In this document: piece by piece, positions 1 through 32,333 of the stretch | How positions within the stretch are numbered: the first letter of the stretch is position 1 | Layout: each line of letters starts with the position of its first letter | UHGV virus genome: UHGV-0045956 | Direction: 5' to 3' (one strand) | Source of the DNA: a virus | DNA: 32,333 nt | Translations under genes and position numbers: made by a program | The notes under the pieces: generated by a model | Told to the model about the DNA's origin: nothing | Database searches by the model: none | The model's input: the letters and a program-made list of their open reading frames with translations, nothing else

Positions 1-49
1 CCATTTTAGTTAATTTATCCTTATAAAACAAACAGATAAATAATAAACA

Positions 50-1213
50 TCACTCATCATCTTCTGTTTCGTACTCCACATCAGAAAGCCTGACCTCAAG
101 CTCTAAGGACGTCGTGAAGCCGCTATTATTCAGAAAATGTGTCACCTTAGTGATTGTCCAGTCCTGCTCGTCTATGACGCGCTTAAAGCCTGACACTTTA
201 ACCGGTGTTTCCGTGTAAATATCTGCCCGACCGGTAGCCAGGCTGATGGAGAACTCCGCGACGCCCCGTTGCAGTTTGTCCCACTTTGCCTGAGCGGCGC
301 GCATGGCCTGCGCTTTTGTGGCATATACCGTGGTCAGGGCAAAAACGTTGTCAGCTTCACCGGCCATGTATTCACCTTCGCGCGCTTCCGGTACTTTTGG
401 CGCTTTCTTCTGCGTGACCGGTTTCGCTTTCGGGTGCTCCAGTGCGCGCAGGTGTTTTTCTTTCTTTTTGCGTTTCAGTTTTACCTTCTGCTTTTGCGGC
501 TTCGGGTCTTTGGTGTGTAACCACTTTGCCGTTACGCCGGTGTAAGCTCCACGGTCAGCAATCGCAAAATGATGACGGTCGCCGTCGCTGCGGGTGATGG
601 TAATCTGCGGGATTTTTTTACCGCTGGCCGTCACCCCCTGCCCTGCTTTGAGAAACAGCAGTTTTCCCATTTTTACCGACACCTCGCCGCCGTTGCGTTC
701 AGCAAGACGGGTCAGGAATTTCACATCAGACTCCTGCGACTGGTCGATGTGCGGGATTTTAATTCCGGCCAGTGACGGAGCGACACTGGCTTCCAGCCTG
801 TTACGGGAGGCTATCGCCTCAACAATCGCACCGAGCGTGGTGTCATGCCAGGAGCCTTCCCGGCGGGAATTGAGCGTCCCACGAAAATCTGCACTCCGGG
901 CACGGATGGTGACCACATCCGGTGCGCCCCGGTGTTCAACCTCATCAACGGTAAATTTCCCTTTGCATACCAGGGCAAAACCTTTCCAGCCGATATACAC
1001 CGTCAGGACAGCGCCACGAACCGGCAGCCCGACCTGCCCGTCGGCATCGTTCAGTTCAATATCAAGCTGGTCAGCCTCAAAGCCCCGGTTATCCGTCAGG
1101 GTCATGCTCATCAGACGGTCGCTGATATTGCCGGTAATATCCCTGCTGTCGAGCATCAGCATGTAATCCGGCGTCAGCGTACTGCCTGCATCAAATGTCA
1201 GCGCATCCAGCAT
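50..1213 (-). CDS. D: tail protein gpD (late gene D)
   Basis: 387 aa, same length and position as P2 gpD; followed by U with overlapping stop/start. Confidence 0.88.
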   Translation of the reverse strand: MLDALTFDAGSTLTPDYMLMLDSRDITGNISDRLMSMTLTDNRGFEADQLDIELNDADGQVGLPVRGAVLTVYIGWKGFALVCKGKFTVDEVEHRGAPDVVTIRARSADFRGTLNSRREGSWHDTTLGAIVEAIASRNRLEASVAPSLAGIKIPHIDQSQESDVKFLTRLAERNGGEVSVKMGKLLFLKAGQGVTASGKKIPQITITRSDGDRHHFAIADRGAYTGVTAKWLHTKDPKPQKQKVKLKRKKKEKHLRALEHPKAKPVTQKKAPKVPEAREGEYMAGEADNVFALTTVYATKAQAMRAAQAKWDKLQRGVAEFSISLATGRADIYTETPVKVSGFKRVIDEQDWTITKVTHFLNNSGFTTSLELEVRLSDVEYETEDDE

Positions 1214-1692
1214 TATCCCGCCCCCGTCATACCCGTGAATCTGGTCGCCATACTGCCAGCCTTACCGATGAGCGATTCCGCCTGTTTACCGATATCGCCA
1301 TAAAGCGCGACCAGTGATTCATCAACGCGGGTGAGCGACAGCGTAAAATCAATTTTCCGGGGTGTGCCGTCTGCAAAGAAAATACTCCCTGTTTCACTCA
1401 CCCTGCTGATGACATACATGCCGTAAATCATGCCGGTGCCATCCAGCAACGGCCACGCCCGACCTTCCTCTGCCATCAGCCTGAGCGTGGTCATCGTCAG
1501 CTTTCCGCCTGTCAGTTCGGGATAAAGCACACCGGCAAGCGTAATGTTTTCCTCACCCACACCGAGAAACTGAAAGGCATCCCGTTTACCGATACGGGAA
1601 TTTGACGGCCAGCGATAATCTGATTCACGCTGCATGGCCTGGTGTGGCAGCGTCTGGCGCATAAAAACAAACATACCTAACGCGAGCATCAT
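1213..1692 (-). CDS. U: tail protein gpU
   Basis: 159 aa; position between T and D as in P2; ATG at 1692. Confidence 0.85.
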   Translation of the reverse strand: MMLALGMFVFMRQTLPHQAMQRESDYRWPSNSRIGKRDAFQFLGVGEENITLAGVLYPELTGGKLTMTTLRLMAEEGRAWPLLDGTGMIYGMYVISRVSETGSIFFADGTPRKIDFTLSLTRVDESLVALYGDIGKQAESLIGKAGSMATRFTGMTGAG

Positions 1693-1706
1693 TTTTCGTC
1701 ACCTCC

Positions 1707-4154
1707 TTAGCCGTCATGCATCATGCTGGCACGGGCGCGCGCACGTTTATCCCGCTCGTATTTTTCGAGCGCATCCTGTAACTGGCGGTCAAGCTGTGTT
1801 CCCGGCGCAGTACCGCCCGTCAGGTTGATGTGATATTCGTTTTTACTCTGGTCCACATAAGAGCGACCAGCCGGTGCCGTGACCGGCTGATAAGCCTGAT
1901 AGCCTGCATAAGAGCTGGTCGCCGGAATATAACCACCGGTGCCATACGTGGCGGCATGAGTCCTTGCGGCGGTCTGGTCAAGTGTGTCTGACTCTTTGTT
2001 GATAACACCGAGTTTTTCCAGTACCCAGTCAATACCGCTGCGCAGTTTGTTGAACGCATTAAGCGGCAGCATCAGCGCGTCAGCCAGTGCCTGCCCGAAC
2101 ATGACGCCCGTGTCACGGCAACGGTTCAGGGTGTCCTGGGTGGCTTTGACCGGGGCAATCAGGTTTTTAAACCACTGCCACGCGGCCTGTAACTTTTCGC
2201 CCAGCCAGTCAAACACCGGTTTCAGTGGCGTGAACAGCTCCCCCACCGGCGCAAATGCCGCTTTCAGCCCTTCAACCACACCGCCAAAGAATGCGCTGAC
2301 AGGCTCCCAGTATTTACGGATAAGCAACGCCCCGGCGACAATGGCGGCCACCACAGCCACAACCGGCCAGCTAATCGCCCCGATGGCCGTCATAACGGCA
2401 CTACCAACCGTCGTGAAGATTGCCCCCATTGCGCCTGCTGCCGCGATGATGGCATTGATGCCGGTGATAACCGGCCAGGCTACAAGACCAATTGCACCGA
2501 TGATGCCAGTAAGCGCCAGCGCACCACCGGCAATGAGGCCAATGGTTGACGCCAGTGATTTGTTTTTCTGTATCCAGCCGTCGAGTTTTAACACATACTT
2601 TGTGGCCGTCTGCGTGAGCTTACGTAGCGCGCCTTCCTGCTGGTCAAACAGGTCAGTCCCCACCGCCTCATAAGCGGACTGAAACTCCTTAAAGTCACCG
2701 CCGAGGTTATCCTGCATGATTTTAACCAGCTCTTCCGTTTTACCGTCCGAGGCTTTCAGCGTGGCGGTCAGCTTATCCAGTTTTCCGCTTGCTGCCGCTG
2801 CCAGTAAAACGTTCGCTGATTTCAGGGCTTCCTCACCAAAAATGGTTTTAAGGTATTCCCCCTTCTGAGACGTTCCCAGCTTGTGTTTATCAAAGCTGGC
2901 CTGAATCTCTTTCAGAATGGTGAATAACGGACGCATATTTCCCTTTTTGTCCGAGGTTTTCACGCCAAGCTCTTTGAGTGCATCCCATGCTTTTCCAGTC
3001 GGTGCCTGTAATCGGGTGACAACGGCACTGCTACCCGTCCCCGCCATTGACCCCCTGATGTTATTGTCATGCAGCACACCTGTCATGGCTGCTGCCTGCT
3101 CAAGACTTACACCTGCCGTCCTCGCAACCGGCCCGAGGTAAGTCAGTGCATCACTGAGTCCCTGAAAATCAGCCGCCGACTTATTCATCGTTGCCGACAA
3201 CACGTCGCCCACATGGCTGACATCATCATTTGACAGTTGAAAGGATGCCTTAGTCCCCAGCAACAGTTGCGCGTTTTCTTCCATCGACCGCTGATTCGCC
3301 AGCGCCATATTCAGCGTGACCGGCGTTGCCGCCTGAATGGCATCAACATCCCCACCCGCTTTCGCGATGATTATCTGTGCACCGGCCGCATCATCCGCCG
3401 AGGCGGCGGTATTGTCGCCGAGCTGGCGCGCCTGTTTGCGTAGTGCGGTCATTTCGGCGGAGTCTTTTGCCACACCGAGCACGGCCTGCAATTCTGAGTT
3501 TTTCTGCGCAAACTCATAACCGGGCATCAGCAACTTAACTCCGGCCATCGTTCCCGTCGCCGCAATCCCCACACCGGCAGCGCCCACTGAGGCCATATTT
3601 CCGGCCAGCTCCTTTCCTGCCTGATAACGCTGTTTTACTGCGTTAAGTTTTGCCTGTTGCGCACTGACACGCGCCAGCGCGTCACGCTGCCGGTTAAGCT
3701 GTGCGGTGGTTTCACTGATACGGTTTTTCAGCCCCTGCTCATCATGTGCAAGATTGCGGGTATTAATTCCCACAGCGGCCAGTTCCCGCTGCTGGCGTTT
3801 AACGGAATCCGTCAGGCGGTTATATTTCGCCTGTAAGTCCTCCGCCGCACGCTTTGCGGATTCCAGCACTTTCGCCTGAGCACGGGTCGGACGTTCGGTG
3901 TTTTTAAACTGTGTGGCAAGGGCTTCGGCTTCCTGCCGAGCCTTTTCAAGTGCATGACCAGTCACGGCGAGCTGTGCACTGGTCTTGCGGAATCCCTCAA
4001 TACGGGATGCGTGACCGTTCAGCTCGCGCAGTGATTTTTGTGTTTCCCGGATATCCCCCGACAGCGATTTGCTCGCTGTACGGATGGATTTAAACGGGCG
4101 GGATGCCTGGTCAACAGCCCTGAGCAATACCTGTAATTTTACATTGTTACTCAT
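1707..4154 (-). CDS. T: tail tape measure protein gpT
   Basis: 815 aa; coiled-coil N-terminal part, Gly/Ala-rich hydrophobic middle; downstream of E/E' as in P2. Confidence 0.9.
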   Translation of the reverse strand: MSNNVKLQVLLRAVDQASRPFKSIRTASKSLSGDIRETQKSLRELNGHASRIEGFRKTSAQLAVTGHALEKARQEAEALATQFKNTERPTRAQAKVLESAKRAAEDLQAKYNRLTDSVKRQQRELAAVGINTRNLAHDEQGLKNRISETTAQLNRQRDALARVSAQQAKLNAVKQRYQAGKELAGNMASVGAAGVGIAATGTMAGVKLLMPGYEFAQKNSELQAVLGVAKDSAEMTALRKQARQLGDNTAASADDAAGAQIIIAKAGGDVDAIQAATPVTLNMALANQRSMEENAQLLLGTKASFQLSNDDVSHVGDVLSATMNKSAADFQGLSDALTYLGPVARTAGVSLEQAAAMTGVLHDNNIRGSMAGTGSSAVVTRLQAPTGKAWDALKELGVKTSDKKGNMRPLFTILKEIQASFDKHKLGTSQKGEYLKTIFGEEALKSANVLLAAAASGKLDKLTATLKASDGKTEELVKIMQDNLGGDFKEFQSAYEAVGTDLFDQQEGALRKLTQTATKYVLKLDGWIQKNKSLASTIGLIAGGALALTGIIGAIGLVAWPVITGINAIIAAAGAMGAIFTTVGSAVMTAIGAISWPVVAVVAAIVAGALLIRKYWEPVSAFFGGVVEGLKAAFAPVGELFTPLKPVFDWLGEKLQAAWQWFKNLIAPVKATQDTLNRCRDTGVMFGQALADALMLPLNAFNKLRSGIDWVLEKLGVINKESDTLDQTAARTHAATYGTGGYIPATSSYAGYQAYQPVTAPAGRSYVDQSKNEYHINLTGGTAPGTQLDRQLQDALEKYERDKRARARASMMHDG

Positions 4155-4592
4155 TCGTGTTTCCGCTTCGCCGGAGCGCCTTTTCGCGCCATGTGATGAG
4201 TTCGGTCAGACTCATGGGATACAGTTCTGATGGCGGCCAGTGAAATATCACTGCCACATCCGCCATCAGGTCATCGACCGACAGATTTTTCGGGAACGTC
4301 ACTGCACCGAGTTCGGCGACAAAAAACCGACCACCTTACCGGCCAGCGCCACAAGGTCAGGCAGTTCCAGCGCGGCGACCTCCTGCTCGGTCAGCATCGG
4401 TGCCGTCATGCGCGGCAGCACTTTAATCAGTGCATCGACTTCGGAGTTTGCGACCGCAGCCAGACTGACACCGCGCAGCGTCCCGGCATTAGGTTTCATC
4501 AGCGTGACCTGTTCGATAACCTGTTCACCACGCTTGACCGGATTATCCAGGGTAATGACGTTTTCTGTTTCGGGAAAGCGGCTCGCAATAAC
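4147..4592 (-). CDS. E': gpE+E' programmed -1 frameshift product (partial)
   Basis: Manual translation of the -1 frame after the TTTTTTG site gives a ~58-codon extension ending at TAA 4149..4147, overlapping the T start, as for P2 E' / lambda G-T. Confidence 0.5.
4299..4592 (-). CDS. E: tail assembly chaperone gpE (5' end lost in N-gap)
   Basis: Frame is open from the gap edge (…VITLDNPVKRGEQVIEQVTL…GFLSPNSVQ*); lies between FII and T; contains the slippery heptamer. Confidence 0.6.
   Translation of the reverse strand, partial: VIASRFPETENVITLDNPVKRGEQVIEQVTLMKPNAGTLRGVSLAAVANSEVDALIKVLPRMTAPMLTEQEVAALELPDLVALAGKVVGFLSPNSVQ
4320..4326 (-). promoter_or_regulatory. -1 ribosomal frameshift slippery heptamer T_TTT_TTG
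   Basis: - strand reads GG-T TTT TTG with TTT/TTG in the E zero frame (…GFL…). Confidence 0.55.
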
Positions 4593-4699
4593 NNNNNNNN
4601 NNNNNNNNNNNNNNNNNNNNNNNNNNNNNNNNNNNNNNNNNNNNNNNNNNNNNNNNNNNNNNNNNNNNNNNNNNNNNNNNNNNNNNNNNNNNNNNNNNN
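4593..4699. other. assembly gap (107 N)
   Basis: Run of N inside the E coding region. Confidence 0.98.
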
Positions 4700-4725
4700 G
4701 GTCAGCCAGGCTGACCGGATGAAAA

Positions 4726-5244
4726 TCACAGGCCGATATTGCGGCGGTGTTGCTCCAGCCGGTCGACGCCGTTCACCTTCTCAATCATGTTGATGGTGTC
4801 GATTTCGACCAGCTCCTTACCGTCCATCGTCAGCCGGAAATAGGTGCAGACCACGGAGATTTTCGACTCGGTGTCTTCTCCCTGTTTACCCTCGCCAGTG
4901 TCGATTTCTTTCTGACGTCCACGCATGACCACCTCGACGGCCACCGTTTCGCCGGTATCGTCACGCTGGTAAGAGCCTGCAAAACGAATCGGGACGGCAT
5001 CCACGCCGGTTGCGGCGTAAAGCTCCCAGATAACCGAATCCGGGAAACCACCGAGCGACCACTCCATTGACAGCGCATCGTCATCAAGGCCGAGGTCTAC
5101 CGGTGCGCTGCCGTTCATCCCCGCACCGCGATAGTTTTCGAGCTTACGGGTCAGTTTTGGCAGCGTGACGGACTTTGCAACGCCCTGATAGCTGTAGCCG
5201 TTCAGAAAGACGTTCATTAACTTGAGTTTGCGCGGCATTGCCAT
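4726..5244 (-). CDS. FII: tail tube protein gpFII
   Basis: 172 aa as in P2 FII; immediately downstream of FI. Confidence 0.88.
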   Translation of the reverse strand: MAMPRKLKLMNVFLNGYSYQGVAKSVTLPKLTRKLENYRGAGMNGSAPVDLGLDDDALSMEWSLGGFPDSVIWELYAATGVDAVPIRFAGSYQRDDTGETVAVEVVMRGRQKEIDTGEGKQGEDTESKISVVCTYFRLTMDGKELVEIDTINMIEKVNGVDRLEQHRRNIGL

Positions 5245-5256
5245 CGGTCAGGCTCC

Positions 5257-6447
5257 TTAATTGCTGTTAACCGAAGTGACCAGATTTGCCAGGTATTTAT
5301 CGGTAATACGCTGGCGCAGGGTCAGGTTTTCGAGAGGAGGCACCGGTGTATAGTCGTAGTCGATATACAGTTTTCCGGCCTTGAGGGTTTCCGCATCGTT
5401 GGATTCTTCGCTGAACCAGCAGGTCGCATCCACGATATAGCCGTTTGTTTTCAGCTCACGGAATTTGGCATTGATGCCGTCAACGATGTCGCGAATCAGC
5501 GTTGCGGTGATGGGCTTGTCCACCGCCCACATGTGCGCCTCAGCCATCGTGTCGGCCATCACCTGCGCGGTGCGGGTGTAGTTTTCAAAGAGGAACAGCG
5601 GGTCATCAGAGCAGGTACGGTTACCCCAGAATCGGAAACCGTCGCGGCGAATCAGCGTAGTGACGCCTGACTCGTTAAGCAGGTCAGCATCGGTGCCGGA
5701 CTCCTGCAAATCCCAGAATACAGATGCGCTGATGCCGGTAACACCGTTTACCCCGACGTTGGACAGCGTTTTATGCCAGCCCTGCTCCTGGTCGATTCTG
5801 GCACGCAGACCCAGCGCACGGGCGGTGGCATACGCGGTGGCGGTGGTACTGGTGACCGTATCCCATGCGAGGAAATCCGGCCAGATGACCATCAGCTCAC
5901 GCTGGCTGAAATTCTGGCGATAGGCTTTCACCTCGGCAATGGTCTTACAGCCCCATGCGCTGATATATCCGAAAGCGCGCAGCTTCTGACAGACGGATGC
6001 CAGTGCAACAGCCACCTCTTTGGTATCCAGTCCCGGCACACCGAGAATACGCGGTTTAACACCGGTTACCGACTCCGCCGCCAGCAGGGCTTTCAGTCCG
6101 GTGTACTGACCGTTTTCGTCGGTGGTGCCGATGATATTGGAAACGGTCTGCGCAAGTTTCGTTTCCTCGTCGTCGCCGGTGCCGTCTTCCACGCGCACAA
6201 CAACGGTGACCGGTTTTGACTGGTCAGCGATGGCCTGTAACGACGCCGCCAGCGTGCCTTTTTTACCGGCCTTTGCAATTGCGCTCTGCACATTGGTAAT
6301 CAGCACCGGTTTATTGAGGGGGAAGGTTTCCGCATCCGCATCGCTGGCCGTGCAGACCATGCCGACAATGGCCGTGGATACGGTGGAAATGACGCGGGTG
6401 CCGTCGTTAATCTCCAGCACCTGCACGCCGTGATGATAGTCACTCAT
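5257..6447 (-). CDS. FI: contractile tail sheath protein gpFI
   Basis: 396 aa as in P2 FI; GGAG ribosome-binding site before ATG 6447. Confidence 0.9.
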   Translation of the reverse strand: MSDYHHGVQVLEINDGTRVISTVSTAIVGMVCTASDADAETFPLNKPVLITNVQSAIAKAGKKGTLAASLQAIADQSKPVTVVVRVEDGTGDDEETKLAQTVSNIIGTTDENGQYTGLKALLAAESVTGVKPRILGVPGLDTKEVAVALASVCQKLRAFGYISAWGCKTIAEVKAYRQNFSQRELMVIWPDFLAWDTVTSTTATAYATARALGLRARIDQEQGWHKTLSNVGVNGVTGISASVFWDLQESGTDADLLNESGVTTLIRRDGFRFWGNRTCSDDPLFLFENYTRTAQVMADTMAEAHMWAVDKPITATLIRDIVDGINAKFRELKTNGYIVDATCWFSEESNDAETLKAGKLYIDYDYTPVPPLENLTLRQRITDKYLANLVTSVNSN

Positions 6448-6552
6448 CCGTTTAACTCCGTGGTTAATGGGTGCAACTATTTTCTGTTGTGCAGAGCATG
6501 AGACGCTATTTGACCTGGCTGGTCAGTGGATGAAACAACAGATAAAGAAAAA

Positions 6553-6630
6553 NNNNNNNNNNNNNNNNNNNNNNNNNNNNNNNNNNNNNNNNNNNNNNNN
6601 NNNNNNNNNNNNNNNNNNNNNNNNNNNNNN
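6553..6630. other. assembly gap (78 N) followed by A22 and C17 homopolymers
   Basis: N run, then aaaaaaaaaaaaaaaaaaaaaaggggccgccccccccccccccccc at 6631..6677. Confidence 0.95.
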
Positions 6631-6752
6631 AAAAAAAAAAAAAAAAAAAAAAGGGGCCGCCCCCCCCCCCCCCCCCAGTCCTGATTTGTACACACTCATT
6701 TTCCGACTGACAATTTACATAGCCAAAACGCTATCAAATCTGACAGTCTGCT

Positions 6753-6781
6753 TTGAGCGAATAGCAGACATTCATTAATAT
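6753..6781 (+). promoter_or_regulatory. candidate sigma70 promoter TTGAGC-N17-TAATAT for the cargo gene
   Basis: -35-like 6753..6758, 17-nt spacer, -10-like 6776..6781, ~70 nt upstream of ATG 6854; overlapped by dyad GTCTGC-N12-GCAGAC (6746..6769). Confidence 0.3.
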
Positions 6782-6853
6782 GTTTGTTAGGCTAACTTTA
6801 TATGATAATTACTGAAATTGACCTTAGTTTGAGAATTGCATTAGGGGAATAAA

Positions 6854-7960
6854 ATGGATGTCATTGAACTTAGAGAGTTACTTATCAAGTATAATGGTCT
6901 TCAAAATACTGACGAAGTCTATACGTTTTATTATGATGAAACGAATAATATTCGAAAACTATATTTAAAAGATTCTGGTTTTAATGTTGTAAAGGCGGAT
7001 AATTTCATCCTTGCAGGAATACTACACAAAGGGTTAAGCACTGACAGCGATTATTCAACCCTATTTAAAAAACTTAATCTTCAAAAAAGTGCCCGCGAGT
7101 TAAAACTCAGTCATATTGCCAAGGGTAGTTTTTTGGACATGCTTAAATCTGATAAGCTTTTAATTATTCTAAACTGGCTTATTGAAAACAATTTCCACAT
7201 CCATTATTTTAATCTTAATATCACATACTGGTCTATTATTGACATTATTGATTCTATTATTGGAGAGCTACATAATCCTTTTTATATCATGAACCACATG
7301 TCACTTAAGAGCGATTTTTATGAGCTTGCCAATAGCAATTCCGATGTTTTCCTGAATGCTCTACATAAATTTAACTACCCCGATATTCCAGAAGAAAAAG
7401 TTTATGAGTTTTGCCTCTGGCTTATCGATTTTACATGCATGCACAGTTGTATGCTACCAGATTTTCGAGCACACGCACTCAAAAATTTGGTTAAAGAATC
7501 TCTAAAAATCGAAGAACTACCGTTCATATCGGGATTTCATGGTCGAAAACTGATCGATAGCTTTATGGTATTTTATTTAAGAAACTTGTATCTATTTAAA
7601 AATTCCATTCACATATTTGATGAAGAAAATAGCATTCAAGATGAAGTTAAAAACTTCCCGTTAACTGAAAATGGCATACCAATACAGAATCATGAATTCG
7701 TTAAATCCCACAACTCAGAGGCTGTCCAACTATCTGATGTTATCGCAGGCTTTTTGGGTAAGTATTTTTCTTACTTAAAAGATGTAAATGACGAGCAATT
7801 AGCGATTGATAAGTCAGCCTTAACGAGCAAGCAATTTAAGACCCTTTCTGCGTTAAAACACATTATTGATATTTCTGATGATGTTAGCAGAGGATTTTTT
7901 AATGAAGTTAGCAGCGAGGGAGAGCGACGAAGAAACAACCGTTTTTTACATGGTGTATAA
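6854..7960 (+). CDS. hypothetical protein, AT-rich cargo gene at the Z/fun position (candidate defence/exclusion gene)
   Basis: 368-aa ORF, AGGGGA ribosome-binding site, strongly AT-rich, opposite strand to the flanking late genes; no transmembrane segment; DE near N-terminus (YYDETNN) and Q-x-x-D near C-terminus (VQLSDVIAG). Confidence 0.75.
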   Translation: MDVIELRELLIKYNGLQNTDEVYTFYYDETNNIRKLYLKDSGFNVVKADNFILAGILHKGLSTDSDYSTLFKKLNLQKSARELKLSHIAKGSFLDMLKSDKLLIILNWLIENNFHIHYFNLNITYWSIIDIIDSIIGELHNPFYIMNHMSLKSDFYELANSNSDVFLNALHKFNYPDIPEEKVYEFCLWLIDFTCMHSCMLPDFRAHALKNLVKESLKIEELPFISGFHGRKLIDSFMVFYLRNLYLFKNSIHIFDEENSIQDEVKNFPLTENGIPIQNHEFVKSHNSEAVQLSDVIAGFLGKYFSYLKDVNDEQLAIDKSALTSKQFKTLSALKHIIDISDDVSRGFFNEVSSEGERRRNNRFLHGV

Positions 7961-7984
7961 TCGTAAGGGGTAAATTCTGCTTTT

Positions 7985-8024
7985 GGCACAGAGCGAACTG
8001 TCAGATTAGTTTTTACTCTGTGCC
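7985..8024. terminator. hairpin between convergent cargo gene and G (9-bp stem ggcacagag/ctctgtgcc)
   Basis: Perfect 9-bp inverted repeat with 22-nt loop, preceded by TTTT; sits between two convergent stop codons. Confidence 0.35.
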
Positions 8025-8059
8025 ATAGATGTATAAACTCACATCAGAGCTTATACAAT

Positions 8060-8587
8060 TTATTGCGGTATTTCCGGCCATTCAGGATTTGCAAGATCCA
8101 CACGACTGACCAGAACGCTGTAGCGTTCCCATGTTTCCAGTCGGCTGCGCTCCTCCTCTGTTGCCATATTCAGCCTGACAGCGCGCTCCAGCGGCAAAAT
8201 CACGGATTCAGCATCTGCAAGAAGTCTGGCTTTCCGAATTTCTGCCTGCTGCTGCAATTCCTCTGCCGTATAAATGCGTTTAGTCACTGTGCCGTCCTTA
8301 AACATCCAGTTCCCTGAAATGTCCGCCCGTCGGTTAGCAGTAATATCCGGCACTTCAACAACACTTAATCCATCCGGTCTGATAGCTGTCACATCCTTTT
8401 CCACATAGCGGATGATATTATCTTTGTCGTACGCTATTTTTATCGTGTCATCAGCAAAATACTTTTGTTCTTCGTACCAGTTCTTACCATCTTCTGTAAA
8501 AAACCAGACAACATCAAACTCCTTTGTCAATTGATATTGTTCAACCGTTTTTGGATTACCTGCCGTTATATTTATCAAATGCTGCAT
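8060..8587 (-). CDS. G: tail fibre assembly protein gpG
   Basis: 175 aa as in P2 G; directly downstream of H. Confidence 0.85.
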
Positions 8588-8590
8588 AAA

Positions 8591-10801
8591 TTATACCTGC
8601 GCCACGTTGTACCATGTCCCGTTAATGTATTTCTGAACCGGTCTGTAATATACGCCACCAATGTTATCGGCAGAGTTTGAGCCTGTATCCTGAACAATAA
8701 TGCCGGTATATACGCACCCGGACGGTGCCTGATGTGTCCATGTCATGCCATTGTTCGCAGGTTTGTATGTGGCCGCACCACCAAGCCGGAGATCCCTGAC
8801 ATAGCGGGAGTCAAAATTGCTGAAATTTGATGGTATCACCTGCCCGGTAACCCGTAGTGCATCAGACTTAAGCGTCATCAGATCTTTTGTTGTGCTGCCA
8901 GACCTGATGCGCCATTTAAAATATTCATTGCCATTATCACCAGTTTCAAACCACATGTATGAGTCAGAATCAGCATCTGAATCATTTTTAAATCCAATTT
9001 TCGCCCAGTCAGTGTTTCTTTCCCAAATCAGGAAGGCATCATTGATAAATTTTATGCTGCCTGACATGCTTCCGCCTGATAATGCCAGAGCAAGAATATC
9101 CGCAGGTGTTGGCTTTCGTGATGTGGTATAAAACTCTGACCAGTCAGCCTCAAATCCATACCCATCACGTGCCGACCTGTAAAAAATCCCCCTGTTTTTA
9201 TAATCCACAAGAAACTGCATTGCCGGACAACTTCCCTCACCCGTGTAAAAATGCAGCACCATTTTTGATGCTCCGCCATCCTGTGCACAATAAGCACCAC
9301 TATCCCAGTTCCATCCTACCGCTTTATTATTTGCAACCGTATTTCCTGTTTTCCCTAATGCAAAAGCCGGTTGCTTATTTTTCGTATTGTAGTCGCGTCG
9401 CCAGCCCGGCGCATAATCAGCTCCGTGATTGATATACGTGAATTGCGCACTGGTGGTACCACCACCGCTTGATGTACTCGGAGTGGTCACACGAATGGTC
9501 ATTGCAGCTTTAACGCCCATAACCTCAATCACGCAACCTGCAAGATGAATAGTCCCACAGTCAGTATCGGTAATAATTTTGTTATTACCGTATGACCAGG
9601 AACACTTGCACATCCAGTAGGGATGATTAAAGGCTCCCTGAGACTCTAGCCAGTCAATAAACTGAGCGGTTGTCCAGTTTCCGGCTTCAGTGCTCAAAGC
9701 ACCGCTATAAGCACGACAGGCACCGATATTTTTCGTGAAAGTATCCTTTCCCGGAATATCCGCACCGTTCTGATCTTTCTGAAGACGTTTTTCAGCATTG
9801 TCATAGGCAGACTTCACCGCTTTTGGTGTTGCAGCCAGCGTTTCAGAATCGCTGTTGATGGCGCTACTCAGCTGAACAAGGCCTTTTCGTACTGTGGTGG
9901 CGTCCTGTGCAGTGTATTTCCCGTTAGCAAGGTCATATGCTGCCTTTACCGCCTTTGGCGTTGCCGCAAGCGTTTCAGAATCACTGTTGGTGGCGCTACT
10001 GAGCTGAACAAGGCCTTTTCGCGTTGTGGTGGCGTCCTGTGCAGTGTATTTCCCGTTAGCAAGGTCATATGCTGCCTTTACCGCTTTCGGCGTTGCGGCG
10101 AGCGTTTCAGACGTGCTGTTGGTGGCACTACTGAGCTGGACAAGGCCTTTTCGCGCTATGGTGGCGTCCTGTGCGGTATATTTCCCGTTAGCAAGGTCAT
10201 ACGCGGCCTTTACCGCTTTCGGCGTTGCGGCCAGTGTTTCAGACGTGCTGTTGGTCGCACTGCTTAACTGAGTAAAACCTTTTGCGGTCAGCGAGGCGTC
10301 AGGGTGACGTCGTGACTGTTCATGTTCTGCAATTTTGTCATCAACGTAATCCTGCGTTGCTATCACCGTTGTGGTGTCAATGGTCAGCTCCACTGAGGCC
10401 ACACTGCTGACGATGATGACCATGCGGCAGGTCTGCGAACGCCCTGAGCCTTCGGCAAGGGCTGGCTTATAACTTTCGGCCATGTTCGCCACGGCAATTA
10501 GCGTTCCCGCATCATCGTACAGGCCAAGTTCACGCATCCAGAAACCGCCCACCTCCGGCGGAATAACCAGCTCTGCGATAATATAATTACTGTTTCGTTT
10601 GTCCTGGCTGATTTTGTTCAGCGCATGTCGCCAGACTTCGTGGATAAGCCCGGTCTGTCCGGCATCCGGGACAGGCAATTTACCACCGCCATCCCCGACG
10701 GCCATCGTGGTAATGTTGACCTTCCGCCCTCCCGGTGCGGTTGCCGCTGCCAGCTTTGCTGCACCGGCAGTGGTGATAACGGTTCTGAATTTTGTGCTCA
10801 T
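8591..10801 (-). CDS. H: tail fibre protein gpH (mosaic)
   Basis: 736 aa; N-terminus MSTKFRTVITTAGAAKLAAATAP… and C-terminus …KYINGTWYNVAQV typical of P2 H; internal 44-aa repeats; divergent Cys-containing middle section. Confidence 0.9.
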   Translation of the reverse strand: MSTKFRTVITTAGAAKLAAATAPGGRKVNITTMAVGDGGGKLPVPDAGQTGLIHEVWRHALNKISQDKRNSNYIIAELVIPPEVGGFWMRELGLYDDAGTLIAVANMAESYKPALAEGSGRSQTCRMVIIVSSVASVELTIDTTTVIATQDYVDDKIAEHEQSRRHPDASLTAKGFTQLSSATNSTSETLAATPKAVKAAYDLANGKYTAQDATIARKGLVQLSSATNSTSETLAATPKAVKAAYDLANGKYTAQDATTTRKGLVQLSSATNSDSETLAATPKAVKAAYDLANGKYTAQDATTVRKGLVQLSSAINSDSETLAATPKAVKSAYDNAEKRLQKDQNGADIPGKDTFTKNIGACRAYSGALSTEAGNWTTAQFIDWLESQGAFNHPYWMCKCSWSYGNNKIITDTDCGTIHLAGCVIEVMGVKAAMTIRVTTPSTSSGGGTTSAQFTYINHGADYAPGWRRDYNTKNKQPAFALGKTGNTVANNKAVGWNWDSGAYCAQDGGASKMVLHFYTGEGSCPAMQFLVDYKNRGIFYRSARDGYGFEADWSEFYTTSRKPTPADILALALSGGSMSGSIKFINDAFLIWERNTDWAKIGFKNDSDADSDSYMWFETGDNGNEYFKWRIRSGSTTKDLMTLKSDALRVTGQVIPSNFSNFDSRYVRDLRLGGAATYKPANNGMTWTHQAPSGCVYTGIIVQDTGSNSADNIGGVYYRPVQKYINGTWYNVAQV
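9795..10290. repeat. in-frame tandem repeats, 132-bp period, ~3.5 copies, inside H
   Basis: gtggtggcgtcctgtg… recurs at 9893, 10025 and 10157; encodes repeated LSSATNSTSETLAATPKAVKAAYDLANGKYTAQDAT. Confidence 0.85.
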
Positions 10802-10811
10802 TATTCCTCAC

Positions 10812-11342
10812 TTATCCGGGGTAAACCGTAATTACATCGCCGTCGTAAGCCACACCACCGGCGAACAGGTAGCCGGGAATATCCCGGGTAATGTTCAGGC
10901 CAATAAGATGACGGCTTGCAGGTTTGGCATCAGCAATAAGCCGTTCCATTTCCTGATACATTGCCTCTGTGATGCCGCTTTCCAGTACGCCAATATCAAG
11001 CCGGAAGGTGCCTGGCGGGTCACTGGTTTCCCACCACTCCGTCACGTTGATGAGATAGCCCAGCGGCTCCACCACACGCCGGATTGCACCTATAGTGCCT
11101 TTATGACAGTGGATGAAATAGGCATCGCGAATAACGGCGCGTTTTGTCGCTTCCGGCCACTTTTCATCCCACCTGTCGACCGAAAACGCCCACGCCAGCC
11201 ACGGCAGTAGATTTGCCGGACAGGTGTCCGGGTTCCACAGCTCACGAATACTGACCGGCGTTTTTTCAATTTCCGCACAGGCTTTTGCGGCGGCGACTTC
11301 AAGCGGTGATGAGCCGGTCGGCAGCAGGCGCGAATCACTCAT
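10812..11342 (-). CDS. I: baseplate assembly protein gpI
   Basis: 176 aa as in P2 I; overlaps J stop. Confidence 0.85.
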   Translation of the reverse strand: MSDSRLLPTGSSPLEVAAAKACAEIEKTPVSIRELWNPDTCPANLLPWLAWAFSVDRWDEKWPEATKRAVIRDAYFIHCHKGTIGAIRRVVEPLGYLINVTEWWETSDPPGTFRLDIGVLESGITEAMYQEMERLIADAKPASRHLIGLNITRDIPGYLFAGGVAYDGDVITVYPG

Positions 11343-12243
11343 CCGAGCCTCCGGTCACGACGCGGTATTCGGTACAGAAAGACGCCTGCGTACTGTTGAG
11401 CACGATGTCGGCCAGCGGTGCAGCCAGTTCGACACGCTGCACGCCTTCCACATGCAAAGCGGCATAAATGGCAGATAGTCGGATGTCGCGCCCCAGCCGG
11501 TGCTGTGCCGTGATATACGCTTCCAGTTTTTTCACGGCGGCAGCGCGAATGGGTTCGCTTTCGGGGCCAGGGTAAAGGTAAAGCGTGGCATTTATCTGGT
11601 ATTCAACGATGGCGGCAGACTGCACGGTCACACGGTCGGCCACCGGTCTGACGTCCTCGCCATTCAGGGCGTTGCGCACCACAGCCAGCAGGTCTTCAGA
11701 TGCCACACCGTTATTTTCACGTGACAGCACAGAGATGGTGACACAGGCCGGAGACGGACTGGTGACAGAGATATCCGCGACACGCCCGTCGGCACTGCGA
11801 CCATGATACTGATAGGCTCCCACCGACCCGGCGACGCTTAAGCCTTCAAACGCCTGCTGAATACGCAGACGATAATCGGTGTCAGACTCCATCACTGCCG
11901 GTGTCGGCGGGATGGTCGAATCATCTGCCGGGGTGATAGTCAGGCGCGTGGTGTTGTAATTGGCACCAATCACATCAAGGTCATTACCGGCGGCACAGGC
12001 CAGCATCACCGCCCGCGCAGCCTCATTCACACGCTGACGCCAGATAAGCTCACGATAAGCATTTTCCTCCAGCAGTTTGACGAGAGGCTCAGATTCCAGC
12101 GTCAGGGTACGGGCGACCGCCTCCTGCTGGTCTTCCGGGTAAAGGGAAATCAGTGTCGCCTTGCGTTCAGCGAGAATGGTTTCAAAGTCCAGCTCCTCGA
12201 CCACATCCGGTGCGGGTAGCTGGTTCAGGTCGATAATCGGCAT
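11335..12243 (-). CDS. J: baseplate protein gpJ
   Basis: 302 aa as in P2 J. Confidence 0.85.
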   Translation of the reverse strand: MPIIDLNQLPAPDVVEELDFETILAERKATLISLYPEDQQEAVARTLTLESEPLVKLLEENAYRELIWRQRVNEAARAVMLACAAGNDLDVIGANYNTTRLTITPADDSTIPPTPAVMESDTDYRLRIQQAFEGLSVAGSVGAYQYHGRSADGRVADISVTSPSPACVTISVLSRENNGVASEDLLAVVRNALNGEDVRPVADRVTVQSAAIVEYQINATLYLYPGPESEPIRAAAVKKLEAYITAQHRLGRDIRLSAIYAALHVEGVQRVELAAPLADIVLNSTQASFCTEYRVVTGGSDE

Positions 12244-12247
12244 GGTT

Positions 12248-12595
12248 TCAACTCACAGGGATGGTTAACGAAAGTGGCTGGCCGGTGTCGTTGTGCTGGC
12301 CGGTTAACGTGACCGTCATTCGCCCGTCAAAGCTGCGCGCCGTGGTGACGGATGACAGGGTGACGCGGGGTTCCCATTTCAGCACCGCCATGTAACAGGC
12401 GACCTTAATCTGCAACTCAAGCGCCGGGGTCTGCGGCTGGTCAATCATTGACGCCAGCAACGAGCCGTAATCACGACGCATCACCCGTGAGCCGACCGGT
12501 GTACGCAGGATATCGCCGATACTCTGGCTGATATGCTCAAGGTCAGTGACAGTCAGGCCATCACTGCGATTCATTCCGAGATAACGCGCTGTCAT
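12248..12595 (-). CDS. W: baseplate protein gpW
   Basis: 115 aa as in P2 W. Confidence 0.85.
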   Translation of the reverse strand: MTARYLGMNRSDGLTVTDLEHISQSIGDILRTPVGSRVMRRDYGSLLASMIDQPQTPALELQIKVACYMAVLKWEPRVTLSSVTTARSFDGRMTVTLTGQHNDTGQPLSLTIPVS

Positions 12596-13227
12596 AAAGG
12601 ACTCCCGGTTGTGCCGCCGCTGTCGCCGGGGTGTTTATGGGTATGCAGTACCTTACCGTTTGATGAGAGTTCACCGCCGGTATGTTCAATGTTGCCGCGC
12701 ATCGTCCCGCCCTTCTGCACTTCCAGCGTGCCGGTAATCAGCCTGTTGGTGCAGACCACCTCCGGTGTGTCCAGGGTGACGCGGGTTGATGCTTTCACCA
12801 TGACCACCGGCACCGTGGCAGTAACAGAATCAGAGGCCGTCACGCTGGCCGTTTTAATTCCGCTTACCGTAAGTGCACTGGTTTCGGGTTCATATTCAAT
12901 CACCGCCCCGTCAGGGAAACGGATATGCAGGGCATCAGCCGACGCAGACGGCGCAGGGTTATCGCCGGAATAAATCCCCGGCAGAACAAACGCCGTGTCA
13001 AGTTCACCGCCCACGGCCAGAATCAGCACCTGCTCCCCCACGGAAGGTGCCCACCATGTGCGCGAACGCCCGGCACGACAGGTCAGCCACTGAAGCCAGT
13101 CGGTGCACATGCCGCCGGTCTGCACACGGCAGCGACCGGCGTTAAGGTCGGTTTCGACGACAAGGCCGGTGCGAATCATGTTGCGCAGTGCGCGCGCGAG
13201 TTCCTGAATATTTGCGAGAGTGTTCAT
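12592..13227 (-). CDS. V: baseplate spike protein gpV
   Basis: 211 aa as in P2 V; overlaps W start. Confidence 0.85.
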   Translation of the reverse strand: MNTLANIQELARALRNMIRTGLVVETDLNAGRCRVQTGGMCTDWLQWLTCRAGRSRTWWAPSVGEQVLILAVGGELDTAFVLPGIYSGDNPAPSASADALHIRFPDGAVIEYEPETSALTVSGIKTASVTASDSVTATVPVVMVKASTRVTLDTPEVVCTNRLITGTLEVQKGGTMRGNIEHTGGELSSNGKVLHTHKHPGDSGGTTGSPL

Positions 13228-13293
13228 AACGGGAAGGATGCCGCGGGGTCATACCGGCGGCAATGTGACGATGAGGTGTCAGGAATGGCACAA

Positions 13294-13746
13294 CTAACGG
13301 TCGAGGTGAGCCAGGATAATCTCTTCAATCATCTGCACATCCTCACCGGTAAAGCCGAGCAGAGGACGCGCCGGATAATCAATTTTCTTACCGTCTTTCC
13401 GGTTTTCTTCCGACAGACCGAACTGATGCACACTGGCGATTTTCGGTGACTTCCCGCCGTAAAACTCCATTGATGCCTGTTCAGGGCTGGCGCGGATATG
13501 CAAAAAACGACTGGTGATAAGTTTCGCAAACATTTTTCGCTTAACGCGACCGGTCTTTTTTCTGGCGCTCTGCTGCTGGCGTGGTGCGTAGGGTGTGCCG
13601 TCCGGGGCTTTCTGTGCCATCACCCGGCGCTGCTGACTCTGCCGCAGACGTTTCGCCAGTTCGGCGCTCAGTCGCCGACGCCCTGACGGTGACAGCGATT
13701 CAATAAGTCCGGTCAGCCGGTCTTCAAAACGCTTAAACTCATTCAT
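13294..13746 (-). CDS. S: tail completion protein gpS
   Basis: 150 aa as in P2 S. Confidence 0.8.
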   Translation of the reverse strand: MNEFKRFEDRLTGLIESLSPSGRRRLSAELAKRLRQSQQRRVMAQKAPDGTPYAPRQQQSARKKTGRVKRKMFAKLITSRFLHIRASPEQASMEFYGGKSPKIASVHQFGLSEENRKDGKKIDYPARPLLGFTGEDVQMIEEIILAHLDR

Positions 13747-14206
13747 CCCACTTGCTCACCAGTTCGCCATTGATATAAAGCTCCACCGGGCGGGTGACCG
13801 GCTCCGGCGGCGGAGGTTCCGGGATATTCTTCACATGCAGTGCGCCGTCCACCTCACTGACCAGCGTGCGCTCGGTCAGCATCAGGCTGATGCTGATATC
13901 AAAGCTGCTGTCATTGTTGATGTCTGCATAAAACGTGAAGCCCTTTTTCTGACCTGCGTCGGTGGTCATGATGTCGGGCTGATTTACCCGCAGCCACGCC
14001 AGCACCGGCACGATGAGCAGGTCAAAATCACCGGTAAAGTCGGTCACAATGACATTGAGCGTGTAACGCTTTTCGAATGACAGCGACGCAGCCAGTGTGG
14101 AGGCAATACTCCCGTTATCCACGAATATCCGCAGCATATCGGGGTTAGTTTTCAGCACCGTGACGGCATCAGTCAGCGCCCTGCGCAGGCTGTCGGGTTT
14201 GAGCAT
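13739..14206 (-). CDS. R: tail completion protein gpR
   Basis: 155 aa as in P2 R. Confidence 0.8.
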   Translation of the reverse strand: MLKPDSLRRALTDAVTVLKTNPDMLRIFVDNGSIASTLAASLSFEKRYTLNVIVTDFTGDFDLLIVPVLAWLRVNQPDIMTTDAGQKKGFTFYADINNDSSFDISISLMLTERTLVSEVDGALHVKNIPEPPPPEPVTRPVELYINGELVSKWDE

Positions 14207-14459
14207 CGTTTTCGTCCTGACAGTGTTTAATCATTTTTACCTGGCTGGCACAGCGTGCCAGCGCGTTCTCAAGCTGCCGGATATCGGCACTTAAATCGCC
14301 GTTCGTCTGCGGGTCACTGCCCGGCATCGGGCAAAGGCTCACTTTCGGGCAGGCGTTGGGGACAATCACTGGCGTCAGTGCAGGCCGGACGCTGGTGCAA
14401 CCGGCGCACAGCATCAGGCAGGTCAGCGCCATACCAGCGGCGAAAATCTTCGTTTTCAT
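14169..14459 (-). CDS. lysC: outer-membrane spanin lipoprotein (LysC / Rz1-like), embedded out of frame in lysB
   Basis: Internal ATG at 14459 gives MKTKIFAAGMALTCLMLCAGC… (signal peptide plus lipobox Cys), 96 aa, inside the lysB 3' region. Confidence 0.6.
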   Translation of the reverse strand: MKTKIFAAGMALTCLMLCAGCTSVRPALTPVIVPNACPKVSLCPMPGSDPQTNGDLSADIRQLENALARCASQVKMIKHCQDENDAQTRQPAQGAD

Positions 14460-14739
14460 TGAGTAACCTCGTGATGGTTTTCTCGCGCTGTGCTTCACGC
14501 TTCGCGGCGTTCTCCAGCTCCTGACGCAGTGCCACCTGCGCCAGCTCGTTTTTGTCTGCCCTGGTGAGCGCAACATGAAGCTGATTTTTCAGCATGGTGA
14601 TGGTCGTCTGCTGCCCGCTGGCGACGTTGTTCGCCCTGTCCAGCGAGGCGCGCAGGCTGGCATTTTTGTGTTTCACCAGAAACAGACCGGCCACCGCCAG
14701 TGATAACAACACAACCAGCACAGTCATCAGCCTTGACAT
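14314..14739 (-). CDS. lysB: inner-membrane spanin LysB (Rz-like)
   Basis: 141 aa, N-terminal transmembrane helix then coiled-coil; P2 LysB length. Confidence 0.75.
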   Translation of the reverse strand: MSRLMTVLVVLLSLAVAGLFLVKHKNASLRASLDRANNVASGQQTTITMLKNQLHVALTRADKNELAQVALRQELENAAKREAQREKTITRLLNENEDFRRWYGADLPDAVRRLHQRPACTDASDCPQRLPESEPLPDAGQ

Positions 14740-15152
14740 GGTTCCCGCCCCTCAAAACGCTGACAGCAGGCCGTACGTATCAGCCGGAAGAACACCGATG
14801 CCACAAGATAAATCAGCGCGGTAAAAATCCACCCGGCAGCGACCAGCGAGATAAACGTCGCCACCACCACTACCAGAGCCACTGCCCGTCTGCGCCACGG
14901 CACCGGCTGCAAAAACAGCGACGTGACAATCTTCACGGTCAGCGATTCCGGCGGCAGCTCCCGCCCGTAGCGTTCCAGCACATACTCCGTGGCATACACG
15001 CCGACACCACCGGCAACCACACAGATAACCGTCGCCAGAATCGCCCAGGTGGCGACAAAACTGACGGCCACGCTCTGCGGGTAAATCAGGGACAGTGCCA
15101 GCATCAGCGCCAGCGACACGTTCAGCATCAGTGAAAGGGATAATTTCTTCAT
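14727..15152 (-). CDS. lysA: lysis timing membrane protein LysA
   Basis: 141 aa polytopic membrane protein after K, as in P2. Confidence 0.7.
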   Translation of the reverse strand: MKKLSLSLMLNVSLALMLALSLIYPQSVAVSFVATWAILATVICVVAGGVGVYATEYVLERYGRELPPESLTVKIVTSLFLQPVPWRRRAVALVVVVATFISLVAAGWIFTALIYLVASVFFRLIRTACCQRFEGREPCQG

Positions 15153-15166
15153 GGTGTTTACTCCGT

Positions 15167-15664
15167 TTAAGCCGGTACGCCGCCGGCGGTACGCCAGACG
15201 GTGACCAGTTTTTCCAGTGAATGCTCACGCTGACCGTAACCGGCACCCGGCAGGGACGCCCAGATATTGCGACAGCGTGAAATGGCGCGCTCAATGCGTC
15301 CCGCCCGGATGTCATCCAGTGCACCACGTTCGCGGATCAACTGAATGGCGAGCCTGTCCTGTGACAACGGACTGAAATCCGGCAGGGCAAGCTGTTTGCG
15401 GTAGTGCGGCCAGAACAGGTAAAGCTGCTGATAGCGACCGGAGGCCGTGGATTTTTCACCGCGACGGTTAAACACCTTCGCCGGTCGGCCATGCGCGAAC
15501 GGGTGGTCACTGTAGTCGGTGAATATTTCCGGCTTCCCGTCCAGTCCGGTGACTATCACGTCATAGCCCCGGTTTTTCGTCAGCGGATGATTCGCCGTCC
15601 CTTCGGACACTGCCAGCATGTCGAGAAAGGCGGCGATATTCTGATGCGTGTTAATTACCGGCAT
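15167..15664 (-). CDS. K: endolysin gpK
   Basis: 165 aa as in P2 K; follows the holin. Confidence 0.85.
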   Translation of the reverse strand: MPVINTHQNIAAFLDMLAVSEGTANHPLTKNRGYDVIVTGLDGKPEIFTDYSDHPFAHGRPAKVFNRRGEKSTASGRYQQLYLFWPHYRKQLALPDFSPLSQDRLAIQLIRERGALDDIRAGRIERAISRCRNIWASLPGAGYGQREHSLEKLVTVWRTAGGVPA

Positions 15665-15945
15665 TACTGTTTCCCCCTGCCCTTAAAGCGGCGCTGAATG
15701 GCAATCTCAATCACCTGATAACCGGCGATACCCAGCATGGAGCCGATGCCGCACACCGCAGGCAGTGACAGGTCAGGAAACTGCACCAGAACAACACCGG
15801 CAACCATCGAGACAAAACCACCGAGCAACATGCGCCCGATAAACAGACGCGGGGTGATGGGTTCACCACCGGCAAGCACCTTGCCGACAACAATCAGCAC
15901 CCCAATCATGAAAAGCGACAGGACGCTTTTTTCTTCTGCTGTCAT
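15664..15945 (-). CDS. Y: holin gpY
   Basis: 93 aa with hydrophobic helices and charged C-terminus; P2 Y length. Confidence 0.8.
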   Translation of the reverse strand: MTAEEKSVLSLFMIGVLIVVGKVLAGGEPITPRLFIGRMLLGGFVSMVAGVVLVQFPDLSLPAVCGIGSMLGIAGYQVIEIAIQRRFKGRGKQ

Positions 15946-15948
15946 GCG

Positions 15949-16152
15949 TTACTCCCACAGATTGACAGTTTCAGCCACGGGCGCGGTCTGAACGTCGGGC
16001 AGTTCGACGGCGGTGCCGTGTGGCAGCACCGCCCCCAGTTCAGCCAGTCCCGGATTTGCGGCGAGCACGGCCTCGACCACGCCCTCAGTGCGCCCGTAAT
16101 AGCGGACACAAATGGCGTCGAGCGTGTCGCCCTGTAGCGCAAAGGTCTTCAT
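15949..16152 (-). CDS. X: tail protein gpX
   Basis: Trimmed to internal ATG 16152 (MKTFALQGDT…), 67 aa as in P2 X; start overlaps L stop (TGATG). Confidence 0.7.
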   Translation of the reverse strand: MKTFALQGDTLDAICVRYYGRTEGVVEAVLAANPGLAELGAVLPHGTAVELPDVQTAPVAETVNLWE

Positions 16153-16661
16153 CAGATTTGACTCACGATGCAGCGCGGCTTGTCCTGGATGCGCGCCACT
16201 GCCCAGCGCATATCCCGCCACAGCTCATCAATGGTGCTGTCAATGCTGTCGGCCTTCTTGTCGCCTTTCGCACTGGCATCCACACCGCGATAACGTTCAT
16301 AAAGTGACGCGGTCGCCATCGCACACACGGCGCGCTCGTAGTAAAAAACTTTGATGCTTTCACCGTCGATGTCGTCCGCCGGGACGTCCGCCAGACGCGT
16401 AAAACCGGCAGCAATTTTCTGTTCGCGGTACTCGTACAGCTCCGCATTCGTCTCCGCCATGCCTGACTTGATGGCCTCACGCAGACGGGCAGGGGCGACG
16501 GTCTGCTCAAGGCGCATACGTTCCCGGACGCGCTTCGGGTCGATATCGGGAAAAAAGAACGTGTTTTTAATCACCGGCTCGTCGCCTGCCGGTTGCGGGA
16601 TAACCACCGTACCCTCACCGGACACGGGAGCCTCCTTTCGCGGAATAATCAGCGTCATCAT
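16152..16661 (-). CDS. L: head completion protein gpL
   Basis: Trimmed to ATG 16661 (MMTLIIPRK…), 169 aa as in P2 L. Confidence 0.75.
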   Translation of the reverse strand: MMTLIIPRKEAPVSGEGTVVIPQPAGDEPVIKNTFFFPDIDPKRVRERMRLEQTVAPARLREAIKSGMAETNAELYEYREQKIAAGFTRLADVPADDIDGESIKVFYYERAVCAMATASLYERYRGVDASAKGDKKADSIDSTIDELWRDMRWAVARIQDKPRCIVSQI

Positions 16662-16760
16662 GACTACCTCTGAAAAGTCGGGCGGTGGACGCCGGTGCAG
16701 TGTCAGGTGATTCACCGTCACTGACCGGCGTGCCGCCCTGGCGCGGGGCGCATTCGGTTG

Positions 16761-17504
16761 TTAACTGGCTTTCTTTTTCGGGCGTCCACGTTTTGCCGGT
16801 GTCACGCTCCGGGTCTTACGCGGAGTGCGGGTGGCCGCTTTGGGCTGCGGCTCCGGCTTCGGTTTCAGCTCCCGCTCCAGTCGTTCAATCTCTTTTTTGA
16901 CGCCTGCCTGACAGTCGAGCTGTGTCGCACGTTGCAGGTGCGCCAGCGCACCGGCGGCATCACCACCGTCACGCAGAAACAGACCGGTGATTTTGTGCAG
17001 CTTTGCGCGCACTTCATCAGGCATGTCAGCCGTGGCGGTCAGTTCGAGGGTGTCCGTCAGCAGGCGGGTATCCACAGACTCACCGGCAGCGTGGGCGCGC
17101 ATGGCCGCAAGTGCCACCTCCTCGGTGAACATGTACGGCGGGGTGCGGCGGTGTTTACCCGGCATGGTCAGACCGTACTTCAGGGCATAACGGGCAATCT
17201 CCAGCGCACCGGCAATATCGCCGGTATCCAGACGCCACAGCATGACCGTCATCAGAATGTCATCCTGTGCACCTTTGCCCTGCTCCAGCACGCCATTCAC
17301 CCACGGCAACCAGAACGGCAGCAGTTCGCGTTTTTTTGCGGCCTTCAGCTCTTTTGAATAAATCGCTTTCAGTGTGCGCTGGTCTGCGGCGAGCTTGACC
17401 AGCATCTGCTCATAGACAGTTGCATGTCGCAGCGGGGCGGCTTCCCGCTGCGCGGTCATCGCTGCCGAGACCCGCATCATGTGGCGCTGTGCGGGACTCG
17501 TCAT
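16761..17504 (-). CDS. M: terminase small subunit gpM
   Basis: 247 aa as in P2 M; basic C-terminal tail. Confidence 0.85.
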   Translation of the reverse strand: MTSPAQRHMMRVSAAMTAQREAAPLRHATVYEQMLVKLAADQRTLKAIYSKELKAAKKRELLPFWLPWVNGVLEQGKGAQDDILMTVMLWRLDTGDIAGALEIARYALKYGLTMPGKHRRTPPYMFTEEVALAAMRAHAAGESVDTRLLTDTLELTATADMPDEVRAKLHKITGLFLRDGGDAAGALAHLQRATQLDCQAGVKKEIERLERELKPKPEPQPKAATRTPRKTRSVTPAKRGRPKKKAS

Positions 17505-17507
17505 CGG

Positions 17508-18581
17508 TTACGCTCCCGGCTCTGCGGTCGCTTTAGCCGGTGTGGAAAAATCACCGACCTTAATTTTTTCCACCAGACAACCGGCGGCGTAGTCCTCCAC
17601 CACGTAATCAACGTTCATTGACTCGTAGTTCTCCACGCGGTCGAGTTTCGGGTTTTCCTCAATCACGCGGCGATGGCTGTCATCCATGTAGTAGATGGAC
17701 AGGTTTTCCAGCTTCGTGATGAGCATCGCATCCGCCGGGAAGTACGGGACGCGTACCGCCGGCAGGTTGCCGATGCGTTTCTGGCTGATGATGACGTCAG
17801 CGGCCAGCATTTCGCTGTTGTCCTGCTCCTTGTTGACGATGGGGAAATACTTGTCCGCCAGTAGCTGACGCCCCACAATCACCACAAGGTCAGGGTCTTC
17901 CTGATACCACGGCTCAATCAGGTTGTTGGTCGCATCCATCACCAGTGCATCAAGGCTGGCATAATCACCGCCCTTGCCCACGCGGATGACCTCAGAGGTG
18001 GTGTGCCCTTCCTCATCAGTGACCTTGCTCATCACGCGCGCCGGGGCTTCATTGCGGTATTTCTGCAGCCAGCCGACCGCCACATCCTGCAGCATCGGAT
18101 TACTGCTGCGGTCAGAGTTTTCGGCACGCTTCACGCCGTTAAAACCGGCCATGATGAAATCAAGGGACTGACGCTTGATAATGGCGTTACGGATACGGAG
18201 CTGGAAATCCTGATAACGCGCCCACAGGTCCAGCGTTTTGTAGCGGATATAAAAATCGAAATTAATCTGGTCGCATTCGTACTTGTTTGACGCCAGCTTC
18301 GAGAAGTCCTTCGGCTGACGCTCGGTGCCACCGGCGGTGTCGGTGGTGCTGGCGATGGAGCCGGTGACACCGATGCCAATTTTTTCCCCTTTCATTTCGC
18401 TGACCGGCACAATGTTGATGCGGGTCAGAAAGTCAGAGGACTCCTGCATGGTGTTCATCAGGGTCTGGGTGACCGACGGTTCAACGGTGAATTTTTTCGA
18501 CACATCACCGGCGTCGATGCCGTTCAGTTCGGCAACACGGGACAGATAGGCATTAAATTTAAAACGGGTTTCCTGGCGCAT
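17508..18581 (-). CDS. N: major capsid protein gpN
   Basis: 357 aa as in P2 N; between O and M. Confidence 0.9.
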   Translation of the reverse strand: MRQETRFKFNAYLSRVAELNGIDAGDVSKKFTVEPSVTQTLMNTMQESSDFLTRINIVPVSEMKGEKIGIGVTGSIASTTDTAGGTERQPKDFSKLASNKYECDQINFDFYIRYKTLDLWARYQDFQLRIRNAIIKRQSLDFIMAGFNGVKRAENSDRSSNPMLQDVAVGWLQKYRNEAPARVMSKVTDEEGHTTSEVIRVGKGGDYASLDALVMDATNNLIEPWYQEDPDLVVIVGRQLLADKYFPIVNKEQDNSEMLAADVIISQKRIGNLPAVRVPYFPADAMLITKLENLSIYYMDDSHRRVIEENPKLDRVENYESMNVDYVVEDYAAGCLVEKIKVGDFSTPAKATAEPGA

Positions 18582-18639
18582 ATTTGTTCCTGAAATTAAG
18601 GGTTAATCGTGAAGGTTTTCCCGGACTGACTAACGCCGG

Positions 18640-19494
18640 TCAGCAGTTCGTCATCAGGGCGTCTCCGCCACCGCCGGTGGCCTTGCTGCGGCGCTGCTGG
18701 GTCAGACTTTCGGTGTTGTCGAGACTGTTTTTCAGGCGGGTGAATGCCTGGCTGGTTTCATCCGCCCTGTCAGTCACCTCCTGCTTAAGTGCGGAAAAGG
18801 CGTTTTCCATCTCAGCGAGGCGCTGCTCAGTGGCGCTCAGTTTTTCCTGCACATGTTCAGCAACAGCGGTCACCGCTTCATGCACATCATTCAGACGGGC
18901 GTCATCACTGGCCTGTTTGCGGCCAAAAATGGATTTCACCTTTTCGGTCAGGGCGGTGAACACGGTTTCAGGCAGGTCTTCAAATTCCAGCTCAACGGGC
19001 GATGCCACTGAAATCAGGTTTTCAGGACTTAATTTGAAGCGGTTCAGAGGGTTGTGTTTTGCCGTGCGGCAGAATTCCAGGTATTCCGTGCCGAGGCTTG
19101 CCGGGTCATCGGTGACGGCCAGCCCCACCAGATAACATTTGCCGGTGTTGGCAAAGTTCGGCTGAATTTCCATTGAGGTATAGACCTTCTGCGCGGCCTT
19201 GTTCATCGCGATAAGGTCATCGGTCGGGGTGATTTTCGCAAACAGCGCCCATTTGCCTTTCAGCGCCGAATCGTCATCAATCTTTTCGGCCTTCAGTTCG
19301 ACCACATCGCCATAACGTTTAAAAATACCGTCAGGCAGGATGCCGCGCAGATGTTCCAGGTTAATGCGGCAACCGTAGACACGCGGGTCAAAGGTTTCAG
19401 CCATTTCCTGAATATCCTGCGCACTGATGACACGCCCGTCACAGGTGTCACCCTCAACGCCGATACGAAAGAATTTTGAGACTTTTTTTGCCAT
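18640..19494 (-). CDS. O: capsid scaffolding protein gpO
   Basis: Trimmed to ATG 19494 (MAKKVSKFF…), 284 aa as in P2 O. Confidence 0.85.
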   Translation of the reverse strand: MAKKVSKFFRIGVEGDTCDGRVISAQDIQEMAETFDPRVYGCRINLEHLRGILPDGIFKRYGDVVELKAEKIDDDSALKGKWALFAKITPTDDLIAMNKAAQKVYTSMEIQPNFANTGKCYLVGLAVTDDPASLGTEYLEFCRTAKHNPLNRFKLSPENLISVASPVELEFEDLPETVFTALTEKVKSIFGRKQASDDARLNDVHEAVTAVAEHVQEKLSATEQRLAEMENAFSALKQEVTDRADETSQAFTRLKNSLDNTESLTQQRRSKATGGGGDALMTNC

Positions 19495-19667
19495 TGTCAG
19501 GAGTCCTGAATAGTGATTAGAGGAGTCACATGTCGGCATCAGTTTCCCGACGATGCACATCCTCCGCCATCAGTCCCGGATGGCTTATCACTGACACAAC
19601 AGCACCTTAGCGAATCGCAGGGCGCGACTCAGTAGCCTTGCCGTGTATTCATCACGGCGAGGTATTC

Positions 19668-21440
19668 ATGACCATCACCACAGACACCACTCTTTTACAC
19701 GACCCGCGTCGTCAGGCGGCGCTGCTGTACTGGCAGGGATTTTCCGTGCCGCAGATTGCCGCCATGTTGCAGATGAAACGCCCGACAGTGCAGAGCTGGA
19801 AACAGCGCGACGGCTGGGACAGCGTTGCCCCCATCAGCCGTGTCGAAATGAGTCTGGAAGCGCGGCTGACCCAGCTCATCATCAAACCGCAGAAAACCGG
19901 CGGTGACTTCAAGGAAATTGACCTGCTCGGACGCCAGATTGAACGACTGGCACGGGTAAACCGCTACAGCCAGACCGGCAACGAGGCAGACCTTAATCCG
20001 AACGTCGCTAACCGCAACAAAGGCGGGCGGCGCAAACCGAAAAAGAATTTTTTCAGTGACGAGGCCATCGAAAAGCTGGAGCAGATTTTCTTTGAGCAGT
20101 CTTTCGAATATCAGTTGCACTGGTATCGCGCCGGGCTTGAGCACCGCATCCGCGATATCCTGAAATCCCGCCAGATTGGCGCGACGTTTTATTTTTCCCG
20201 CGAGGCGCTGCTGCGCGCCCTGAAAACCGGTCATAACCAGATTTTTCTGTCGGCCAGTAAAACGCAGGCGTATGTGTTCCGCGAATACATCATCGCCTTT
20301 GCCCGGCTGGTTGACGTTGACCTGACCGGTGACCCGATTGTCCTGGGCAATAACGGTGCAAAACTGATTTTTCTCGGCACCAACTCCAACACCGCACAGA
20401 GCCATAACGGCGACCTGTACGTCGATGAGATTTTCTGGATCCCGAATTTTCAGGTACTGCGTAAGGTGGCATCAGGTATGGCCTCACAGAGTCACCTGCG
20501 CTCGACCTATTTCTCCACCCCGTCCACGCTGGCGCACGACGCCTACCCGTTCTGGTCGGGTGAACTGTTCAACCGGGGACGCGCCAGCGCCGCCGAACGC
20601 GTGGAAATCGACATCAGTCATAACGCCCTTGCCGGAGGTCTTCTCTGTGCGGACGGCCAGTGGCGGCAGATTGTCACCATTGAGGACGCCCTGAAAGGTG
20701 GCTGCACGCTGTTCGACATTGAGCAGCTCAAACGTGAAAACAGCGCCGACGATTTTAAAAACCTGTTCATGTGTGAATTTGTTGACGACAAGGCGTCGGT
20801 ATTCCCGTTCGAGGAGCTGCAACGCTGCATGGTCGACACGCTGGAAGAATGGGAAGACTATGCGCCGTTTGCCGCGAATCCGTTCGGCTCCCGCCCGGTA
20901 TGGATTGGTTACGACCCGTCACACCGTGGCGACAGCGCCGGATGCGTGGTGCTGGCACCGCCGGTGGTGGCCGGTGGCAAATTCAGAATACTTGAGCGTC
21001 ACCAGTGGAAAGGCATGGACTTTGCCACTCAGGCGGAATCCATCCGCAAACTCACCGAAAAATACAACGTCGAATACATCGGTATTGATGCCACCGGCCT
21101 CGGTGTCGGCGTGTTCCAGCTCGTGCGCTCGTTCTATCCCGCCGCGCGCGATATCCGCTACACGCCGGAAATGAAAACCGCAATGGTGCTCAAGGCAAAA
21201 GACGTTATTCGCCGTGGCTGTCTGGAATATGACGTCAGCGCCACCGACATCACCAGCTCGTTTATGGCTATCCGCAAGACCATGACCAGCAGCGGACGCA
21301 GCGCCACCTATGAGGCCAGCCGCAGCGAGGAAGCCAGCCACGCCGACCTCGCCTGGGCGACCATGCACGCCCTGTTAAATGAGCCACTCACTGCCGGTAT
21401 CAGCACCCCGCTGACATCCACCATTCTGGAGTTTTACTGA
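19668..21440 (+). CDS. P: terminase large subunit gpP
   Basis: Trimmed to ATG 19668 with GAGG ribosome-binding site (MTITTDTTLLHDP…), 590 aa as in P2 P; divergent from O. Confidence 0.9.
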   Translation: MTITTDTTLLHDPRRQAALLYWQGFSVPQIAAMLQMKRPTVQSWKQRDGWDSVAPISRVEMSLEARLTQLIIKPQKTGGDFKEIDLLGRQIERLARVNRYSQTGNEADLNPNVANRNKGGRRKPKKNFFSDEAIEKLEQIFFEQSFEYQLHWYRAGLEHRIRDILKSRQIGATFYFSREALLRALKTGHNQIFLSASKTQAYVFREYIIAFARLVDVDLTGDPIVLGNNGAKLIFLGTNSNTAQSHNGDLYVDEIFWIPNFQVLRKVASGMASQSHLRSTYFSTPSTLAHDAYPFWSGELFNRGRASAAERVEIDISHNALAGGLLCADGQWRQIVTIEDALKGGCTLFDIEQLKRENSADDFKNLFMCEFVDDKASVFPFEELQRCMVDTLEEWEDYAPFAANPFGSRPVWIGYDPSHRGDSAGCVVLAPPVVAGGKFRILERHQWKGMDFATQAESIRKLTEKYNVEYIGIDATGLGVGVFQLVRSFYPAARDIRYTPEMKTAMVLKAKDVIRRGCLEYDVSATDITSSFMAIRKTMTSSGRSATYEASRSEEASHADLAWATMHALLNEPLTAGISTPLTSTILEFY

Positions 21441-22474
21441 TGAGCAAGAAAAAAGGGAAAACACCGCGACCAGCGGCAAAAACAATGACCGCCAGCGCCC
21501 CGAAAATGGAGGCATTCACCTTTGGCGAGCCGGTGCCGGTACTCGACCGCCGTGACATTCTGGATTACGTCGAATGCATCAGTAACGGCAGATGGTATGA
21601 GCCGCCGGTCAGCTTTACCGGTCTGGCAAAAAGTCTGCGTGCTGCCGTGCATCACAGCTCACCGATTTACGTCAAACGCAATATTCTGGCCTCGACATTT
21701 ATCCCGCACCCGTGGCTGTCCCAGCAGGATTTCAGCCGCTTTGTACTGGATTTTCTGGTGTTCGGTAATGCGTTTCTGGAAAAGCGTTACAGCACCACCG
21801 GTAAGGTCATCAGACTGGAAACCTCACCGGCAAAATATACCCGCCGTGGCGTGGAGGAGGATGTTTACTGGTGGGTGCCGTCCTTCAACGAGCCGACAGC
21901 CTTCACGCCCGGCTCCGTGTTTCACCTGCTGGAGCCCGATATTAATCAGGAGCTGTACGGTCTGCCGGAATATCTCAGCGCCCTTAACTCTGCCTGGCTG
22001 AATGAGTCGGCCACGCTGTTCCGCCGCAAGTATTACGAAAACGGCGCACATGCCGGATACATCATGTACGTCACCGATGCCGTGCAGGATCGCAACGATA
22101 TCGAAATGCTTCGCGAAAACATGGTGAAGTCGAAAGGCCGCAACAACTTTAAAAACCTGTTTCTCTATGCCCCGCAGGGGAAAGCCGACGGCATTAAAAT
22201 TATCCCGCTCAGTGAAGTGGCGACGAAGGACGATTTTTTTAATATCAAAAAAGCCAGCGCCGCTGACCTGCTGGATGCGCACCGCATCCCCTTTCAGTTG
22301 ATGGGCGGCAAGCCGGAGAACGTCGGGTCGCTAGGTGATATTGAGAAAGTGGCAAAGGTCTTTGTCCGCAATGAGCTTATCCCGCTACAGGACAGGATCC
22401 GCGAGATAAACGGCTGGCTCGGTCAGGAGGTCATCCGCTTTAAAAACTACTCACTGGACACTGACAACGGCTGA
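21440..22474 (+). CDS. Q: portal protein gpQ
   Basis: 344 aa as in P2 Q; start overlaps P stop (ATGA). Confidence 0.9.
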   Translation: MSKKKGKTPRPAAKTMTASAPKMEAFTFGEPVPVLDRRDILDYVECISNGRWYEPPVSFTGLAKSLRAAVHHSSPIYVKRNILASTFIPHPWLSQQDFSRFVLDFLVFGNAFLEKRYSTTGKVIRLETSPAKYTRRGVEEDVYWWVPSFNEPTAFTPGSVFHLLEPDINQELYGLPEYLSALNSAWLNESATLFRRKYYENGAHAGYIMYVTDAVQDRNDIEMLRENMVKSKGRNNFKNLFLYAPQGKADGIKIIPLSEVATKDDFFNIKKASAADLLDAHRIPFQLMGGKPENVGSLGDIEKVAKVFVRNELIPLQDRIREINGWLGQEVIRFKNYSLDTDNG

Positions 22475-22478
22475 ACAT

Positions 22479-22501
22479 CGCCGCCTGCGGGCGGCTTTTT
22501 T
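22479..22501 (+). terminator. rho-independent terminator after Q
   Basis: gccgcc-tgcg-ggcggc stem-loop followed by TTTTTT directly after the Q stop. Confidence 0.6.
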
Positions 22502-22666
22502 ACACCCCGTCATCACGGCCTCACACGCTCACCACCGCACAAAACACCCCGCAGACACACCAACGCCCCGGCAGGCCGACTAAATGCCATCACGACGCGC
22601 TCAGACGCAAAAAAACTGTCACTACCACGCCGTTACGTTGGCCCCATAAAAAGTGGCCCACTCCAG

Positions 22667-23668
22667 TTATAATAATTTGTCCAGCCTAGCTGAAACAATA
22701 CCTAGAACAACTGTTGAAACTATATTTATCACCACTCTTAAAATACTCTTCTTTCGCTTCTTACTATATTCATCATACAACCTCTCATCACCCTTATTTA
22801 ATACAATGTACGATGCTGGAGTATAACCATCAATTAATCTCTCTAGGCCTTCACCTAAATGCTCCGCTAACAATGGGATAATAGAAAACGCACCAAGAAA
22901 GAGCATTAAAAATTTTACTAACCTTTCTTTATCACCAATATCAATATATTCACCAACATTGTACAGTGCATAACTTAAAATCAATATAGAAAAAGAAAAC
23001 CGCATAATCAGTGGAATTAAATACGATATCCTTTGAGCTTGCTGTATCAATGGTATTTTGTTTGTAACTCTTTGACATCCTTCAACCCATTCTTTAAATG
23101 CTTCGATAAAACCTCTAGCCACTACATAATCAGCATATTCAACAACTATTTCTGCTGAACTGGTGAGCATGAATGCAACAAAACGCCCCCTAATGAAAGG
23201 TGGTGCATCTTCTTCCATTTCTTTCTGCATAGCAATTCTTGATGCTAATTTAACAGTAACTTCATAGTGGTTAGGTAATGATGCCCCTGTCGATAAAATT
23301 GCAAAGTTATATTTTAAAATTACACTAATTGTTGGACTACTTCCCGCACTACTCGACATTGCAAACTTATCAAAAGAGGTAAACTGTTCCTTTCTATCTT
23401 TTGAATGTAAAATAGTTACCGTTTCATTTTTCGATATAATATTATGAACATCACACAATTGATTTATTTTTTGATGAACGCTTCTTATCTCATCGATATT
23501 TATAAGTAAATTCTCAGAGGTTCTCTGCCTTATTGTTTCTGTTGTTCCCGTTATATGTTGATAAATTTGCTGATAAATACGAATGCTAGTATTAATATCC
23601 CGAGAAGCAGGTAACCCACTATTAACCCCATTATTTTTTTCATTTGACTCATCAATTATAATACTCAT
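22667..23668 (-). CDS. hypothetical membrane protein, AT-rich cargo between cos and Q
   Basis: 333-aa ORF; ~200-aa soluble N-terminal part then three predicted transmembrane helices; strongly AT-rich versus backbone. Confidence 0.7.
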   Translation of the reverse strand: MSIIIDESNEKNNGVNSGLPASRDINTSIRIYQQIYQHITGTTETIRQRTSENLLINIDEIRSVHQKINQLCDVHNIISKNETVTILHSKDRKEQFTSFDKFAMSSSAGSSPTISVILKYNFAILSTGASLPNHYEVTVKLASRIAMQKEMEEDAPPFIRGRFVAFMLTSSAEIVVEYADYVVARGFIEAFKEWVEGCQRVTNKIPLIQQAQRISYLIPLIMRFSFSILILSYALYNVGEYIDIGDKERLVKFLMLFLGAFSIIPLLAEHLGEGLERLIDGYTPASYIVLNKGDERLYDEYSKKRKKSILRVVINIVSTVVLGIVSARLDKLL

Positions 23669-23912
23669 TTTATTTCCTATAAAAACTTAACCAGCAAATT
23701 AAACAAAAAGAACACAAGGTTATTATTTAGCGTGCAACAACACGATTGCACAACCAAATGCCACGTGTACGAATCTAACCATTCTCTTATATTAAATCAA
23801 GTCAATACAACCTAATAGACACATTTTTTATCGCAGTTATACACTTGGTTAACAATATGCGGATAGTTACTCAAATCAAATTACATATATGACAAAATGA
23901 ACAATTGCGCGC

Positions 23913-23931
23913 AGTGCTTTCCCCGCCTCGC
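23913..23931 (-). other. cos: cos site, 19-nt cohesive end GGCGAGGCGGGGAAAGCAC
   Basis: + strand gtgctttccccgcctcgcc is the reverse complement of the P2 cohesive-end sequence as I recall it; GC-rich island between AT-rich genes. Confidence 0.7.
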
Positions 23932-24036
23932 CCGCCCGCTTCATGGGGCGGTTTTAATGTAGGTGCATGAACACTCCAAGAGCGCGCCAGCATTGACGAT
24001 AACTGACAATAAAAACGGCCTCTGACATATGCACAT

Positions 24037-24954
24037 TCATTCACAATCATGCATATTAAAGAACGGGTATGGATAGCGTCGTAAGATCTCATCTTCACTG
24101 TACCCCAAATAATCAGACATGAGTTTAATCGAAGGTGGCGTTACAGGTTTCATAAGCAGAGGAAAACGTTCGTGCAAATCATTGAATTTAAGAATCCCTG
24201 AATCTTCTTGCATTACTCTTTTGTCAAACAGCGATTCAGCATACAATGGCAACTCTTTGAGCAACAGATTAATATCAAGCAACAAAACATCTATCATAAT
24301 CATTATTTGCTCAGTAATATCAATGTAATAAGCCGCCTTATTACTACCTATAGCATTAACAATATCATCATTTTTAAAACGCATCGTCGGCAAAGGTGAA
24401 CCTGTTGATTCAATAATCATTCCTCTATAGGTGTCATCAAAATCATTCCTAACATTTAATGCAGCCAATAGGCTGTTAAACCTTCTTGCTATATCACTAA
24501 CAACAAAAGCATCCCCCCAGTTAGTAGTCTTTGCTGTCTCTCTATTATTCTCTACTCCCTTTTGACTCAATATACAGGCCAACTCACTTAAATCTGATGA
24601 TAGGGGAGCACCAGAAAAAACCACGACAGGAAAAGCTAAAGCCCTCTCGATAGGATTTTCACTTATACTTACCCCACCATAATAATTCCCTTTAATTTGC
24701 AACAACGTTGTCATTGCAGAAAAGTAGTCATAAATACATTTATTTACAACGCTTACCTTTCTTCTTTGTGCTTTAAGGTACTCCTGCCGATAAAACAACC
24801 TAGTTGCAATAAAGTAACTCAGCACAGAAGAGATAATTGGTAATACTACAGGCAGCACATAATCTTTTATGACATTAGTATTATTAACGCCTTTAATTGC
24901 ATCAATAATATCCTCAACCTGAAGCTGCCCTATTATATAGCTCGTATAATCCAT
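24037..24954 (-). CDS. hypothetical membrane-anchored protein, AT-rich cargo at the tin/old position
   Basis: 305-aa ORF; single N-terminal transmembrane helix (YVLPVVLPIISSVLSYFIATRLF); ATG 2 nt after the upstream lipoprotein stop. Confidence 0.7.
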   Translation of the reverse strand: MDYTSYIIGQLQVEDIIDAIKGVNNTNVIKDYVLPVVLPIISSVLSYFIATRLFYRQEYLKAQRRKVSVVNKCIYDYFSAMTTLLQIKGNYYGGVSISENPIERALAFPVVVFSGAPLSSDLSELACILSQKGVENNRETAKTTNWGDAFVVSDIARRFNSLLAALNVRNDFDDTYRGMIIESTGSPLPTMRFKNDDIVNAIGSNKAAYYIDITEQIMIMIDVLLLDINLLLKELPLYAESLFDKRVMQEDSGILKFNDLHERFPLLMKPVTPPSIKLMSDYLGYSEDEILRRYPYPFFNMHDCE

Positions 24955-24956
24955 TA

Positions 24957-25163
24957 TCAGAAAGCCGTTATTGTTCTATTACAACGTTCAGTAGCAACTT
25001 TCACAGCATCACGCCCATCACTTAATTTAGGGTAAGAACCAATCTCTATAAAATATTGGACACCTCTTTCAATACAACTCTCAACTTCTTTTTTATTACT
25101 CTCATTACAACCAACCAGCAACGCCCCAAAAAAAGCCATAACACAAATCAGTTTTCTTTTCAT
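24957..25163 (-). CDS. small lipoprotein (candidate superinfection-exclusion factor)
   Basis: ATG 25163 with AAGGTG ribosome-binding site; MKRKLICVMAFFGALLVGC signal peptide and lipobox; ~50-aa mature part with Cys residues; AT-rich. Confidence 0.6.
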   Translation of the reverse strand: MKRKLICVMAFFGALLVGCNESNKKEVESCIERGVQYFIEIGSYPKLSDGRDAVKVATERCNRTITAF

Positions 25164-25301
25164 TTTAAACACCTTAACAAACACGATACAAAAACGTATA
25201 TTTATATTATCTTTCAGAATAAGTAAATCCCAGCTATTCATCAACTCTCGGTGTCAATCTGATGGGTATCTAACGCCTCGCTAAGCTCGTTGTTCAACCC
25301 C

Positions 25302-25428
25302 NNNNNNNNNNNNNNNNNNNNNNNNNNNNNNNNNNNNNNNNNNNNNNNNNNNNNNNNNNNNNNNNNNNNNNNNNNNNNNNNNNNNNNNNNNNNNNNNNNN
25401 NNNNNNNNNNNNNNNNNNNNNNNNNNNN
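25302..25428. other. assembly gap (127 N) followed by ~31-nt poly-G
   Basis: N run, then gggggggggtgggggggggggggggggggggg at 25429..25460. Confidence 0.95.
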
Positions 25429-25464
25429 GGGGGGGGGTGGGGGGGGGGGGGGGGGGGGGGTTTA

Positions 25465-25710
25465 CTACGGCCTGCGTGGTGGTTGTTTTGGCATGTTAGC
25501 TGGCCGAGATGTCTCAATTTTCTGTCTACTGATATCGTTAAACCGTCTGTAATTATCCCGGACTATTTCGGCACACCCGACCAGCTCATCGGGCGTCAGA
25601 TTTTCGTTGACCATAATCCGCTGTAAACGCTGAACAATAGCCATCAGCTTGATATTTTTAGTTTTATGGTGCGGTATCTCGCCTGGTATTCTGTGCATTA
25701 TCCAAGCCAC
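25465..25710 (-). CDS. hypothetical protein (3' end next to gap and poly-G, boundary unreliable)
   Basis: 81-aa ORF downstream of the ASCH-like gene; C-terminus abuts the homopolymer and gap. Confidence 0.35.
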   Translation of the reverse strand: MAWIMHRIPGEIPHHKTKNIKLMAIVQRLQRIMVNENLTPDELVGCAEIVRDNYRRFNDISRQKIETSRPANMPKQPPRRP

Positions 25711-26153
25711 CCGTTTTGCTGTGCACGCTCCATCTGTTCATCTGAATAGTTCCATGCTCCATCCGTGGCAACCATTGCCCCGCCAGACATCCCCGTCTCT
25801 GGTTCATACATAACAGCAAGGCCGAGCTGATGCATAATTTCATGATTAATTCTGAATACCAGACCACGCTCACTAAGTTCTTTCCAGTTCACAATCTCAT
25901 ATGCGCCTGTATTAAGCAGCTCAATACTTAGCAAGACATAATCTTCCAGCCAGTCTGACAGGTCAGTAACATCTGTTATCCGGGCTTCAACCTTTCGCCC
26001 CGTATACACACCCTGCACCCATTCATGCAAAATCAACGTGTCCCCGCGCTCATAATTACGGTCATTTTTCCGAAACTCTGCGCGTTTCTTTCCTTCCAGC
26101 ACAAGGTCGAAATATTTTGCGTGCAGCTTTACCTCGTGAATTTTAGCCATCAT
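25698..26153 (-). CDS. ASCH/DUF3850-like protein with C-terminal HExxH motif
   Basis: MAKIHEVKLHAKYFDLVLEGKKRAEFRKNDRNYERGDTLILHEW resembles the ASCH-like DUF3850 N-terminus; HEIMH near C-terminus; ATGATGA overlap with the A stop. Confidence 0.6.
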   Translation of the reverse strand: MMAKIHEVKLHAKYFDLVLEGKKRAEFRKNDRNYERGDTLILHEWVQGVYTGRKVEARITDVTDLSDWLEDYVLLSIELLNTGAYEIVNWKELSERGLVFRINHEIMHQLGLAVMYEPETGMSGGAMVATDGAWNYSDEQMERAQQNGWLG

Positions 26154-28435
26154 GTCCACTCCATTACTGTTGAGAATCCCGGCCACTCATCAGCGACCGA
26201 ATACGTGAATTTTTTCCCGTCATAATTTACGGTTGCCCCACGCGCCAGCGCCTCAAGCTCCCATCGCTGCGGCCTGATACCATTCTGAGCAAGGTCAACG
26301 CGGATACGGGTAATTTGCATTCTTTCCGACCGGGTCAGTCTGGCCGATGGTGCAATTTCATGTGGTTTTAACGGGCTTCCGTTTCTTTGCTGACGGTTTG
26401 GCGTTCTCAGGTCGTGTTTTAATGCGCCCCTGAGCGCCCTCACGACCTCCGGGTCACTCCATTCGATAACACCGTCATTAACCAGATTAAGCACTGCTGC
26501 GGCGTGCTCAGAAGGTGTGGGAGCCGGTAACGAAGTATCACCACCGGTGAGTTTTCCACAGTTATTGACAGGACTCCGAGGCGCGGCGATGCCGCTTTTT
26601 AAAGTCAAAGGCTCAACGACCGGAACTTTCGGCACAATGCGCCAGTCCGTCGTTCTGGTGATATGAATATGACGCGCGCCGAGATGCGGCGCGTAAATGC
26701 CGACCACTCTCTCGACTTCTTCCTCGTACTCGTTAACTTCATCCGACGGGCTACGGGCGACTCTGACAGTCTGGCAATCGCGCGGAACATTTGCCCCACC
26801 CTGCGCACTGATATACAACGCAAAATCGCCACTGTCTGCGGCAGCGCGTGCAGCCTCGACGCGTTCGTCAAACTCATCAGCAATGCTGACGCCGCGAGGC
26901 AATTTGCGTAGTTCACGGTAAGCCCCCATTGTCGGCAGACCAACCGTTTTAAATTGCGGGATGCGCCACGTTGACGCCCATGCAGTAACAGCCGCGGCAG
27001 TATCTTTCAGAGGTCTGCCGGTATCGTTATCGAGCTGACCATCCAGTGCATAGCCGTCGATATTTTTTGAAATGTATTTCGCGATATACCCCGCAGCACC
27101 GCCCCGGTTAAGGTGTTTCGCCTGAAAACGGTTTCGCTCGGCTCCTCTTTCGTCGCCATCCTCTTTGAGCGCGTAGCGACGCATGGTTTCGATAATCTGG
27201 TTACGCTGACGTGGATTACAAAAAAGCATCATATGCCAGTGCGGCGTTCCGTCGTGGTGTGGCTCGACGACACGCAAACCGTAGACCTGTAAATCATTAT
27301 CCTTGAATGCCGTGCGCATCAGGCTCCAGATGCGGCAGAGATAACGCTGCGCATCCTTTGGATTAAATGCCTCATCGTTCCAGCCGTGATTTAGCTGGAC
27401 GGTTTTACTTTCGCCTTTTCCGACCTGACGTGTCGGGTGATACTTTGACGGCGCGGTCAGCGTGATAAACATCCCCACATCACCCTCTGCGGCGGCGTAA
27501 CGCTCAATACCGGCGATGGTGTTCATCAGCTCCATCCGGCGAATTTCTGGATTAGAAATACTGCCCATCACCTTACTGATAAGGTCGATGCGCTCGCCGG
27601 TTTCCCTGTTTTCAAGGTCACACGATTTAAGAAATTCCAGATTTGCCTGGCGGCGCGCACGCACATCACGAATGGCGTGTTTACTGGCATAAGGAGAACG
27701 GTCTTTATTGACCTCCCCGACAGCTATCAGTAACGCTTCATGCCAGCGCATACGCTGGCCTTTAAGCTGATGAGTCCACCACTCATCGTTAAACAGACGG
27801 GCAATGGCAGAATATGCCTGCCTCGTGGTCATCTGCCCTTTACGGTATTTTTTCCAGTAGAGAGGGGAAATATTGAAAGCACGTGCAGCGCCAGCAACAT
27901 GACCATAGAGGTGAGCCTGCGCCTCATCCGTAAACAGCGATTCTTTTTCGCCATGCGCATCCACCCAGGCATCGCTGAGTTCCTCATACATCATGAAAAG
28001 CTGCGATGAGATACGGGCAGCAAACTTTTTCAGCTCCTTGTCATTCATTCCCGGCAGGCGCGCATAGTGGTCACGCTCTGCCAGAAACAGCAACGACGCG
28101 TCGGTGTTCATTTCATGGCGCTGATTCACACGCTCAATGCGCGGCCATAAACGACGCTGAAAAGTGGATGTGAGGAAATAAAACCCGTGTACCGGGCTTT
28201 TATTGCGCCGGATGTAGTCATAGCGTGAAGTAAACAGCGAGCGCAAAAAGTAAGGCAGGCGGTTAATCGTGGATAAAACACCTTGCACCTGACGCATCTC
28301 GTCACGTGTAAGGGGTCTTTCGCGCCCGACGGCCTCGCGTGGCGCGTTCCATGCATAAGCACCGGTAAACGCCTTACCGGTGCCTGCAGCAAATGCTGAA
28401 GGAGGGACAAAACGCCCGGAGGCTTTAACGGCCAT
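26150..28435 (-). CDS. A: replication initiation endonuclease gpA
   Basis: Trimmed to ATG 28435 (MAVKASGRF…), 761 aa as in P2 A; contains the conserved …HHDGTPHWHMMLF… and …AGYIAKYISKNIDG… regions I associate with rolling-circle initiators. Confidence 0.88.
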   Translation of the reverse strand: MAVKASGRFVPPSAFAAGTGKAFTGAYAWNAPREAVGRERPLTRDEMRQVQGVLSTINRLPYFLRSLFTSRYDYIRRNKSPVHGFYFLTSTFQRRLWPRIERVNQRHEMNTDASLLFLAERDHYARLPGMNDKELKKFAARISSQLFMMYEELSDAWVDAHGEKESLFTDEAQAHLYGHVAGAARAFNISPLYWKKYRKGQMTTRQAYSAIARLFNDEWWTHQLKGQRMRWHEALLIAVGEVNKDRSPYASKHAIRDVRARRQANLEFLKSCDLENRETGERIDLISKVMGSISNPEIRRMELMNTIAGIERYAAAEGDVGMFITLTAPSKYHPTRQVGKGESKTVQLNHGWNDEAFNPKDAQRYLCRIWSLMRTAFKDNDLQVYGLRVVEPHHDGTPHWHMMLFCNPRQRNQIIETMRRYALKEDGDERGAERNRFQAKHLNRGGAAGYIAKYISKNIDGYALDGQLDNDTGRPLKDTAAAVTAWASTWRIPQFKTVGLPTMGAYRELRKLPRGVSIADEFDERVEAARAAADSGDFALYISAQGGANVPRDCQTVRVARSPSDEVNEYEEEVERVVGIYAPHLGARHIHITRTTDWRIVPKVPVVEPLTLKSGIAAPRSPVNNCGKLTGGDTSLPAPTPSEHAAAVLNLVNDGVIEWSDPEVVRALRGALKHDLRTPNRQQRNGSPLKPHEIAPSARLTRSERMQITRIRVDLAQNGIRPQRWELEALARGATVNYDGKKFTYSVADEWPGFSTVMEWT

Positions 28436-28700
28436 ATGAGCCAAAAGCCTCTGAACAACGCCTGCTGAGTTGCTCAACCTGCGCGTTTAAATCAGCAAAA
28501 GACTTTGCGCTTCCGGTCAGAATATCGTGATGCATCAGGCCGGAAACGAGCTGGCTTAATTTCGGATAATAACCAACCACCGCCAGCCATTCCTGACCGG
28601 CGTTTTTACCGCTTTCCGCTCTCTTTTTCTCGTGGAGAATAAACTGAAAGCTGTCACTGGTAACGACATAACGTTCGCCAATTTCAATACGAATACTCAT
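28425..28700 (-). CDS. hypothetical early protein (P2 orf83 position)
   Basis: 91-aa ORF immediately upstream of A. Confidence 0.5.
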   Translation of the reverse strand: MSIRIEIGERYVVTSDSFQFILHEKKRAESGKNAGQEWLAVVGYYPKLSQLVSGLMHHDILTGSAKSFADLNAQVEQLSRRCSEAFGSYGR

Positions 28701-28921
28701 GCCGTTCTCCGGTAATGTTTGTTTTTTGCTTCAAAGACTGACTGGCAGGAAACACAACGCGTGGCTGACGGATAAGCTGCACGACGGGCAGCAGGTATTG
28801 GCGCGTCACACTCTTCGCAAACCAGCGCAGAAGCACAGCAATGTTTTACCCTTTCCGCGTTAATCTGGCGCTCCAGTAATTCAGCCTGTTGTTCCTGAAT
28901 AAAATCTACGTTGTCCGGCAT
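28697..28921 (-). CDS. TraR/DksA-family C4 zinc-finger protein (P2 orf82 position)
   Basis: 74 aa with CxxC…CxxC (CEECDAPI…CVSCQ). Confidence 0.65.
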   Translation of the reverse strand: MPDNVDFIQEQQAELLERQINAERVKHCCASALVCEECDAPIPAARRAAYPSATRCVSCQSVFEAKNKHYRRTA

Positions 28922-29211
28922 TACCAGCTCCTTTTGTCGTTCAGTTTCTTAAATTCATCAGCGCAATAGCTGGCGATTTCTGTCGTTAATTTTGTCAGTT
29001 CATCCACGGATGAAATTTGCTTATGAAATACAGCGCGTTTAACAAGTAAATTGACCACATCAGACAGGAGATTTAATTTATCCGCATAAATGGCTATAGT
29101 TGATTCCACCATATCCCCAGTGTTTTTATCGCGTTTAATATCAGCTAGCGACAAATCACCATTTTTCATGACTGAAATCTTCAGCCAGTTATTAAGCAAT
29201 ATATTTTTCAT
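28921..29211 (-). CDS. hypothetical protein (AT-richer small ORF, possible moron)
   Basis: 96-aa ORF, stop/start coupled to neighbours; more AT-rich than surrounding early genes. Confidence 0.45.
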   Translation of the reverse strand: MKNILLNNWLKISVMKNGDLSLADIKRDKNTGDMVESTIAIYADKLNLLSDVVNLLVKRAVFHKQISSVDELTKLTTEIASYCADEFKKLNDKRSW

Positions 29212-29459
29212 TCGCCATATGCCCTCTCCGCAGAATCAATCATTTCCCGGCCATTATCGGTAATACAGAAACCTTCTCTTGATTTGGTCACAAGCCCCCA
29301 TTTCCCCATTGCTATAAATGCTTTTTCCACACGACTAGGACAGGAGCGGAAGACATCGCTTGAAGGATGTAGTGGAGTCTTGTCATCTAATTTTTTAAGT
29401 AATGAAAGTTGATAATCTGTTAAGCGTTTCCTGAACCATTTTGTATTTGTCATCTCCAA
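29208..29459 (-). CDS. hypothetical early protein
   Basis: 83-aa ORF in the early operon. Confidence 0.5.
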   Translation of the reverse strand: MEMTNTKWFRKRLTDYQLSLLKKLDDKTPLHPSSDVFRSCPSRVEKAFIAMGKWGLVTKSREGFCITDNGREMIDSAERAYGE

Positions 29460-29467
29460 CTTCCCTG

Positions 29468-29680
29468 TTATTTATTGAGTCCTAGATTATGGAATTTGGC
29501 AGACTCCTGACTGAGCAACTCGACTATCTCCACGCGGGATAACTCCGCCTTTGTGATGTGGCGAATCATGGCATCAAGATGAGACGAAAAGCGCGTTGCT
29601 GCATCGGCCTGTGCTTCGGTTCTGGCCTGTTGCAGCATTAATGCGTATTTACCGCACTGATTTTCAGAAACTGTATGCAT
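29468..29680 (-). CDS. hypothetical early protein
   Basis: 70-aa ORF in the early operon. Confidence 0.45.
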
Positions 29681-29743
29681 GACTTTCTCCAGGCAAAAAG
29701 AAGCCCCGCACGATTAAGTGCGTTAAAAACTTTGGTTAATTAC

Positions 29744-30244
29744 TTAATGCAGATATTGCTCTGGTTTTACCGACGTCAGAATTGTCGGTGCATATTCAAA
29801 CAGACTGAATAATTCACGTAATGCACGGAATAAAGCATCACGCCAGTAACATGACTCTTCATTAATTCGCCAGTATGGCTGATTAAATTCTTTTTCTGTC
29901 AGTCGTGCGTGCATAAATAAAGTACGGCGCTGACTGACAGTTAAAAAGCTAATATATGCATACTCACTTGCACCGACCTGACGGCGTTTTGAGAATGCCC
30001 CACGCAATTCATCAATTGCACAAACCAGCCGTTCACGTTCGACGTCGTTCATTTCTTCAAAACGCATCGTTGCATGACGCTGTTTTAACTGTGCATGGAA
30101 GCAAACCGTTAGCCGTTCGCGCTCCATCATCTGATTATAATAATCACATGTCTCCTGCCAGCGAGGGACGGCAAGATGCTTACCAATTATCCGGCGCATA
30201 GTTGCTGGTTGTTTTTCAACGAGATTGAGCGTCATCACTGTCAT
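29744..30244 (-). CDS. B: replication protein gpB-like
   Basis: 166 aa from ATG 30244, at the P2 B position between cox and A. Confidence 0.55.
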   Translation of the reverse strand: MTVMTLNLVEKQPATMRRIIGKHLAVPRWQETCDYYNQMMERERLTVCFHAQLKQRHATMRFEEMNDVERERLVCAIDELRGAFSKRRQVGASEYAYISFLTVSQRRTLFMHARLTEKEFNQPYWRINEESCYWRDALFRALRELFSLFEYAPTILTSVKPEQYLH

Positions 30245-30438
30245 TTCCATACCCTCCGGCTTTTCAGAAAGGTCAGAGCCTTTTTTAACGGACTCTGTTT
30301 TTTGGTGCGGATAATGATTCCCTTACGCCCCTTACCGTGGGTAATGGTGAAGTCAATCGCCCTGGGGCTTTCGTTACGCAATAACTGAGCAATACAACGA
30401 GGCTCGTTCATCCTTTCCACCTTAAGCCGCACGGCCAT
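30241..30438 (-). CDS. hypothetical small protein (P2 orf78 position); start uncertain
   Basis: ORF 30241..30501 overlaps the cox 3' end; internal ATG 30438 reduces the overlap. Confidence 0.3.
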   Translation of the reverse strand: MAVRLKVERMNEPRCIAQLLRNESPRAIDFTITHGKGRKGIIIRTKKQSPLKKALTFLKSRRVWK

Positions 30439-30778
30439 GTCTTGATTTGCTGTAACTAATGCGATTTTTCCAGTCATGCCATTCTGTCGGAGCTTCATCA
30501 ACTAGTTGGGCTGCGTACTTGTCCCACTCACGGCGATTAATCCATAACTCAGCATGACCGCCCGGCTTTAATGGGTCCGTCATATAAAAGGCTGGTAACT
30601 TGCCTGCTTTCGCCATTTCAGCAACAGCACGAGGCGTCTTACCGATGTAAAGAGCAAATCCCTCTTTCGAGAGCAAATCCGACGGTGCGGCTGCAAGTTT
30701 GATGTCACATTTTTTACTTTTTGTGAGATCAGATACTTTTTCTCCAACATCGTTATTCATTTCTGATCCAATACTCAT
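30422..30778 (-). CDS. cox: Cox/Apl-like excisionase and immunity-switch regulator
   Basis: First gene of the early operon, divergent from C; ATG 30778 with GAGGA ribosome-binding site; small basic protein. Confidence 0.55.
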   Translation of the reverse strand: MSIGSEMNNDVGEKVSDLTKSKKCDIKLAAAPSDLLSKEGFALYIGKTPRAVAEMAKAGKLPAFYMTDPLKPGGHAELWINRREWDKYAAQLVDEAPTEWHDWKNRISYSKSRHGRAA

Positions 30779-30882
30779 TTTGATATCCTCAACTTTGGTG
30801 CCATTCAACCAGAGCTATTTGAAGCCGCTCTGAGTTGTTCTGGTGTGTCGCATACAACATAAATTACGAGATACGACAATTC
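30779..30882. promoter_or_regulatory. lysis/lysogeny switch region between divergent cox and C
   Basis: 104-bp intergenic region between the divergent cox and C start codons. Confidence 0.45.
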
Positions 30883-31194
30883 ATGTCAAATACACAAATC
30901 ACATCTCAAGCAGAGAAACTCGCACTTATTCGGGAGTCAGAAAGAATGACAAGGAAGCAAGTTGCTGAATTAACTGGAATTAACTACAACACCTATGCTG
31001 GATATGAGCAGGGAAAAGTAAAGATGTCTTTTGACGCAGGCATGAAATTTTTCAAGCCTGAAAGATTTCGCAAGTACCGTGACTGGTTCATGTTTGATGA
31101 AACTGATCCCGCTGGCGGACAAATAGCCCCGGCGCTCGCGCACATTGGGCAAGACTCAACAACCTTGCACCACTCAGACCAAAAGACTGGCTGA
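30883..31194 (+). CDS. C: immunity repressor C
   Basis: ATG 30883 (MSNTQITSQAEKLALIRESERMTRKQVAELTGINYNTYAGYEQGK… helix-turn-helix); C-terminus …GQIAPALAHIGQ…SDQKTG resembles P2 C as I recall it; upstream of int. Confidence 0.8.
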   Translation: MSNTQITSQAEKLALIRESERMTRKQVAELTGINYNTYAGYEQGKVKMSFDAGMKFFKPERFRKYRDWFMFDETDPAGGQIAPALAHIGQDSTTLHHSDQKTG

Positions 31195-31287
31195 CGATTT
31201 ATTCAGCATATGTATGCAGTAAATGTACGAAAGAAAATTGCATTAATTTTCAAGTAGTAGAAGTAAACAGCGTCATCGGAGGGCTTT

Positions 31288-32283
31288 ATGTCTATTAAAA
31301 AGCTCGATGATGGTCGTTATGAAGTGGACGTCAGACCGCAGGGTGCAGATGGAAAACGTATCAGGCGGAAATTTAAAACTAAAGGTGAAGCTCAAGCATT
31401 CGAACGTCATGTACTGGTTAACTACCACAACAAAGAGTGGCTGGAGAAGCCAGCCGACCGCCGAACTCTTACAGAGTTGTTAGGCAGATGGTGGATATAT
31501 CACGGAAAATCACATGAGCGTGGAGATATTGAACGGGGGCGTTTGACGACAATAATCGCCAAATTTGCAGAAATGGGAGTGTCCAGAGCTGACCAGCTAA
31601 CAAAGAAAACGATAACTGATTATCGCGTTGTAATGATGAACGATGGTCTAAAACCAGCCAGCGTAAATCGGCATCTGGCAATAATGAGCGGGATGTTCAC
31701 CAAGTTAATTGATGCCGGTGAATACCATTCTCACAACCCGTTCCGTGAGGTTAAGCGATTACGTGAAGCTGTTACAGAAATGGCTTTTTTGTCCAGTGAA
31801 GAGATTACACGGCTGTTATCCATGCTCGATGGTGATGAATTAAATGCGACTCTGGTCTGCCTTTCTACTGGTGGACGCTGGAGTGAAGTGTCTAATTTAA
31901 AAGCTGAACACATCATTAACCAGATGGTTACGTTTATGAAAACTAAAAACGGAAAGCGCAGGACAATTCCCGTTTCGCAGGACCTGATTAAACGGATCAA
32001 GACCAAAAATTCAGGCAGGCTTTTTAATGCCAGTTACTACAAAGTGCGCAACGCTCTCAGGGAAGTAAAACCCGATTTACCTGACGGACAGGCAGTGCAT
32101 GTTTTGAGGCATACATTTGCCACACATTTTATAATGAATGGAGGTAACATAATCACATTGCAGCGCATCCTGGGTCATTCTAACATTCAGCAAACTATGA
32201 CCTACGCACACTTTGCACCGGATTTCTTACAAGATGCAGTGACTCTTAACCCGGTGTCAGGAATGTCCATAATGCGTCCATAA
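31288..32283 (+). CDS. int: tyrosine integrase
   Basis: 331 aa; MSIKKLDDGRYEVDVRP… N-terminus and C-terminal HxLRHTFATH…Y catalytic motifs typical of P2-type integrases. Confidence 0.9.
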   Translation: MSIKKLDDGRYEVDVRPQGADGKRIRRKFKTKGEAQAFERHVLVNYHNKEWLEKPADRRTLTELLGRWWIYHGKSHERGDIERGRLTTIIAKFAEMGVSRADQLTKKTITDYRVVMMNDGLKPASVNRHLAIMSGMFTKLIDAGEYHSHNPFREVKRLREAVTEMAFLSSEEITRLLSMLDGDELNATLVCLSTGGRWSEVSNLKAEHIINQMVTFMKTKNGKRRTIPVSQDLIKRIKTKNSGRLFNASYYKVRNALREVKPDLPDGQAVHVLRHTFATHFIMNGGNIITLQRILGHSNIQQTMTYAHFAPDFLQDAVTLNPVSGMSIMRP

Positions 32284-32333
32284 ACCAGAGTTAACTAGAG
32301 CCAATTGAAGCGATATGAGTAATTTAACTAATT

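Follow-up and report, generated by a model that had tools for sequence, protein, structure and literature searches.

A stand-alone DUF3800 family protein as putative defence cargo in the Z/fun slot of an Escherichia coli P2-like prophage

Introduction

Fun(Z) of phage P2 is a classical exclusion gene against phage T5. Of all defence systems detected in P2, 16% reside in the tail-gene hotspot to which it belongs, the Z/fun slot (PMC13586616). Two further defences of P2-like prophages, the DUF4238 protein and old/tin, are, like the gene described here, lone cargo genes, and they protect the lysogen (Rousset et al. 2022, PMC9122126); they differ from it in that they belong to other protein families, occupy another hotspot (primase-portal, near cos) and have been tested experimentally.

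Proteins with the DUF3800 domain recur in immune contexts, which include type VII retrons, Cas12a2/Cas12a3, Cas13 kinase loci and defence islands, and no member of the family has a known activity. The definition of the domain quoted in PMC7736814 gives an N-terminal D-E and a C-terminal Q-x-x-D as its signature, and published analyses describe other DUF3800 proteins as 'RNase H2-like' or as having an 'RNase H fold with a catalytic rearrangement'. One PADLOC family of DUF3800 proteins, PDC-S51, belongs to the PDC families, which are predicted candidates, proposed because their members lie inside BREX, DISARM, type I R-M or Hma loci (bioRxiv 10.1101/2024.01.29.577857). Our search of the literature returned no mention of PDC-S51 or of WP_000382497, the RefSeq record of the protein described below, and no validated stand-alone DUF3800 defence.

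The window analysed here, a stretch of 32,333 nucleotides (virus genome UHGV-0045956), is an E. coli P2-like prophage with a DUF3800 cargo gene in its Z/fun slot. Among the closest described counterparts of this gene is PDC-S51, with which it shares the protein family, a full-length match and the single-gene architecture; however, PDC-S51 is a 'guilt-by-embedding' prediction, whereas the cargo gene resides in a phage hotspot and not inside a BREX, DISARM or R-M locus. The effectors of type VII retrons, the TPR-DUF3800 proteins of Cas12a2/Cas12a3 and Csx32 of Cas13 CASK loci have the DUF3800 domain in common with the cargo protein. Unlike them, it is long and stands alone, without an RT, TPR, Cas or kinase protein as partner, and it keeps the glutamine of Q-x-x-D (Q292), which the retron-type members lack.

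Results

Cargo gene and its slot

The cargo gene (6854..7960 on the plus strand, including the stop codon) starts with ATG, encodes a protein of 368 aa and is the sole plus-strand ORF between the backbone genes FI (tail sheath, 5257..6447) and G (tail-fibre assembly, 8060..8587), both of which lie on the minus strand and were assigned from their ORFs and from the annotation of near-identical records. With a GC content of 0.332, the gene is poorer in GC than FI (0.567), G (0.451) and the window as a whole (0.512), which bears out the original prediction of an AT-rich, 368-aa gene on the opposite strand at the FI-G position. A Shine-Dalgarno-like AGGGGA, read from the sequence at 6843..6848 of the plus strand, lies 5 nt upstream of the ATG. 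This block is largely kept upstream of the Vibrio, Shewanella and Pectobacterium homologues, and the homologue of a Klebsiella plasmid has AGGGAA there.

A part of the interval to the left of the gene is an artefact of the record. As revealed by alignment with phage fiAA91-ss and strain MS 16-3, positions 6553..6676 consist of 78 N (6553-6630) followed by A22 and a C-rich homopolymer, and they stand where the relatives have a minus-strand intrinsic terminator (GGCGGGCGAATTGCCCGCC-TTTTCTTT). The segment delimited by the original prediction starts at 6631, namely at the first base past the N run, and its positions 6631-6676 are poly-A and poly-C homopolymers. Further N runs of the window occupy positions 4593-4699 and 25302-25428.

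The 1.4-kb stretch that comprises the gene is 99.5% identical at the DNA level to that of phage fiAA91-ss, where the gene is annotated as 'orf20, hypothetical protein', and 99.5-99.9% identical to the relevant regions of six complete E. coli chromosomes, of which that of MS 16-3 is 99.9% identical. The identical protein of the latter strain (WP_000382497.1) is named 'DUF3800 domain-containing protein' in RefSeq. Alignment of the slot with those of P2, Wphi, P2-EC58, P24C9, 10W, 11W, P2_AC1 and P22H1 indicates that the backbone is conserved to ~6768 on the left and from ~7980 on the right, and that the DNA in between is unrelated, which leaves 84 nt upstream and about 20 nt downstream of the gene as cargo-specific DNA. 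The other occupants of the slot include the 299-aa Z/fun protein in P2 and Wphi, whose gene is co-oriented with the late genes, a pair of genes for a HAD phosphatase and a NUDIX hydrolase, a 181-aa ORF, and a 232-aa ORF in P2-EC58. Of 5426 complete E. coli genomes, 618 have the left-arm flank of the slot (~100 bp) but only 6 have the cargo gene, always within one and the same chromosomal prophage context; the slot is thus common, whereas this occupant of it is rare. These counts, together with the unrelated genes found elsewhere in the slot, confirm the earlier view of the gene as exchangeable cargo, and the locus is best explained by horizontal acquisition of the gene by a P2-like prophage, whose Z/fun slot is known to take up accessory genes.

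Sequence family and predicted structure

The motifs that had been taken as loosely reminiscent of DUF3800 are present in the cargo protein as residues 25-32 (FYYDETNN) and 291-299 (VQLSDVIAG), and the guess drawn from them turned out to be correct. The protein matches Pfam PF12686 with 29.7 bits (gathering score 21; E 1.2e-6; model positions 2-147 of 149), the signature residues of both motifs are invariant in the family, and the RefSeq name agrees. A search of a defence-HMM set, suggested earlier as a check, gave a match to PADLOC PDC-S51 over the full length of the protein (E 8.9e-106, 351.9 bits, residues 2-366 against model positions 4-370 of 376). The protein also matches PHROG 15126, a family with no assigned function. 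NCBIfam and the Pfam families of RNase HII and HIII gave no match, and neither did a sequence-profile search of the PDB at E <= 10.

In an alignment of 54 homologous sequences with identity down to 35%, residues D28, E29, Q292 and D295 are invariant, as are H117, D130, H253, D256 and E258. Typical DUF3800 members have about 210-260 aa according to the Pfam description of the family. Instead of the compact domain of ~150 positions by which DUF3800 is recognised, the cargo protein has 368 aa, and a helical insertion at about 123-250 stretches the match to the 149-position PF12686 model over residues 25-302 (278 residues). The protein represents a long sub-family of DUF3800 rather than a typical member.

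The AlphaFold model obtained with the 54-sequence alignment (pLDDT 93.9, pTM 0.91) comprises core strands at residues 23-29, 36-39, 51-59, 115-121 and 252-256, to which the helical insertion (roughly 123-250) and C-terminal helices (313-366) are added. D28 and E29 end the strand beta-1, and Q292 and D295 are located in a late helix (289-310). The best fold matches of the model are RNases H2 and H3, not transposases, and its RNase-H-like alpha/beta core can be superimposed on that of RNase HII or H2A, although the identity to type 2 RNases H (RNase HII, H2A and HIII) is only 6-12%, over half of the cargo protein consists of extra helices, and the Foldseek E value of 0.5 is not significant. The only significant hit in the Foldseek searches of PDB and BFVD was a 242-aa phage DUF3800 protein (E 5e-3). 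In the model, the predicted catalytic core of the cargo protein is thus of the type-2 RNase-H-like fold.

Homologues and their genomic neighbourhoods

A word-indexed search yielded 551 homologues, and an exhaustive profile search 1132 cluster representatives at E <= 1e-3, including 556 at E <= 1e-30; the homologues have about 370 aa, and most of the best matches listed have about 350-400 aa and are covered nearly in full length by one match. Pattern-seeded scanning of 185,579 species, with one genome for each, confirmed 275 relatives, and the distribution is rare and patchy. The relatives belong to alpha-, beta-, gamma-, delta- and epsilon-proteobacteria, cyanobacteria, Bacteroidota, Chloroflexi and clostridia. 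Relatives are also encoded by 147 plasmids, of which 65 are conjugative, and in the phage collection the gene is found only in fiAA91-ss and in one metagenomic contig. Homologues with 80-88% amino-acid identity to the cargo protein occur in Pectobacterium, Cronobacter, Klebsiella, Providencia, Vibrio, Shewanella and Agarivorans, which points to recent transfer between orders. The dN/dS ratio of the cargo gene and these homologues is 0.15-0.22, and on this measure the homologues are under purifying selection.

All seven homologue loci that were inspected are defence islands or mobile elements, with settings that include defence islands, integrative and conjugative elements (ICEs), conjugative plasmids and one apparently integron-like cassette. 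Genes of DUF4365, GmrSD and Shedu are present in the Alteromonas locus, and genes of BrxR, Wadjet and NERD adjoin the homologue in Shewanella. The Vibrio homologue directly follows PD-T7-1 in an island with integrase, PLD and methyltransferase genes, while that of Cycloclasticus is placed between a CBASS pair (CD-NTase/Cap15) and TIR genes. Of the two ICEs, that of Pectobacterium encodes a relaxase, integrases, Shedu and a second, shorter DUF3800 protein, and that of Sphingomonas contains DUF4365, NucS-like, HEPN-MNT and McrA-HNH genes. In the Klebsiella IncF plasmid, the homologue adjoins an AAA-ATPase/HNH pair and a gene encoding a TPR protein. No partner gene is conserved across the inspected loci, and the upstream neighbours of the Shewanella and Vibrio homologues are unrelated to each other. 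Near the cargo gene itself no reverse transcriptase gene is present, and a search of positions 6400-8200 with Rfam, including 11 DUF3800-associated RNA motifs, gave only noise at E <= 10. The cargo gene has a stand-alone, single-gene architecture.

Arms of the slot

The gene is flanked by two dyad elements, to which we refer as the arms of the slot. The left arm (6727..6772, minus strand) contains a stem formed by 6746-6752 with 6763-6769 around a 10-nt loop, followed on the minus strand by TGTCAGATT. The right arm (7971..8024, plus strand) contains a dyad of the same type (7975-7981 with 7992-7998) and an overlapping hairpin, in which GGCACAGAG (7985-7993) pairs with CTCTGTGCC (8016-8024). 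The predicted fold of this hairpin has -33.5 kcal/mol (z = -5.0 on the plus strand and -6.2 on the minus strand), and it is not followed by a U tract. Both arms are versions of one ~30-nt element in opposite orientations, with a 7-bp stem GTCYGCT/AGCRGAC, a loop of 10 nt and, often, TGTCAGATT thereafter; the loops are of two types, 'L' (TTCGCTCAA-like) and 'R' (TCTGGCACAG-like). Positions 6737-6768 and 7976-8007 form an inverted repeat (I1) of 81% complementarity. Both arms are kept in all P2-like phages examined, whatever their cargo. The inverted repeats of the slot are said to have been first described by Nilsson et al. in 2004 (in Mol Biol Evol 21:1), who reportedly proposed site-specific recombination there. 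In the GenBank record AJ512683 the arms are annotated as inverted repeats, our left arm being the 'right inverted repeat' of that record.

The position of the arms changes the reading of two regulatory signals that had been ascribed to the gene. The promoter-like TTGAGC-N17-TAATAT (6753..6781, plus strand) is weak, as it matches the consensus at 8 of 12 positions, and its -35 hexamer lies in the hairpin loop of the conserved left arm, with only the -10 hexamer in cargo-specific DNA, so that it can hardly be called the gene's own; a promoter scanner that requires 9 of 12 consensus positions listed nothing upstream of the cargo ORF. The downstream hairpin does exist and is very stable, but it is not the gene's own either, since it sits in the cargo-independent right arm.

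An nhmmer search with a profile of phage arms detects the left and right arms of the window at E 9.5e-12 and 1.2e-12, respectively. For a search of non-P2 DNA, a profile was built only from the arms of phages that have no DUF3800 gene. Directly past the stop codon of the DUF3800 gene it finds the element in Alteromonas (E 4.5e-8) and Vibrio (E 2.5e-3), with weaker matches at this position in Shewanella and Providencia (E about 0.26-0.27). In the Pectobacterium ICE the element occurs at several gene boundaries (E 2e-8 and 4e-8). The Klebsiella IncF plasmid contains three inverted pairs of arms: 2200(-)/4442(+) around the AAA-ATPase and HNH pair, 5920(-)/7118(+) around the DUF3800 gene alone, and 7181(-)/9487(+) around the TPR gene; the unit of hairpin, 5' UTR, gene and hairpin found in the window is wholly colinear on this plasmid.

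The stem of the arms is paired in 80.8% of cells, with a C-A mismatch at one pair in half of the copies. Covariation is not significant (0.110 vs. 0.095 in shuffles, a value reached by 88 of 500 shuffles), and we therefore claim for the arms a conserved dyad sequence and not a selected structure. Two other interpretations of the element were considered. It is not a universal companion of the family: in ~1.03 Mb of DNA from 86 homologue loci it was found only in the closest relatives and in Alteromonas macleodii. The cargo is unlikely to be an insertion sequence with its transposase, because the repeats are the slot arms that accompany every other cargo and copies at several sites are missing.

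Three further observations concern the occurrence of the element. The element is also found at several gene boundaries of the Vibrio island. A back-to-back junction of R and L arms is present on 241 plasmids. On an IncFIA/IncR plasmid, a pair of arms surrounds a NYN-domain module, which is adjoined by an HNH endonuclease gene.

Discussion

With moderate confidence, we regard the cargo gene as most likely encoding a single-protein putative nuclease that is expressed in the lysogen and defends it against other phages. We infer 'nuclease' from the fold and 'defence' from the context of the gene. Since the gene is transcribed against the late operons, it would have its own promoter and be expressed in the lysogen, where the protein would act alone, as a metal-dependent nuclease, on the nucleic acid of a superinfecting phage. 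Its most likely substrates, in view of the fold, would be RNA:DNA hybrids or structured intermediates of replication or transcription, and the helical additions to the core may serve as a sensing or autoinhibitory part. The outcome may be either the destruction of the invader or the arrest of the infected cell. A relative in which this region is intact has a single predicted terminator between FI and G, on the minus strand and past the cargo, and the hairpin that follows G lacks a U tract; because of this, late transcription that leaves G probably runs antisense through the cargo gene during the lytic growth of P2, which could damp the nuclease.

The original prediction of a plausibly anti-phage gene is supported only by association, namely by the PDC-S51 match, the contexts of the homologues and the literature on the hotspot. 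An association with defence islands and mobile elements would also be expected for anti-defence, addiction or mobility genes. The most probable of the alternatives, although we find it rather unlikely, is that the protein is a nuclease of some other benefit, such as anti-defence, exclusion of plasmids or satellites (e.g., P4), RNA processing, or a lysogenic-conversion trait unconnected with phages. Cargo slots of P2-like phages also hold a cytolethal distending toxin and partition systems (PMC9122126), the HAD phosphatase and NUDIX genes occupy the very same slot elsewhere, and DUF3800 proteins are accessory genes of CRISPR and retron loci as well. Nevertheless, most genes next to the homologues belong to recognised defence systems, and the family has been flagged independently by its embedding in defence systems, both of which argue against this alternative.

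It is improbable that the protein is a mobility enzyme, that is, an RNase-H/DDE-like nuclease which acts on the flanking dyads as in an IS-like unit, or a helper of cassette movement between the hairpins. The 32-nt inverted repeats on both sides of the gene, the colinear unit of the Klebsiella IncF plasmid and the arm-like elements that adjoin both DUF3800 genes of the Pectobacterium ICE might be read in this way. However, the same arms surround unrelated cargo in every P2-like phage examined and also flank plasmid modules with no DUF3800 gene, the arm element is absent from most of the 80 homologue loci, the occurrence in 6 of 5426 complete E. coli genomes concerns one prophage context each time, and the fold resembles RNases H2 and H3 and not transposases.

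There is even less reason to regard the gene as a decaying passenger with no current function: its rarity (6 of the 618 E. coli genomes with the slot flank) and foreign composition would fit such a view, but it has an intact frame with 99.5-99.9% identity among independent strains and a phage isolate, the dN/dS ratio given above is low, and all family-invariant residues are retained. That the gene is an allele of P2 fun(Z), the alternative named in the original prediction, can practically be dismissed, as Fun(Z) shares with it the G-FI position and the arms, while the 299-aa P2/Wphi protein is unrelated to the cargo protein (BLASTP E = 1), has no Pfam domain and is encoded in the opposite orientation.

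Apart from the function of the putative nuclease, the distribution of the arms allows us to propose, tentatively and with considerable doubt, that they are not just a part of the phage backbone and act as boundaries or crossover sites in a broader network of cassette exchange. If this is true, the DUF3800 gene would travel as a hairpin-to-hairpin module, and the arms would explain the swaps of cargo in the P2 hotspot. A speculative extension, namely that DUF3800 enzymes themselves act on the arm hairpins, seems to us highly improbable.

Much of what concerns this locus is already known: the DUF3800 name in RefSeq, the family as a listed defence candidate, and the slot as a hotspot. The cargo gene adds a further member to a known family and not a new kind of system, and in this respect the finding is only moderately new. 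Nonetheless, to find a substrate and a trigger, one could hardly choose a more tractable member of the family than a stand-alone DUF3800 protein from an E. coli P2-like prophage. The recombination by which defence cargo is swapped in the P2/P4 hotspots is still to be elucidated (PMC13586616), and the shared dyad arms offer a concrete, testable candidate for the points of crossover between cargoes. The cassette-boundary element is the more interesting by-product of our analysis and the part of it most worth pursuing.

Flanks of the Z/fun slot

The arms of the Z/fun slot, the accessory site between the tail sheath gene FI and the tail-fibre assembly gene G, are inverted copies of a dyad element of about 30-50 nt (window 6727-6772, minus strand, on the left and 7971-8024, plus strand, on the right), whose GTCYGCT/AGCRGAC stem encloses a loop of 10 nt, either L or R in type; TGTCAGATT often comes next. 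A covariation test of the arm-element stem was not significant. Among the other loci compared, copies are located in the Klebsiella IncF plasmid L102 (2172-2200, 4442-4465, 5892-5920, 7118-7147, and 9487-9511), in the Pectobacterium ICE L010 (8903-8952, 13210-13236, and 16183-16232), and in loci L005 (11141-11185), L012 (8463-8489 and 11119-11145), and L103 (2559-2590, 5002-5031, and 5048-5075). Inverted pairs of the element frame other accessory or defence-like modules in Klebsiella and E. coli plasmids, the Pectobacterium ICE, and a Vibrio island. The arm dyad element may be a crossover point for the swapping of cargo.

In the Pectobacterium ICE, a second, short DUF3800 gene (244 aa; 15290..16024, minus strand) adjoins an arm-like element, and a gene of a 200-aa tyrosine recombinase (11164..11766, minus strand) directly follows the long DUF3800 gene. 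The Cycloclasticus homologue (L013) is flanked by direct repeats (~9930-10000 and 11135-11200) ending in GCCGCAGAGCGCGGCGTTAT and TCCGCAGAGCGCGGCGTTAGGC, which resemble integron attC core sites (GTTRRRY). With these repeats, and with a CBASS pair on one side and TIR genes on the other, this homologue may belong to a chromosomal integron as one of its cassettes.

Probable transcription through the slot

The sole canonical intrinsic terminator of the FI-G interval in L002, an intact relative, is located past the cargo slot (3988-4006, minus strand), and the hairpin directly after G is devoid of a U tract; the slot is therefore probably read through by late transcription from G, in a direction that is antisense to the DUF3800 gene and sense to cargo of Z/fun type. 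The terminator position corresponds to window ~6553-6676, a region which stands in place of the normal minus-strand terminator hairpin present in near-identical records. Three runs of N interrupt the window (4593-4699, 6553-6630, and 25302-25428), two of them bordered by long homopolymers, in one case A22 and C-rich sequence (6631-6676) and in the other G-rich sequence (25429-25460). We take these runs and homopolymers to be record artefacts or masking, and not biology.

Other regions of the prophage

Tail fibre protein H (8591..10801, minus strand) contains four tandem copies of a unit of ~44 aa (…KGLVQLSSATNSTSETLAATPKAVKAAYDLANGKYTAQDAT…). The H gene of fiAA91-ss is shorter by 132 bp (44 codons), which suggests variation in repeat number.

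A second AT-rich island (22500-25500, GC 0.32-0.41) occupies P2's principal defence hotspot, in the stretch that separates the large replication gene from the portal-side genes. At the island's edge, just before the large replication gene, lies a 162-aa ORF with ASCH/DUF3850 and DUF7415 domains (25698..26186, minus strand). The two sizeable ORFs of the island, of 333 aa (22667..23668) and 305 aa (24037..24954), both on the minus strand, had no match in Pfam or PADLOC, and the cargo of this second island is potentially more novel than the DUF3800 gene.

Follow-up and report, generated by a model that had tools for sequence, protein, structure and literature searches.

Inverted repeats around the Z/fun cargo gene of a P2-like prophage as probable ends of a transposase-less cargo element

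The FI-G locus and its inverted repeats

The window analysed here, the whole 32,333-nt stretch of virus genome UHGV-0045956, is a P2-like prophage in which the list of open reading frames gives the order FI, a gene of 368 aa, G, and then the tail fibre gene H. Its nucleotide identity to phage fiAA91-ss is 99.5%, and to six complete E. coli genomes 99.5-99.9%; the annotation of that nearly identical phage likewise places the cassette between FI and G. The 368-aa protein matches DUF3800 in Pfam (E=1.2e-6) and, over its full length, the candidate defence family PDC-S51 in PADLOC (E=8.9e-106). The features of the locus, in window positions, are as follows.

5257-6447, minus strand: FI, tail sheath (open reading frame list and annotation of fiAA91-ss)
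6680-6686: left flanking 7-mer CCTGATT, taken to be a target-duplication copy that has decayed; its geometry fits the empty sites
6687-8057: whole inserted element of 1371 bp (left arm, cargo, right arm), from a paired minus/plus match of the arm HMM
6687-6772, minus strand: FI-side terminal inverted repeat, 86 nt, reading outward (nhmmer E=1.1e-16, model positions 1-86)
6707-6712, minus strand: second, subterminal TGTCAG of the left arm, 33 nt from the core motif, seen in the sequence and part of a conserved family block
6737-6747, plus strand: upstream 11-mer AATCTGACAGT, arm model positions 26-36
6746-6769: inner dyad of the left arm, GTCTGCT-N10-AGCAGAC, conserved in the family without compensatory changes
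6773-7971, plus strand: cargo-specific DNA, with no homology to other P2-like Z regions beyond the arms
6854-7960, plus strand: cargo gene, 368 aa, DUF3800 / PDC-S51 (Pfam, PADLOC)
7972-8057, plus strand: G-side terminal inverted repeat, 86 nt, reading outward (nhmmer E=6.1e-16, model positions 4-86)
7985-8024: 9-bp hairpin GGCACAGAG-N22-CTCTGTGCC, in the G-type arm only, not called as a terminator
7997-8007, minus strand: downstream 11-mer (ACTGTCAGATT on the plus strand), arm model positions 26-36
8058-8064: right flanking 7-mer ATTTATT, equal to the single copy in empty sites and overlapping the G stop codon
8060-8587, minus strand: G, tail fibre assembly (open reading frame list and annotation of fiAA91-ss)

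An initial annotation of this DNA had drawn attention to the two 11-mers on either side of the gene, and both are present at 6737-6747 and 7997-8007 as exact reverse complements of each other. Its estimate that such a match would seldom arise by chance is also borne out, with an exact inverted match of at least 11 nt appearing in 33 of 5000 mononucleotide shuffles of the flanks (176 + 99 nt). Across the 32-kb window, there are three matches to the 11-mer at up to one mismatch, compared with 0.36 expected, and none of 100 shuffles reaches three. On the shuffles of the flanks and of the window, a chance origin of the pair was rejected. The sole further near-match in the window lies at 26760 and carries one mismatch, and the phage's own control region holds no copy.

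The dyad that had been described beside the upstream copy exists as well (GTCTGCT at 6746-6752, N10, AGCAGAC at 6763-6769). Its proposed overlap with a -35 element found no support, as a consensus scan returned no promoter-like site in 6631-6887 and none touching the dyad. The upstream 11-mer lies 107 nt from the start codon of the 368-aa gene, whose promoter must lie within the 81 nt 5' of the gene, in cargo-specific DNA. On the other side, the downstream 11-mer does sit in the loop of a 9-bp hairpin, as had been noted, with a loop of 22 nt and stems at 7985-7993 and 8016-8024. No T-tract accompanies this hairpin on either strand, and a search of positions 6400-8200 against Rfam at E<=5 gave just one spurious match, to enod40.

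The inverted match grows beyond the 11-mers: a repeat search yields 32-nt arms with 81% complementarity, and with an HMM built from 12 arms of the family the repeats reach 86 nt and bound an element whose termini in the window read 5'-TGTACAC...TTATACA-3'. The HMM match on the G side spans 7975-8057(+), and on the FI side homology of the arm stops at 6772/6773. Left and right arm are identical at 55 positions over 89 alignment columns, a score that none of 2000 shuffles equals.

Conservation within the arm was taken from 89 unique full-length arms. Among these, ACTGTCAGATT (model positions 26-36) is the best-conserved 11-nt window at 1.69 bits/position, and across genera the conservation of the 11-mer and of the termini far exceeds that of the rest of the arm. 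The subterminal TGTCAG, 33 nt farther out, is degenerate and thus weaker than the core motif. The inner dyad contains a variable pair that forms a C-A mismatch in 31/89 arms, with no compensatory change, which argues for recognition of the sequence over recognition of a hairpin. A hairpin maintained by covariation was considered and rejected, as the inner dyad shows no covariation. A promoter role of the arms was likewise set aside, the scan having found no promoter-like site in them.

The arms in P2-like phages and beyond

A sample of 80 IMG/VR loci fetched with FI, together with phage records, gave 55 occupied Z regions, which fall into 33 cargo clusters between the same arms. The initial annotation had raised the recurrence of the motif at related cargo boundaries, and we do find it on both sides, at a fixed offset and with at most one mismatch, in nearly all of the 55 occupied loci. 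In an alignment of 11 phages with at least seven different cargos, both flanks are conserved and homology ends at identical points, with a sharp inner break (...AGCrGACrTT / cargo / AAyGTCCGCT...). The suggestion that the 11-mers mark the boundaries of a cassette stands in so far as they lie inside conserved arms that bound a variable cargo in every P2-like phage compared, but they are not the boundaries themselves: since the element ends at 6687/8057 and the cargo occupies 6773-7971, 25 nt separate each 11-mer from the inner edge of its arm.

Seven P2-like loci are empty, having neither arms nor cargo and reading GCCCGCCTGT-ATTTATT-GCGG, with the stop codon of G abutting a GC hairpin terminator upstream of the FI promoter. 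Since it is exactly this unit that these seven loci lack, arms and cargo together constitute one insertion. Occupied P2-like sites read GCCCGCCTGT-CCTGATT-[TGTAC...ATACA]-A(T/C)TTATT-GCGG, a geometry that exactly fits a 7-bp target duplication of which the left copy has drifted. In our window, the flanking 7-mers agree at only 4/7 positions, and we therefore infer the P2 insertion event from the geometry. A strong GC hairpin terminator sits just outside the element in the window. P2 itself retains the FI-side arm only, with a canonical terminator replacing the G-side arm, and truncated arms are found in a few P2-like phages.

The cargos at the P2-like locus include the PARIS proteins AriA/AriB, an OLD-like ATPase-Toprim protein, TIR, a reverse transcriptase and a Cap15-type receptor, as well as Mrr, DndB, RelA/SpoT and DUF3800, and they lie in either orientation (29 ORFs on one strand, 17 on the other). 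Defence cargo elsewhere comprises PvuII restriction-modification, SMODS with a 4TM effector, and SIR2 with HerA; copies outside P2-like phages also carry sets of LysR, MFS and dehydrogenase genes, a sulfate permease, and others.

Joined consensus arms are present in 2716 of 5426 complete E. coli genomes, and the density of arms in this species is roughly one per 6 Mb. The non-phage E. coli loci with arms include the gltD-nanQ region, an island in Nissle 1917 and an island in strain 1162C. A species scan of one genome each, using the outward-reading unified motif GTCYGCT-N10-AGCRGAC-TGTCAGATT, was positive for Enterobacter, Morganella, Pantoea, Intestinirhabdus, Klebsiella, Yersinia and Xenorhabdus. 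Near the arms in 8 other species, no homologue of FI, G or H was found within the ~8 kb fetched. On plasmids, arms occur at 166 places in 138 records. Copies of the family are found on phages, plasmids and chromosomes in at least 10 genera, and the arm HMM finds their arms always paired minus/plus, enclosing 0.36 to 6.1 kb.

Insertion, proposed cargo exchange and rival readings

The termini of the family read 5'-TGTAT(T/A)nGCTCAG...CTGAGCTAATACA-3'. Directly outside them lie 7-bp direct repeats that match at 45/56 positions, compared with 8-17 at shifted offsets, and an independent set gives 36/49, compared with 10-18. Perfect 7/7 repeats are present at five independent sites (L098, L172a, L173, L245 and L270/L217, the last two loci representing one site), and at some paired arms the flanking repeats are poor (3/7). 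The 7-mers vary by site (GCTAACT, TATTAGC, GCTTAGT, CTATATC, CATAAGC and others). For L173, a copy on a K. pneumoniae plasmid with the duplication GCTTAGT, we reconstructed the empty site by deleting the element and one repeat, and the resulting sequence is found unbroken in 12 related plasmids over 600/600 nt. The perfect 7-bp duplications and the exact empty site in 12 near-identical plasmids point to recent insertion. Of ten independent sites, about six fall within a GC-rich hairpin or at most 5 nt from one, as does the P2 site; this preference for terminator sites could reflect survivorship rather than targeting.

Among the ~110 ORFs in or beside the elements, no transposase family or other dedicated enzyme was found, and the largest elements (L098 of 6.3 kb, L105 and L108), in which an autonomous copy was sought, yielded no transposase. 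Because none was found in the cassettes, mobilisation in trans is assumed. For a "transposase" annotated beside the copy in E. coli HS, Pfam gives no domain, and the annotation is probably wrong. Ends of the IS21 type were also considered and set aside, as IS100 of pPCP1, the only IS21 member compared, gave no match to the arm HMM even at E<=10.

One cargo occurs both in the P2-like phage L080 and in L095, a chromosomal island of E. coli, with 86.8% identity over 1737 bp. Besides the cargo, the match takes in the two arms, of which the G-type one is intact and the FI-type one degenerate; judged by eye, the outer arm has diverged further than the cargo has. Several different cargos are found with each outer-arm variant in P2-like phages, the variants tracking the phage backbone, and in pairs of phages with different cargos no part of the arm varies more than its inner 14 nt. 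Such a pattern of arms and cargos is what crossovers within the arms could leave, though among phages cassettes are also shuffled by ordinary recombination in G and FI.

Taken together, we consider it reasonably probable that the 11-mers are the top-conserved block of the terminal repeats of a transposase-less cargo element that inserts with a 7-bp duplication, and that the P2 copy is a slot for cargo. Members of the family would insert with a 7-bp target duplication, often in or adjoining a GC-rich terminator hairpin. The P2 copy would go back to an ancient single insertion into the gap that separates the stop codon of G from the terminator lying upstream of the FI promoter, presumably by the same mechanism as in the rest of the family. 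Once docked, it would have served as a slot whose cargo was repeatedly replaced through putative crossovers within the arms, with family members on phages, plasmids and chromosomes as likely donors, and this would have given rise to the variable "Z/fun" locus. The 11-mer, with its degenerate repeat 33 nt outward, would be the most likely candidate binding site for an enzyme mobilising the element in trans, protein binding being conjecture on our part. A broader and more tentative proposal, which we regard as possible but rather less likely to be right, is that there exists a family of transposase-less cargo transposons of Enterobacterales, with 86-nt ends, a 7-bp duplication and sites at terminator hairpins, which carry defence and metabolic genes and are moved in trans. 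Such a family, proposed with the same reserve, would shuttle PARIS, OLD-like proteins, parts of CBASS, SIR2-HerA, PvuII restriction-modification, TIR, reverse transcriptases, DUF3800 and also metabolic genes between phages, plasmids and chromosomes.

For the mobilising enzyme, we favour a trans-acting transposase making 7-bp staggered cuts, with site-specific recombination as the main rival, because most elements have no recombinase, the 7-mers vary, inversion is not seen and the ends of IS100 are unrelated. In the rival case, a tyrosine site-specific recombinase would act at the arms to integrate, exchange or invert the cassette, and the 7-bp repeats would be the crossover overlap. A 200-aa tyrosine recombinase consisting of the catalytic domain only does lie inside arm-bounded elements of a P2-like phage, E. 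coli Nissle and Xenorhabdus, and loci fetched with this recombinase are enriched in arms, which the HMM finds in 32/68 of them, compared with roughly one per 6 Mb in E. coli. A strict regular expression had first given no link between recombinase and arms, and it was the HMM that revealed the enrichment. The 7-N10-7 dyad in each arm could also suit such an enzyme, although a 10-nt spacer is unusual for the core sites of tyrosine recombinases. However, most elements have no gene for this recombinase (among the 33 P2 cargo types, just one has it), and in some loci it lies outside the arm. The 7-mers vary by site, no conserved attachment site is visible in the flanks shown, and inversion is not seen: for the commonest cargo, the junction is normal in 203 genomes and inverted in 0, and there are no inverted cargo matches among the 55 occupied loci. 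We therefore regard this reading as unlikely.

The perfect 7-bp duplications, and the exact empty site in the 12 near-identical plasmids, also bear on the idea that the arms are inert relics of one old insertion, which would act as short patches of homology while cargo is turned over by ordinary homologous recombination. Such an origin could explain why no enzyme was found in or beside the elements, why at the P2 site only 4/7 positions of the duplication still match, why the arm variants track the phage backbone and not the cargo, and why one arm of the chromosomal copy L095 is degenerate. The recent insertions speak against it, as does the conservation of the 11-mer and termini across genera, which fits selection for recognition and not neutral decay, and we judge it improbable. 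Still less probable, to our minds, is a function of the arms as outward-facing transcription terminators or insulators that protect the late tail operons from cargo transcription. Neither arm received a terminator-like call, no T-tract follows the stems, and the inner dyad tolerates its C-A mismatch in 31/89 arms without compensatory change. The hairpins found in each arm (the inner dyad, and the 9-bp hairpin on the G side) and the replacement of the G-side arm by a canonical terminator in P2 would be in keeping with it, but a strong GC hairpin terminator already sits just outside the element, and arms occur in many contexts without an operon needing protection.

The 11-mers had also been proposed as sites for a regulator, and their symmetrical placement around the gene, with the upstream copy 107 nt from the start codon, would be consistent with operators for control of the cargo gene by a phage protein (C, Cox or Ogr) or a host regulator. 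This we consider highly improbable, and the proposal of sites for C, Cox or host regulators was not upheld, as the arms also occur on plasmids and chromosomes without nearby P2 tail genes. The motif flanks cassettes there that have no P2 genes, and in P2-like phages it flanks cargos of either orientation (29 vs 17 ORFs). The control region of the phage has no copy, the only near-match being that at 26760 with its one mismatch, and the annotated promoter of the P2-EC67 cargo lies inside the cargo and not in the repeat. Several known sites were compared by eye with the motif and rejected: the spacing is wrong for crossover sites of Hin/Gin, there is no XerD arm as in XerC/D sites, and both the TGT-N12-ACA site of Ogr and the IHF consensus are absent. 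A possible 11-nt identity with the ERIC repeat (GAGCTTACATA) was given no weight.

Relation to described systems

Repeats at the Z locus of P2-like phages have been deposited before. GenBank entry AJ512685 (the "Z-region" of P2-EC67) matches our window in blastn, with annotated left and right inverted repeats around a different ORF. Its "right inverted repeat" of 91 bp and "left inverted repeat" of 113 bp each include the 11-mer, and they can be aligned with the arms of the window column by column. The locus between G and FI and the sequence are the same, and there too the repeats enclose a non-essential ORF that differs among phages; the deposited repeats run slightly past the element ends defined here, into G. 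Given that repeats at the P2 Z locus were already annotated in AJ512685, the finding as first given was already known. This entry and its sister entries are, we take it, those of Nilsson, Karlsson and Haggard-Ljungquist, Mol Biol Evol 2004.

A review (PMC8987985) attributes site-specific recombination at the Z-region repeats to Nilsson et al. 2004, and, citing the same study, states that repeats of this type also flank genes in bacterial genomes. The latter statement agrees with the arms that we find outside phages. The mechanism differs: site-specific recombination is named in PMC8987985 for the Z-region repeats, whereas we observe a signature of transposition (TGTAT...ATACA termini, 7-bp duplications and empty sites). 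What may be new relative to the published account is the set of defined 86-nt ends, 7-bp duplications and exact empty sites, together with the location near terminators and the broad distribution with defence cargo. A literature search on the sequence and on mobile insertion cassettes returned nothing relevant.

Like mobile insertion cassettes and cargo-carrying MITE-like elements such as MIC231 of Bacillus cereus and the Tn3-derived TIMEs (PMC4133298), the elements have inverted repeats, a target duplication and passenger genes, lack their own transposase and are presumably mobilised in trans. For MIC231 and TIMEs, however, the parent element is known, whereas no autonomous partner was found for the arms described here, whose ends are also long (86 nt) and carry a repeated subterminal motif. 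The duplication in the Tn3 family is 5 bp, compared with 7 bp here. Long multi-site ends with TG...CA termini are characteristic of the IS21 family, Mu, Tn7 and Tn552, and the duplication lengths of IS21 (4-8 bp) and Tn552 (6-7 bp) both accommodate the 7 bp seen here. The arms are similar to these in their TGT...ACA termini, their ends of ~90 nt and the occurrence of TGTCAG twice, 33 nt apart. IS100, the sole member compared, has no match to the arm HMM, and the elements neither contain nor adjoin istA/istB, tnsB or a similar gene.

The pdif modules of Acinetobacter plasmids and the cassettes of integrons are modules moved by site-specific recombinases, with the sites of dif modules lying inverted. 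Their sites are XerC/XerD sites of ~28 bp or attC hairpins, and no target duplication is formed. The elements described here likewise are discrete accessory or defence modules between conserved, recombination-type repeats on many replicons, but they differ in their 86-nt ends and variable 7-bp duplications, and by eye contain no dif-like site.

Among the reservoirs of anti-phage genes in E. coli, P2-like prophages are a major one. Rousset et al. 2022 analysed a P2-like defence hotspot next to cos and left the mechanism of exchange open, the rapid swapping of genes at variable P2-like loci being a stated open question (PMC9122126). The Z/fun locus is similar to that hotspot in being a variable locus of P2-like prophages with anti-phage genes, and differs from it in being a second locus, with a cassette that has recognisable mobile-element ends. 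As the conserved core of ends common to cassettes on plasmids and chromosomes across the order, the 11-mer provides a handle on gene exchange at Z/fun. If our preferred reading is true, the "Z/fun" of P2 would be a docked copy that exchanges cargo via its ends, offering a concrete mechanism of turnover for a phage defence hotspot. The profile of the 86-nt arm can also serve in practice as a marker with which to find new accessory and defence cassettes.

A small tyrosine recombinase associated with the arms

We find that genes for a 200-aa tyrosine recombinase, consisting of the catalytic domain only, are strongly enriched near arms of the kind that bound the cargo cassette between the tail genes FI and G (86-nt terminal inverted repeats): of 68 loci fetched with this recombinase (L105-L171), 32 contain arms. 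Two examples of a tyrosine recombinase near arms are:
L108, 2726-8227
L117, 4633-7182

Some of the recombinase loci have a partial arm (positions 18-86 of the 86-nt arm model) ~1.1 kb upstream of the recombinase gene, oriented so that the outer end of the arm points toward that gene. In Xenorhabdus littoralis (L102, 4297-6583), an ORF encoding a reverse-transcriptase domain, probably a group II intron, appears to interrupt the gene for the 200-aa recombinase; the recombinase gene lies within an arm-bounded element and adjoins a TIR-domain gene.

Elements with little cargo and copies outside phages

A mini-element of ~610 bp recurs at L181, L203, L209 and L216 and at about 14 more IMG/VR loci, its arms covering model positions 2-79 on one and 17-86 on the other and leaving hardly any space for a gene. 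The Z cassette, as the variable cargo locus between FI and G is called, measures only ~590 bp in a P2-like prophage of E. coli THO-015 (L094, 1501-2095), with no convincing gene between its arms.

Copies are also found on a chromosome and on a plasmid. The gltD-nanQ interval of E. coli HS (L092, 2707-3085) carries an arm resembling the G-side repeat, at 77% identity, after a 101-aa ORF that is annotated as "transposase" yet has no Pfam domain; a DUF1016 gene upstream is truncated. Roughly a thousand E. coli genomes seem to have this arm at the same place in the chromosome. Five arm matches fall on the single plasmid p_153kb of Yersinia pseudotuberculosis IP31758 (L172), including two complete elements inside 24 kb, in a region abundant in toxin, nuclease and PAAR genes.

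The window and the locus beside FI

The 11-mer at 6737-6747 and 7997-8007 is the most conserved block of the arm (model positions 26-36), and its sole other near-match within the window is:
26760-26770, ACTCTGACAGT, one mismatch to the 11-mer

Beside the FI-side arm, 6553-6677 is a run of N followed by poly-A and then by GGGGCCG and poly-C, where the near-identical P2-like phage fiAA91-ss has a GC hairpin terminator (AAAAGGCGGGCAATCTGCCCGCCTGT). The stretch has the appearance of an artefact of assembly or masking, and false terminator calls arise from it; further N runs occupy 4593-4699 and 25302-25428.

In place of the cassette, just upstream of FI, many P2-like phages have a gene for a Gin/Pin-type serine DNA invertase (197 aa, MLIGYVRVSTNDQ...STLYKKFP), as seen at L013, L014, L019, L025 and about 12 more loci from IMG/VR.

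Follow-up and report, generated by a model that had tools for sequence, protein, structure and literature searches.

A P2-type tail fibre gene with a repeat array of variable length and a Mu/P1 S'-type module as its predicted host-recognition part

How much of the tail fibre gene H of this P2-like prophage is P2's own, and which of its parts would decide which hosts are recognized? In the window, that is, the whole 32,333-nt stretch of virus genome UHGV-0045956 analysed here, H occupies positions 8591..10801 on the minus strand. The ORF list gives an intact frame of 736 aa with an ATG start and a stop codon at 8591-8593, and the coordinates assigned to the gene in an earlier sequence-only reading were exact. 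Directly upstream, on the same strand, lies the baseplate wedge gene I (10812..11342; Pfam Tail_P2_I, E 6e-56), which is also supported by the annotation of a 99.97-100% identical prophage and by the P2 map. Since gene I is immediately upstream of H, the P2 gene order V-W-J-I-H-G applies here, and with the tail-fibre assembly chaperone (Tfa) gene G downstream (Caudo_TAP), H is found in the P2-type operon position.

The gene is already present in public databases. Its product is 100% identical to WP_000104726.1, annotated as 'tail fiber protein' in an E. coli MS 16-3 prophage, and 98.9% identical (8 residues differ) to the 736-aa H of P2DC1 (OU784750.1). The gpH of phage fiAA91-ss (AGX84580.1, 692 aa) is the same allele minus one interior repeat unit, with three units versus the four found here. 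Outside the repeats, the fiAA91-ss and P2DC1 proteins are 99% identical to H, and the S' module, the mid domain, the tip, gene G and a DUF3800 neighbour are all as in the window. Besides 30 complete genomes of E. coli, the allele is represented by at least 120 distinct protein sequences. The feature is not new, but an ordinary, known kind of mosaic. As far as homology can tell, it is largely right to describe H as the tail fibre of a P2-like (Peduovirus) prophage whose host-recognition half has been replaced by a Mu/P1-type module.

The N-terminal baseplate-attachment domain (aa 1-167; 10301..10801, minus strand) is near-identical to that of P2 H and matches Pfam PF12571 (Phage_tail_fib, a tail-collar fibre domain) with E 3.2e-58, residues 1-151 aligning to profile positions 1-150. 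It falls in the only closely P2-like part of the gene, nt 1-726, which is 96% identical to P2 H. Beyond nt 726 there are only matches of 73-82%, to P2 or Mu segments, and the GC content changes from 0.55 at the N-terminus to 0.41-0.50 in the distal modules. The break in close P2 homology, at gene nt ~726, lies within the repeat array.

P2 gpH (AAD03286.1, 669 aa; chaperone gpG) has the same locus and gene order as H, and the two proteins align over aa 1-288, 571-651 and 651-736 of H alone. P2 H is without the S' module, its segments at aa ~287-390 and ~472-591 (the latter ~120 aa) are missing from H, and its PF03406 repeat is present, but in two units versus four. The domain at P2 residues 391-471 and the last 17 residues are common to both proteins. 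The sequence-only reading had named full-length collinear identity with P2 H as the finding that would speak against a mosaic; the central region is non-collinear. Of the 'P2-like N- and C-termini' that it had described, the N-terminus stood (nt 1-726, 96%), whereas the C-terminus turned out to be only loosely P2-like (69%, then 45%).

The anchor domain is followed by four tandem units of 44 aa or 132 bp (aa 168-343; 9773..10300, minus strand), detected with Pfam PF03406 (Phage_fiber_2) and TRF. Unit 1 is at 10169-10300, unit 2 at 10037-10168, unit 3 at 9905-10036 and unit 4 at 9773-9904. The 42-position profile of PF03406 ('Phage tail fibre repeat') matched four stretches (E 1.9e-81, 267.9 bits versus a cut-off of 22), TRF reported a single array at 9800-10255 (period 132, 3.5 copies, 90% matches, no indels, score 688), and a repeat search found the 132-nt spacing across 9794-10300. 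The array is far beyond chance. The ~3.5 in-frame 132-bp repeats noticed from the letters agree with the TRF figure and are four 44-aa units at the protein level; TRF counts 3.5 copies because the last third of unit 4 diverges. DNA identity is 83% between units 1 and 2, 91% between units 2 and 3, which have an exact 48-nt run in common, and 74% between units 3 and 4.

The array had also been proposed as a substrate for copy-number change, and natural alleles bear this out: versions with three, four and five units were found with the remaining 560 residues identical, and P2 has two units. Among the 120 closest distinct proteins, 45 have 692 aa (three units), 71 have 736 aa (four) and 4 have 780 aa (five), the lengths always differing by exactly 44 aa. 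The gene is 2211 bp long in 25 of the 30 complete E. coli genomes with the allele and 2079 bp long in the other 5. We estimate ~25 independent copy-number changes, a rough figure read from a poorly resolved UPGMA tree of near-identical proteins. The array does not behave as a phase-variable contingency locus: 132 bp equal 44 codons, and all natural variants are in frame.

The middle of the protein (aa 344-570; 9092..9772, minus strand) was identified as a Mu/P1 S'-type module by PDB sequence search, BLASTP, tblastn and an AF2 model compared with Foldseek. In the PDB sequence search, aa 334-571 of H matched residues 177-416 of Mu S' (8ju3) with E 4e-118. By tblastn the module is 80% identical to P1 Sv', 76% to D108 S' and 75% to Mu S', further phages matching just one half of it, and BLASTP against a reconstructed Mu S' placed the junction at an NGADIP motif common to both proteins. 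The AF2 model reached pLDDT values of 80-94 for the module and matched 8ju3 in Foldseek (E 6e-35), the sole convincing PDB match; those to the phi812 baseplate, the R2 pyocin fibre and GH43/sialidase folds had TM values of 0.1-0.2 and were uninformative. Mori and colleagues are said to have described the 8JU3 structure in 2024. Two sub-modules make up the region, aa 344-478 with a cysteine cluster and aa 479-570 (Pfam gp37_C). The 'swapped receptor-binding region' suspected here is thus, by homology, the variable module of Mu/P1 S', placed where P2 H is not collinear. A protein database search with the S' module alone returned only proteins of up to ~400 aa, apparently a length effect, and the fibre architectures come from a further search that used full-length H as query.

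Four clustered cysteines had likewise been noticed in the middle segment; they are C398, C400, C415 and C423 (with H419; aa 398-423, 9533..9610, minus strand), the cysteines of the entire protein being residues 125, 362, 398, 400, 415, 423, 505, 525 and 696. With disulfides or a metal site as possible roles of the cluster, the co-occurrence of its residues was examined. C398 and C415 are nearly invariant in the 116 homologues in which all five cluster positions were aligned. C400 and C423 co-occur: 31 of the 116 have both, 2 have C423 only and the rest neither. Mu has G and A at positions 400 and 423, and a C at 419.

Mu S' (gp52; PDB 8JU3) and P1 Sv' have not only the variable module in common with H but also the repeat before it and the NGADIP motif at the junction. 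Their module, however, lies in a Gin/Cin-invertible segment and is directly followed by the tip, with U' as the chaperone, whereas H has an extra 80-aa S/P2-type domain between module and tip and a G/U-type chaperone. Nor is the module of H within a gix/cix-bounded invertible segment. No match to Mu gix with up to 3 mismatches was found on either strand of the whole window, and the only inverted repeats around H are 20-23 nt long with 78-80% complementarity, which is chance-like. We therefore rejected the idea that such a segment has left a remnant here. The annotation of the 99.97-100% identical prophage lists no invertase, and it suggests no reverse transcriptase of a diversity-generating retroelement.

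The domain after the S' module (aa 571-651; 8849..9091, minus strand) has 69% identity with residues 391-471 of P2 H and 68% with residues 184-267 of Mu S, where it matches 5yvq residues 184-267 with E 5.9e-31 in the PDB sequence search. It carries the motif NTDWAKIGF...YMWFETGDNGNEYFKWR and has a weak match to Pfam Gp34_trimer under the cut-off of that family; Mu S' and most Sv'-type cassettes lack it. In the AF2 monomer model it is poorly predicted (pLDDT 44-60), as an interdigitated trimer would lead one to expect. The distal tip (aa 652-736; 8594..8848, minus strand), the predicted docking site of the chaperone, matches Mu S 425-503 (5yvq, E 6.3e-15) and residues 482-552 of the phiTE short tail fibre (9cuy, E 4e-19). 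Over the last 86 aa, identity with the P2 H tip is only 45%, the final 17 residues being almost unchanged. The tip is also 88% identical to that of one cassette (P0011), in which the S' module directly precedes it. Mu S (gp49; PDB 5YVQ), which works with TfaMu (U), is homologous to H in the mid domain and the tip, but its region 268-424 has no equivalent in H.

Gene G (8060..8587, minus strand; 175 aa; Pfam Caudo_TAP, E 1.3e-32) encodes the Tfa chaperone. It is 93% identical to fiAA91-ss G, 73% to P2 G, 72% to Mu U and 55% to Mu U', and its C-terminal half belongs with the G/U-type chaperones and not with U'; the differences from P2 G are mostly in the fibre-binding N-terminal half. According to PMC9608196, which cites North et al. 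2019, TfaMu attaches to the distal fibre with its N-terminal domain and trimerises through its C-terminal helices. By analogy, G would dock on the tip and drive trimerisation starting at the C-terminal end of the fibre, and it would probably remain attached afterwards.

We consider it likely that H is a trimeric fibre of five interchangeable modules in which the third carries an S'-like receptor specificity. Module (i), aa 1-167, would be the baseplate anchor and is essentially P2's own sequence; the 44-residue repeats of module (ii), aa 168-343, would build the proximal shaft; module (iii), aa 344-570, is the S' variable module; module (iv), aa 571-651, the domain common to P2 H and Mu S; and module (v), aa 652-736, a small tip. 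Since Mu S also has the conserved repeat, the repeat is a likely homology track along which distal halves are exchanged, and it is inside the array that the P2 homology breaks off. The 132-bp units, of which 2 and 3 have the 48-nt exact run in common, resemble each other enough to allow unequal recombination or replication slippage, so the unit number drifts from two to five, each step in frame, which alters the length of the fibre and not its expression.

By homology, the S' module would bind LPS core sugars; the two fibres of Mu bind different regions of the LPS core (PMC11821841). The specificity of H would then most likely be S'-like, that is, directed to LPS cores of the E. coli C, Shigella, Citrobacter and Enterobacter type, and not P2's, and we infer a host range unlike that of P2. 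The receptor-binding module, the receptor and any functional effect of the unit number are likewise inferred, whereas the modules with their homologies, the breakpoint and the natural variation in unit number are observed. An engineered fibre (Fa-arun et al. 2023, PMC9942202) joins a P2 N-terminal part to an S'-type distal part, the design that recombination has produced in H: together with U', P2(1-370)-P1 S'(446-987) increased the transduction of a P4 cosmid into S. flexneri M90T ~4-5-fold, and particles with the P2-P1 S' chimeric fibre infect S. flexneri only. That construct has the whole P1 S' distal half and U', fused at P2 residue 370, whereas natural H switches inside the repeat array and has a G/U-type tip and chaperone. 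Because of the extra domain before the tip and the G/U-type chaperone, the geometry of the S' module, and possibly its role, may differ here. SfMu, whose S' is >95% identical to that of Mu, relies on O-antigen and has hosts outside the range of Mu G(-) (PMC4406740), so that receptor identity is not safely transferable at 75-80%.

Since the tip and G also differ from those of P2, the middle module is not the sole candidate for the specificity determinant. It is possible, though we think it rather unlikely, that the tip (aa 652-736) and G jointly determine specificity, the S' module serving as a structural knob or as a secondary site of reversible binding. Exchange of a 31-aa stretch (HR2) close to the C-terminus suffices to change the host range of the P2-like phage P88 (PMC5285337), which points to the tip and not to a mid-fibre domain; the tip of H is only 45% identical to P2's, G differs from P2 G mainly in its N-terminal half, and tips of this type are found in further fibres, for instance the phiTE short tail fibre. 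Tfa proteins, which stay bound to the fibre, also play a part in recognizing the host (PMC9608196; PMC11915804, after North and Davidson 2021). However, what sets Mu/P1 S' apart from S is the S' module, a large variable block; the tip is short with its last 17 residues nearly invariant; and P2 particles are retargeted when the distal half of P1 S' is transferred to them by engineering (PMC9942202), though the S' tip and U' were part of that construct as well. Far less credible is a dead fusion left by a Gin/Cin-type invertible tail-fibre segment in a defective prophage, which we regard as highly improbable. The S' module does usually occur in invertible cassettes of ~305-330 aa, and P2 H has a relic of the crossover-site peptide, LGLQETVN; but the H reading frame is intact, the viable phage fiAA91-ss uses the allele, and its conservation across the 30 complete genomes and at least 120 distinct proteins also argues against a dead gene.

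We favour the five-module fibre with S'-like specificity. The differences in unit number could plausibly, if not probably, be a neutral length polymorphism that has no effect on infection or, at the extreme, assembly artefacts. Every unit number from two to five is seen in apparently intact fibres; short-read assemblers can collapse tandem 132-bp repeats, and draft assemblies are the source of many of the protein records. The artefact version fails on the presence of both the 2211-bp and the 2079-bp gene in 'complete'-level genomes and finished phage records. At the other end stands a bivalent fibre, in which the mid-fibre S' knob and the tip with G would bind two epitopes (the knob, LPS core), while the fast-changing number of shaft units (three to five on identical backbones) would tune reach through O-antigen or capsule of varying thickness, making it an adaptive, quickly reversible host-range dial and not a neutral trait; we hold this to be improbable.

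The practical value of H is small, and the gene is a textbook case of modular tail-fibre evolution, reportedly a theme for the P2, Mu and P1 fibres since the early 1990s (in work by Haggard-Ljungquist and colleagues in 1992 and by Sandmeier in 1994). Nature had already made the P2::S' chimera that synthetic biologists built for P2/P4 delivery to Shigella. The natural junction within a conserved repeat, combined with a P2-type chaperone, suggests that engineers could use this fusion point as it stands and H-G as a compact cassette, and the alleles with three, four and five units on identical backbones are a natural series for relating fibre length to adsorption. fiAA91-ss is an infectious phage that uses this H allele with three units; our literature search found no description of its fibre or host range. 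The '-ss' in its name, which is said to go back to Allue-Guardia and co-workers in 2013, is taken to mean propagation in Shigella sonnei. One protein near-identical to H (P0212) is from Shigella sonnei.

Gene H, encoding the tail fibre, is a single ORF of 736 aa on the minus strand (8591..10801, coordinates exact according to the ORF list). Pfam analysis identified a Tail_P2_I gene on one side (10812..11342, minus) and the Caudo_TAP chaperone gene G on the other (8060..8587, minus), and comparison with the P2 map placed the gene in the H slot of the operon V-W-J-I-H-G. The entire window is a P2-like prophage: a prophage of E. coli MS 16-3, located beside pflB/focA, is 99.97-100% identical to it. 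Three stretches (4566-4700, 6551-6671 and 25301-25457) lay outside this megablast alignment, which could reflect small indels or low-complexity masking. The nearest phage record to the first 25 kb is fiAA91-ss (96.9% identity over 89%). RefSeq already contains a protein identical to H, named 'tail fiber protein', and a version with three repeat units is the gpH of the published phage fiAA91-ss.

In DNA sequence, H is 96% identical to P2 over nt 1-726, while the remainder yielded only 73-82% matches to scattered P2 or Mu segments. Since homology to P2 breaks after nt 726, we place a recent recombination joint inside the repeat array. The GC content decreases from 0.55 at the N-terminus of H to 0.47, 0.41 and 0.50 across the distal modules and 0.45 in G; that of the window is 0.51.

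The array was recovered as proposed by the sequence-only reading. TRF detected a single array at 9800-10255 (period 132, 3.5 copies, 90% matches, 0 indels), and the protein comprises four 44-aa units (aa 168-343, window 9773-10300, minus strand), each matching the Pfam family PF03406 'Phage tail fibre repeat'. Of these, units 2 and 3 resemble each other most (120/132 nt identical), units 1 and 2 share 83% identity, and the last third of unit 4 is divergent. In E. coli, about 25 nt are usually quoted as the minimum for RecA-dependent exchange, which the 48 nt exact run between units 2 and 3 exceeds.

The suggestion that such repeats are a substrate for copy-number change was borne out. Two units are present in P2 H, three in fiAA91-ss, and four in both 'P2DC1' H (OU784750.1) and the window. 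The 120 best distinct proteins from a collection of 5.8 billion comprised 45 with three units (692 aa), 71 with four (736 aa) and 4 with five (780 aa). An identical set of 560 non-repeat residues occurs with three, four or five units, so that unit number changes faster than point substitutions build up; about 25 such changes were counted on a UPGMA tree, a figure that is indicative only. Misassembly of repeats could mimic this pattern, but complete genomes contain both lengths (2211 bp in 25 and 2079 bp in 5, 5,426 genomes searched), and we therefore rejected an assembly artefact. A role as phase-variation switch was likewise rejected: because one unit equals 44 codons, gain or loss alters the length of the fibre and not the reading frame.

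The middle of H had been suspected to be a swapped receptor-binding region, and it is a Mu/P1 S'-type module (aa 344-570, 75-80% identity). In a PDB sequence search, H 334-571 matched residues 177-416 of 8ju3 ('Tail fiber protein S / S'' of phage Mu, E 4e-118), an entry that PMC11821841, citing Mori et al. 2024, assigns to the Mu G(-) fibre gp52. A 488-aa Mu S' sequence, pieced together from the constant part and the inverted variable part in the Mu genome, was aligned to H. After its last repeat, H joins the S' variable part at a common 'NGADIP' motif, skipping the 32 Mu S' residues that hold the G-segment crossover site. Neither a gix site nor a meaningful inverted repeat was found, and the module is fixed in H and non-invertible. 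By tblastn it is 80% identical to P1 Sv', 76% to D108 S' and 75% to Mu S', and matches spanning at least 80% of its length occur in 36 phage records. An AlphaFold2 model built with 92 homologues gave pLDDT values of 80-94 for the module, and 8ju3 was the sole convincing Foldseek match (E 6e-35).

The module is itself a composite, its two halves having been shuffled separately. In several Peduovirus H proteins (11W, 10W, OU784746) the match is restricted to H 479-571 (Pfam gp37_C, ~77% identity), the similarity of the lambdoid mEp460 fibre is confined to the first 140 residues (81%), and KVP40-type long tail fibres of Vibrio phages match part of the N-terminal half (~47%). The four clustered cysteines noticed in the middle segment are C398, C400, C415 and C423 (window 9533-9610, minus strand). 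C398 and C415 are almost invariant among the homologues (P0001-P0120); C400 and C423 occur together in 31, singly in 2 and not at all in ~80, including Mu, and residue 419 alternates between C, H and Q. Such a distribution is compatible with one conserved pair and another confined to a subfamily, and suggests that C400/C423 may form a second disulfide or a metal site.

Towards the C-terminus, aa 571-651 (NTDWAKIGF...YFKWR) share 69% identity with P2 H 391-471 and 68% with Mu S 184-267, a region solved in 5YVQ. For the short tip (aa 652-736), homologous sequence is present in Mu S (425-503) and in the phiTE short tail fibre (9CUY), where it likewise forms the tip. Domain-wise comparison with P2 H revealed no full collinearity, P2 residues ~472-591 having no counterpart. 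Of the P2-like termini expected from the sequence-only reading, the N-terminus holds; the C-terminus is P2-like only loosely, its tip being 45% identical, yet with nearly the same last 17 residues. Most S'-type database cassettes (~305-330 aa, including 'bv'' proteins) pass from the S' module directly to a ~66-aa tip; the three-part arrangement of H is also present in the homologues P0003, P0059 and P0088, and cassette P0011 fuses an S' module to a tip 88% identical to that of H. G shares 73% identity with P2 G, 72% with Mu U and 55% with Mu U', and belongs to the G/U type in its C-terminal half.

We consider it probable that H is a mosaic fibre that combines a recognition module of the S' type with a shaft of variable length. 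The N-terminus would dock to the baseplate, the repeats would form a shaft of adjustable length, and LPS would be bound by the S'-type module, the tip, or both. G would dock on the tip and nucleate trimerisation in the manner of the Mu chaperone TfaMu (PMC9608196). The two Mu fibres recognise different LPS-core regions (PMC11821841), and a laboratory fibre, P2(1-370)-P1 S'(446-987), redirects P2/P4 particles to S. flexneri (PMC9942202). In H, recombination has arrived at the same idea in nature; one protein near-identical to H stems from S. sonnei. However, host range in the P2-like phage P88 was changed by a stretch of 31 aa close to the C-terminus (PMC5285337), and SfMu S', >95% identical to that of Mu, serves a phage that uses O-antigen and infects hosts other than those of Mu G(-) (PMC4406740). 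Both cases count against a simple transfer of receptor to H, and we lean only slightly towards the S' module as main determinant.

H is a real feature, correctly read from the sequence, but ordinary and already known in kind and sequence. For each of its modules there is a named Pfam family or a solved homologue, and the fibres of P2, Mu and P1 have long been known to exchange parts horizontally, as reportedly described by Haggard-Ljungquist et al. in 1992. Our literature search found no explicit statement that this H allele carries an S' module or has a polymorphic repeat number; these two observations are incremental.

Elsewhere in the window, another variable cargo region of P2-like phages, which separates the portal gene from the replication region, contains two minus-strand ORFs of 333 aa (22667-23668) and 305 aa (24037-24954). 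Both are 'hypothetical protein' in the E. coli MS 16-3 annotation. PADLOC searches with the two returned 0 matches; Pfam gave no match for the 305-aa ORF and only a weak DUF3894 match, below its cut-off, for the other (E 0.0021). A 368-aa DUF3800 protein (6854-7960, plus strand; Pfam E 1.2e-6) is encoded in the gap separating G from the sheath gene FI, the place of the non-essential moron fun(Z) in P2; the same gene is listed as orf20 in fiAA91-ss and as WP_000382497.1 in E. coli MS 16-3. The protein has a full-length match to PDC-S51, a candidate defence family of PADLOC (E 8.9e-106), and is possibly anti-phage cargo in a known P2 hotspot.

What the first reader, a model, noticed from the sequence alone, without database searches (positions are those of the whole stretch)
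22502..23912. AT-rich membrane-protein gene inserted between the cos site and portal gene Q
The cohesive-end sequence sits at 23913..23931 and the sequence turns AT-rich within a few bases of it on the Q side. A 333-aa ORF (22667..23668, - strand) with a soluble N-terminal domain and three C-terminal transmembrane helices fills most of the ~1.4 kb between cos and the Q stop. In P2 as I recall it Q lies close to the left cohesive end, so this is cargo at an unusual, packaging-critical position. The architecture (cytoplasmic domain plus membrane segment) would fit an abortive-infection or exclusion effector, but I recognise no family.
Basis: partly seen in the sequence, partly recalled or inferred. 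Interest (0 to 1): 0.8.

Follow-up and report, generated by a model that had tools for sequence, protein, structure and literature searches.

The report
Unknown membrane-protein cargo beside P2 cos
A P2-like prophage carries, right beside its DNA-packaging site, a foreign gene for an uncharacterised three-helix membrane protein; the site is a known slot for anti-phage genes and the protein family is large and unnamed, so it is a reasonable but untested candidate for a new phage-defence gene.

Summary
A 1,291-bp AT-rich insert (22616..23906, GC 0.33) replaces 21 bp of P2 sequence between the Q terminator region and cos. It ends 7 bp from the cohesive end, which lies at 23914..23932. The insert carries one real gene (22667..23668, minus strand, 333 aa). 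The protein has a conserved cytoplasmic alpha/beta domain followed by three transmembrane helices.

The "unusual, packaging-critical position" reading is only partly right.
- The insert starts exactly where P2, P4 and 186-type cos conservation stops.
- The cos-to-Q interval lies inside the published gpA-gpQ defence hotspot and was proposed as an insertion slot in the 1990s.
- It is nonetheless rarely filled: 2 of 79 close P2 relatives.

The protein belongs to a large family (1,017 clusters at 50% identity). Members are almost all 320-345 aa, and there is no Pfam, PADLOC, PHROG, NCBIfam or PDB sequence match. No partner gene is conserved. In six enterobacterial genera the homologue again sits between cos and Q.

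Neighbouring cargo is repeatedly known defence: AbiP2, DUF4238, an OLD-like ATPase and NsnA-like proteins.

My best reading is a single-gene anti-phage membrane effector, probably abortive infection (about 0.4). Function is untested.

The parts
21440..22474 (+). Portal gene Q, the conserved flank of the slot
   Evidence: Pfam Phage_portal. 94% nucleotide identity to P2 across its 3' end.
22480..22502 (+). tQ rho-independent terminator, retained from P2
   Evidence: Terminator scan finds GCCGCCTGCGGGCGGC followed by a T-run. P2 annotates tQ at the same relative position.
22475..22615 (.).
   Evidence: BLAST to the P2 junction runs continuously through 22615.
22616..23906 (.). AT-rich insert (1,291 bp, GC 0.33) replacing 21 bp of P2
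   Evidence: Absent from 77 of 79 close P2-like contigs. No flanking direct or inverted repeats and no Rfam match.
22667..23668 (-). 333-aa cargo gene (WP_000022316.1, annotated 'hypothetical protein')
   Evidence: 197 homologues at E<=1e-3 and 1,017 clusters at 50% identity. No Pfam, PADLOC, PHROG, NCBIfam or PDB sequence match.
23081..23599 (-). Conserved cytoplasmic alpha/beta domain (residues about 24-196)
22961..23029 (-). Transmembrane helix 1 (residues about 214-236)
   Evidence: Hydropathy. Lies within model helix 205-242.
22859..22921 (-). Transmembrane helix 2 (residues about 250-270)
   Evidence: Hydropathy. Lies within model helix 246-279.
22748..22858 (-). Conserved cytoplasmic loop (residues 271-307), ending in the KKRKK cluster
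   Evidence: Invariant residues E275, D279, S285, Y286, N290, G292 and D293. Eight K/R residues fit the positive-inside rule. A short strand at 286-288 in the model lies next to the N-terminal domain.
22685..22747 (-). Transmembrane helix 3 (residues about 308-328), continuous with a cytoplasmic helix that starts at residue 291
   Evidence: Hydropathy. Model helix 291-326. G322 and S325 are nearly invariant.
23669..23906 (-). 238-bp AT-rich upstream region (GC 0.30) with the AGGA ribosome-binding site at 23675..23678. The promoter is presumed, not identified. A GTGCAA-N8-TTGCAC palindrome lies at 23732..23751.
   Evidence: Sequence. The consensus promoter scan finds nothing convincing upstream of the ATG.
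23907..23959 (.). Conserved 53-bp cos core. The 19-nt cohesive end is 23914..23932.
   Evidence: 98% identity to P2 over exactly this block. An alignment of ten cos regions shows that all diverge straight after TGCGCGC.
24037..25244 (-). Independent cargo on the A side of cos: a 305-aa single-TM protein and a small lipoprotein, transcribed in the same direction as the 333-aa gene
   Evidence: Other prophages that carry the same 333-aa gene have AbiP2 or DUF4238 here instead.

Best explanation
The 333-aa gene is a self-contained, horizontally acquired accessory gene (a moron). It sits in the cosL-to-Q slot of a P2-like prophage.

It most likely acts as a single-protein anti-phage defence. The protein would sit in the inner membrane with its roughly 200-residue N-terminal domain and the conserved TM2-TM3 loop in the cytoplasm. 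These would form a sensor or ligand-binding module. When an infecting phage triggers that module, the three transmembrane helices would compromise the membrane, presumably as an oligomer. The infection would then abort.

**Shown**
- The insertion boundaries, and the intact cos core.
- That the gene is real and strongly conserved.
- The three-TM architecture.
- That it stands alone, with no conserved partner.
- That it recurs in this slot, next to known defence genes.

**Inferred**
- Expression in the lysogen.
- The membrane topology.
- Sensing, oligomerisation and membrane damage.
- Any anti-phage phenotype.
For: **Location**
- The gene lies inside the published gpA-gpQ defence hotspot (PMC9122126) and in the cosL-gpQ slot cited in PMC5694545.
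- The only other Q-side cargo among 79 close relatives is an NsnA / PD-T4-2_A-like GmrSD_N protein plus a nucleotidyltransferase-like protein.

**Company**
- The same gene co-resides with AbiP2 in strain HKUOPY1 and with DUF4238-Pers in L023.
- The Yersinia homologue sits next to an OLD/GajA/AriA-like ATPase.
- The Limnohabitans homologue lies among HsdM_N, DUF6602, NERD, Fic, PIN and BrnT genes.
- A Shewanella plasmid homologue lies next to CHAT, HNH and DUF2326 genes.
- The Enterobacter homologue lies near a TIR gene.

**Mobility**
- GC content is below that of the flanks in every locus examined.
- Homologues lie next to integrase fragments or IS elements in Acidovorax and Parasulfuritortus.

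**Single-gene module**
- No neighbour other than portal Q recurs across 24 loci.

**Architecture**
- The cytoplasmic domain is highly conserved, while the TM1-TM2 segment and the short external loop are variable.
- The third transmembrane helix continues from a long cytoplasmic helix.
- From general knowledge, a sensor-plus-TM layout is seen in RexB, Cap15, PycTM, Csx28 and the CorA effectors of type III CRISPR.
Against: - There is no experimental data of any kind.
- No sequence or fold match to any known defence protein.
- Some homologues are solitary among housekeeping genes, as in Herbaspirillum.
- A very strongly conserved cytoplasmic domain is not what is usually expected of a sensor that binds fast-evolving phage proteins.
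- No promoter could be identified.
- One of ten E. coli copies is interrupted by IS1. This is neutral evidence, but it shows the gene is dispensable.
- Guilt by association in a hotspot is weak evidence. Only about a third of the hotspot systems Rousset et al. cloned showed activity on their phage panel.
Confidence: 0.4

Rival explanations
1. Superinfection exclusion. The prophage-encoded inner-membrane protein blocks DNA entry or an early membrane-associated step of incoming phages, possibly including other P2-like phages. The cell is not killed.
For: - It is a single prophage gene for an inner-membrane protein in a lysogenic-conversion slot.
- Within Enterobacterales it is tightly tied to P2-like phages. 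All six IMG/VR hits are P2-like, and six genera carry it between cos and Q.
- Rousset et al. showed that hotspot cargo can act against other P2-like phages.
Against: - Predicted periplasmic exposure is tiny and poorly conserved: a loop of about 13 residues and a C-terminal tail of about 5.
- The conserved mass of the protein is cytoplasmic.
- The family is widespread outside prophages and outside Enterobacterales.
- No PHROG family matches.
Confidence: 0.15
2. It is not an anti-phage gene. It is either a lysogenic-conversion function acting on host physiology (membrane, ion or small-molecule related), or an accessory function for the phage's own cycle such as lysis timing or interplay with P4 satellites.
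For: - No defence-family match.
- The N-terminal domain has a generic ligand-binding-type fold: AdoMetDC-like, KA1, SRPBCC/TBP-like.
- The weak top Foldseek hit is the CorA channel (E 0.01).
- Some contexts have no defence neighbours.
- The long association with the cos-Q slot across genera could reflect a benefit to the phage itself.
Against: - It is absent from about 97% of close relatives, so it is not needed for the phage cycle.
- It lies outside the late operons and converges on the P-Q operon.
- Profile comparison with CorA is negative (probability 0.5%), and the protein has three TM helices rather than CorA's two.
- Neighbours are repeatedly defence genes.
Confidence: 0.25
3. It is a decaying or silent passenger. 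The gene is inherited with the slot but is no longer expressed or functional in this prophage.
For: - No consensus promoter was found in the 238-bp upstream region.
- One E. coli copy is disrupted by IS1.
- In Pantoea and Enterobacter it survives in prophage remnants next to Q fragments.
Against: - The ORF is intact and at least 99.5% identical across all ten E. coli genomes that carry it.
- All 33 residues invariant in the family alignment are by construction present in this copy, which was one of the aligned rows.
- A good ribosome-binding site is present.
- Its retention in remnants after the phage decayed argues for selection on the gene itself.
Confidence: 0.1

Closest known systems
P2 gpA-gpQ cos-proximal defence hotspot (Rousset et al. 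2022, PMC9122126), which holds old and tin in P2 itself
   Same: - Cargo lies between gpA and gpQ next to cos.
- It is AT-rich and swapped among near-identical phages.
- Known defence genes occupy the same region in relatives.
   Different: - In P2, old and tin lie on the other side of cos, before cosR.
- Among the relatives sampled, the Q side is filled in only 2 of 79.
- The published analysis treats the whole A-Q interval as one locus and does not separate the two sides.
cosL-gpQ insertion slot of P2/186-like phages (Dodd & Egan 1996 on retrons Ec67/Ec86, and Nakayama 1999, both as cited in PMC5694545); ORF1-4 of Ralstonia phage phiRSY1
   Same: Foreign DNA replaces the short stretch between cos and the portal-gene terminator region without disturbing either.
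   Different: The cargo here is neither a retron nor a Vgr-like gene. It is an uncharacterised membrane-protein family.
P4 satellite defence hotspot (gop-beta-cII position)
   Same: - The geometry is identical: cohesive end, then C/TGCGCGC, then AT-rich cargo transcribed away from cos.
- P4 gop starts at position 247. The gene here starts 245 bp from the cohesive end.
   Different: - This element is a P2-like phage, not a satellite.
- No family member was found in a P4-like context.
- P2 and P4 are reported almost never to exchange defence genes (PMC13586616).
Single-protein or effector-type membrane defence proteins (RexB, Cap15, PycTM, Csx28, type III CRISPR CorA effectors, the 3-TM partner of Rst Hydrolase+3TM)
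   Same: A cytoplasmic domain joined to a few transmembrane helices, carried on mobile elements or in defence hotspots.
   Different: - No sequence or profile similarity: PADLOC gives nothing; hhalign probability is 0.2% against the Rst 3-TM protein and 0.5% against E. coli CorA.
- The domain order and the number of TM helices differ.
- No partner enzyme is present.
CorA/MIT metal-ion channel fold
   Same: Similar length, an N-terminal cytoplasmic alpha/beta domain, and a long helix running into the membrane. It is the top Foldseek hit against the PDB, over about 320 aligned columns.
   Different: - The hit is weak: E 0.01, probability 0.16, TM-score 0.11.
- There are three TM helices here rather than two, and no profile similarity.

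Membership tests
P2 gpA-gpQ cos-proximal hotspot cargo (Rousset 2022) | Lies between replication gene A and portal gene Q of a P2-like phage | tested here: met
   A is 26150..28477 (-). Q is 21440..22474 (+). The gene lies between them.
P2 gpA-gpQ cos-proximal hotspot cargo (Rousset 2022) | Content varies among otherwise near-identical phages | tested here: met
   Among 79 contigs with Q at least 98% identical, 77 have an empty Q side, one carries this gene and one carries different cargo. The A-side cargo differs among carriers of this gene.
P2 gpA-gpQ cos-proximal hotspot cargo (Rousset 2022) | Demonstrated anti-phage activity of the cargo | not testable with these tools
   This needs cloning and plaque assays. 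The protein was not found in the held parts of the supplementary tables of Rousset 2022, Vassallo 2022 or DefensePredictor 2026. The Rousset tables are truncated as stored.
cosL-Q insertion slot (Dodd & Egan 1996, via PMC5694545) | Foreign DNA replaces sequence between cos and the portal-gene terminator, leaving both intact | tested here: met
   The insert 22616..23906 replaces 21 bp of P2. The terminator tQ (22480..22502) and the 53-bp cos core (23907..23959) are retained.
Known anti-phage defence protein families (PADLOC-DB v2.0.0) | Profile HMM match | tested here: not met
   No families at E<=1 for the window protein. None at E<=0.01 for ten distant family members.
CorA/MIT channel family | Sequence-profile similarity to CorA, and two C-terminal TM helices | tested here: not met
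   hhalign against E. coli CorA gives probability 0.5%. There are three TM segments. No Pfam CorA hit. Foldseek similarity is weak only.
Rst Hydrolase+3TM system (P4 hotspot) | Homology to the 3-TM component, and an adjacent HAD-like hydrolase | tested here: not met
   hhalign probability 0.2%. No hydrolase neighbour and no conserved partner.
Abortive-infection membrane effectors (a functional class, not a sequence family) | Phage-triggered membrane depolarisation or cell death that blocks phage yield | not testable with these tools
   Only the architecture is compatible: a cytoplasmic domain plus three TM helices.
Superinfection-exclusion proteins of phages (PHROGs) | Match to a phage protein family annotated as exclusion | tested here: not met
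   No PHROG family at E<=0.1. No tblastn hit in 50,697 phage records.
Transposon or IS-borne cargo | Terminal inverted repeats, target-site duplication or a transposase | tested here: not met
   No flanking repeats. No transposase ORF in the insert.

The most novel reading that the evidence does not exclude
The 333-aa protein is the first examined member of a large, unnamed, architecturally uniform family (over 1,000 clusters at 50% identity, across Proteobacteria and beyond). On this reading the family is a new single-gene anti-phage system: a novel cytoplasmic alpha/beta sensor domain wired to a three-helix membrane effector. Enterobacterial P2-like phages would have carried it for a long time in the cosL-Q slot, the P2 counterpart of the P4 satellite's hotspot position.
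Probability: 0.35. Interest if true: 0.6.

Novelty: new variant of a known kind. Interest (0 to 1): 0.45.

Why it matters
If the gene protects against phages, it would add a widespread family to the defence catalogue. That family currently has no Pfam, PADLOC or PDB handle, and it works as a single gene, so it is easy to test.

It would also show that the published P2 "A-Q hotspot" is really two independent slots, one on each side of a 53-bp cos core. The Q-side slot mirrors the geometry of the P4 satellite hotspot. That bears on the open question of why P2 and P4 share a cos-adjacent hotspot yet almost never exchange cargo (PMC13586616).

If the gene does not defend, the finding is simply an ordinary moron of unknown function in a known slot.

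Tried and rejected
- **Family searches** with Pfam, PADLOC, PHROGs and NCBIfam on the protein and on ten distant relatives found nothing usable. The only hits were sub-threshold noise such as DUF3894 and RimP_N.
- **A profile search of PDB sequences** gave no hits at E<=10.
- **Foldseek of the full model against the PDB** gave nothing at E<=1e-3. The weak CorA and CYTH/TTM hits were followed up, and CorA was rejected by hhalign.
- **The AFDB50 fold library** was unavailable.
- **The idea that the cargo came from a P4 satellite** by recombination through the shared cos core:
  - The geometry fits.
  - But no family member was found in a P4-like context.
  - The literature reports almost no P2-P4 exchange.
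  - I keep this only as a structural analogy.
- **A transposon origin** was rejected, because there are no terminal repeats.
- **An RNA element in the upstream region** was rejected, because there is no Rfam match.
- **A two-gene system with the A-side ORFs** was rejected. They are co-directional across cos, but other prophages pair the same gene with AbiP2 or DUF4238 instead.
- **A promoter search** was inconclusive.
- **Literature and supplement look-ups** for the accession or the peptide found nothing.
Full report
**1. What the window is**

The window is a P2-like prophage of E. coli. The region matches E. coli strain MS 16-3 at 99.8-100% identity. The relevant features are:

| Feature | Coordinates | Evidence |
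|---|---|---|
| Terminase gene P | 19638..21440 (+) | (annotated terminase ATPase subunit in the matching record) |
| Portal gene Q | 21440..22474 (+) | |
| Replication gene A | 26150..28477 (-) | (annotated replication endonuclease) |

Relative to the standard P2 map, the window is inverted.

**2. Checking the observation**

- The P2 cohesive-end sequence occurs once, at 23914..23932.
- In the P2 reference, the cohesive end and the Q stop codon are 167 bp apart, with terminator tQ between them. Here the distance is 1,439 bp.
- BLAST against a reconstructed P2 cos junction shows 94% identity from inside Q through 22615. Identity resumes, at 98%, over 23907..23959. In P2 only 21 bp separate those two points.
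- The insert is therefore 22616..23906: 1,291 bp at GC 0.33, against 0.56 for the P-Q genes.
- The insert has no terminal repeats and no Rfam match.
- It holds one substantial ORF, 22667..23668 on the minus strand (333 aa), with an AGGA ribosome-binding site 7 nt upstream of the ATG.
- The ORF is certainly a gene:
  - 197 homologues at E<=1e-3 in the 90%-clustered database; the best 120 are listed, down to 4e-76.
  - 1,017 clusters at 50% identity with E<=1e-3, of which 286 have E<=1e-30.

**3. Is the position unusual or packaging-critical?**

I aligned cos regions from ten sources:
- the window, P2 and P4;
- prophages or remnants from Klebsiella, Pantoea, Serratia, Enterobacter and Yersinia;
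- two IMG/VR contigs.

All share the sequence through the cohesive end plus C/TGCGCG(C/T). All diverge immediately afterwards, including P2 versus P4. The insert therefore starts exactly at the edge of the conserved cos core, and the 53-bp block 23907..23959 is untouched. This block corresponds to the 55-bp core of Ziermann & Calendar 1990, as cited in PMC5694545.

The position is already in the literature:
- Rousset et al. define the whole gpA-gpQ cos-proximal region as a P2 defence hotspot (PMC9122126).
[quoted passage not shown] It cites Dodd & Egan 1996 (retrons Ec67/Ec86 replacing DNA between cos and a terminator of a 186-related prophage) and Nakayama 1999.

- P2's own cargo, old and tin, lies on the other side of cos.
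- Among 79 IMG/VR P2-like contigs with Q at least 98% identical that reach cos, 77 have a Q-to-cos distance of 156-170 bp. One carries this same gene. One (L084) carries different cargo.
- The gene is present in 10 of 5,426 complete E. coli genomes, once each. One copy is interrupted by IS1.

The geometry is also that of the P4 satellite hotspot: cohesive end, 7 bp, then AT-rich cargo transcribed away from cos. P4 gop starts at position 247. This gene starts 245 bp from the cohesive end.

**4. The two sides of cos are independent slots**

| Locus carrying the 333-aa gene | Cargo on the A side of cos |
|---|---|
| Window and MS 16-3 | 305-aa single-TM protein plus a small lipoprotein |
| Strain HKUOPY1 | AbiP2 reverse transcriptase |
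| IMG/VR contig L023 | DUF4238-Pers |

In the window, the A-side ORFs run in the same direction as the 333-aa gene, across cos. Because the A-side partners are swapped between carriers, they are not an obligate operon with it.

**5. The protein**

*Architecture*
- Hydropathy gives three transmembrane segments: residues about 214-236, 250-270 and 308-328.
- An AlphaFold model built on a 38-sequence alignment has pLDDT 79.7 and pTM 0.68. It shows:
  - a disordered N terminus (residues 1-22);
  - an alpha/beta domain (residues 24-196);
  - three long helices (205-242, 246-279, 291-326);
  - a short strand (286-288) in the TM2-TM3 loop.

*Topology*
- Charges fit N terminus in, loop 1 out, loop 2 in, C terminus out.
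- The cytoplasmic loop carries eight K/R residues, including KKRKK at 303-307.
- The external loop is net acidic.

*Conservation*
- 33 invariant columns, nearly all in the N-terminal domain or in the cytoplasmic loop (E275, D279, S285, Y286, N290, G292, D293).
- TM1, TM2 and the external loop are poorly conserved.

*Similarity searches*
- No family match in Pfam, PADLOC, PHROGs or NCBIfam, for this protein or for ten distant relatives.
- No PDB sequence match.
- Foldseek against the PDB gives nothing below E 1e-3. The weak top hit is CorA (E 0.01, probability 0.16).
- hhalign against E. coli CorA gives probability 0.5%. CorA also has two TM helices, not three.

**6. Where relatives live**

*Enterobacterales: always between cos and Q*

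| Host | Locus | Arrangement |
|---|---|---|
| Klebsiella | L010 | cos, then about 85 bp to the likely start, gene, convergent Q |
| Serratia | L095 | cos, 106 bp, gene, convergent Q |
| Pantoea dispersa | L014 | prophage remnant: cos, 92 bp, gene, Q fragments |
| Enterobacter mori | L097 | prophage remnant: cos, 82 bp, gene, Q fragment |
| Yersinia enterocolitica | L006-L009 | opposite orientation, but still on the Q side, next to an OLD/GajA/AriA-like ATPase |

- All six IMG/VR viral-contig hits carry the family member. Five of them show P2-type P and Q genes with the gene between cos and Q; the sixth (L128) is a short truncated contig with no cos or P/Q match. None is P4-like.
- A neighbour-joining tree groups the E. 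coli/Pantoea/Erwinia, Klebsiella/Enterobacter/Cronobacter and Serratia copies together. The Yersinia copy falls among environmental sequences.
- This suggests one old acquisition in this slot plus at least one independent acquisition. It is a quick tree without support values.

*Outside Enterobacterales: a solitary gene in variable contexts*

| Host | Neighbourhood |
|---|---|
| Limnohabitans | defence-island-like (HsdM_N, DUF6602, NERD, Fic, PIN, BrnT) |
| Acidovorax | integrase fragments |
| Parasulfuritortus | IS elements |
| Shewanella baltica | near a HerA-type ATPase |
| Shewanella putrefaciens plasmid | next to CHAT, HNH and DUF2326 genes, in a prophage-like region |
| Herbaspirillum | housekeeping genes |

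- Across 24 loci, no neighbour other than portal Q recurs.
- GC content is below that of the flanks in every locus examined.
- The family is therefore a mobile single-gene module.

**7. Mechanism**

Taken together, the evidence is:
- the gene sits in a known defence hotspot;
- its neighbours are repeatedly bona fide defence genes;
- the only other Q-side cargo in the sample is an NsnA / PD-T4-2_A-like GmrSD_N protein;
- it is mobile and stands alone;
- its architecture is a conserved cytoplasmic domain joined to a few transmembrane helices.

The best-supported reading is a single-protein anti-phage system acting at the membrane, most likely abortive infection triggered through the cytoplasmic module. 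I put this at about 0.4.

Every functional step is inference. Nothing here shows expression, toxicity or protection.

The rivals are:

| Rival | Confidence | Main point |
|---|---|---|
| Non-defence conversion or phage-accessory function | 0.25 | No defence-family match, and some contexts have no defence neighbours |
| Superinfection exclusion | 0.15 | Disfavoured by the tiny, variable external exposure and by the family's spread outside prophages |
| Silent passenger | 0.10 | Disfavoured by strict conservation and by retention in prophage remnants |

**8. Novelty and score**

- The locus type is known: hotspot cargo in a slot described in the 1990s and again in 2022.
- The protein family is not known. 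It is large and uniform, and I could not find it in the defence databases and papers searched. Those look-ups cover only what is held here, and the Rousset tables are truncated as stored.
- I rate it a new variant of a known kind, with interest 0.45. It is a good, cheap experimental candidate but not a surprise to a specialist.
- The finer point may be of some independent use for analyses of P2/P4 hotspot evolution: the published A-Q hotspot is two independent slots flanking a 53-bp cos core, and the Q-side slot mirrors the P4 geometry.

Noticed in passing
window 24037..25244 (-): The A side of cos carries a 305-aa protein with one N-terminal TM helix (phrog_21267, function unknown) and a small lipoprotein. 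The lipoprotein ORF is 24957..25244, with a likely start giving MKRKLICVMAFFGALLVGC (phrog_32041). The 305-aa protein is listed in Rousset 2022 Table S5B as protein 3 of a TIR_2-containing P2 hotspot system (35 occurrences). No TIR gene is present here.
   Followed up: partly
window 6854..7960 (+): A second AT-rich cargo slot (GC about 0.34) lies between tail genes, at the P2 Z/fun position. It encodes a 368-aa protein that matches the PADLOC candidate PDC-S51 (E 9e-106) and Pfam DUF3800.
   Followed up: partly
L084 6174..7851 (IMG/VR UViG_3300010259_000013): This is the only other Q-side cargo among 79 close P2 relatives. It consists of an NsnA / PD-T4-2_A-like GmrSD_N (DUF262) protein of 353 aa and a 204-aa nucleotidyltransferase-like protein, in a 1,875-bp Q-to-cos interval.
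   Followed up: partly
window 23732..23751 (-): A perfect 6-bp inverted repeat, GTGCAA-N8-TTGCAC, lies about 65-85 bp upstream of the start codon. It looks like an operator, but no consensus promoter was found nearby.
   Followed up: no
window 4593..4699, 6553..6630, 25302..25428: Three runs of N (107, 78 and 127 bases) are masked or unresolved stretches. The third lies in the A-side cargo region. There the matching genome, MS 16-3, annotates a further 77-aa hypothetical protein.
   Followed up: partly
NZ_CP195976.1 2278004..2279782 (E. coli H9): One of the ten E. coli copies of the 333-aa gene is split by an IS1A insertion.
   Followed up: no
cos regions of the window, P2, P4, L010, L014, L095, L097, L126: On the A side of cos, a second short conserved motif (CTGGCGCGG-like) sits about 50-55 bp from the cohesive end in most P2-like and P4 sequences. 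This suggests that the packaging signal extends further on that side than on the Q side.
   Followed up: no
window 25698..26186 (-): The Orf91-like protein next to A has DUF3850/ASCH plus DUF7415 domains. At 162 aa it is longer than P2 Orf91, which spans 330 nt.
   Followed up: no

Follow-up and report, generated by a model that had tools for sequence, protein, structure and literature searches.

The 32,333-nucleotide viral sequence UHGV-0045956 (hereafter the window) contains what we take, with a probability of roughly 0.78, to be the packaging cos site of a complete P2-like prophage, in which a compact and selected core lies between two cargo compartments that reassort with respect to one another. 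The evidence for this reading lies in the identity of the cohesive-end sequence, the extent of the conservation around it, the boundaries of the inserted DNA, the mosaic combinations of cargo found in related genomes and the intact terminase genes of the same prophage. As judged from sequence, the description of the site as a P2 cos with accessory DNA on both sides is correct.

The window spans almost the whole of a P2-like prophage, from D at its left end to int at its right end. In all alignable parts it is 99.9-100% identical to a prophage of Escherichia coli MS 16-3. The phage orientation corresponds to the minus strand of the window. Read in this direction, the gene order is gpA, a DUF3850 gene (P2 orf91-like), a small hypothetical gene, the gpA-side cargo, cos, the portal-side cargo, the P2 left-arm non-coding block with the terminator tQ, and then Q and P, which are convergent with the portal-side cargo; O, N and M lie beyond them. 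The cos site is consequently located between the replication-gene side and the portal/terminase operon, and its cognate terminase is encoded in the same prophage, with both subunits full length (Table 1). No RNA family was detected in the window at the gathering threshold.

Table 1. Features of the cos region and packaging genes in the window (coordinates of the whole stretch)
Feature	Position	Strand	Basis
Terminase small/endonuclease subunit gpM, full length	16761..17504	-	244/247 residues identical to P2 gpM
Terminase large subunit gpP, full length	19668..21440	+	588/590 residues identical to P2 gpP
Portal gene Q	21440..22474	+	Pfam Phage_portal; annotated as portal in MS 16-3
P2 left-arm non-coding block (P2 ~27-186)	22475..22636	-	Comparison with P2 and D7
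Terminator tQ, inside the left-arm block	22480..22495		Annotated in NC_001895; found by terminator scan
Portal-side (cos-Q) cargo, 1270-bp AT-rich insertion at P2 coordinate 26/27	22637..23906	-	Comparison with P2 and D7
333-aa cargo gene	22667..23668	-	Pfam, PADLOC and PHROG searches; AlphaFold model
Conserved cos core, 62 bp (-36..-1, 19-mer, +1..+7)	23907..23968	-	Profile of 113 regions
55-bp P2/P4 core (-29..+7)	23907..23961	-	Contained in the 62-bp core
Cohesive-end 19-nt sequence GGCGAGGCGGGGAAAGCAC	23914..23932	-	Equals P2 cosL/cosR
GC hairpin CCGCCC-GCTTCATG-GGGCGG, 8-nt loop	23932..23951; TTTT 23952..23955	+	Fold; terminator scan
gpA-side cargo (P2 tin/old position)	23969..25301	-	97% identity to AC1 and D7
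305-aa gene	24037..24954	-	Hit to a PHROG of unannotated function
Small lipoprotein-like gene	24957..25163/25244	-	Hit to a PHROG of unannotated function

Two further observations concern the prophage as a whole. Runs of N are present at 4593-4699, at 6553-6630 (beside a poly-C tract, 6660-6676) and at 25302-25428 (beside a poly-G tract, 25429-25460). As MS 16-3 has a 31-nt GC-rich hairpin, CCCCGCCATCCCTGAAACTTGCTTTCAGGGATGGCGGGG, at the position of the third run, these resemble assembly or masking artefacts at hairpins, and they distort the ORF calls and the composition around 25250-25520. Separately, a 368-aa gene at 6854-7960 (+), between the tail sheath and tail fibre genes, occupies the position of the P2 Z/fun hotspot and constitutes a third cargo slot within the same prophage; it matches the PADLOC candidate PDC-S51 (E 9e-106), Pfam DUF3800 and phrog_15126.

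The cohesive-end sequence GGCGAGGCGGGGAAAGCAC has a single, exact match in the window, against a chance expectation of 0.01 in shuffled sequence even with up to three mismatches allowed. The same 19-mer is annotated in the P2 reference NC_001895 as cosL (1..19) and cosR (33575..33593), and the P2/186/P4-type identity proposed in the preliminary description is thereby confirmed. That description also had the presence and strand of the 19-mer right, although the coordinates given there (23913..23931) were off by one base. Its characterization of the site as intact holds for the 19-mer and for the adjoining +1..+7 consensus, but the flanking core carries a G>A change at -28, which is considered below.

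The extent of the conserved sequence was determined from a scan of IMG/VR seeded with GGCGWGGCGGGGAAAGCAY, which returned at least 120 elements that were aligned on the 19-mer together with the window. An information-content profile, calculated from the 113 unique P2/186/P4-type cos regions among the matches listed, is high over positions -36..-1 on the gpA side, the 19-mer itself and +1..+7 (TGCGCGC) on the portal side, and collapses beyond these limits. Within this 62-bp stretch, the segment from -29 to +7 is common to P2 and P4, while the outer ATGCA (-36..-32) is absent in P2; a P2 cos core of 55 bp is likewise attributed to Ziermann & Calendar 1990 in PMC5694545. The window fits the family profile at 54 of the 55 core positions, with -28 as the sole outlier. 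P4, which is packaged by the P2 terminase and “shares a core cos packaging signal” with P2 (PMC9122126), departs from the P2 sequence after +7 and upstream of about -29, and its CGCGCGC is followed directly by the AT-rich gop region. Since P4 is packaged despite diverging right past +7, it provides a natural precedent for foreign DNA from +8 onwards, and the flanks of the window are compatible with packaging. The published 55-bp core, together with the sharing of only 7 bp on the portal side by P4, largely answers how much flanking sequence the terminase needs, a question that the preliminary description had raised.

In mechanistic terms, the target of the terminase (gpM and gpP) would be a compact duplex of about 55-62 bp, nicked twice, 19 nt apart, to generate 5' overhangs of GGCGAGGCGGGGAAAGCAC, and we infer that this copy of cos is cut and packaged in the same manner. 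Selection would act on the core only, so that DNA past +7 on the portal side and past about -36 (at minimum -29) on the gpA side would be dispensable. Such dispensable flanks could then give rise to two cargo compartments, namely the tin/old defence hotspot on the gpA side and a rarer cos-to-Q slot on the portal side.

On the portal side, AT-rich foreign DNA (GC 0.28-0.39 vs 0.54-0.60 for the backbone) starts at 23906, 7 bp past the 19-mer and at the very next base after the core. The corresponding interval measures 1801 bp in the window as compared to 531 bp at the empty site of E. coli D7. The insertion is clean, with the flanking P2 sequence fully retained and the P2 left arm, including tQ, kept downstream at a displacement of 1.27 kb from cos; no obvious target duplication was found in the comparison with P2 and D7. 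These boundaries were obtained by direct reading and BLAST; a three-way MAFFT alignment misplaced the cos of D7 and P2. The cargo is present in 10 of 5426 complete E. coli genomes, always at the same position. No match was found in 50,697 phage records, and none of the best 60 matching P2-like cultured phages has any portal-side cargo, all of them showing the standard cos-Q spacing. Only two IMG/VR contigs bear the junction, and neither yielded evidence of virion-type ends at a cos with the cargo. Consequently, the support for packaging of this exact arrangement comes from the analogy with P4. The non-coding block between cos and tQ is well conserved in close relatives of P2, and is deleted in most elements bearing portal-side cargo among the IMG/VR matches listed.

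The single long ORF of this cargo starts at 23668, 245 bp from cos. The earlier statement that an accessory cluster abuts cos immediately on this side is accordingly true of the foreign DNA, which begins after 7 bp, but not of coding sequence. The encoded 333-aa protein gave no significant Pfam match (DUF3894 was found at sub-threshold level only) and no match in PADLOC or PHROG. Its family comprises at least 197 homologues, and those sampled (40-56% identity, from Klebsiella, Yersinia and Pantoea) occupy the cos-to-portal slot of P2-like prophages as well. In the Klebsiella locus (L131, 5964-6003) the called ORF starts 3 nt past the cos core, and in the Yersinia loci (L132-L134) the homologue is paired with an AAA_15/AAA_21 ATPase; the Pantoea homologue is in L135. 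The AlphaFold2 model (pLDDT 77) features an N-terminal alpha/beta domain followed by three long hydrophobic C-terminal helices, and structure searches with it were uninformative, yielding a weak CorA-like match and generic helical bundles. From position and topology only, a membrane-acting defence effector would be our guess, and that the protein represents an undescribed single-gene anti-phage system is a speculative proposal to which we give little weight. An origin of the cargo in P4 is unsupported, as all placed homologues of the 333-aa protein are in P2-like prophages and no P4 context was encountered for the family among the loci examined; a 2026 survey reports almost no recent exchange of defence genes between P2 and P4.

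On the opposite side of cos, the AT-rich cargo begins about 40 bp beyond the core, and the stop codon of the 305-aa gene is separated from the 19-mer by 104 intervening bases, in agreement with the approximately 105 bp initially noted. The sequence from 23933 to 25298 is 97% identical, over 1366-1392 bp, to phage AC1 (OV192280) and to E. coli D7. AC1 is a plaque-forming P2-like phage whose record is linearised at cos with the same gpA-side flank, so that phage viability is compatible with a gene ending as close as 104 bp to cos. The cloned three-gene TIR and transmembrane locus of AC1 protects against lambda, LF82_P8 and P2 (PMC9122126). The window shares 97% identity with this locus over the 305-aa and small genes, and the same abutment to cos, but the TIR gene (PADLOC TIR-TM in D7) is absent, which renders the window copy of the system incomplete. 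The two remaining genes may thus represent a decayed or re-purposed TIR and transmembrane system. The homology to AC1 stops at the artefactual gap or hairpin described above.

Both flanks have the properties of a hotspot, that is, variable and compositionally foreign DNA (GC 0.28-0.40 vs about 0.55) between backbone genes, and alternative contents were found at both slots in E. coli genomes. Among the 94 P2-like loci in which Q could be located (IMG/VR matches listed), the cos-Q distance is below 300 bp in 80, 300-700 bp in 5 and 700-3200 bp in 9. Some of the cargos in the portal-side slot elsewhere carry DRT2, RT_UG36, a HEC-02/PD-T4-4-like AAA_15/AAA_21 ATPase or PDC-S02. When the two sides of cos are considered jointly, four combinations of cargo are observed: D7 (A1,Q0), the window (A1,Q1), HKUOPY1 (A2,Q1) and PD4 with 20 others (A2,Q0). 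Thus, the gpA-side cargo of the window is found with an empty portal side in D7 and at least a dozen other genomes. Conversely, of the ten genomes carrying the portal-side cargo, nine depart from the window on the gpA flank, the divergence starting between -27 and -58; in HKUOPY1 this side carries a reverse transcriptase gene. A total of 21 genomes combine the reverse transcriptase flank with an unoccupied portal side, including one that matches the composite query at 100%. Some P2-type cos/portal regions with a reverse transcriptase cargo were also seen on plasmid-size records (NZ_CP018956.1, 216 kb; NZ_CP104682.1, 210 kb; NZ_CP146689.1, 66 kb), and 7-17 such plasmid places were counted.

In all ten genomes the portal-side cargo and its junctions are 98.9-99.8% identical, which favours reassortment over repeated identical insertion. 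In combination, the four arrangements support reassortment at cos or in its vicinity, in an interval of some 100 bp containing the site. In the core, the window agrees with D7 upstream of about -37 and with HKUOPY1 at -11, a pattern that a crossover within the core could produce, although only one base is informative here. The two compartments have only the core in common, and crossovers in or beside it would hence reassort their cargos among related prophages, by what is presumably homologous recombination. The earlier suggestion that the cargo was acquired by recombination at or near cos is supported by the occurrence of all four combinations in E. coli, albeit as a population-level pattern that does not reveal the mechanism.

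The positions at which cargo begins invite another explanation, in which the cargo entered at the edge of cos by illegitimate or end-directed insertion, as in the repair of terminase-cut ends, rather than by homologous exchange through the core. The common boundary would then mark a preferred break point, and the mosaic pattern would result from repeated independent insertions. Most of the larger portal-side cargos among the listed IMG/VR loci begin at +7/+8 (P2 coordinate 25-29), and eleven independent cargos, including that of P4, start 25-29 bp from the start of the 19-mer (matches listed). The cleanness of the insertion in the window agrees with this mechanism, and repeated insertion could also account for the four combinations. 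However, the near-identity of cargo and junctions in all ten genomes fits a single insertion followed by reassortment, and some cargos begin further out, at +38 or at about +66-85. Moreover, the shared boundary can be accounted for in the absence of a special mechanism, and is most simply explained by a deletion ratchet, in which successive replacements would trim non-essential DNA up to the essential core but never the core itself. Most of the larger listed cargos replace the left arm, whereas that of the window leaves it whole. On balance we regard insertion at cut ends as unlikely for this cargo, and we hold as similarly doubtful the broader idea that terminase cleavage itself accounts for the defence and moron hotspots flanking cos in P2-like phages and adjoining it in P4, with cos-cut ends serving as recombinogenic entry points through which cargo is captured and exchanged at the margin of the core. 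Reassortment across a conserved core consequently remains the preferred reading.

The deviation at -28 (23960) bears on whether this particular site is functional. Besides this change, the core differs from the consensus by A>C at -31 (23963), a variable position. The base at -28 is G in all 120 other elements among the IMG/VR matches listed. A targeted scan for A at this position identified one IMG/VR contig, bearing the same cargo junction as the window, and two of 185,579 species-representative genomes (a Buttiauxella MAG and a Rouxiella isolate). The exact 62-mer occurs in MS 16-3 only among the 5426 complete E. coli genomes. The consensus from -36 to -25 (minus strand, 23957-23968 in the window) contains a 5-bp inverted repeat, ATGCA-AC-TGCAT, which looks like a putative dimer binding site. 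The change in the window breaks the right half (TGCAT) of this palindrome, at the outer edge of the 55-bp core, and could as such weaken terminase binding.

Given the rarity of the variant, and the restriction of the portal-side cargo to ten E. coli genomes, the site might be a relic at which either the -28 change or the 1.27-kb displacement of the left arm impairs recognition by the terminase and makes packaging inefficient. Still, the remaining core positions, the sequences flanking both nicks and the full set of packaging genes are intact. The left ATGCA half is missing from P2 itself, and the palindrome is therefore not strictly needed. Likewise, P4 and many prophages have no left-arm block beside cos, and this block accordingly appears to be dispensable for cos function. 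The consensus G is, moreover, present at -28 in the nine other genomes with the portal-side cargo, which were checked in part. An impaired relic thus seems distinctly improbable, and a probably working packaging site is the interpretation that we retain.

The preliminary description also drew attention to a short GC hairpin adjoining the 19-mer. This is indeed present on the plus strand, followed by TTTT, and the terminal base of the 19-mer is part of its first pair. The match from the terminator scan (23932..23951 plus TTTTAATGTA) is on the same strand as tQ and combines a GC-rich stem-loop with a T run, as in a Rho-independent terminator; the hairpin is terminator-like for transcription from the portal side across cos. 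As a structure it is, however, not conserved. The stem is intact in 31 (6-bp version) or 46 (4-bp version) of 90 unique cores, the pairs -18:-1 and -16:-3 being broken in 49% and 39% of them, respectively. The changes in these 90 cores are one-sided, with essentially no compensatory pairs indicative of stem maintenance, and the local fold is no more stable than that of shuffled sequence (z = 0.30). On the basis of the pair counts and the shuffle control, the hairpin was rejected as a conserved structure. The invariant bases AAGCGGGC adjoin the nick, and look like a duplex recognition sequence rather than an RNA or DNA stem. A functional role of the hairpin as a Rho-independent terminator, blocking portal-side transcription over cos and insulating the gpA-side cargo, would find some encouragement in the six all-GC pairs, the 8-nt loop, the TTTT tail and the scan result, but is improbable considering the frequent and uncompensated loss of the stem, the unremarkable fold, the fit of AAGCGGGC with protein recognition of duplex DNA, and the fact that the P-Q operon is already terminated by tQ.

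The closest known counterpart of the site is the cos of P2, which has the same 19-mer and +1..+7 sequence, matches over -29..-1 save for -28 and the variable positions -11/-12, has the same location between gpA-side accessory genes and Q, and is served by a terminase that is 99% identical. In P2, 167 bp of non-coding DNA with tQ at its end separate cos from Q, whereas the window has the 1270-bp cargo at 26/27 as well as A at -28. P4, with its gop-beta-cII hotspot, has AT-rich variable cargo immediately beyond +7, on the same side of cos as the window, and the two have the right-arm core in common; unlike the window prophage, P4 encodes neither a portal nor a terminase. The defence hotspot at gop-beta-cII adjoins the P4 cos (Rousset et al. 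2022).

Foreign genes in the cos-portal interval have similarly been described for other P2-like phages. The interval between cos and the gpQ homologue has been put forward as a hotspot, with retrons Ec67 and Ec86 in 186-like prophages (Dodd & Egan 1996, as cited), ctx in phiCTX (Nakayama 1999, as cited) and ORF1-4 in phiRSY1. The retrons, going by the title of the report, replace the DNA between cos and the terminator, whereas the insertion in the window keeps the whole left arm. For P2-like prophages of E. coli, the hotspot given in the accessible part of Rousset 2022 is the cos-proximal region between gpA and gpQ, and it is relisted in a 2026 survey covering 8165 P2-like prophages; in that part it is defined from gene to gene, with no division into compartments by cos, while the window has two. 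With both hotspots in the literature, the window is an instance of a described architecture. The architecture itself is already known, and the useful additions are the mapping of the core, the reassortment of two compartments, the -28 variant and the cargo family.

With respect to this family of phages, the published gpA-gpQ hotspot would thus consist of two compartments that reassort independently across the core. The independent cargos and P4, which stop at +7 and at about -29 to -36, together constitute a natural deletion map of cos. The -28 change could be used to probe the role of that base in recognition by the terminase, and the base is of interest for the design of P2/P4-based transducing particles. 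The 333-aa family represents an uncharacterised cargo that travels in the cos-to-portal slot. In the main, the analysis confirms that packaging in the P2 family relies on a very small cos core, beside which accessory and defence genes gather.

Follow-up and report, generated by a model that had tools for sequence, protein, structure and literature searches.

P2 carries old and tin, two phage-exclusion genes expressed in lysogens (PMC9122126), at a hotspot that is home to many validated systems (PMC9122126; PMC13586616). In virus genome UHGV-0045956, a P2-like prophage whose entire 32,333 nucleotides are called the window here, the same site holds a small lipoprotein gene and a gene for a 305-aa membrane protein. 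What is this pair, and what might it do in a prophage? A preliminary description had proposed a two-component envelope exclusion or defence module, by analogy with phage lipoproteins such as T5 Llp and phi80 Cor.

Position and boundaries of the cassette

Both open reading frames are on the minus strand of the window, the lipoprotein gene at 24957..25163 and the gene for the 305-aa protein at 24037..24954. We found the P2-type cos cohesive-end sequence GTGCTTTCCCCGCCTCGCC, which is also present in P2 and P4 clones (Rousset 2022, Table S2; PMC9122126), at 23914..23932, the distal limit of the cassette. On the opposite side lies a conserved flank outside the cassette (25465..26186, minus strand) with two gpA-side ORFs, one of 77/81 aa (PHROG 11386) and one encoding a DUF3850/ASCH+DUF7415 protein that corresponds to P2 orf91 at full length. 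With cos on one side and the gpA-side genes on the other, the pair fills the tin/old position, as the preliminary description had stated. Its remark that both genes are AT-rich also holds, with a G+C content of 35.9% for the pair against 53–54% for the Q and gpA genes.

The cassette thus resembles old and tin in its insertion site, its orientation to gpA and cos, its AT-richness and its variability among P2-like phages. It differs in having no ABC ATPase, TOPRIM or Tin-like protein, and both of its products are predicted envelope proteins. Pfam, NCBIfam and PADLOC scans of the two proteins and of 59 family members returned noise only, and none of the 59 matched any PADLOC model. An identity with Old (ABC ATPase plus TOPRIM) or Tin was rejected on these grounds, in agreement with the earlier statement that neither protein resembles Old. 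Neither the protein accessions nor the PHROG identifiers led to any publication in a literature search.

Two nucleotides lie between the stop codon of the lipoprotein gene and the start codon of the 305-aa gene (TGA-TA-ATG), and the genes thus abut without overlap. This tight spacing is confined to the present lineage, and diverged pairs have spacers of 33–34 nt, which qualifies the translational coupling described earlier. The region 5' of the cassette (25164..25297, minus strand) contains a Shine-Dalgarno sequence, AAGGTG (25170–25175), and an AT-rich stretch with several −10-like hexamers. The cassette presumably uses its own promoter in this region; as a scan of it scored no better than the shuffled-sequence background, we count this promoter as inferred.

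The preliminary description had also suggested that the adjacent assembly gap could hide more of the locus. The interval 25298..25460 comprises a run of Ns (25302–25428) and a poly-G artefact (25429–25460). Over 22480–25290 the window and Escherichia coli MS 16-3 are 99.9% identical, and their alignment showed that the gap and poly-G run correspond to about 31 nt, which complete a G+C-rich hairpin whose 19-bp stem is perfect (folding energy −46 kcal/mol, z −8.4). This hairpin stands between the gpA operon and the cassette, with the next gene directly after it. A gene hidden in the gap was therefore rejected.

The lipoprotein and the membrane protein

The longest ORF for the lipoprotein (24957–25244) encodes 95 aa from a TTG codon at 25244. 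Translation almost certainly begins instead at the ATG at 25163, giving 68 aa: the Shine-Dalgarno sequence lies 6 nt upstream of it, the same position is occupied by ATG, GTG or TTG across three alleles, and PGAP annotates the 68-aa form in MS 16-3. The longer form was rejected on this evidence. We took a positive n-region, a hydrophobic h-region and a lipobox of the form [LVI][ASTVI][GAS]C as the signature of an Lgt/LspA substrate, and the N-terminus contains all three (MKRK, LICVMAFFGAL and LVGC, respectively). The predicted signal peptide is MKRKLICVMAFFGALLVGC, followed by a mature domain of 49 aa in which Cys30 and Cys61 are conserved. The lipobox, LVGC here, is kept in diverged alleles as LAGC or LSGC. 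The small LVGC lipoprotein of the preliminary description stands as a prediction. The protein matches PHROG 32041 (function not assigned) over its full length (residues 1–68, E 2.7e-36) and shows dN/dS values of 0.14–0.32 at depth. The AlphaFold2 (AF2) model has two helices with pLDDT above 90 over residues 30–60, consistent with a small helical hairpin of the disulfide type; a Foldseek search of the model against the PDB gave no match. The +2 residue is Asn in the window allele and Asp in two other lineages (L003 and L007/L012), which have Asp or Asn at +3. Asp at +2, together with Asp or Asn at +3, is a classical signal for inner-membrane retention.

The 305-aa protein opens with an acidic N-terminal tail of some 30 aa that includes an amphipathic helix, has one true transmembrane segment at residues ~32–54 and ends in a helical bundle of ~250 aa. 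A candidate second transmembrane helix at 213–237 was rejected, as it contains conserved acidic residues and forms a bundle helix in the model; the single N-terminal helix described earlier thus stands. The AF2 model is an all-alpha bundle (pLDDT 88, pTM 0.81). The 15 residues on the C-terminal side of the transmembrane helix include five Lys/Arg compared with two on the N-terminal side, and the positive-inside rule predicts a C-in orientation for 50 of the 59 family members. From its sequence, the protein is predicted to be N-out/C-in, with the bundle of ~250 residues in the cytoplasm. Conservation in the family includes an invariant P35, a small-xxx-small face within the helix (S42/G46/A50) and residues K88, Y91, R104, R169, E215 and D222. 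The conserved transmembrane motifs suggest that the helix does more than anchor the protein.

The large protein has a full-length match to PHROG 21267 (function not assigned; residues 9–300 against positions 1–291 of the 291-position profile, E 8.1e-150), and all 59 aligned relatives match the same family. The remote-homology search that the preliminary description had proposed for this protein, carried out exhaustively with HMMER, identified about 200 related clusters, whereas a word-indexed search had found two; a profile search of PDB sequences gave transmembrane-helix noise only, and Foldseek of the model against the BFVD viral structures returned nothing under E 0.1. A chance ORF is ruled out, because the gene spans 918 nt in DNA of 36% G+C, its homologues show dN/dS of 0.05–0.24 and the related clusters are so numerous.

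Distribution and genomic contexts

Of 5426 complete E. coli genomes, 15 carry the pair, and among 50,697 GenBank phage records only P2_AC1 does; a close-alignment search of a species-level genome set recovered it in E. albertii only. It is nevertheless kept in three lineages in which the large proteins share 52–57% identity and the lipoproteins 63–74%, with dN/dS of 0.1–0.3. Both genes are under purifying selection, and they diverge in parallel across lineages. The lipoprotein gene was immediately upstream and on the same strand in all 15 examined loci whose large protein is at least 52% identical. The word-indexed search detected five lipoprotein clusters in the database, all close relatives; the four whose context could be seen lie upstream of the large gene, and the fifth (P0007) is on a 1.7-kb contig. 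The pair occurs in at least four hotspot arrangements (alone, with a TIR system, with a 433-aa gene, and with a 333-aa gene across cos), and is therefore an autonomous module. These observations support the view that it is variable accessory cargo of the P2 old/tin hotspot, unrelated to Old or Tin.

In phage AC1 and in 14 E. coli genomes, the pair immediately adjoins the 2TM+1TM+TIR system. In the complete E. coli genomes the TIR system occurs 14 times, each time next to the pair; with identities of 99% or more, these loci represent one lineage and one observation. PADLOC finds all three Rst_2TM_1TM_TIR genes in AC1 and none in the window cassette. The validated system, on plasmid pFD240, consists of 126-aa, 185-aa and TIR proteins, with the pair outside the cloned fragment, and these three genes alone reproduce the AC1 lysogen phenotype (Rousset 2022; PMC9122126). 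Against the eight phages of that panel, then, the pair made no visible contribution. AC1-type alleles carry a frameshifted lipoprotein gene beside an intact 305-aa ORF, a caveat to the AC1 lysogen result. The 305-aa protein is catalogued in the same arrangement in Table S5B, row 94, of the same study (PMC9122126).

Distant relatives of the 305-aa protein occur without the lipoprotein. The large protein is thus the conserved core, to which the enterobacterial P2 clade alone has added the lipoprotein. We found relatives at the gpA–Q hotspot of a distant P2 lineage (L031), between P2 gpR and gpS (L010, with a YhfG-Fic pair nearby, just beyond gpS), between lambda gpI and gpJ at five or six loci (some with flanks known by ORF size and order only), and beside a cI repressor in a rexAB-like position. 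These are classic accessory positions expressed in lysogens. Another relative adjoins ApeA and a NotI/D12 restriction-modification pair, and a marine relative neighbours a TIR/ThsB-like protein. Several relatives are solo genes amid housekeeping genes, and some occur in marine and free-living bacteria without an animal host. This context makes a role in defence or exclusion plausible; it is guilt by association over about 20 loci, drawn partly from a viral collection and so biased to phage settings.

Possible functions of the pair

We consider it about an even chance that the pair is a self-contained prophage accessory cassette (a ‘moron’) in the gpA–cos defence hotspot, forming a membrane module with a likely inner-membrane anti-phage function. 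Such a module would probably act in phage exclusion or abortive infection. Its core would be the 305-aa protein, inserted in the inner membrane with the short acidic tail in the periplasm, the ~250-residue helical bundle in the cytoplasm and a single transmembrane helix bearing the conserved small-xxx-small packing face. The lipoprotein, possibly a disulfide-stapled hairpin tethered in the periplasm, would be well placed to touch the N-terminal tail or the membrane-proximal conserved K-D-Y motif of its partner. When expressed in a lysogen, the module might block genome entry or mount a membrane-based abortive response set off by infection. The large protein may be enough for the basic activity, with the lipoprotein tuning it or sensing periplasmic events.

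Known membrane systems offer partial parallels. P22 SieA, HK97 gp15 and T4 Imm are likewise (pro)phage inner-membrane accessory proteins, some of them encoded in tail operons like relatives of the 305-aa protein. However, they are ~60–165 aa long and mostly membrane-embedded, whereas the 305-aa protein combines one transmembrane helix with a large cytoplasmic bundle and shows no homology to them. SieA has three transmembrane segments and the motif FxRYPxEAxxFNK (PMC10883804). This motif is absent from the 305-aa sequence, and with its length and single helix the protein was rejected as a small multi-pass protein of the SieA/SieB/Imm type. Four-helix-bundle sensor domains of the 4HB_MCP/QseE-like kind, with which we also compared it, have the bundle in the periplasm, flanked by two transmembrane helices. 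TraT (an outer-membrane lipoprotein) and TraS (in the inner membrane) of the F plasmid jointly provide envelope entry exclusion against incoming related elements. They too belong to a mobile element on which a lipoprotein gene lies next to one for an inner-membrane protein, and may be an analogue of the pair, but we detected no homology, TraS is multi-pass and TraT is much larger (~240 aa).

Several other explanations were weighed against an anti-phage module. The two genes could be independent neighbours, the lipoprotein being an Llp/Cor-like receptor mask and the 305-aa protein unrelated to it. The distant relatives without a lipoprotein, the intact large ORF beside the AC1-type frameshift and the range of spacing from 2 to 34 nt would fit this. 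T5 Llp, phi80/N15 Cor and TP-J34 Ltp are also small phage lipoproteins with a signal peptide and lipobox. Nevertheless, the cassette lipoprotein shows no homology to Llp or Cor, has no Pfam or NCBIfam match beyond noise, is modelled as a hairpin with no counterpart in the PDB, and is paired, wherever its context could be seen, with a membrane protein that is the more widely conserved partner. The invariable upstream placement and parallel divergence of the pair also speak against independence, the Asp found at +2 in two of the three lineages, though not in the window allele, makes sorting to the outer membrane less likely, and the predicted cytoplasmic location of the bundle argues against a mask of the Llp/Cor type. 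The analogy drawn in the preliminary description is thus not sustained, and we regard independent genes as unlikely. A factor of lysogenic conversion that alters the envelope for purposes unrelated to phages, such as serum resistance, stress signalling or colonisation, is similarly improbable. Lambda Bor and F TraT are examples of envelope-altering factors, but the family studied here repeatedly has ApeA, a restriction-modification pair, TIR genes and a cI repressor as neighbours, it extends to bacteria with no animal host, and the bulk of the large protein is predicted to be cytoplasmic.

An addiction or toxin–antitoxin-like module, in which a membrane toxin with a lipoprotein modulator stabilises the prophage or its cargo, would be consistent with a two-gene operon with the small gene first, with the potential toxicity of single-pass membrane proteins that have oligomerisation motifs, and with the relative near the YhfG-Fic pair. 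We consider it quite unlikely: the large protein is intact beside a frameshifted lipoprotein and solo in many genomes, so it is not obviously toxic alone, and a lipoprotein in the periplasm would be an odd choice of antitoxin for a domain that lies mostly in the cytoplasm. It is very unlikely that the pair is an accessory part of the adjacent Rst_2TM_1TM_TIR system, for example an extra membrane effector, and the window copy a remnant. That system occupies the same hotspot and also has small membrane proteins; its constant association with the pair, the catalogued arrangement and the marine relative near a TIR protein would agree with such a link. Against this, the association counts as a single observation, the three TIR-system genes suffice for defence with the pair outside the cloned fragment, the pair has no PADLOC model, and pairs lacking any TIR gene (in the window, MS 16-3, Salmonella, L003 and L007/L012) remain under purifying selection. 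A spanin-like lysis pair of inner-membrane protein and lipoprotein is effectively refuted. The likeness, a small lipoprotein with an N-terminally anchored helical protein, is superficial; the window has its own lysis cassette elsewhere, with LysC (14169–14576) and a holin (15664–15945), and the gene order with the lipoprotein first, the cos-side location, the solo relatives and a predicted C-in topology all differ. In spanin pairs such as Rz/Rz1 and P2 LysB/LysC, the i-spanin gene precedes or embeds that of the o-spanin, and the i-spanin is N-in/C-out with a coiled coil in the periplasm. The presence of this lysis cassette and the rarity of the pair likewise exclude a conserved P2-family structural or lysis set, which the preliminary description had listed as an outcome that would count against its reading.

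Returning to the anti-phage reading, a broader and tentative possibility is that PHROG 21267 is a widespread, unrecognised single-gene anti-phage family, with an inner-membrane anchor and a cytoplasmic helical-bundle sensor or effector, carried by several types of temperate phage. The P2 clade might then have recruited a periplasmic lipoprotein, giving a membrane-spanning module that couples what happens in the periplasm, when a tail penetrates or a genome enters, to a response in the cytoplasm or the membrane.

The hotspots of P2 and P4 are a productive source of new anti-phage systems, and current defence-finding models miss this cassette. With a family of ~200 clusters, four prophage accessory positions, defence neighbours and a confident fold that cannot be assigned, it is a clean and cheap cloning target. 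Should no anti-phage activity emerge, the pair would still be useful, as a counter-example to guilt by association in hotspots. If it is active, it would represent a new membrane-based defence family in which the lipoprotein partner is optional, and the AC1 locus would then comprise two systems.

Position of the cassette beside cos

The window, a P2-like (Peduovirus) prophage, runs in reverse complement relative to the standard P2 map. Along it lie the portal gene Q (21440-22474, + strand), a rho-independent terminator (22480-22495), an AT-rich 333-aa ORF (22667-23668, −), cos (GTGCTTTCCCCGCCTCGCC, 23914-23932), the 305-aa ORF (24037-24954, −), the lipoprotein ORF (24957-25163, −; a TTG at 25244 would allow a longer form), an N-gap (25302-25428) with a poly-G run behind it that ends at 25460, a 77/81-aa ORF (25465-25710, −), a gene for a DUF3850/ASCH protein (25698-26186, −) and gpA (26150-28477, −). 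This order around cos confirmed that the cassette occupies the tin/old position of P2, and the AT-richness ascribed to both genes in the preliminary description was borne out by a GC content of 35.9% for the pair versus 53-54% for Q and gpA. The DUF3850/ASCH protein, which also carries DUF7415, is the full-length form of P2 orf91. P2 orf91 (Table S2A of Rousset et al. 2022, PMC9122126, the study that defined the gpA-gpQ hotspot) shows two substitutions relative to the window protein up to '...DYVLL' and then diverges, which places the old/tin cargo breakpoint of P2 inside the orf91 gene.

The preliminary description allowed that the gap might hide more of the locus. E. coli MS 16-3 (NZ_CP146667.1) is 99.9% identical over 22480-25290 and continues unbroken across the gap, where the N run and poly-G correspond to about 31 nt that complete a perfect 19-bp G+C-rich hairpin (folding energy −46 kcal/mol, z −8.4); a hidden gene is thus ruled out. 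The hairpin lies between the gpA operon and the cassette and, with the AT-rich leader, suggests that the cassette is an independent transcription unit. A promoter scan of the upstream region did not rise above background. Two further N-gaps (4593-4699 and 6553-6630) mark the window as a scaffolded assembly. The G run (25429-25460, 32 bases, all G save one T) is typical of a no-signal sequencing artefact, and it and the third gap coincide with the hairpin of the intact sequence.

The 333-aa ORF adds further AT-rich cargo (32.7% GC) to the stretch separating the Q terminator from cos, which in P2 measures only about 190 nt. In its product a soluble N-domain of about 210 aa is followed by three hydrophobic helices at the C-terminal end; the protein had no Pfam, NCBIfam or PADLOC match, and its PHROG match was at noise level (E 0.23). 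We found the gene in 10 of 5426 E. coli genomes, and as nine of these lack the lipoprotein pair, it is separate cargo and another candidate. At the Z/fun position, the other P2 hotspot (GC 29-35%), a 368-aa DUF3800 protein (6854-7960, +) matched PDC-S51, a candidate defence family of PADLOC (E 9e-106); a small upstream ORF (6467-6778) spans an N-gap.

The pair and its inheritance

Neither protein had a Pfam, NCBIfam or PADLOC match; both matched PHROGs of unknown function, 21267 for the 305-aa protein (E 8e-150) and 32041 for the lipoprotein (E 3e-36). The silence of PADLOC is informative because it recognises the three genes of the TIR defence system adjoining the pair in the P2-like phage AC1. 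A literature search by protein accessions and PHROG id returned no paper mentioning either protein. Of 5426 complete E. coli genomes, 15 carry the pair, each time on the chromosome, and for comparison 2152 match the conserved flanks; among 50,697 GenBank phage records it occurred only in P2_AC1. Furthermore, the phage's own holin and LysC sit apart, in the lysis cassette. The pair is thus not a P2 core function, contrary to the possibility of a conserved structural or lysis set allowed for earlier.

Diverged pairs were found in L003, a P2-like phage (57% identity for the large protein, 74% for the lipoprotein), and in the E. coli and E. albertii loci L007, L008, L012 and L016 (52-53% and 68-70%). 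In every locus with a large protein at least 52% identical, the lipoprotein gene lay directly upstream, and at L003/L007-type depths the large gene had a dN/dS of 0.12-0.24 and the lipoprotein gene one of 0.14-0.32. Together, these observations indicate that the pair is a real, selected and co-inherited module. In L003 the pair is followed by more hotspot cargo, a gene (1808-3109) for a 433-aa protein weakly similar to MauJ (Pfam E 4e-6) and DzbB (PADLOC E 2e-4).

The lipoprotein starts at an ATG at 25163, with AAGGTG 6 nt upstream. The equivalent codon is GTG in the Salmonella allele and TTG in AC1-type alleles, and the L003 and L007 homologues keep the same Shine-Dalgarno and ATG arrangement. 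With the 68-aa product called by PGAP in MS 16-3, this start agrees with the lipoprotein of ~68 aa and lipobox LVGC first described; its N-terminus, MKRK-LICVMAFFGAL-LVGC, is followed by the 49 residues of the mature part, in which two more cysteines are conserved. As to the coupling proposed for the pair, 2 nt separate the lipoprotein stop from the 305-aa start in the window (TGA-TA-ATG), and this tight spacing is specific to the window lineage: the spacer is 33-34 nt in L003 and L007, where the large gene has its own Shine-Dalgarno.

Lipoprotein relatives formed only five clusters, all close. The AlphaFold2 model has two helices (18-41 and 53-66, pLDDT above 90) and no structural match in the PDB. 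The invariant Cys30 and Cys61 lie one on each helix, a placement consistent with a disulfide and hence with a periplasmic location. After the lipidated Cys stands Asn in the window allele, and Asp followed by Asp or Asn in two diverged lineages; in E. coli, Asp and then Asp or Asn is the classical signal for retention in the inner membrane. A hairpin tethered there would be near the periplasmic N-tail of the 305-aa protein, which it may contact.

The 305-aa protein family

An exhaustive search with HMMER brought up about 200 clusters of relatives (50% identity), of which 118 reached E<1e-10. Almost all are 280-320 aa long and align over their whole length. All 59 aligned members matched PHROG 21267, and none matched Pfam or PADLOC. 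Conservation covers K30-D31-Y32 immediately before the transmembrane helix, an invariant P35, a small-xxx-small face (S42, G/S/A46, A/G/S50) of the kind that marks helix-helix packing in other proteins, and the cytoplasmic positions Q57, N71, L84, K88, Y91, P101, R104, R169-N170, D212, T214, E215 and D222. The AlphaFold2 model from the family alignment (pLDDT 88, pTM 0.81) comprises an N-terminal helix (6-23), a 70-residue helix including the transmembrane segment (28-97), two long helices (149-184 and 204-242), and small helices towards the C-terminus. Within 15 residues of the transmembrane helix, K/R averaged 3.7 after versus 1.9 before, a pattern seen in 50 of 59 members (5 versus 2 in the window protein, whose N-tail is net acidic), and this charge bias predicts a cytoplasmic helical bundle.

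Relatives at 21-39% identity lack the lipoprotein. In one distant P2-like phage the gene again lies between gpA and the portal (L031), and in another P2-like phage between gpR and gpS, near a YhfG-Fic pair just past gpS (L010). Five or six loci in lambda-like prophages (L021/22, L030, L032, L033/34 and L035), 37-55% identical to one another, have it between gpI and gpJ, the tail-gene flanks of L032-L034 being identified by ORF size and order only. In the lambdoid prophage L027/28 it is beside the cI repressor, the rexAB position of lambda. In L029 it follows immediately downstream of ApeA, with a NotI endonuclease and D12 methylase 3 kb away; in the marine contig L025/26 its neighbours are a TIR/ThsB-like protein and a RadC fragment. 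Solo genes sit amid housekeeping genes in Hydrogenovibrio and Serratia. This sample of about 20 loci, some drawn from a viral collection, gives an association and not a test.

L029, an IMG/VR contig, has the order ApeA (HEPN), PHROG 21267 member, D12 methylase and NotI-family endonuclease (5388-6794 and 10549-12341), a compact defence islet adjoining a P22-type coat gene. In L021, a Citrobacter prophage, an unrelated 113-aa lipoprotein (6974-7315, lipobox ITAGC) between gpK and gpI is separated by a single gene from the 317-aa family member, and could be a coincidence or a second, non-homologous partner. In the environmental metagenome contig L019, whose family member clusters with an Ewingella americana protein, the gene is preceded by one for a 215-aa protein (500-1147) of similar layout (short N-tail, one transmembrane helix, basic stretch, helices), which may be a paralogue or alternative partner.

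Possible function of the cassette

The arrangement in AC1, with the pair adjoining a TIR protein and two small transmembrane proteins, was present in 14 of the 15 genomes, exactly those holding the AC1-type TIR system; being at least 99% identical, these loci count as one lineage. Such linkage might suggest an accessory of the TIR system. Table S5B row 94 of PMC9122126 indeed gives 35 loci for the TIR arrangement and includes the 305-aa protein in it ('1 TM in protein 3'); the row has no lipoprotein, nor did we find the lipoprotein sequence in the parts of the supplementary files consulted. However, the pair occurs without any TIR gene in the window, MS 16-3, Salmonella Potsdam and other assemblies. 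Rousset et al. isolated AC1 and showed its lysogen to resist lambda and LF82_P8, and this phenotype was reproduced by the validated plasmid pFD240 ('2TM + 1TM + TIR'), which encodes only the 126-aa, 185-aa and TIR proteins (PMC9122126), so the pair is outside the validated clone. We therefore regard a TIR accessory as improbable. The AC1 result also counts, weakly, against broad activity of the pair, and is weakened further because the AC1 lipoprotein allele is frameshifted inside the signal peptide, with a G5 tract in place of G6. The T5G5 tract (L002 about 1150-1170; also L014, L015 and L018) is shared by AC1, E. coli M21816 and two IMG/VR contigs, which marks it as a real allele and not a read error; T5G6 is found in strain D7 (L017) and, by annotation, most other genomes. 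Either recurrent lipoprotein loss or a slippage-prone tract would account for this. The 305-aa ORF is intact in every AC1-type allele.

We favour reading the cassette as an autonomous accessory module of the prophage that would act at the inner membrane and in which the 305-aa protein would be the core and the lipoprotein a clade-specific partner. The large protein could act alone, which fits its size and predicted mostly cytoplasmic location, the partnerless distant relatives and its survival where the lipoprotein is frameshifted. Receptor masking fits these same points poorly, and with it the earlier proposal of an exclusion factor of the Llp/Cor type. We put the chance of an anti-phage function, whether by blocking genome entry or through an abortive response, at about even, mainly because the family recurs at four distinct prophage accessory positions and beside known defence genes. 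An envelope factor of lysogenic conversion unrelated to phages is unlikely, and we hold equally unlikely that the two genes are independent, as the partnerless relatives could suggest and the co-inheritance of the pair does not. An addiction module, a further reading of the paired genes, is less likely again, and spanins are effectively excluded.

That the P2 hotspot holds variable, probably defensive cargo is already known, and the proteins of the pair are catalogued, uncharacterised and not seen by current defence-finding models. What is new is the family-level picture of the 305-aa protein, which is circumstantial. The pair would not surprise a specialist, but it makes a good and cheap experimental target.

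Follow-up and report, generated by a model that had tools for sequence, protein, structure and literature searches.

An intact orf91 homologue of a P2-like prophage combines an ASCH domain with DUF7415, a portable domain with a clade-specific HEIMH motif

Introduction

What kind of protein is encoded directly after the replication initiator gene A of a P2-like prophage, and does a five-residue HEIMH string near its C-terminus mark a metal site? This question was raised by an ORF in UHGV virus genome UHGV-0045956, for which a reading made from the letters and ORF translations (hereafter, the sequence-only reading) had proposed an ASCH/DUF3850-like domain fused to a possible zincin-like tail. 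The whole stretch of DNA that was analysed, 32,333 nucleotides long and referred to as the window, corresponds to a nearly complete P2-like prophage, in which the tail, capsid, terminase and portal genes are followed by a cargo region of low GC content, the early operon and an integrase-sized ORF. The tail of the protein was found to correspond to the domain DUF7415, of which no mention was found in the literature searched, nor was any functional study of DUF3850 or orf91 in this context.

Results

The ORF was found where the sequence-only reading had placed it, at 25698..26153 on the minus strand, encoding a protein of 151 aa (MMAKIHEV...NGWLG) from an ATG at 26153..26151 to a TAA stop at 25700..25698, the next in-frame ATG (26150..26148) being the start chosen by RefSeq. 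It follows gene A (26150..28435, minus strand; Phage_GPA, Pfam PF05840, 1.5e-123), the ends of which were taken from the RefSeq annotation of an identical prophage. The junction between both genes (26150..26162, minus strand), read directly from the sequence, comprises a GGAG at 26162..26159, a 5-nt spacer and an ATGA at 26153..26150, in which the TGA stop of gene A (26152..26150) overlaps the start of the ORF. Such an overlap is what translational coupling with A, as previously suggested, would look like. The coding capacity of 25698..26153 is real, since phrog_1812 spans the whole protein (E=8e-83), homologues at 48–57% identity retain both domains, and dN/dS against close relatives is below 1 (0.13–0.46, with fewer than 20 substitutions underlying these values). 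Separate PHROGs families also exist for each half. As a feature, this full-length orf91 homologue is already known, because it is 100% identical to a RefSeq entry of E. coli MS 16-3, 'DUF3850 domain-containing protein' (WP_001504897.1), and falls into Pfam and PHROG families that have already been catalogued, its function being unassigned. Searches with NCBIfam and PADLOC returned nothing meaningful for the 151-aa protein or its downstream neighbours.

At its 3′ side, the TAA of the ORF overlaps, as TAATG, the ATG of an orf92-like gene of 77 aa (25465..25698, minus strand; phrog_11386, 4.4e-40), which is annotated as a 234-nt CDS in the intact genome of E. coli MS 16-3, whose prophage is otherwise 100% identical. 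There, the orf92-like gene is the final cistron ahead of a GC-rich hairpin with an 18-bp stem lying directly 3′ of it (ACCCCGCCATCCCTGAAA-CTTGC-TTTCAGGGATGGCGGGGT), with AT-rich cargo beyond. This hairpin marks the point at which the conserved early operon gives way to variable cargo. Where the MS 16-3 prophage has the hairpin, the window (25303..25462) presents 126 N followed by ~40 G with a single T within, which looks like an assembly or masking artefact. On the other side of the ORF, an orf83-like DUF5405 gene is located just upstream of A (28425..28700, minus strand; Pfam DUF5405, 6.7e-13), and its orf81-like paralogue appears at 28921..29211 (minus strand), with a TraR/DksA-type zinc-finger gene between the two. 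The cargo (22667..25244, minus strand), situated in the P2 tin/old hotspot from the portal gene to orf92, has a G+C content of 31–43% compared to ~54% in its flanks. It contains ORFs for a 333-aa protein with a C-terminal part that reads by eye as hydrophobic, a 305-aa protein of the function-unknown family phrog_21267 (8e-150) and a small product with an N-terminus resembling, also by eye, that of lipoproteins (MKRKLICVMAFFGALLVGC...). PADLOC, NCBIfam and Pfam gave no assignment for this cargo, which might represent a so far uncharacterised cassette for lysogenic conversion or anti-phage defence.

Two domains are present here, rather than one domain and a tail. The assignment of the N-terminus to ASCH/DUF3850 by the sequence-only reading was borne out by Pfam, with DUF3850 matching aa 5–77 at 65.1 bits (cut-off 22.9) and ASCH scoring 43.0 bits (cut-off 21.2). 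This half forms a minimal, PUA-like beta-barrel (aa 5–79, 25917..26141, minus strand), and its translation contains the octapeptide GxKxxExR as G21-K-K23-R-A-E26-F-R28, a pattern reportedly given as the ASCH signature by Iyer, Burroughs and Aravind in 2006. Moreover, it matched PDB 3iuw (E=1.3e-13), a structural-genomics protein of no known function from Enterococcus faecalis (NP_814290.1, 'activating signal cointegrator'), which shares the minimal ASCH/DUF3850 domain with the window protein, but is single-domain and lacks DUF7415. Occurrence of the ASCH half without the C-terminal half was also found in T7-like, T1-like, Enterococcus, Listeria and mycobacterial phages, using tblastn on 50,697 phage records.

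Another ASCH-family protein, the N4-acetylcytidine amidohydrolase YqfB of E. coli (PDB 9KYF), shares 11–14% identity with the window protein, and its catalytic residues are K21, T24 and E74 (PMC9599836). With the correspondence set by motif register rather than by residue-level structural alignment, K23 is equivalent to the Lys of YqfB, but the position of the Thr nucleophile is occupied by a Glu (E26). Furthermore, the barrel ends at about residue 79, without a segment equivalent to the one carrying E74. For these two reasons, the protein was not filed as a YqfB-type enzyme.

To predict the structure, AF2 was used with an alignment of 131 sequences, and the single-sequence model (pLDDT 36) was discarded as unusable. 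The resulting model, with a mean pLDDT of 88 and values of 93–97 across most of the C-domain, places after the beta-barrel (5–79) a weaker linker, two helices (90–95 and 98–110), a beta hairpin (112–117 and 122–128) and a final helix (138–146). Its pTM of 0.53 suggests that the ASCH and DUF7415 domains may not be rigidly packed against each other.

As the sequence-only reading had described, the ASCH half is followed by ~70 aa that include HEIMH (H104–H108, 25844..25830, minus strand). These residues correspond to DUF7415 (aa 87–146, 25716..25895, minus strand), a predicted helix-helix-beta hairpin-helix domain matched by Pfam PF24187 over residues 87–129 (1.9e-14; 54.0 bits, cut-off 27). Word-indexed homologue searches gave close relatives only, and the family was revealed by an exhaustive HMMER search of residues 81–151 against 1.84 billion representative proteins, which yielded 195 homologues at E≤1e-3. 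Conservation was counted in an alignment of 128 non-redundant homologues, in which N103 and G111 were invariant among sequences otherwise 30–50% identical, H108 was His in all but one (127 of 128), and H108, S123, G97 and D131 were all conserved in at least 90%. E105 was kept in 105 out of 127 homologues (83%). The family motif reads I-N-x-E-[IV]-[LM]-H-P-x-G-L-A. The window protein presents N103, H108, G111, L112, A113, G121, S123 and D131, its sole departure from the family columns being Q109, a position with Pro in 122 of the 128 homologues.

The HEIMH string is located at the C-terminal end of helix 98–110. Position 104 was His in only 16 of the 128 homologues, the others having mostly Arg (47), Lys (23), Thr (16) or Asn (11). 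Within 80 related viral loci, H104 appeared in 19 of the 20 members of the ASCH-fused clade, while outside this clade all of the 60 loci except 3 had R, K, N, A, T, Y, Q or S (the other clades adjoining gpA having A, T, Y, N or K, and the remaining loci mostly R). Together with the secondary structure, these column and per-clade counts point to HEIMH as a clade-specific spelling of the conserved DUF7415 motif and not a zincin site. The chance expectation of HExxH in a protein of this length and composition is ~0.017, and a second literal HExxH was present among the 17,251 residues of stop-free stretches in the window. No Cys and no His other than H104 and H108 occur in the DUF7415 domain of the window protein, and no third metal ligand for HEIMH was identified in it. 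No peptidase family matched the window protein in Pfam at E≤1, and the DUF7415 profile had 0 matches at E≤10 against all PDB sequences. No metalloprotease folds were retrieved in fold searches, the query of which was the whole two-domain model and the matches of which were dominated by the ASCH half; a distant structural relative of the C-domain may thus have been missed.

The sequence-only reading had also pointed to P2 orf91 for comparison, and the ORF is indeed its positional homologue, located after A with the same ATGA junction; identity to the P2 and Wphi products over residues 1–75 is 96–97%. In the P2 record (AF063097, L003, orf91 at 3317..3646), Orf91 (AAD03307.1) likewise comes immediately after A with an annotated 4-nt start/stop overlap. 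However, it is 109 aa long and, after aa 1–75 (96% identical), loses all similarity to the window protein. By local nucleotide alignment, codon 75 of P2 is followed by the first ~25 nt of an orf92-like gene and then by the tin/old cassette, the junction sequence being TGCACAGAATAC.AGG.GAGATA, which encodes HRI(L/P)GEI. Because the ASCH codons 1–75 run directly into the orf92-like start, P2 Orf91 is a deletion derivative that lacks precisely DUF7415. P2 is a viable laboratory phage, and DUF7415 would therefore be dispensable for growth on laboratory hosts.

The proteins gp91 and gp92 of Wphi (L001, 3115..3630), also encoded immediately after A with a 4-nt start/stop overlap, correspond to one gene whose halves are parted by single-base indels and which is intact, with 151 aa, in the window. 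Four single-base insertions relative to the window were found in the Wphi record, possibly sequencing errors of a 2002-era entry. The intact two-domain form is the common one, appearing in P37, 12474III, P2SIAC10 and others. The region comprising this gene and orf92 was found in 393 (~7%) of the 5,426 complete E. coli genomes, with coverage of at least 80% in 344, so the fusion of ASCH to the tail, previously thought an unusual combination, turned out to be the standard form in P2-like phages. In chimeric E. coli ORFs (P0171, P0188 and P0174), the ASCH half was joined to pieces of a phage spike or of baseplate J, and DUF7415 to a piece of Cox; these were rejected as functional fusions, being probable deletion scars in decaying P2-like prophages.

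The neighbourhood of DUF7415 was analysed in 80 IMG/VR loci chosen by similarity to the P2-type sequence of the window. Among these, a gpA homologue was present in 49 and was the direct neighbour in 44. Counted by arrangement, with the few non-adjacent cases included, gpA was followed by ASCH-DUF7415 in 20 loci and by DUF7415 with a different N-terminal extension in 10, while an extended DUF7415 protein lay immediately upstream of gpA in 17. In the sequences tested from this last class, the extension was DUF5405 (Orf83 family), the family of the orf83-like and orf81-like genes of the window. In particular, one locus (L039) had a DUF5405-DUF7415 fusion immediately upstream of gpA, and in another (L078) an ASCH gene and a DUF5405-DUF7415 gene were separate, side by side, ahead of gpA. 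Moreover, a metagenomic protein of 188 aa (P0024; L006, 2597..3163) consisted of an orf92-like N-terminus (E=9e-8 against the orf92-like protein of the window), a ClpX-type C4 zinc finger and DUF7415, its gene being preceded directly by a Toprim primase-like gene (858 aa) and followed by a Gp49/HigB-like gene. In two more loci, DUF7415 followed a protein of ~900 aa; one of these proteins was Toprim by name, and the Pfam tally gave two Toprim members. Across these loci, DUF7415 was fused to each type of small protein found beside gpA in the window (ASCH, Orf83-like DUF5405 and Orf92-like), which is classic, though indirect, evidence that these three work together.

Further fusions of DUF7415 involved a dATP/dGTP pyrophosphohydrolase, a Rv2179c-like DEDD exonuclease and a thymidylate kinase. 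Stand-alone versions were also found, as proteins of 62–77 aa and, by tblastn on the 50,697 records, as small ORFs in T5-like phages and in T4-like phages of Klebsiella and Salmonella. Because it occurs alone and in many architectures, DUF7415 is an independent mobile module. The stand-alone proteins (phrog_3954 and phrog_2502) are 40–50% identical to the domain in the window protein, including the motif I-N-x-E-I-L-H-P-L-G-L-A and the G-x-S...D-G-x-W-x-Y hairpin, but have neither ASCH nor a gpA neighbour, and mostly carry Arg or Lys at position 104. A stand-alone DUF7415 of 62–74 aa was located between the head-completion gene L and the tail gene X/holin of P2-like late operons in about 15 of the 80 loci. 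Such copies were found at ~3990..4200 in L036, L044, L048, L057, L061–L063, L069, L072, L076, L079 and L088, among others, with gene L on one side and X/holin/muramidase genes on the other, a moron-like position. In the T4-like Klebsiella phage vB_Kpn_K65_evo1, a 77-aa DUF7415 ORF (L007, 2977..3210) overlapped the end of nrdD and the start of nrdG, which encode the anaerobic ribonucleotide reductase and its activase, and in T5-like phages a 131-aa version was found near Sir2-like genes and an origin-binding protein. Since DUF7415 also appears without gpA, in late operons and in T4-like and T5-like phages, its adjacency to gpA could partly be inherited synteny. The common denominator of these contexts is DNA replication and nucleotide handling.

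Discussion

The ORF following gene A is very probably the intact orthologue of P2 orf91 and not a zincin. Its wider reading as a non-essential two-domain accessory of the gpA replication cluster, docking mechanism included, is on balance favoured, while the docking by DUF7415, considered as a mechanism on its own, is tentative. In this reading, the ASCH barrel would bind nucleic acid or a nucleotide, possibly modified, rather than carry out a YqfB-type hydrolysis. DUF7415 would act as a portable docking or ligand-binding module, linking its fusion partner to a phage or host component of the machinery for DNA replication and nucleotide supply, and the overlapping translation with A would keep the amount of protein in step with the cis-acting nickase A.

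The proposal of a zincin-like metal site, which would make the protein a small metalloenzyme, started from a literal HExxH on a confidently predicted helix, and its retention in 19 of the 20 members of the ASCH-fused clade and the presence of E105 in 83% of the family are in its favour. However, it did not survive the comparison with the family: the first His is missing in 112 of the 128 homologues, and the second, the one that is conserved, lies at the end of the helix, where it is normally followed by Pro. The five-residue string is the only element in common with the zincin metallopeptidases, from which the window protein differs in having no conserved first His, no evident third ligand (neither Cys nor another His being available in its DUF7415) and no peptidase family or metalloprotease fold match. 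Moreover, known zincin catalytic domains are far larger than DUF7415, and P2 itself does without this domain. Overall, the evolutionary case against a zincin is strong and the structural case is incomplete, and a metalloenzyme of this kind is considered extremely improbable.

Two other explanations concern one half of the protein each. DUF7415 itself could be a small ligand-binding or catalytic domain, possibly oligomeric, acting on a nucleotide, a metal or a signalling molecule through a cluster of N103, E105, H108, S123 and D131, with the ASCH fusion coupling this activity to the recognition of nucleic acids or nucleotides. The conservation of these near-invariant polar residues, amid sequences of 30–50% identity that also keep G97 and the invariant G111, would be as compatible with a ligand or catalytic pocket as with a docking surface, if not more so. 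Furthermore, DUF7415 is repeatedly fused to or adjoins nucleotide enzymes (dATP/dGTP pyrophosphohydrolase, thymidylate kinase, exonuclease and NrdD/NrdG), and its stand-alone copies occupy moron-like late-operon positions, which are common for small phage accessory proteins. However, ~55 structured residues are very few for an enzyme, invariant G, P, N and S are often structural in a mini-domain, and the domain has no sequence match to a solved structure at E≤10 and no annotated family past a DUF. This explanation is regarded as unlikely. The ASCH half, for its part, could recognise modified DNA or RNA, the protein being a reader that acts with nearby methyltransferases in counter-defence or in the discrimination between self and host, not in replication; the sequence-only reading had suggested an RNA-modification reader, a possible role of this half. 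The fold matches include PUA-like readers of modified bases (YTH, EVE, THYN1 and the N-terminal domain of McrB), and binding of modified bases has been predicted for ASCH, which is also linked to N6-adenine methyltransferases (PMC4738411). In addition, Wphi, P37, 12474III and P2SIAC10 carry a cytosine methyltransferase gene immediately past orf92, and 5 of the 96 proteins scanned from DUF7415 loci were D12 N6-adenine methyltransferases. Nevertheless, the cargo region of the window has no methyltransferase, the methyltransferase belongs to the variable hotspot outside the conserved core, and DUF7415, not ASCH, is the part retained beside gpA. A base-modification reader that works apart from replication is judged quite improbable.

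Returning to the accessory of the gpA cluster, DUF7415 would be, in a broader and more speculative proposal, a portable module, so far not recognised as such, that partners both the rolling-circle initiators of the gpA type (HUH) and the enzymes of nucleotide supply in phages. The module might be a docking domain for a shared component of the replisome or of dNTP synthesis, or a ~55-residue nucleotide or metal pocket formed by the invariant N, E, H, S and D. The three alternative fusions of DUF7415 would then suggest that the gpA flankers Orf83/DUF5405, Orf91/ASCH and Orf92 form one complex with gpA.

The gene encodes a 'DUF3850 domain-containing protein' that is common in P2-like prophages and already catalogued, and very probably holds no hidden metalloenzyme. 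Modest novelty lies in the revised reading of P2 Orf91 and Wphi gp91/gp92, as well as in the link of DUF7415 to gpA and its flankers in several arrangements. The textbook P2 Orf91 is a truncated version of a two-domain protein, and these results offer a concrete way to approach experimentally the function of four small P2 early genes (orf81/83, orf91 and orf92), to which none has been assigned since the genome sequence was obtained.
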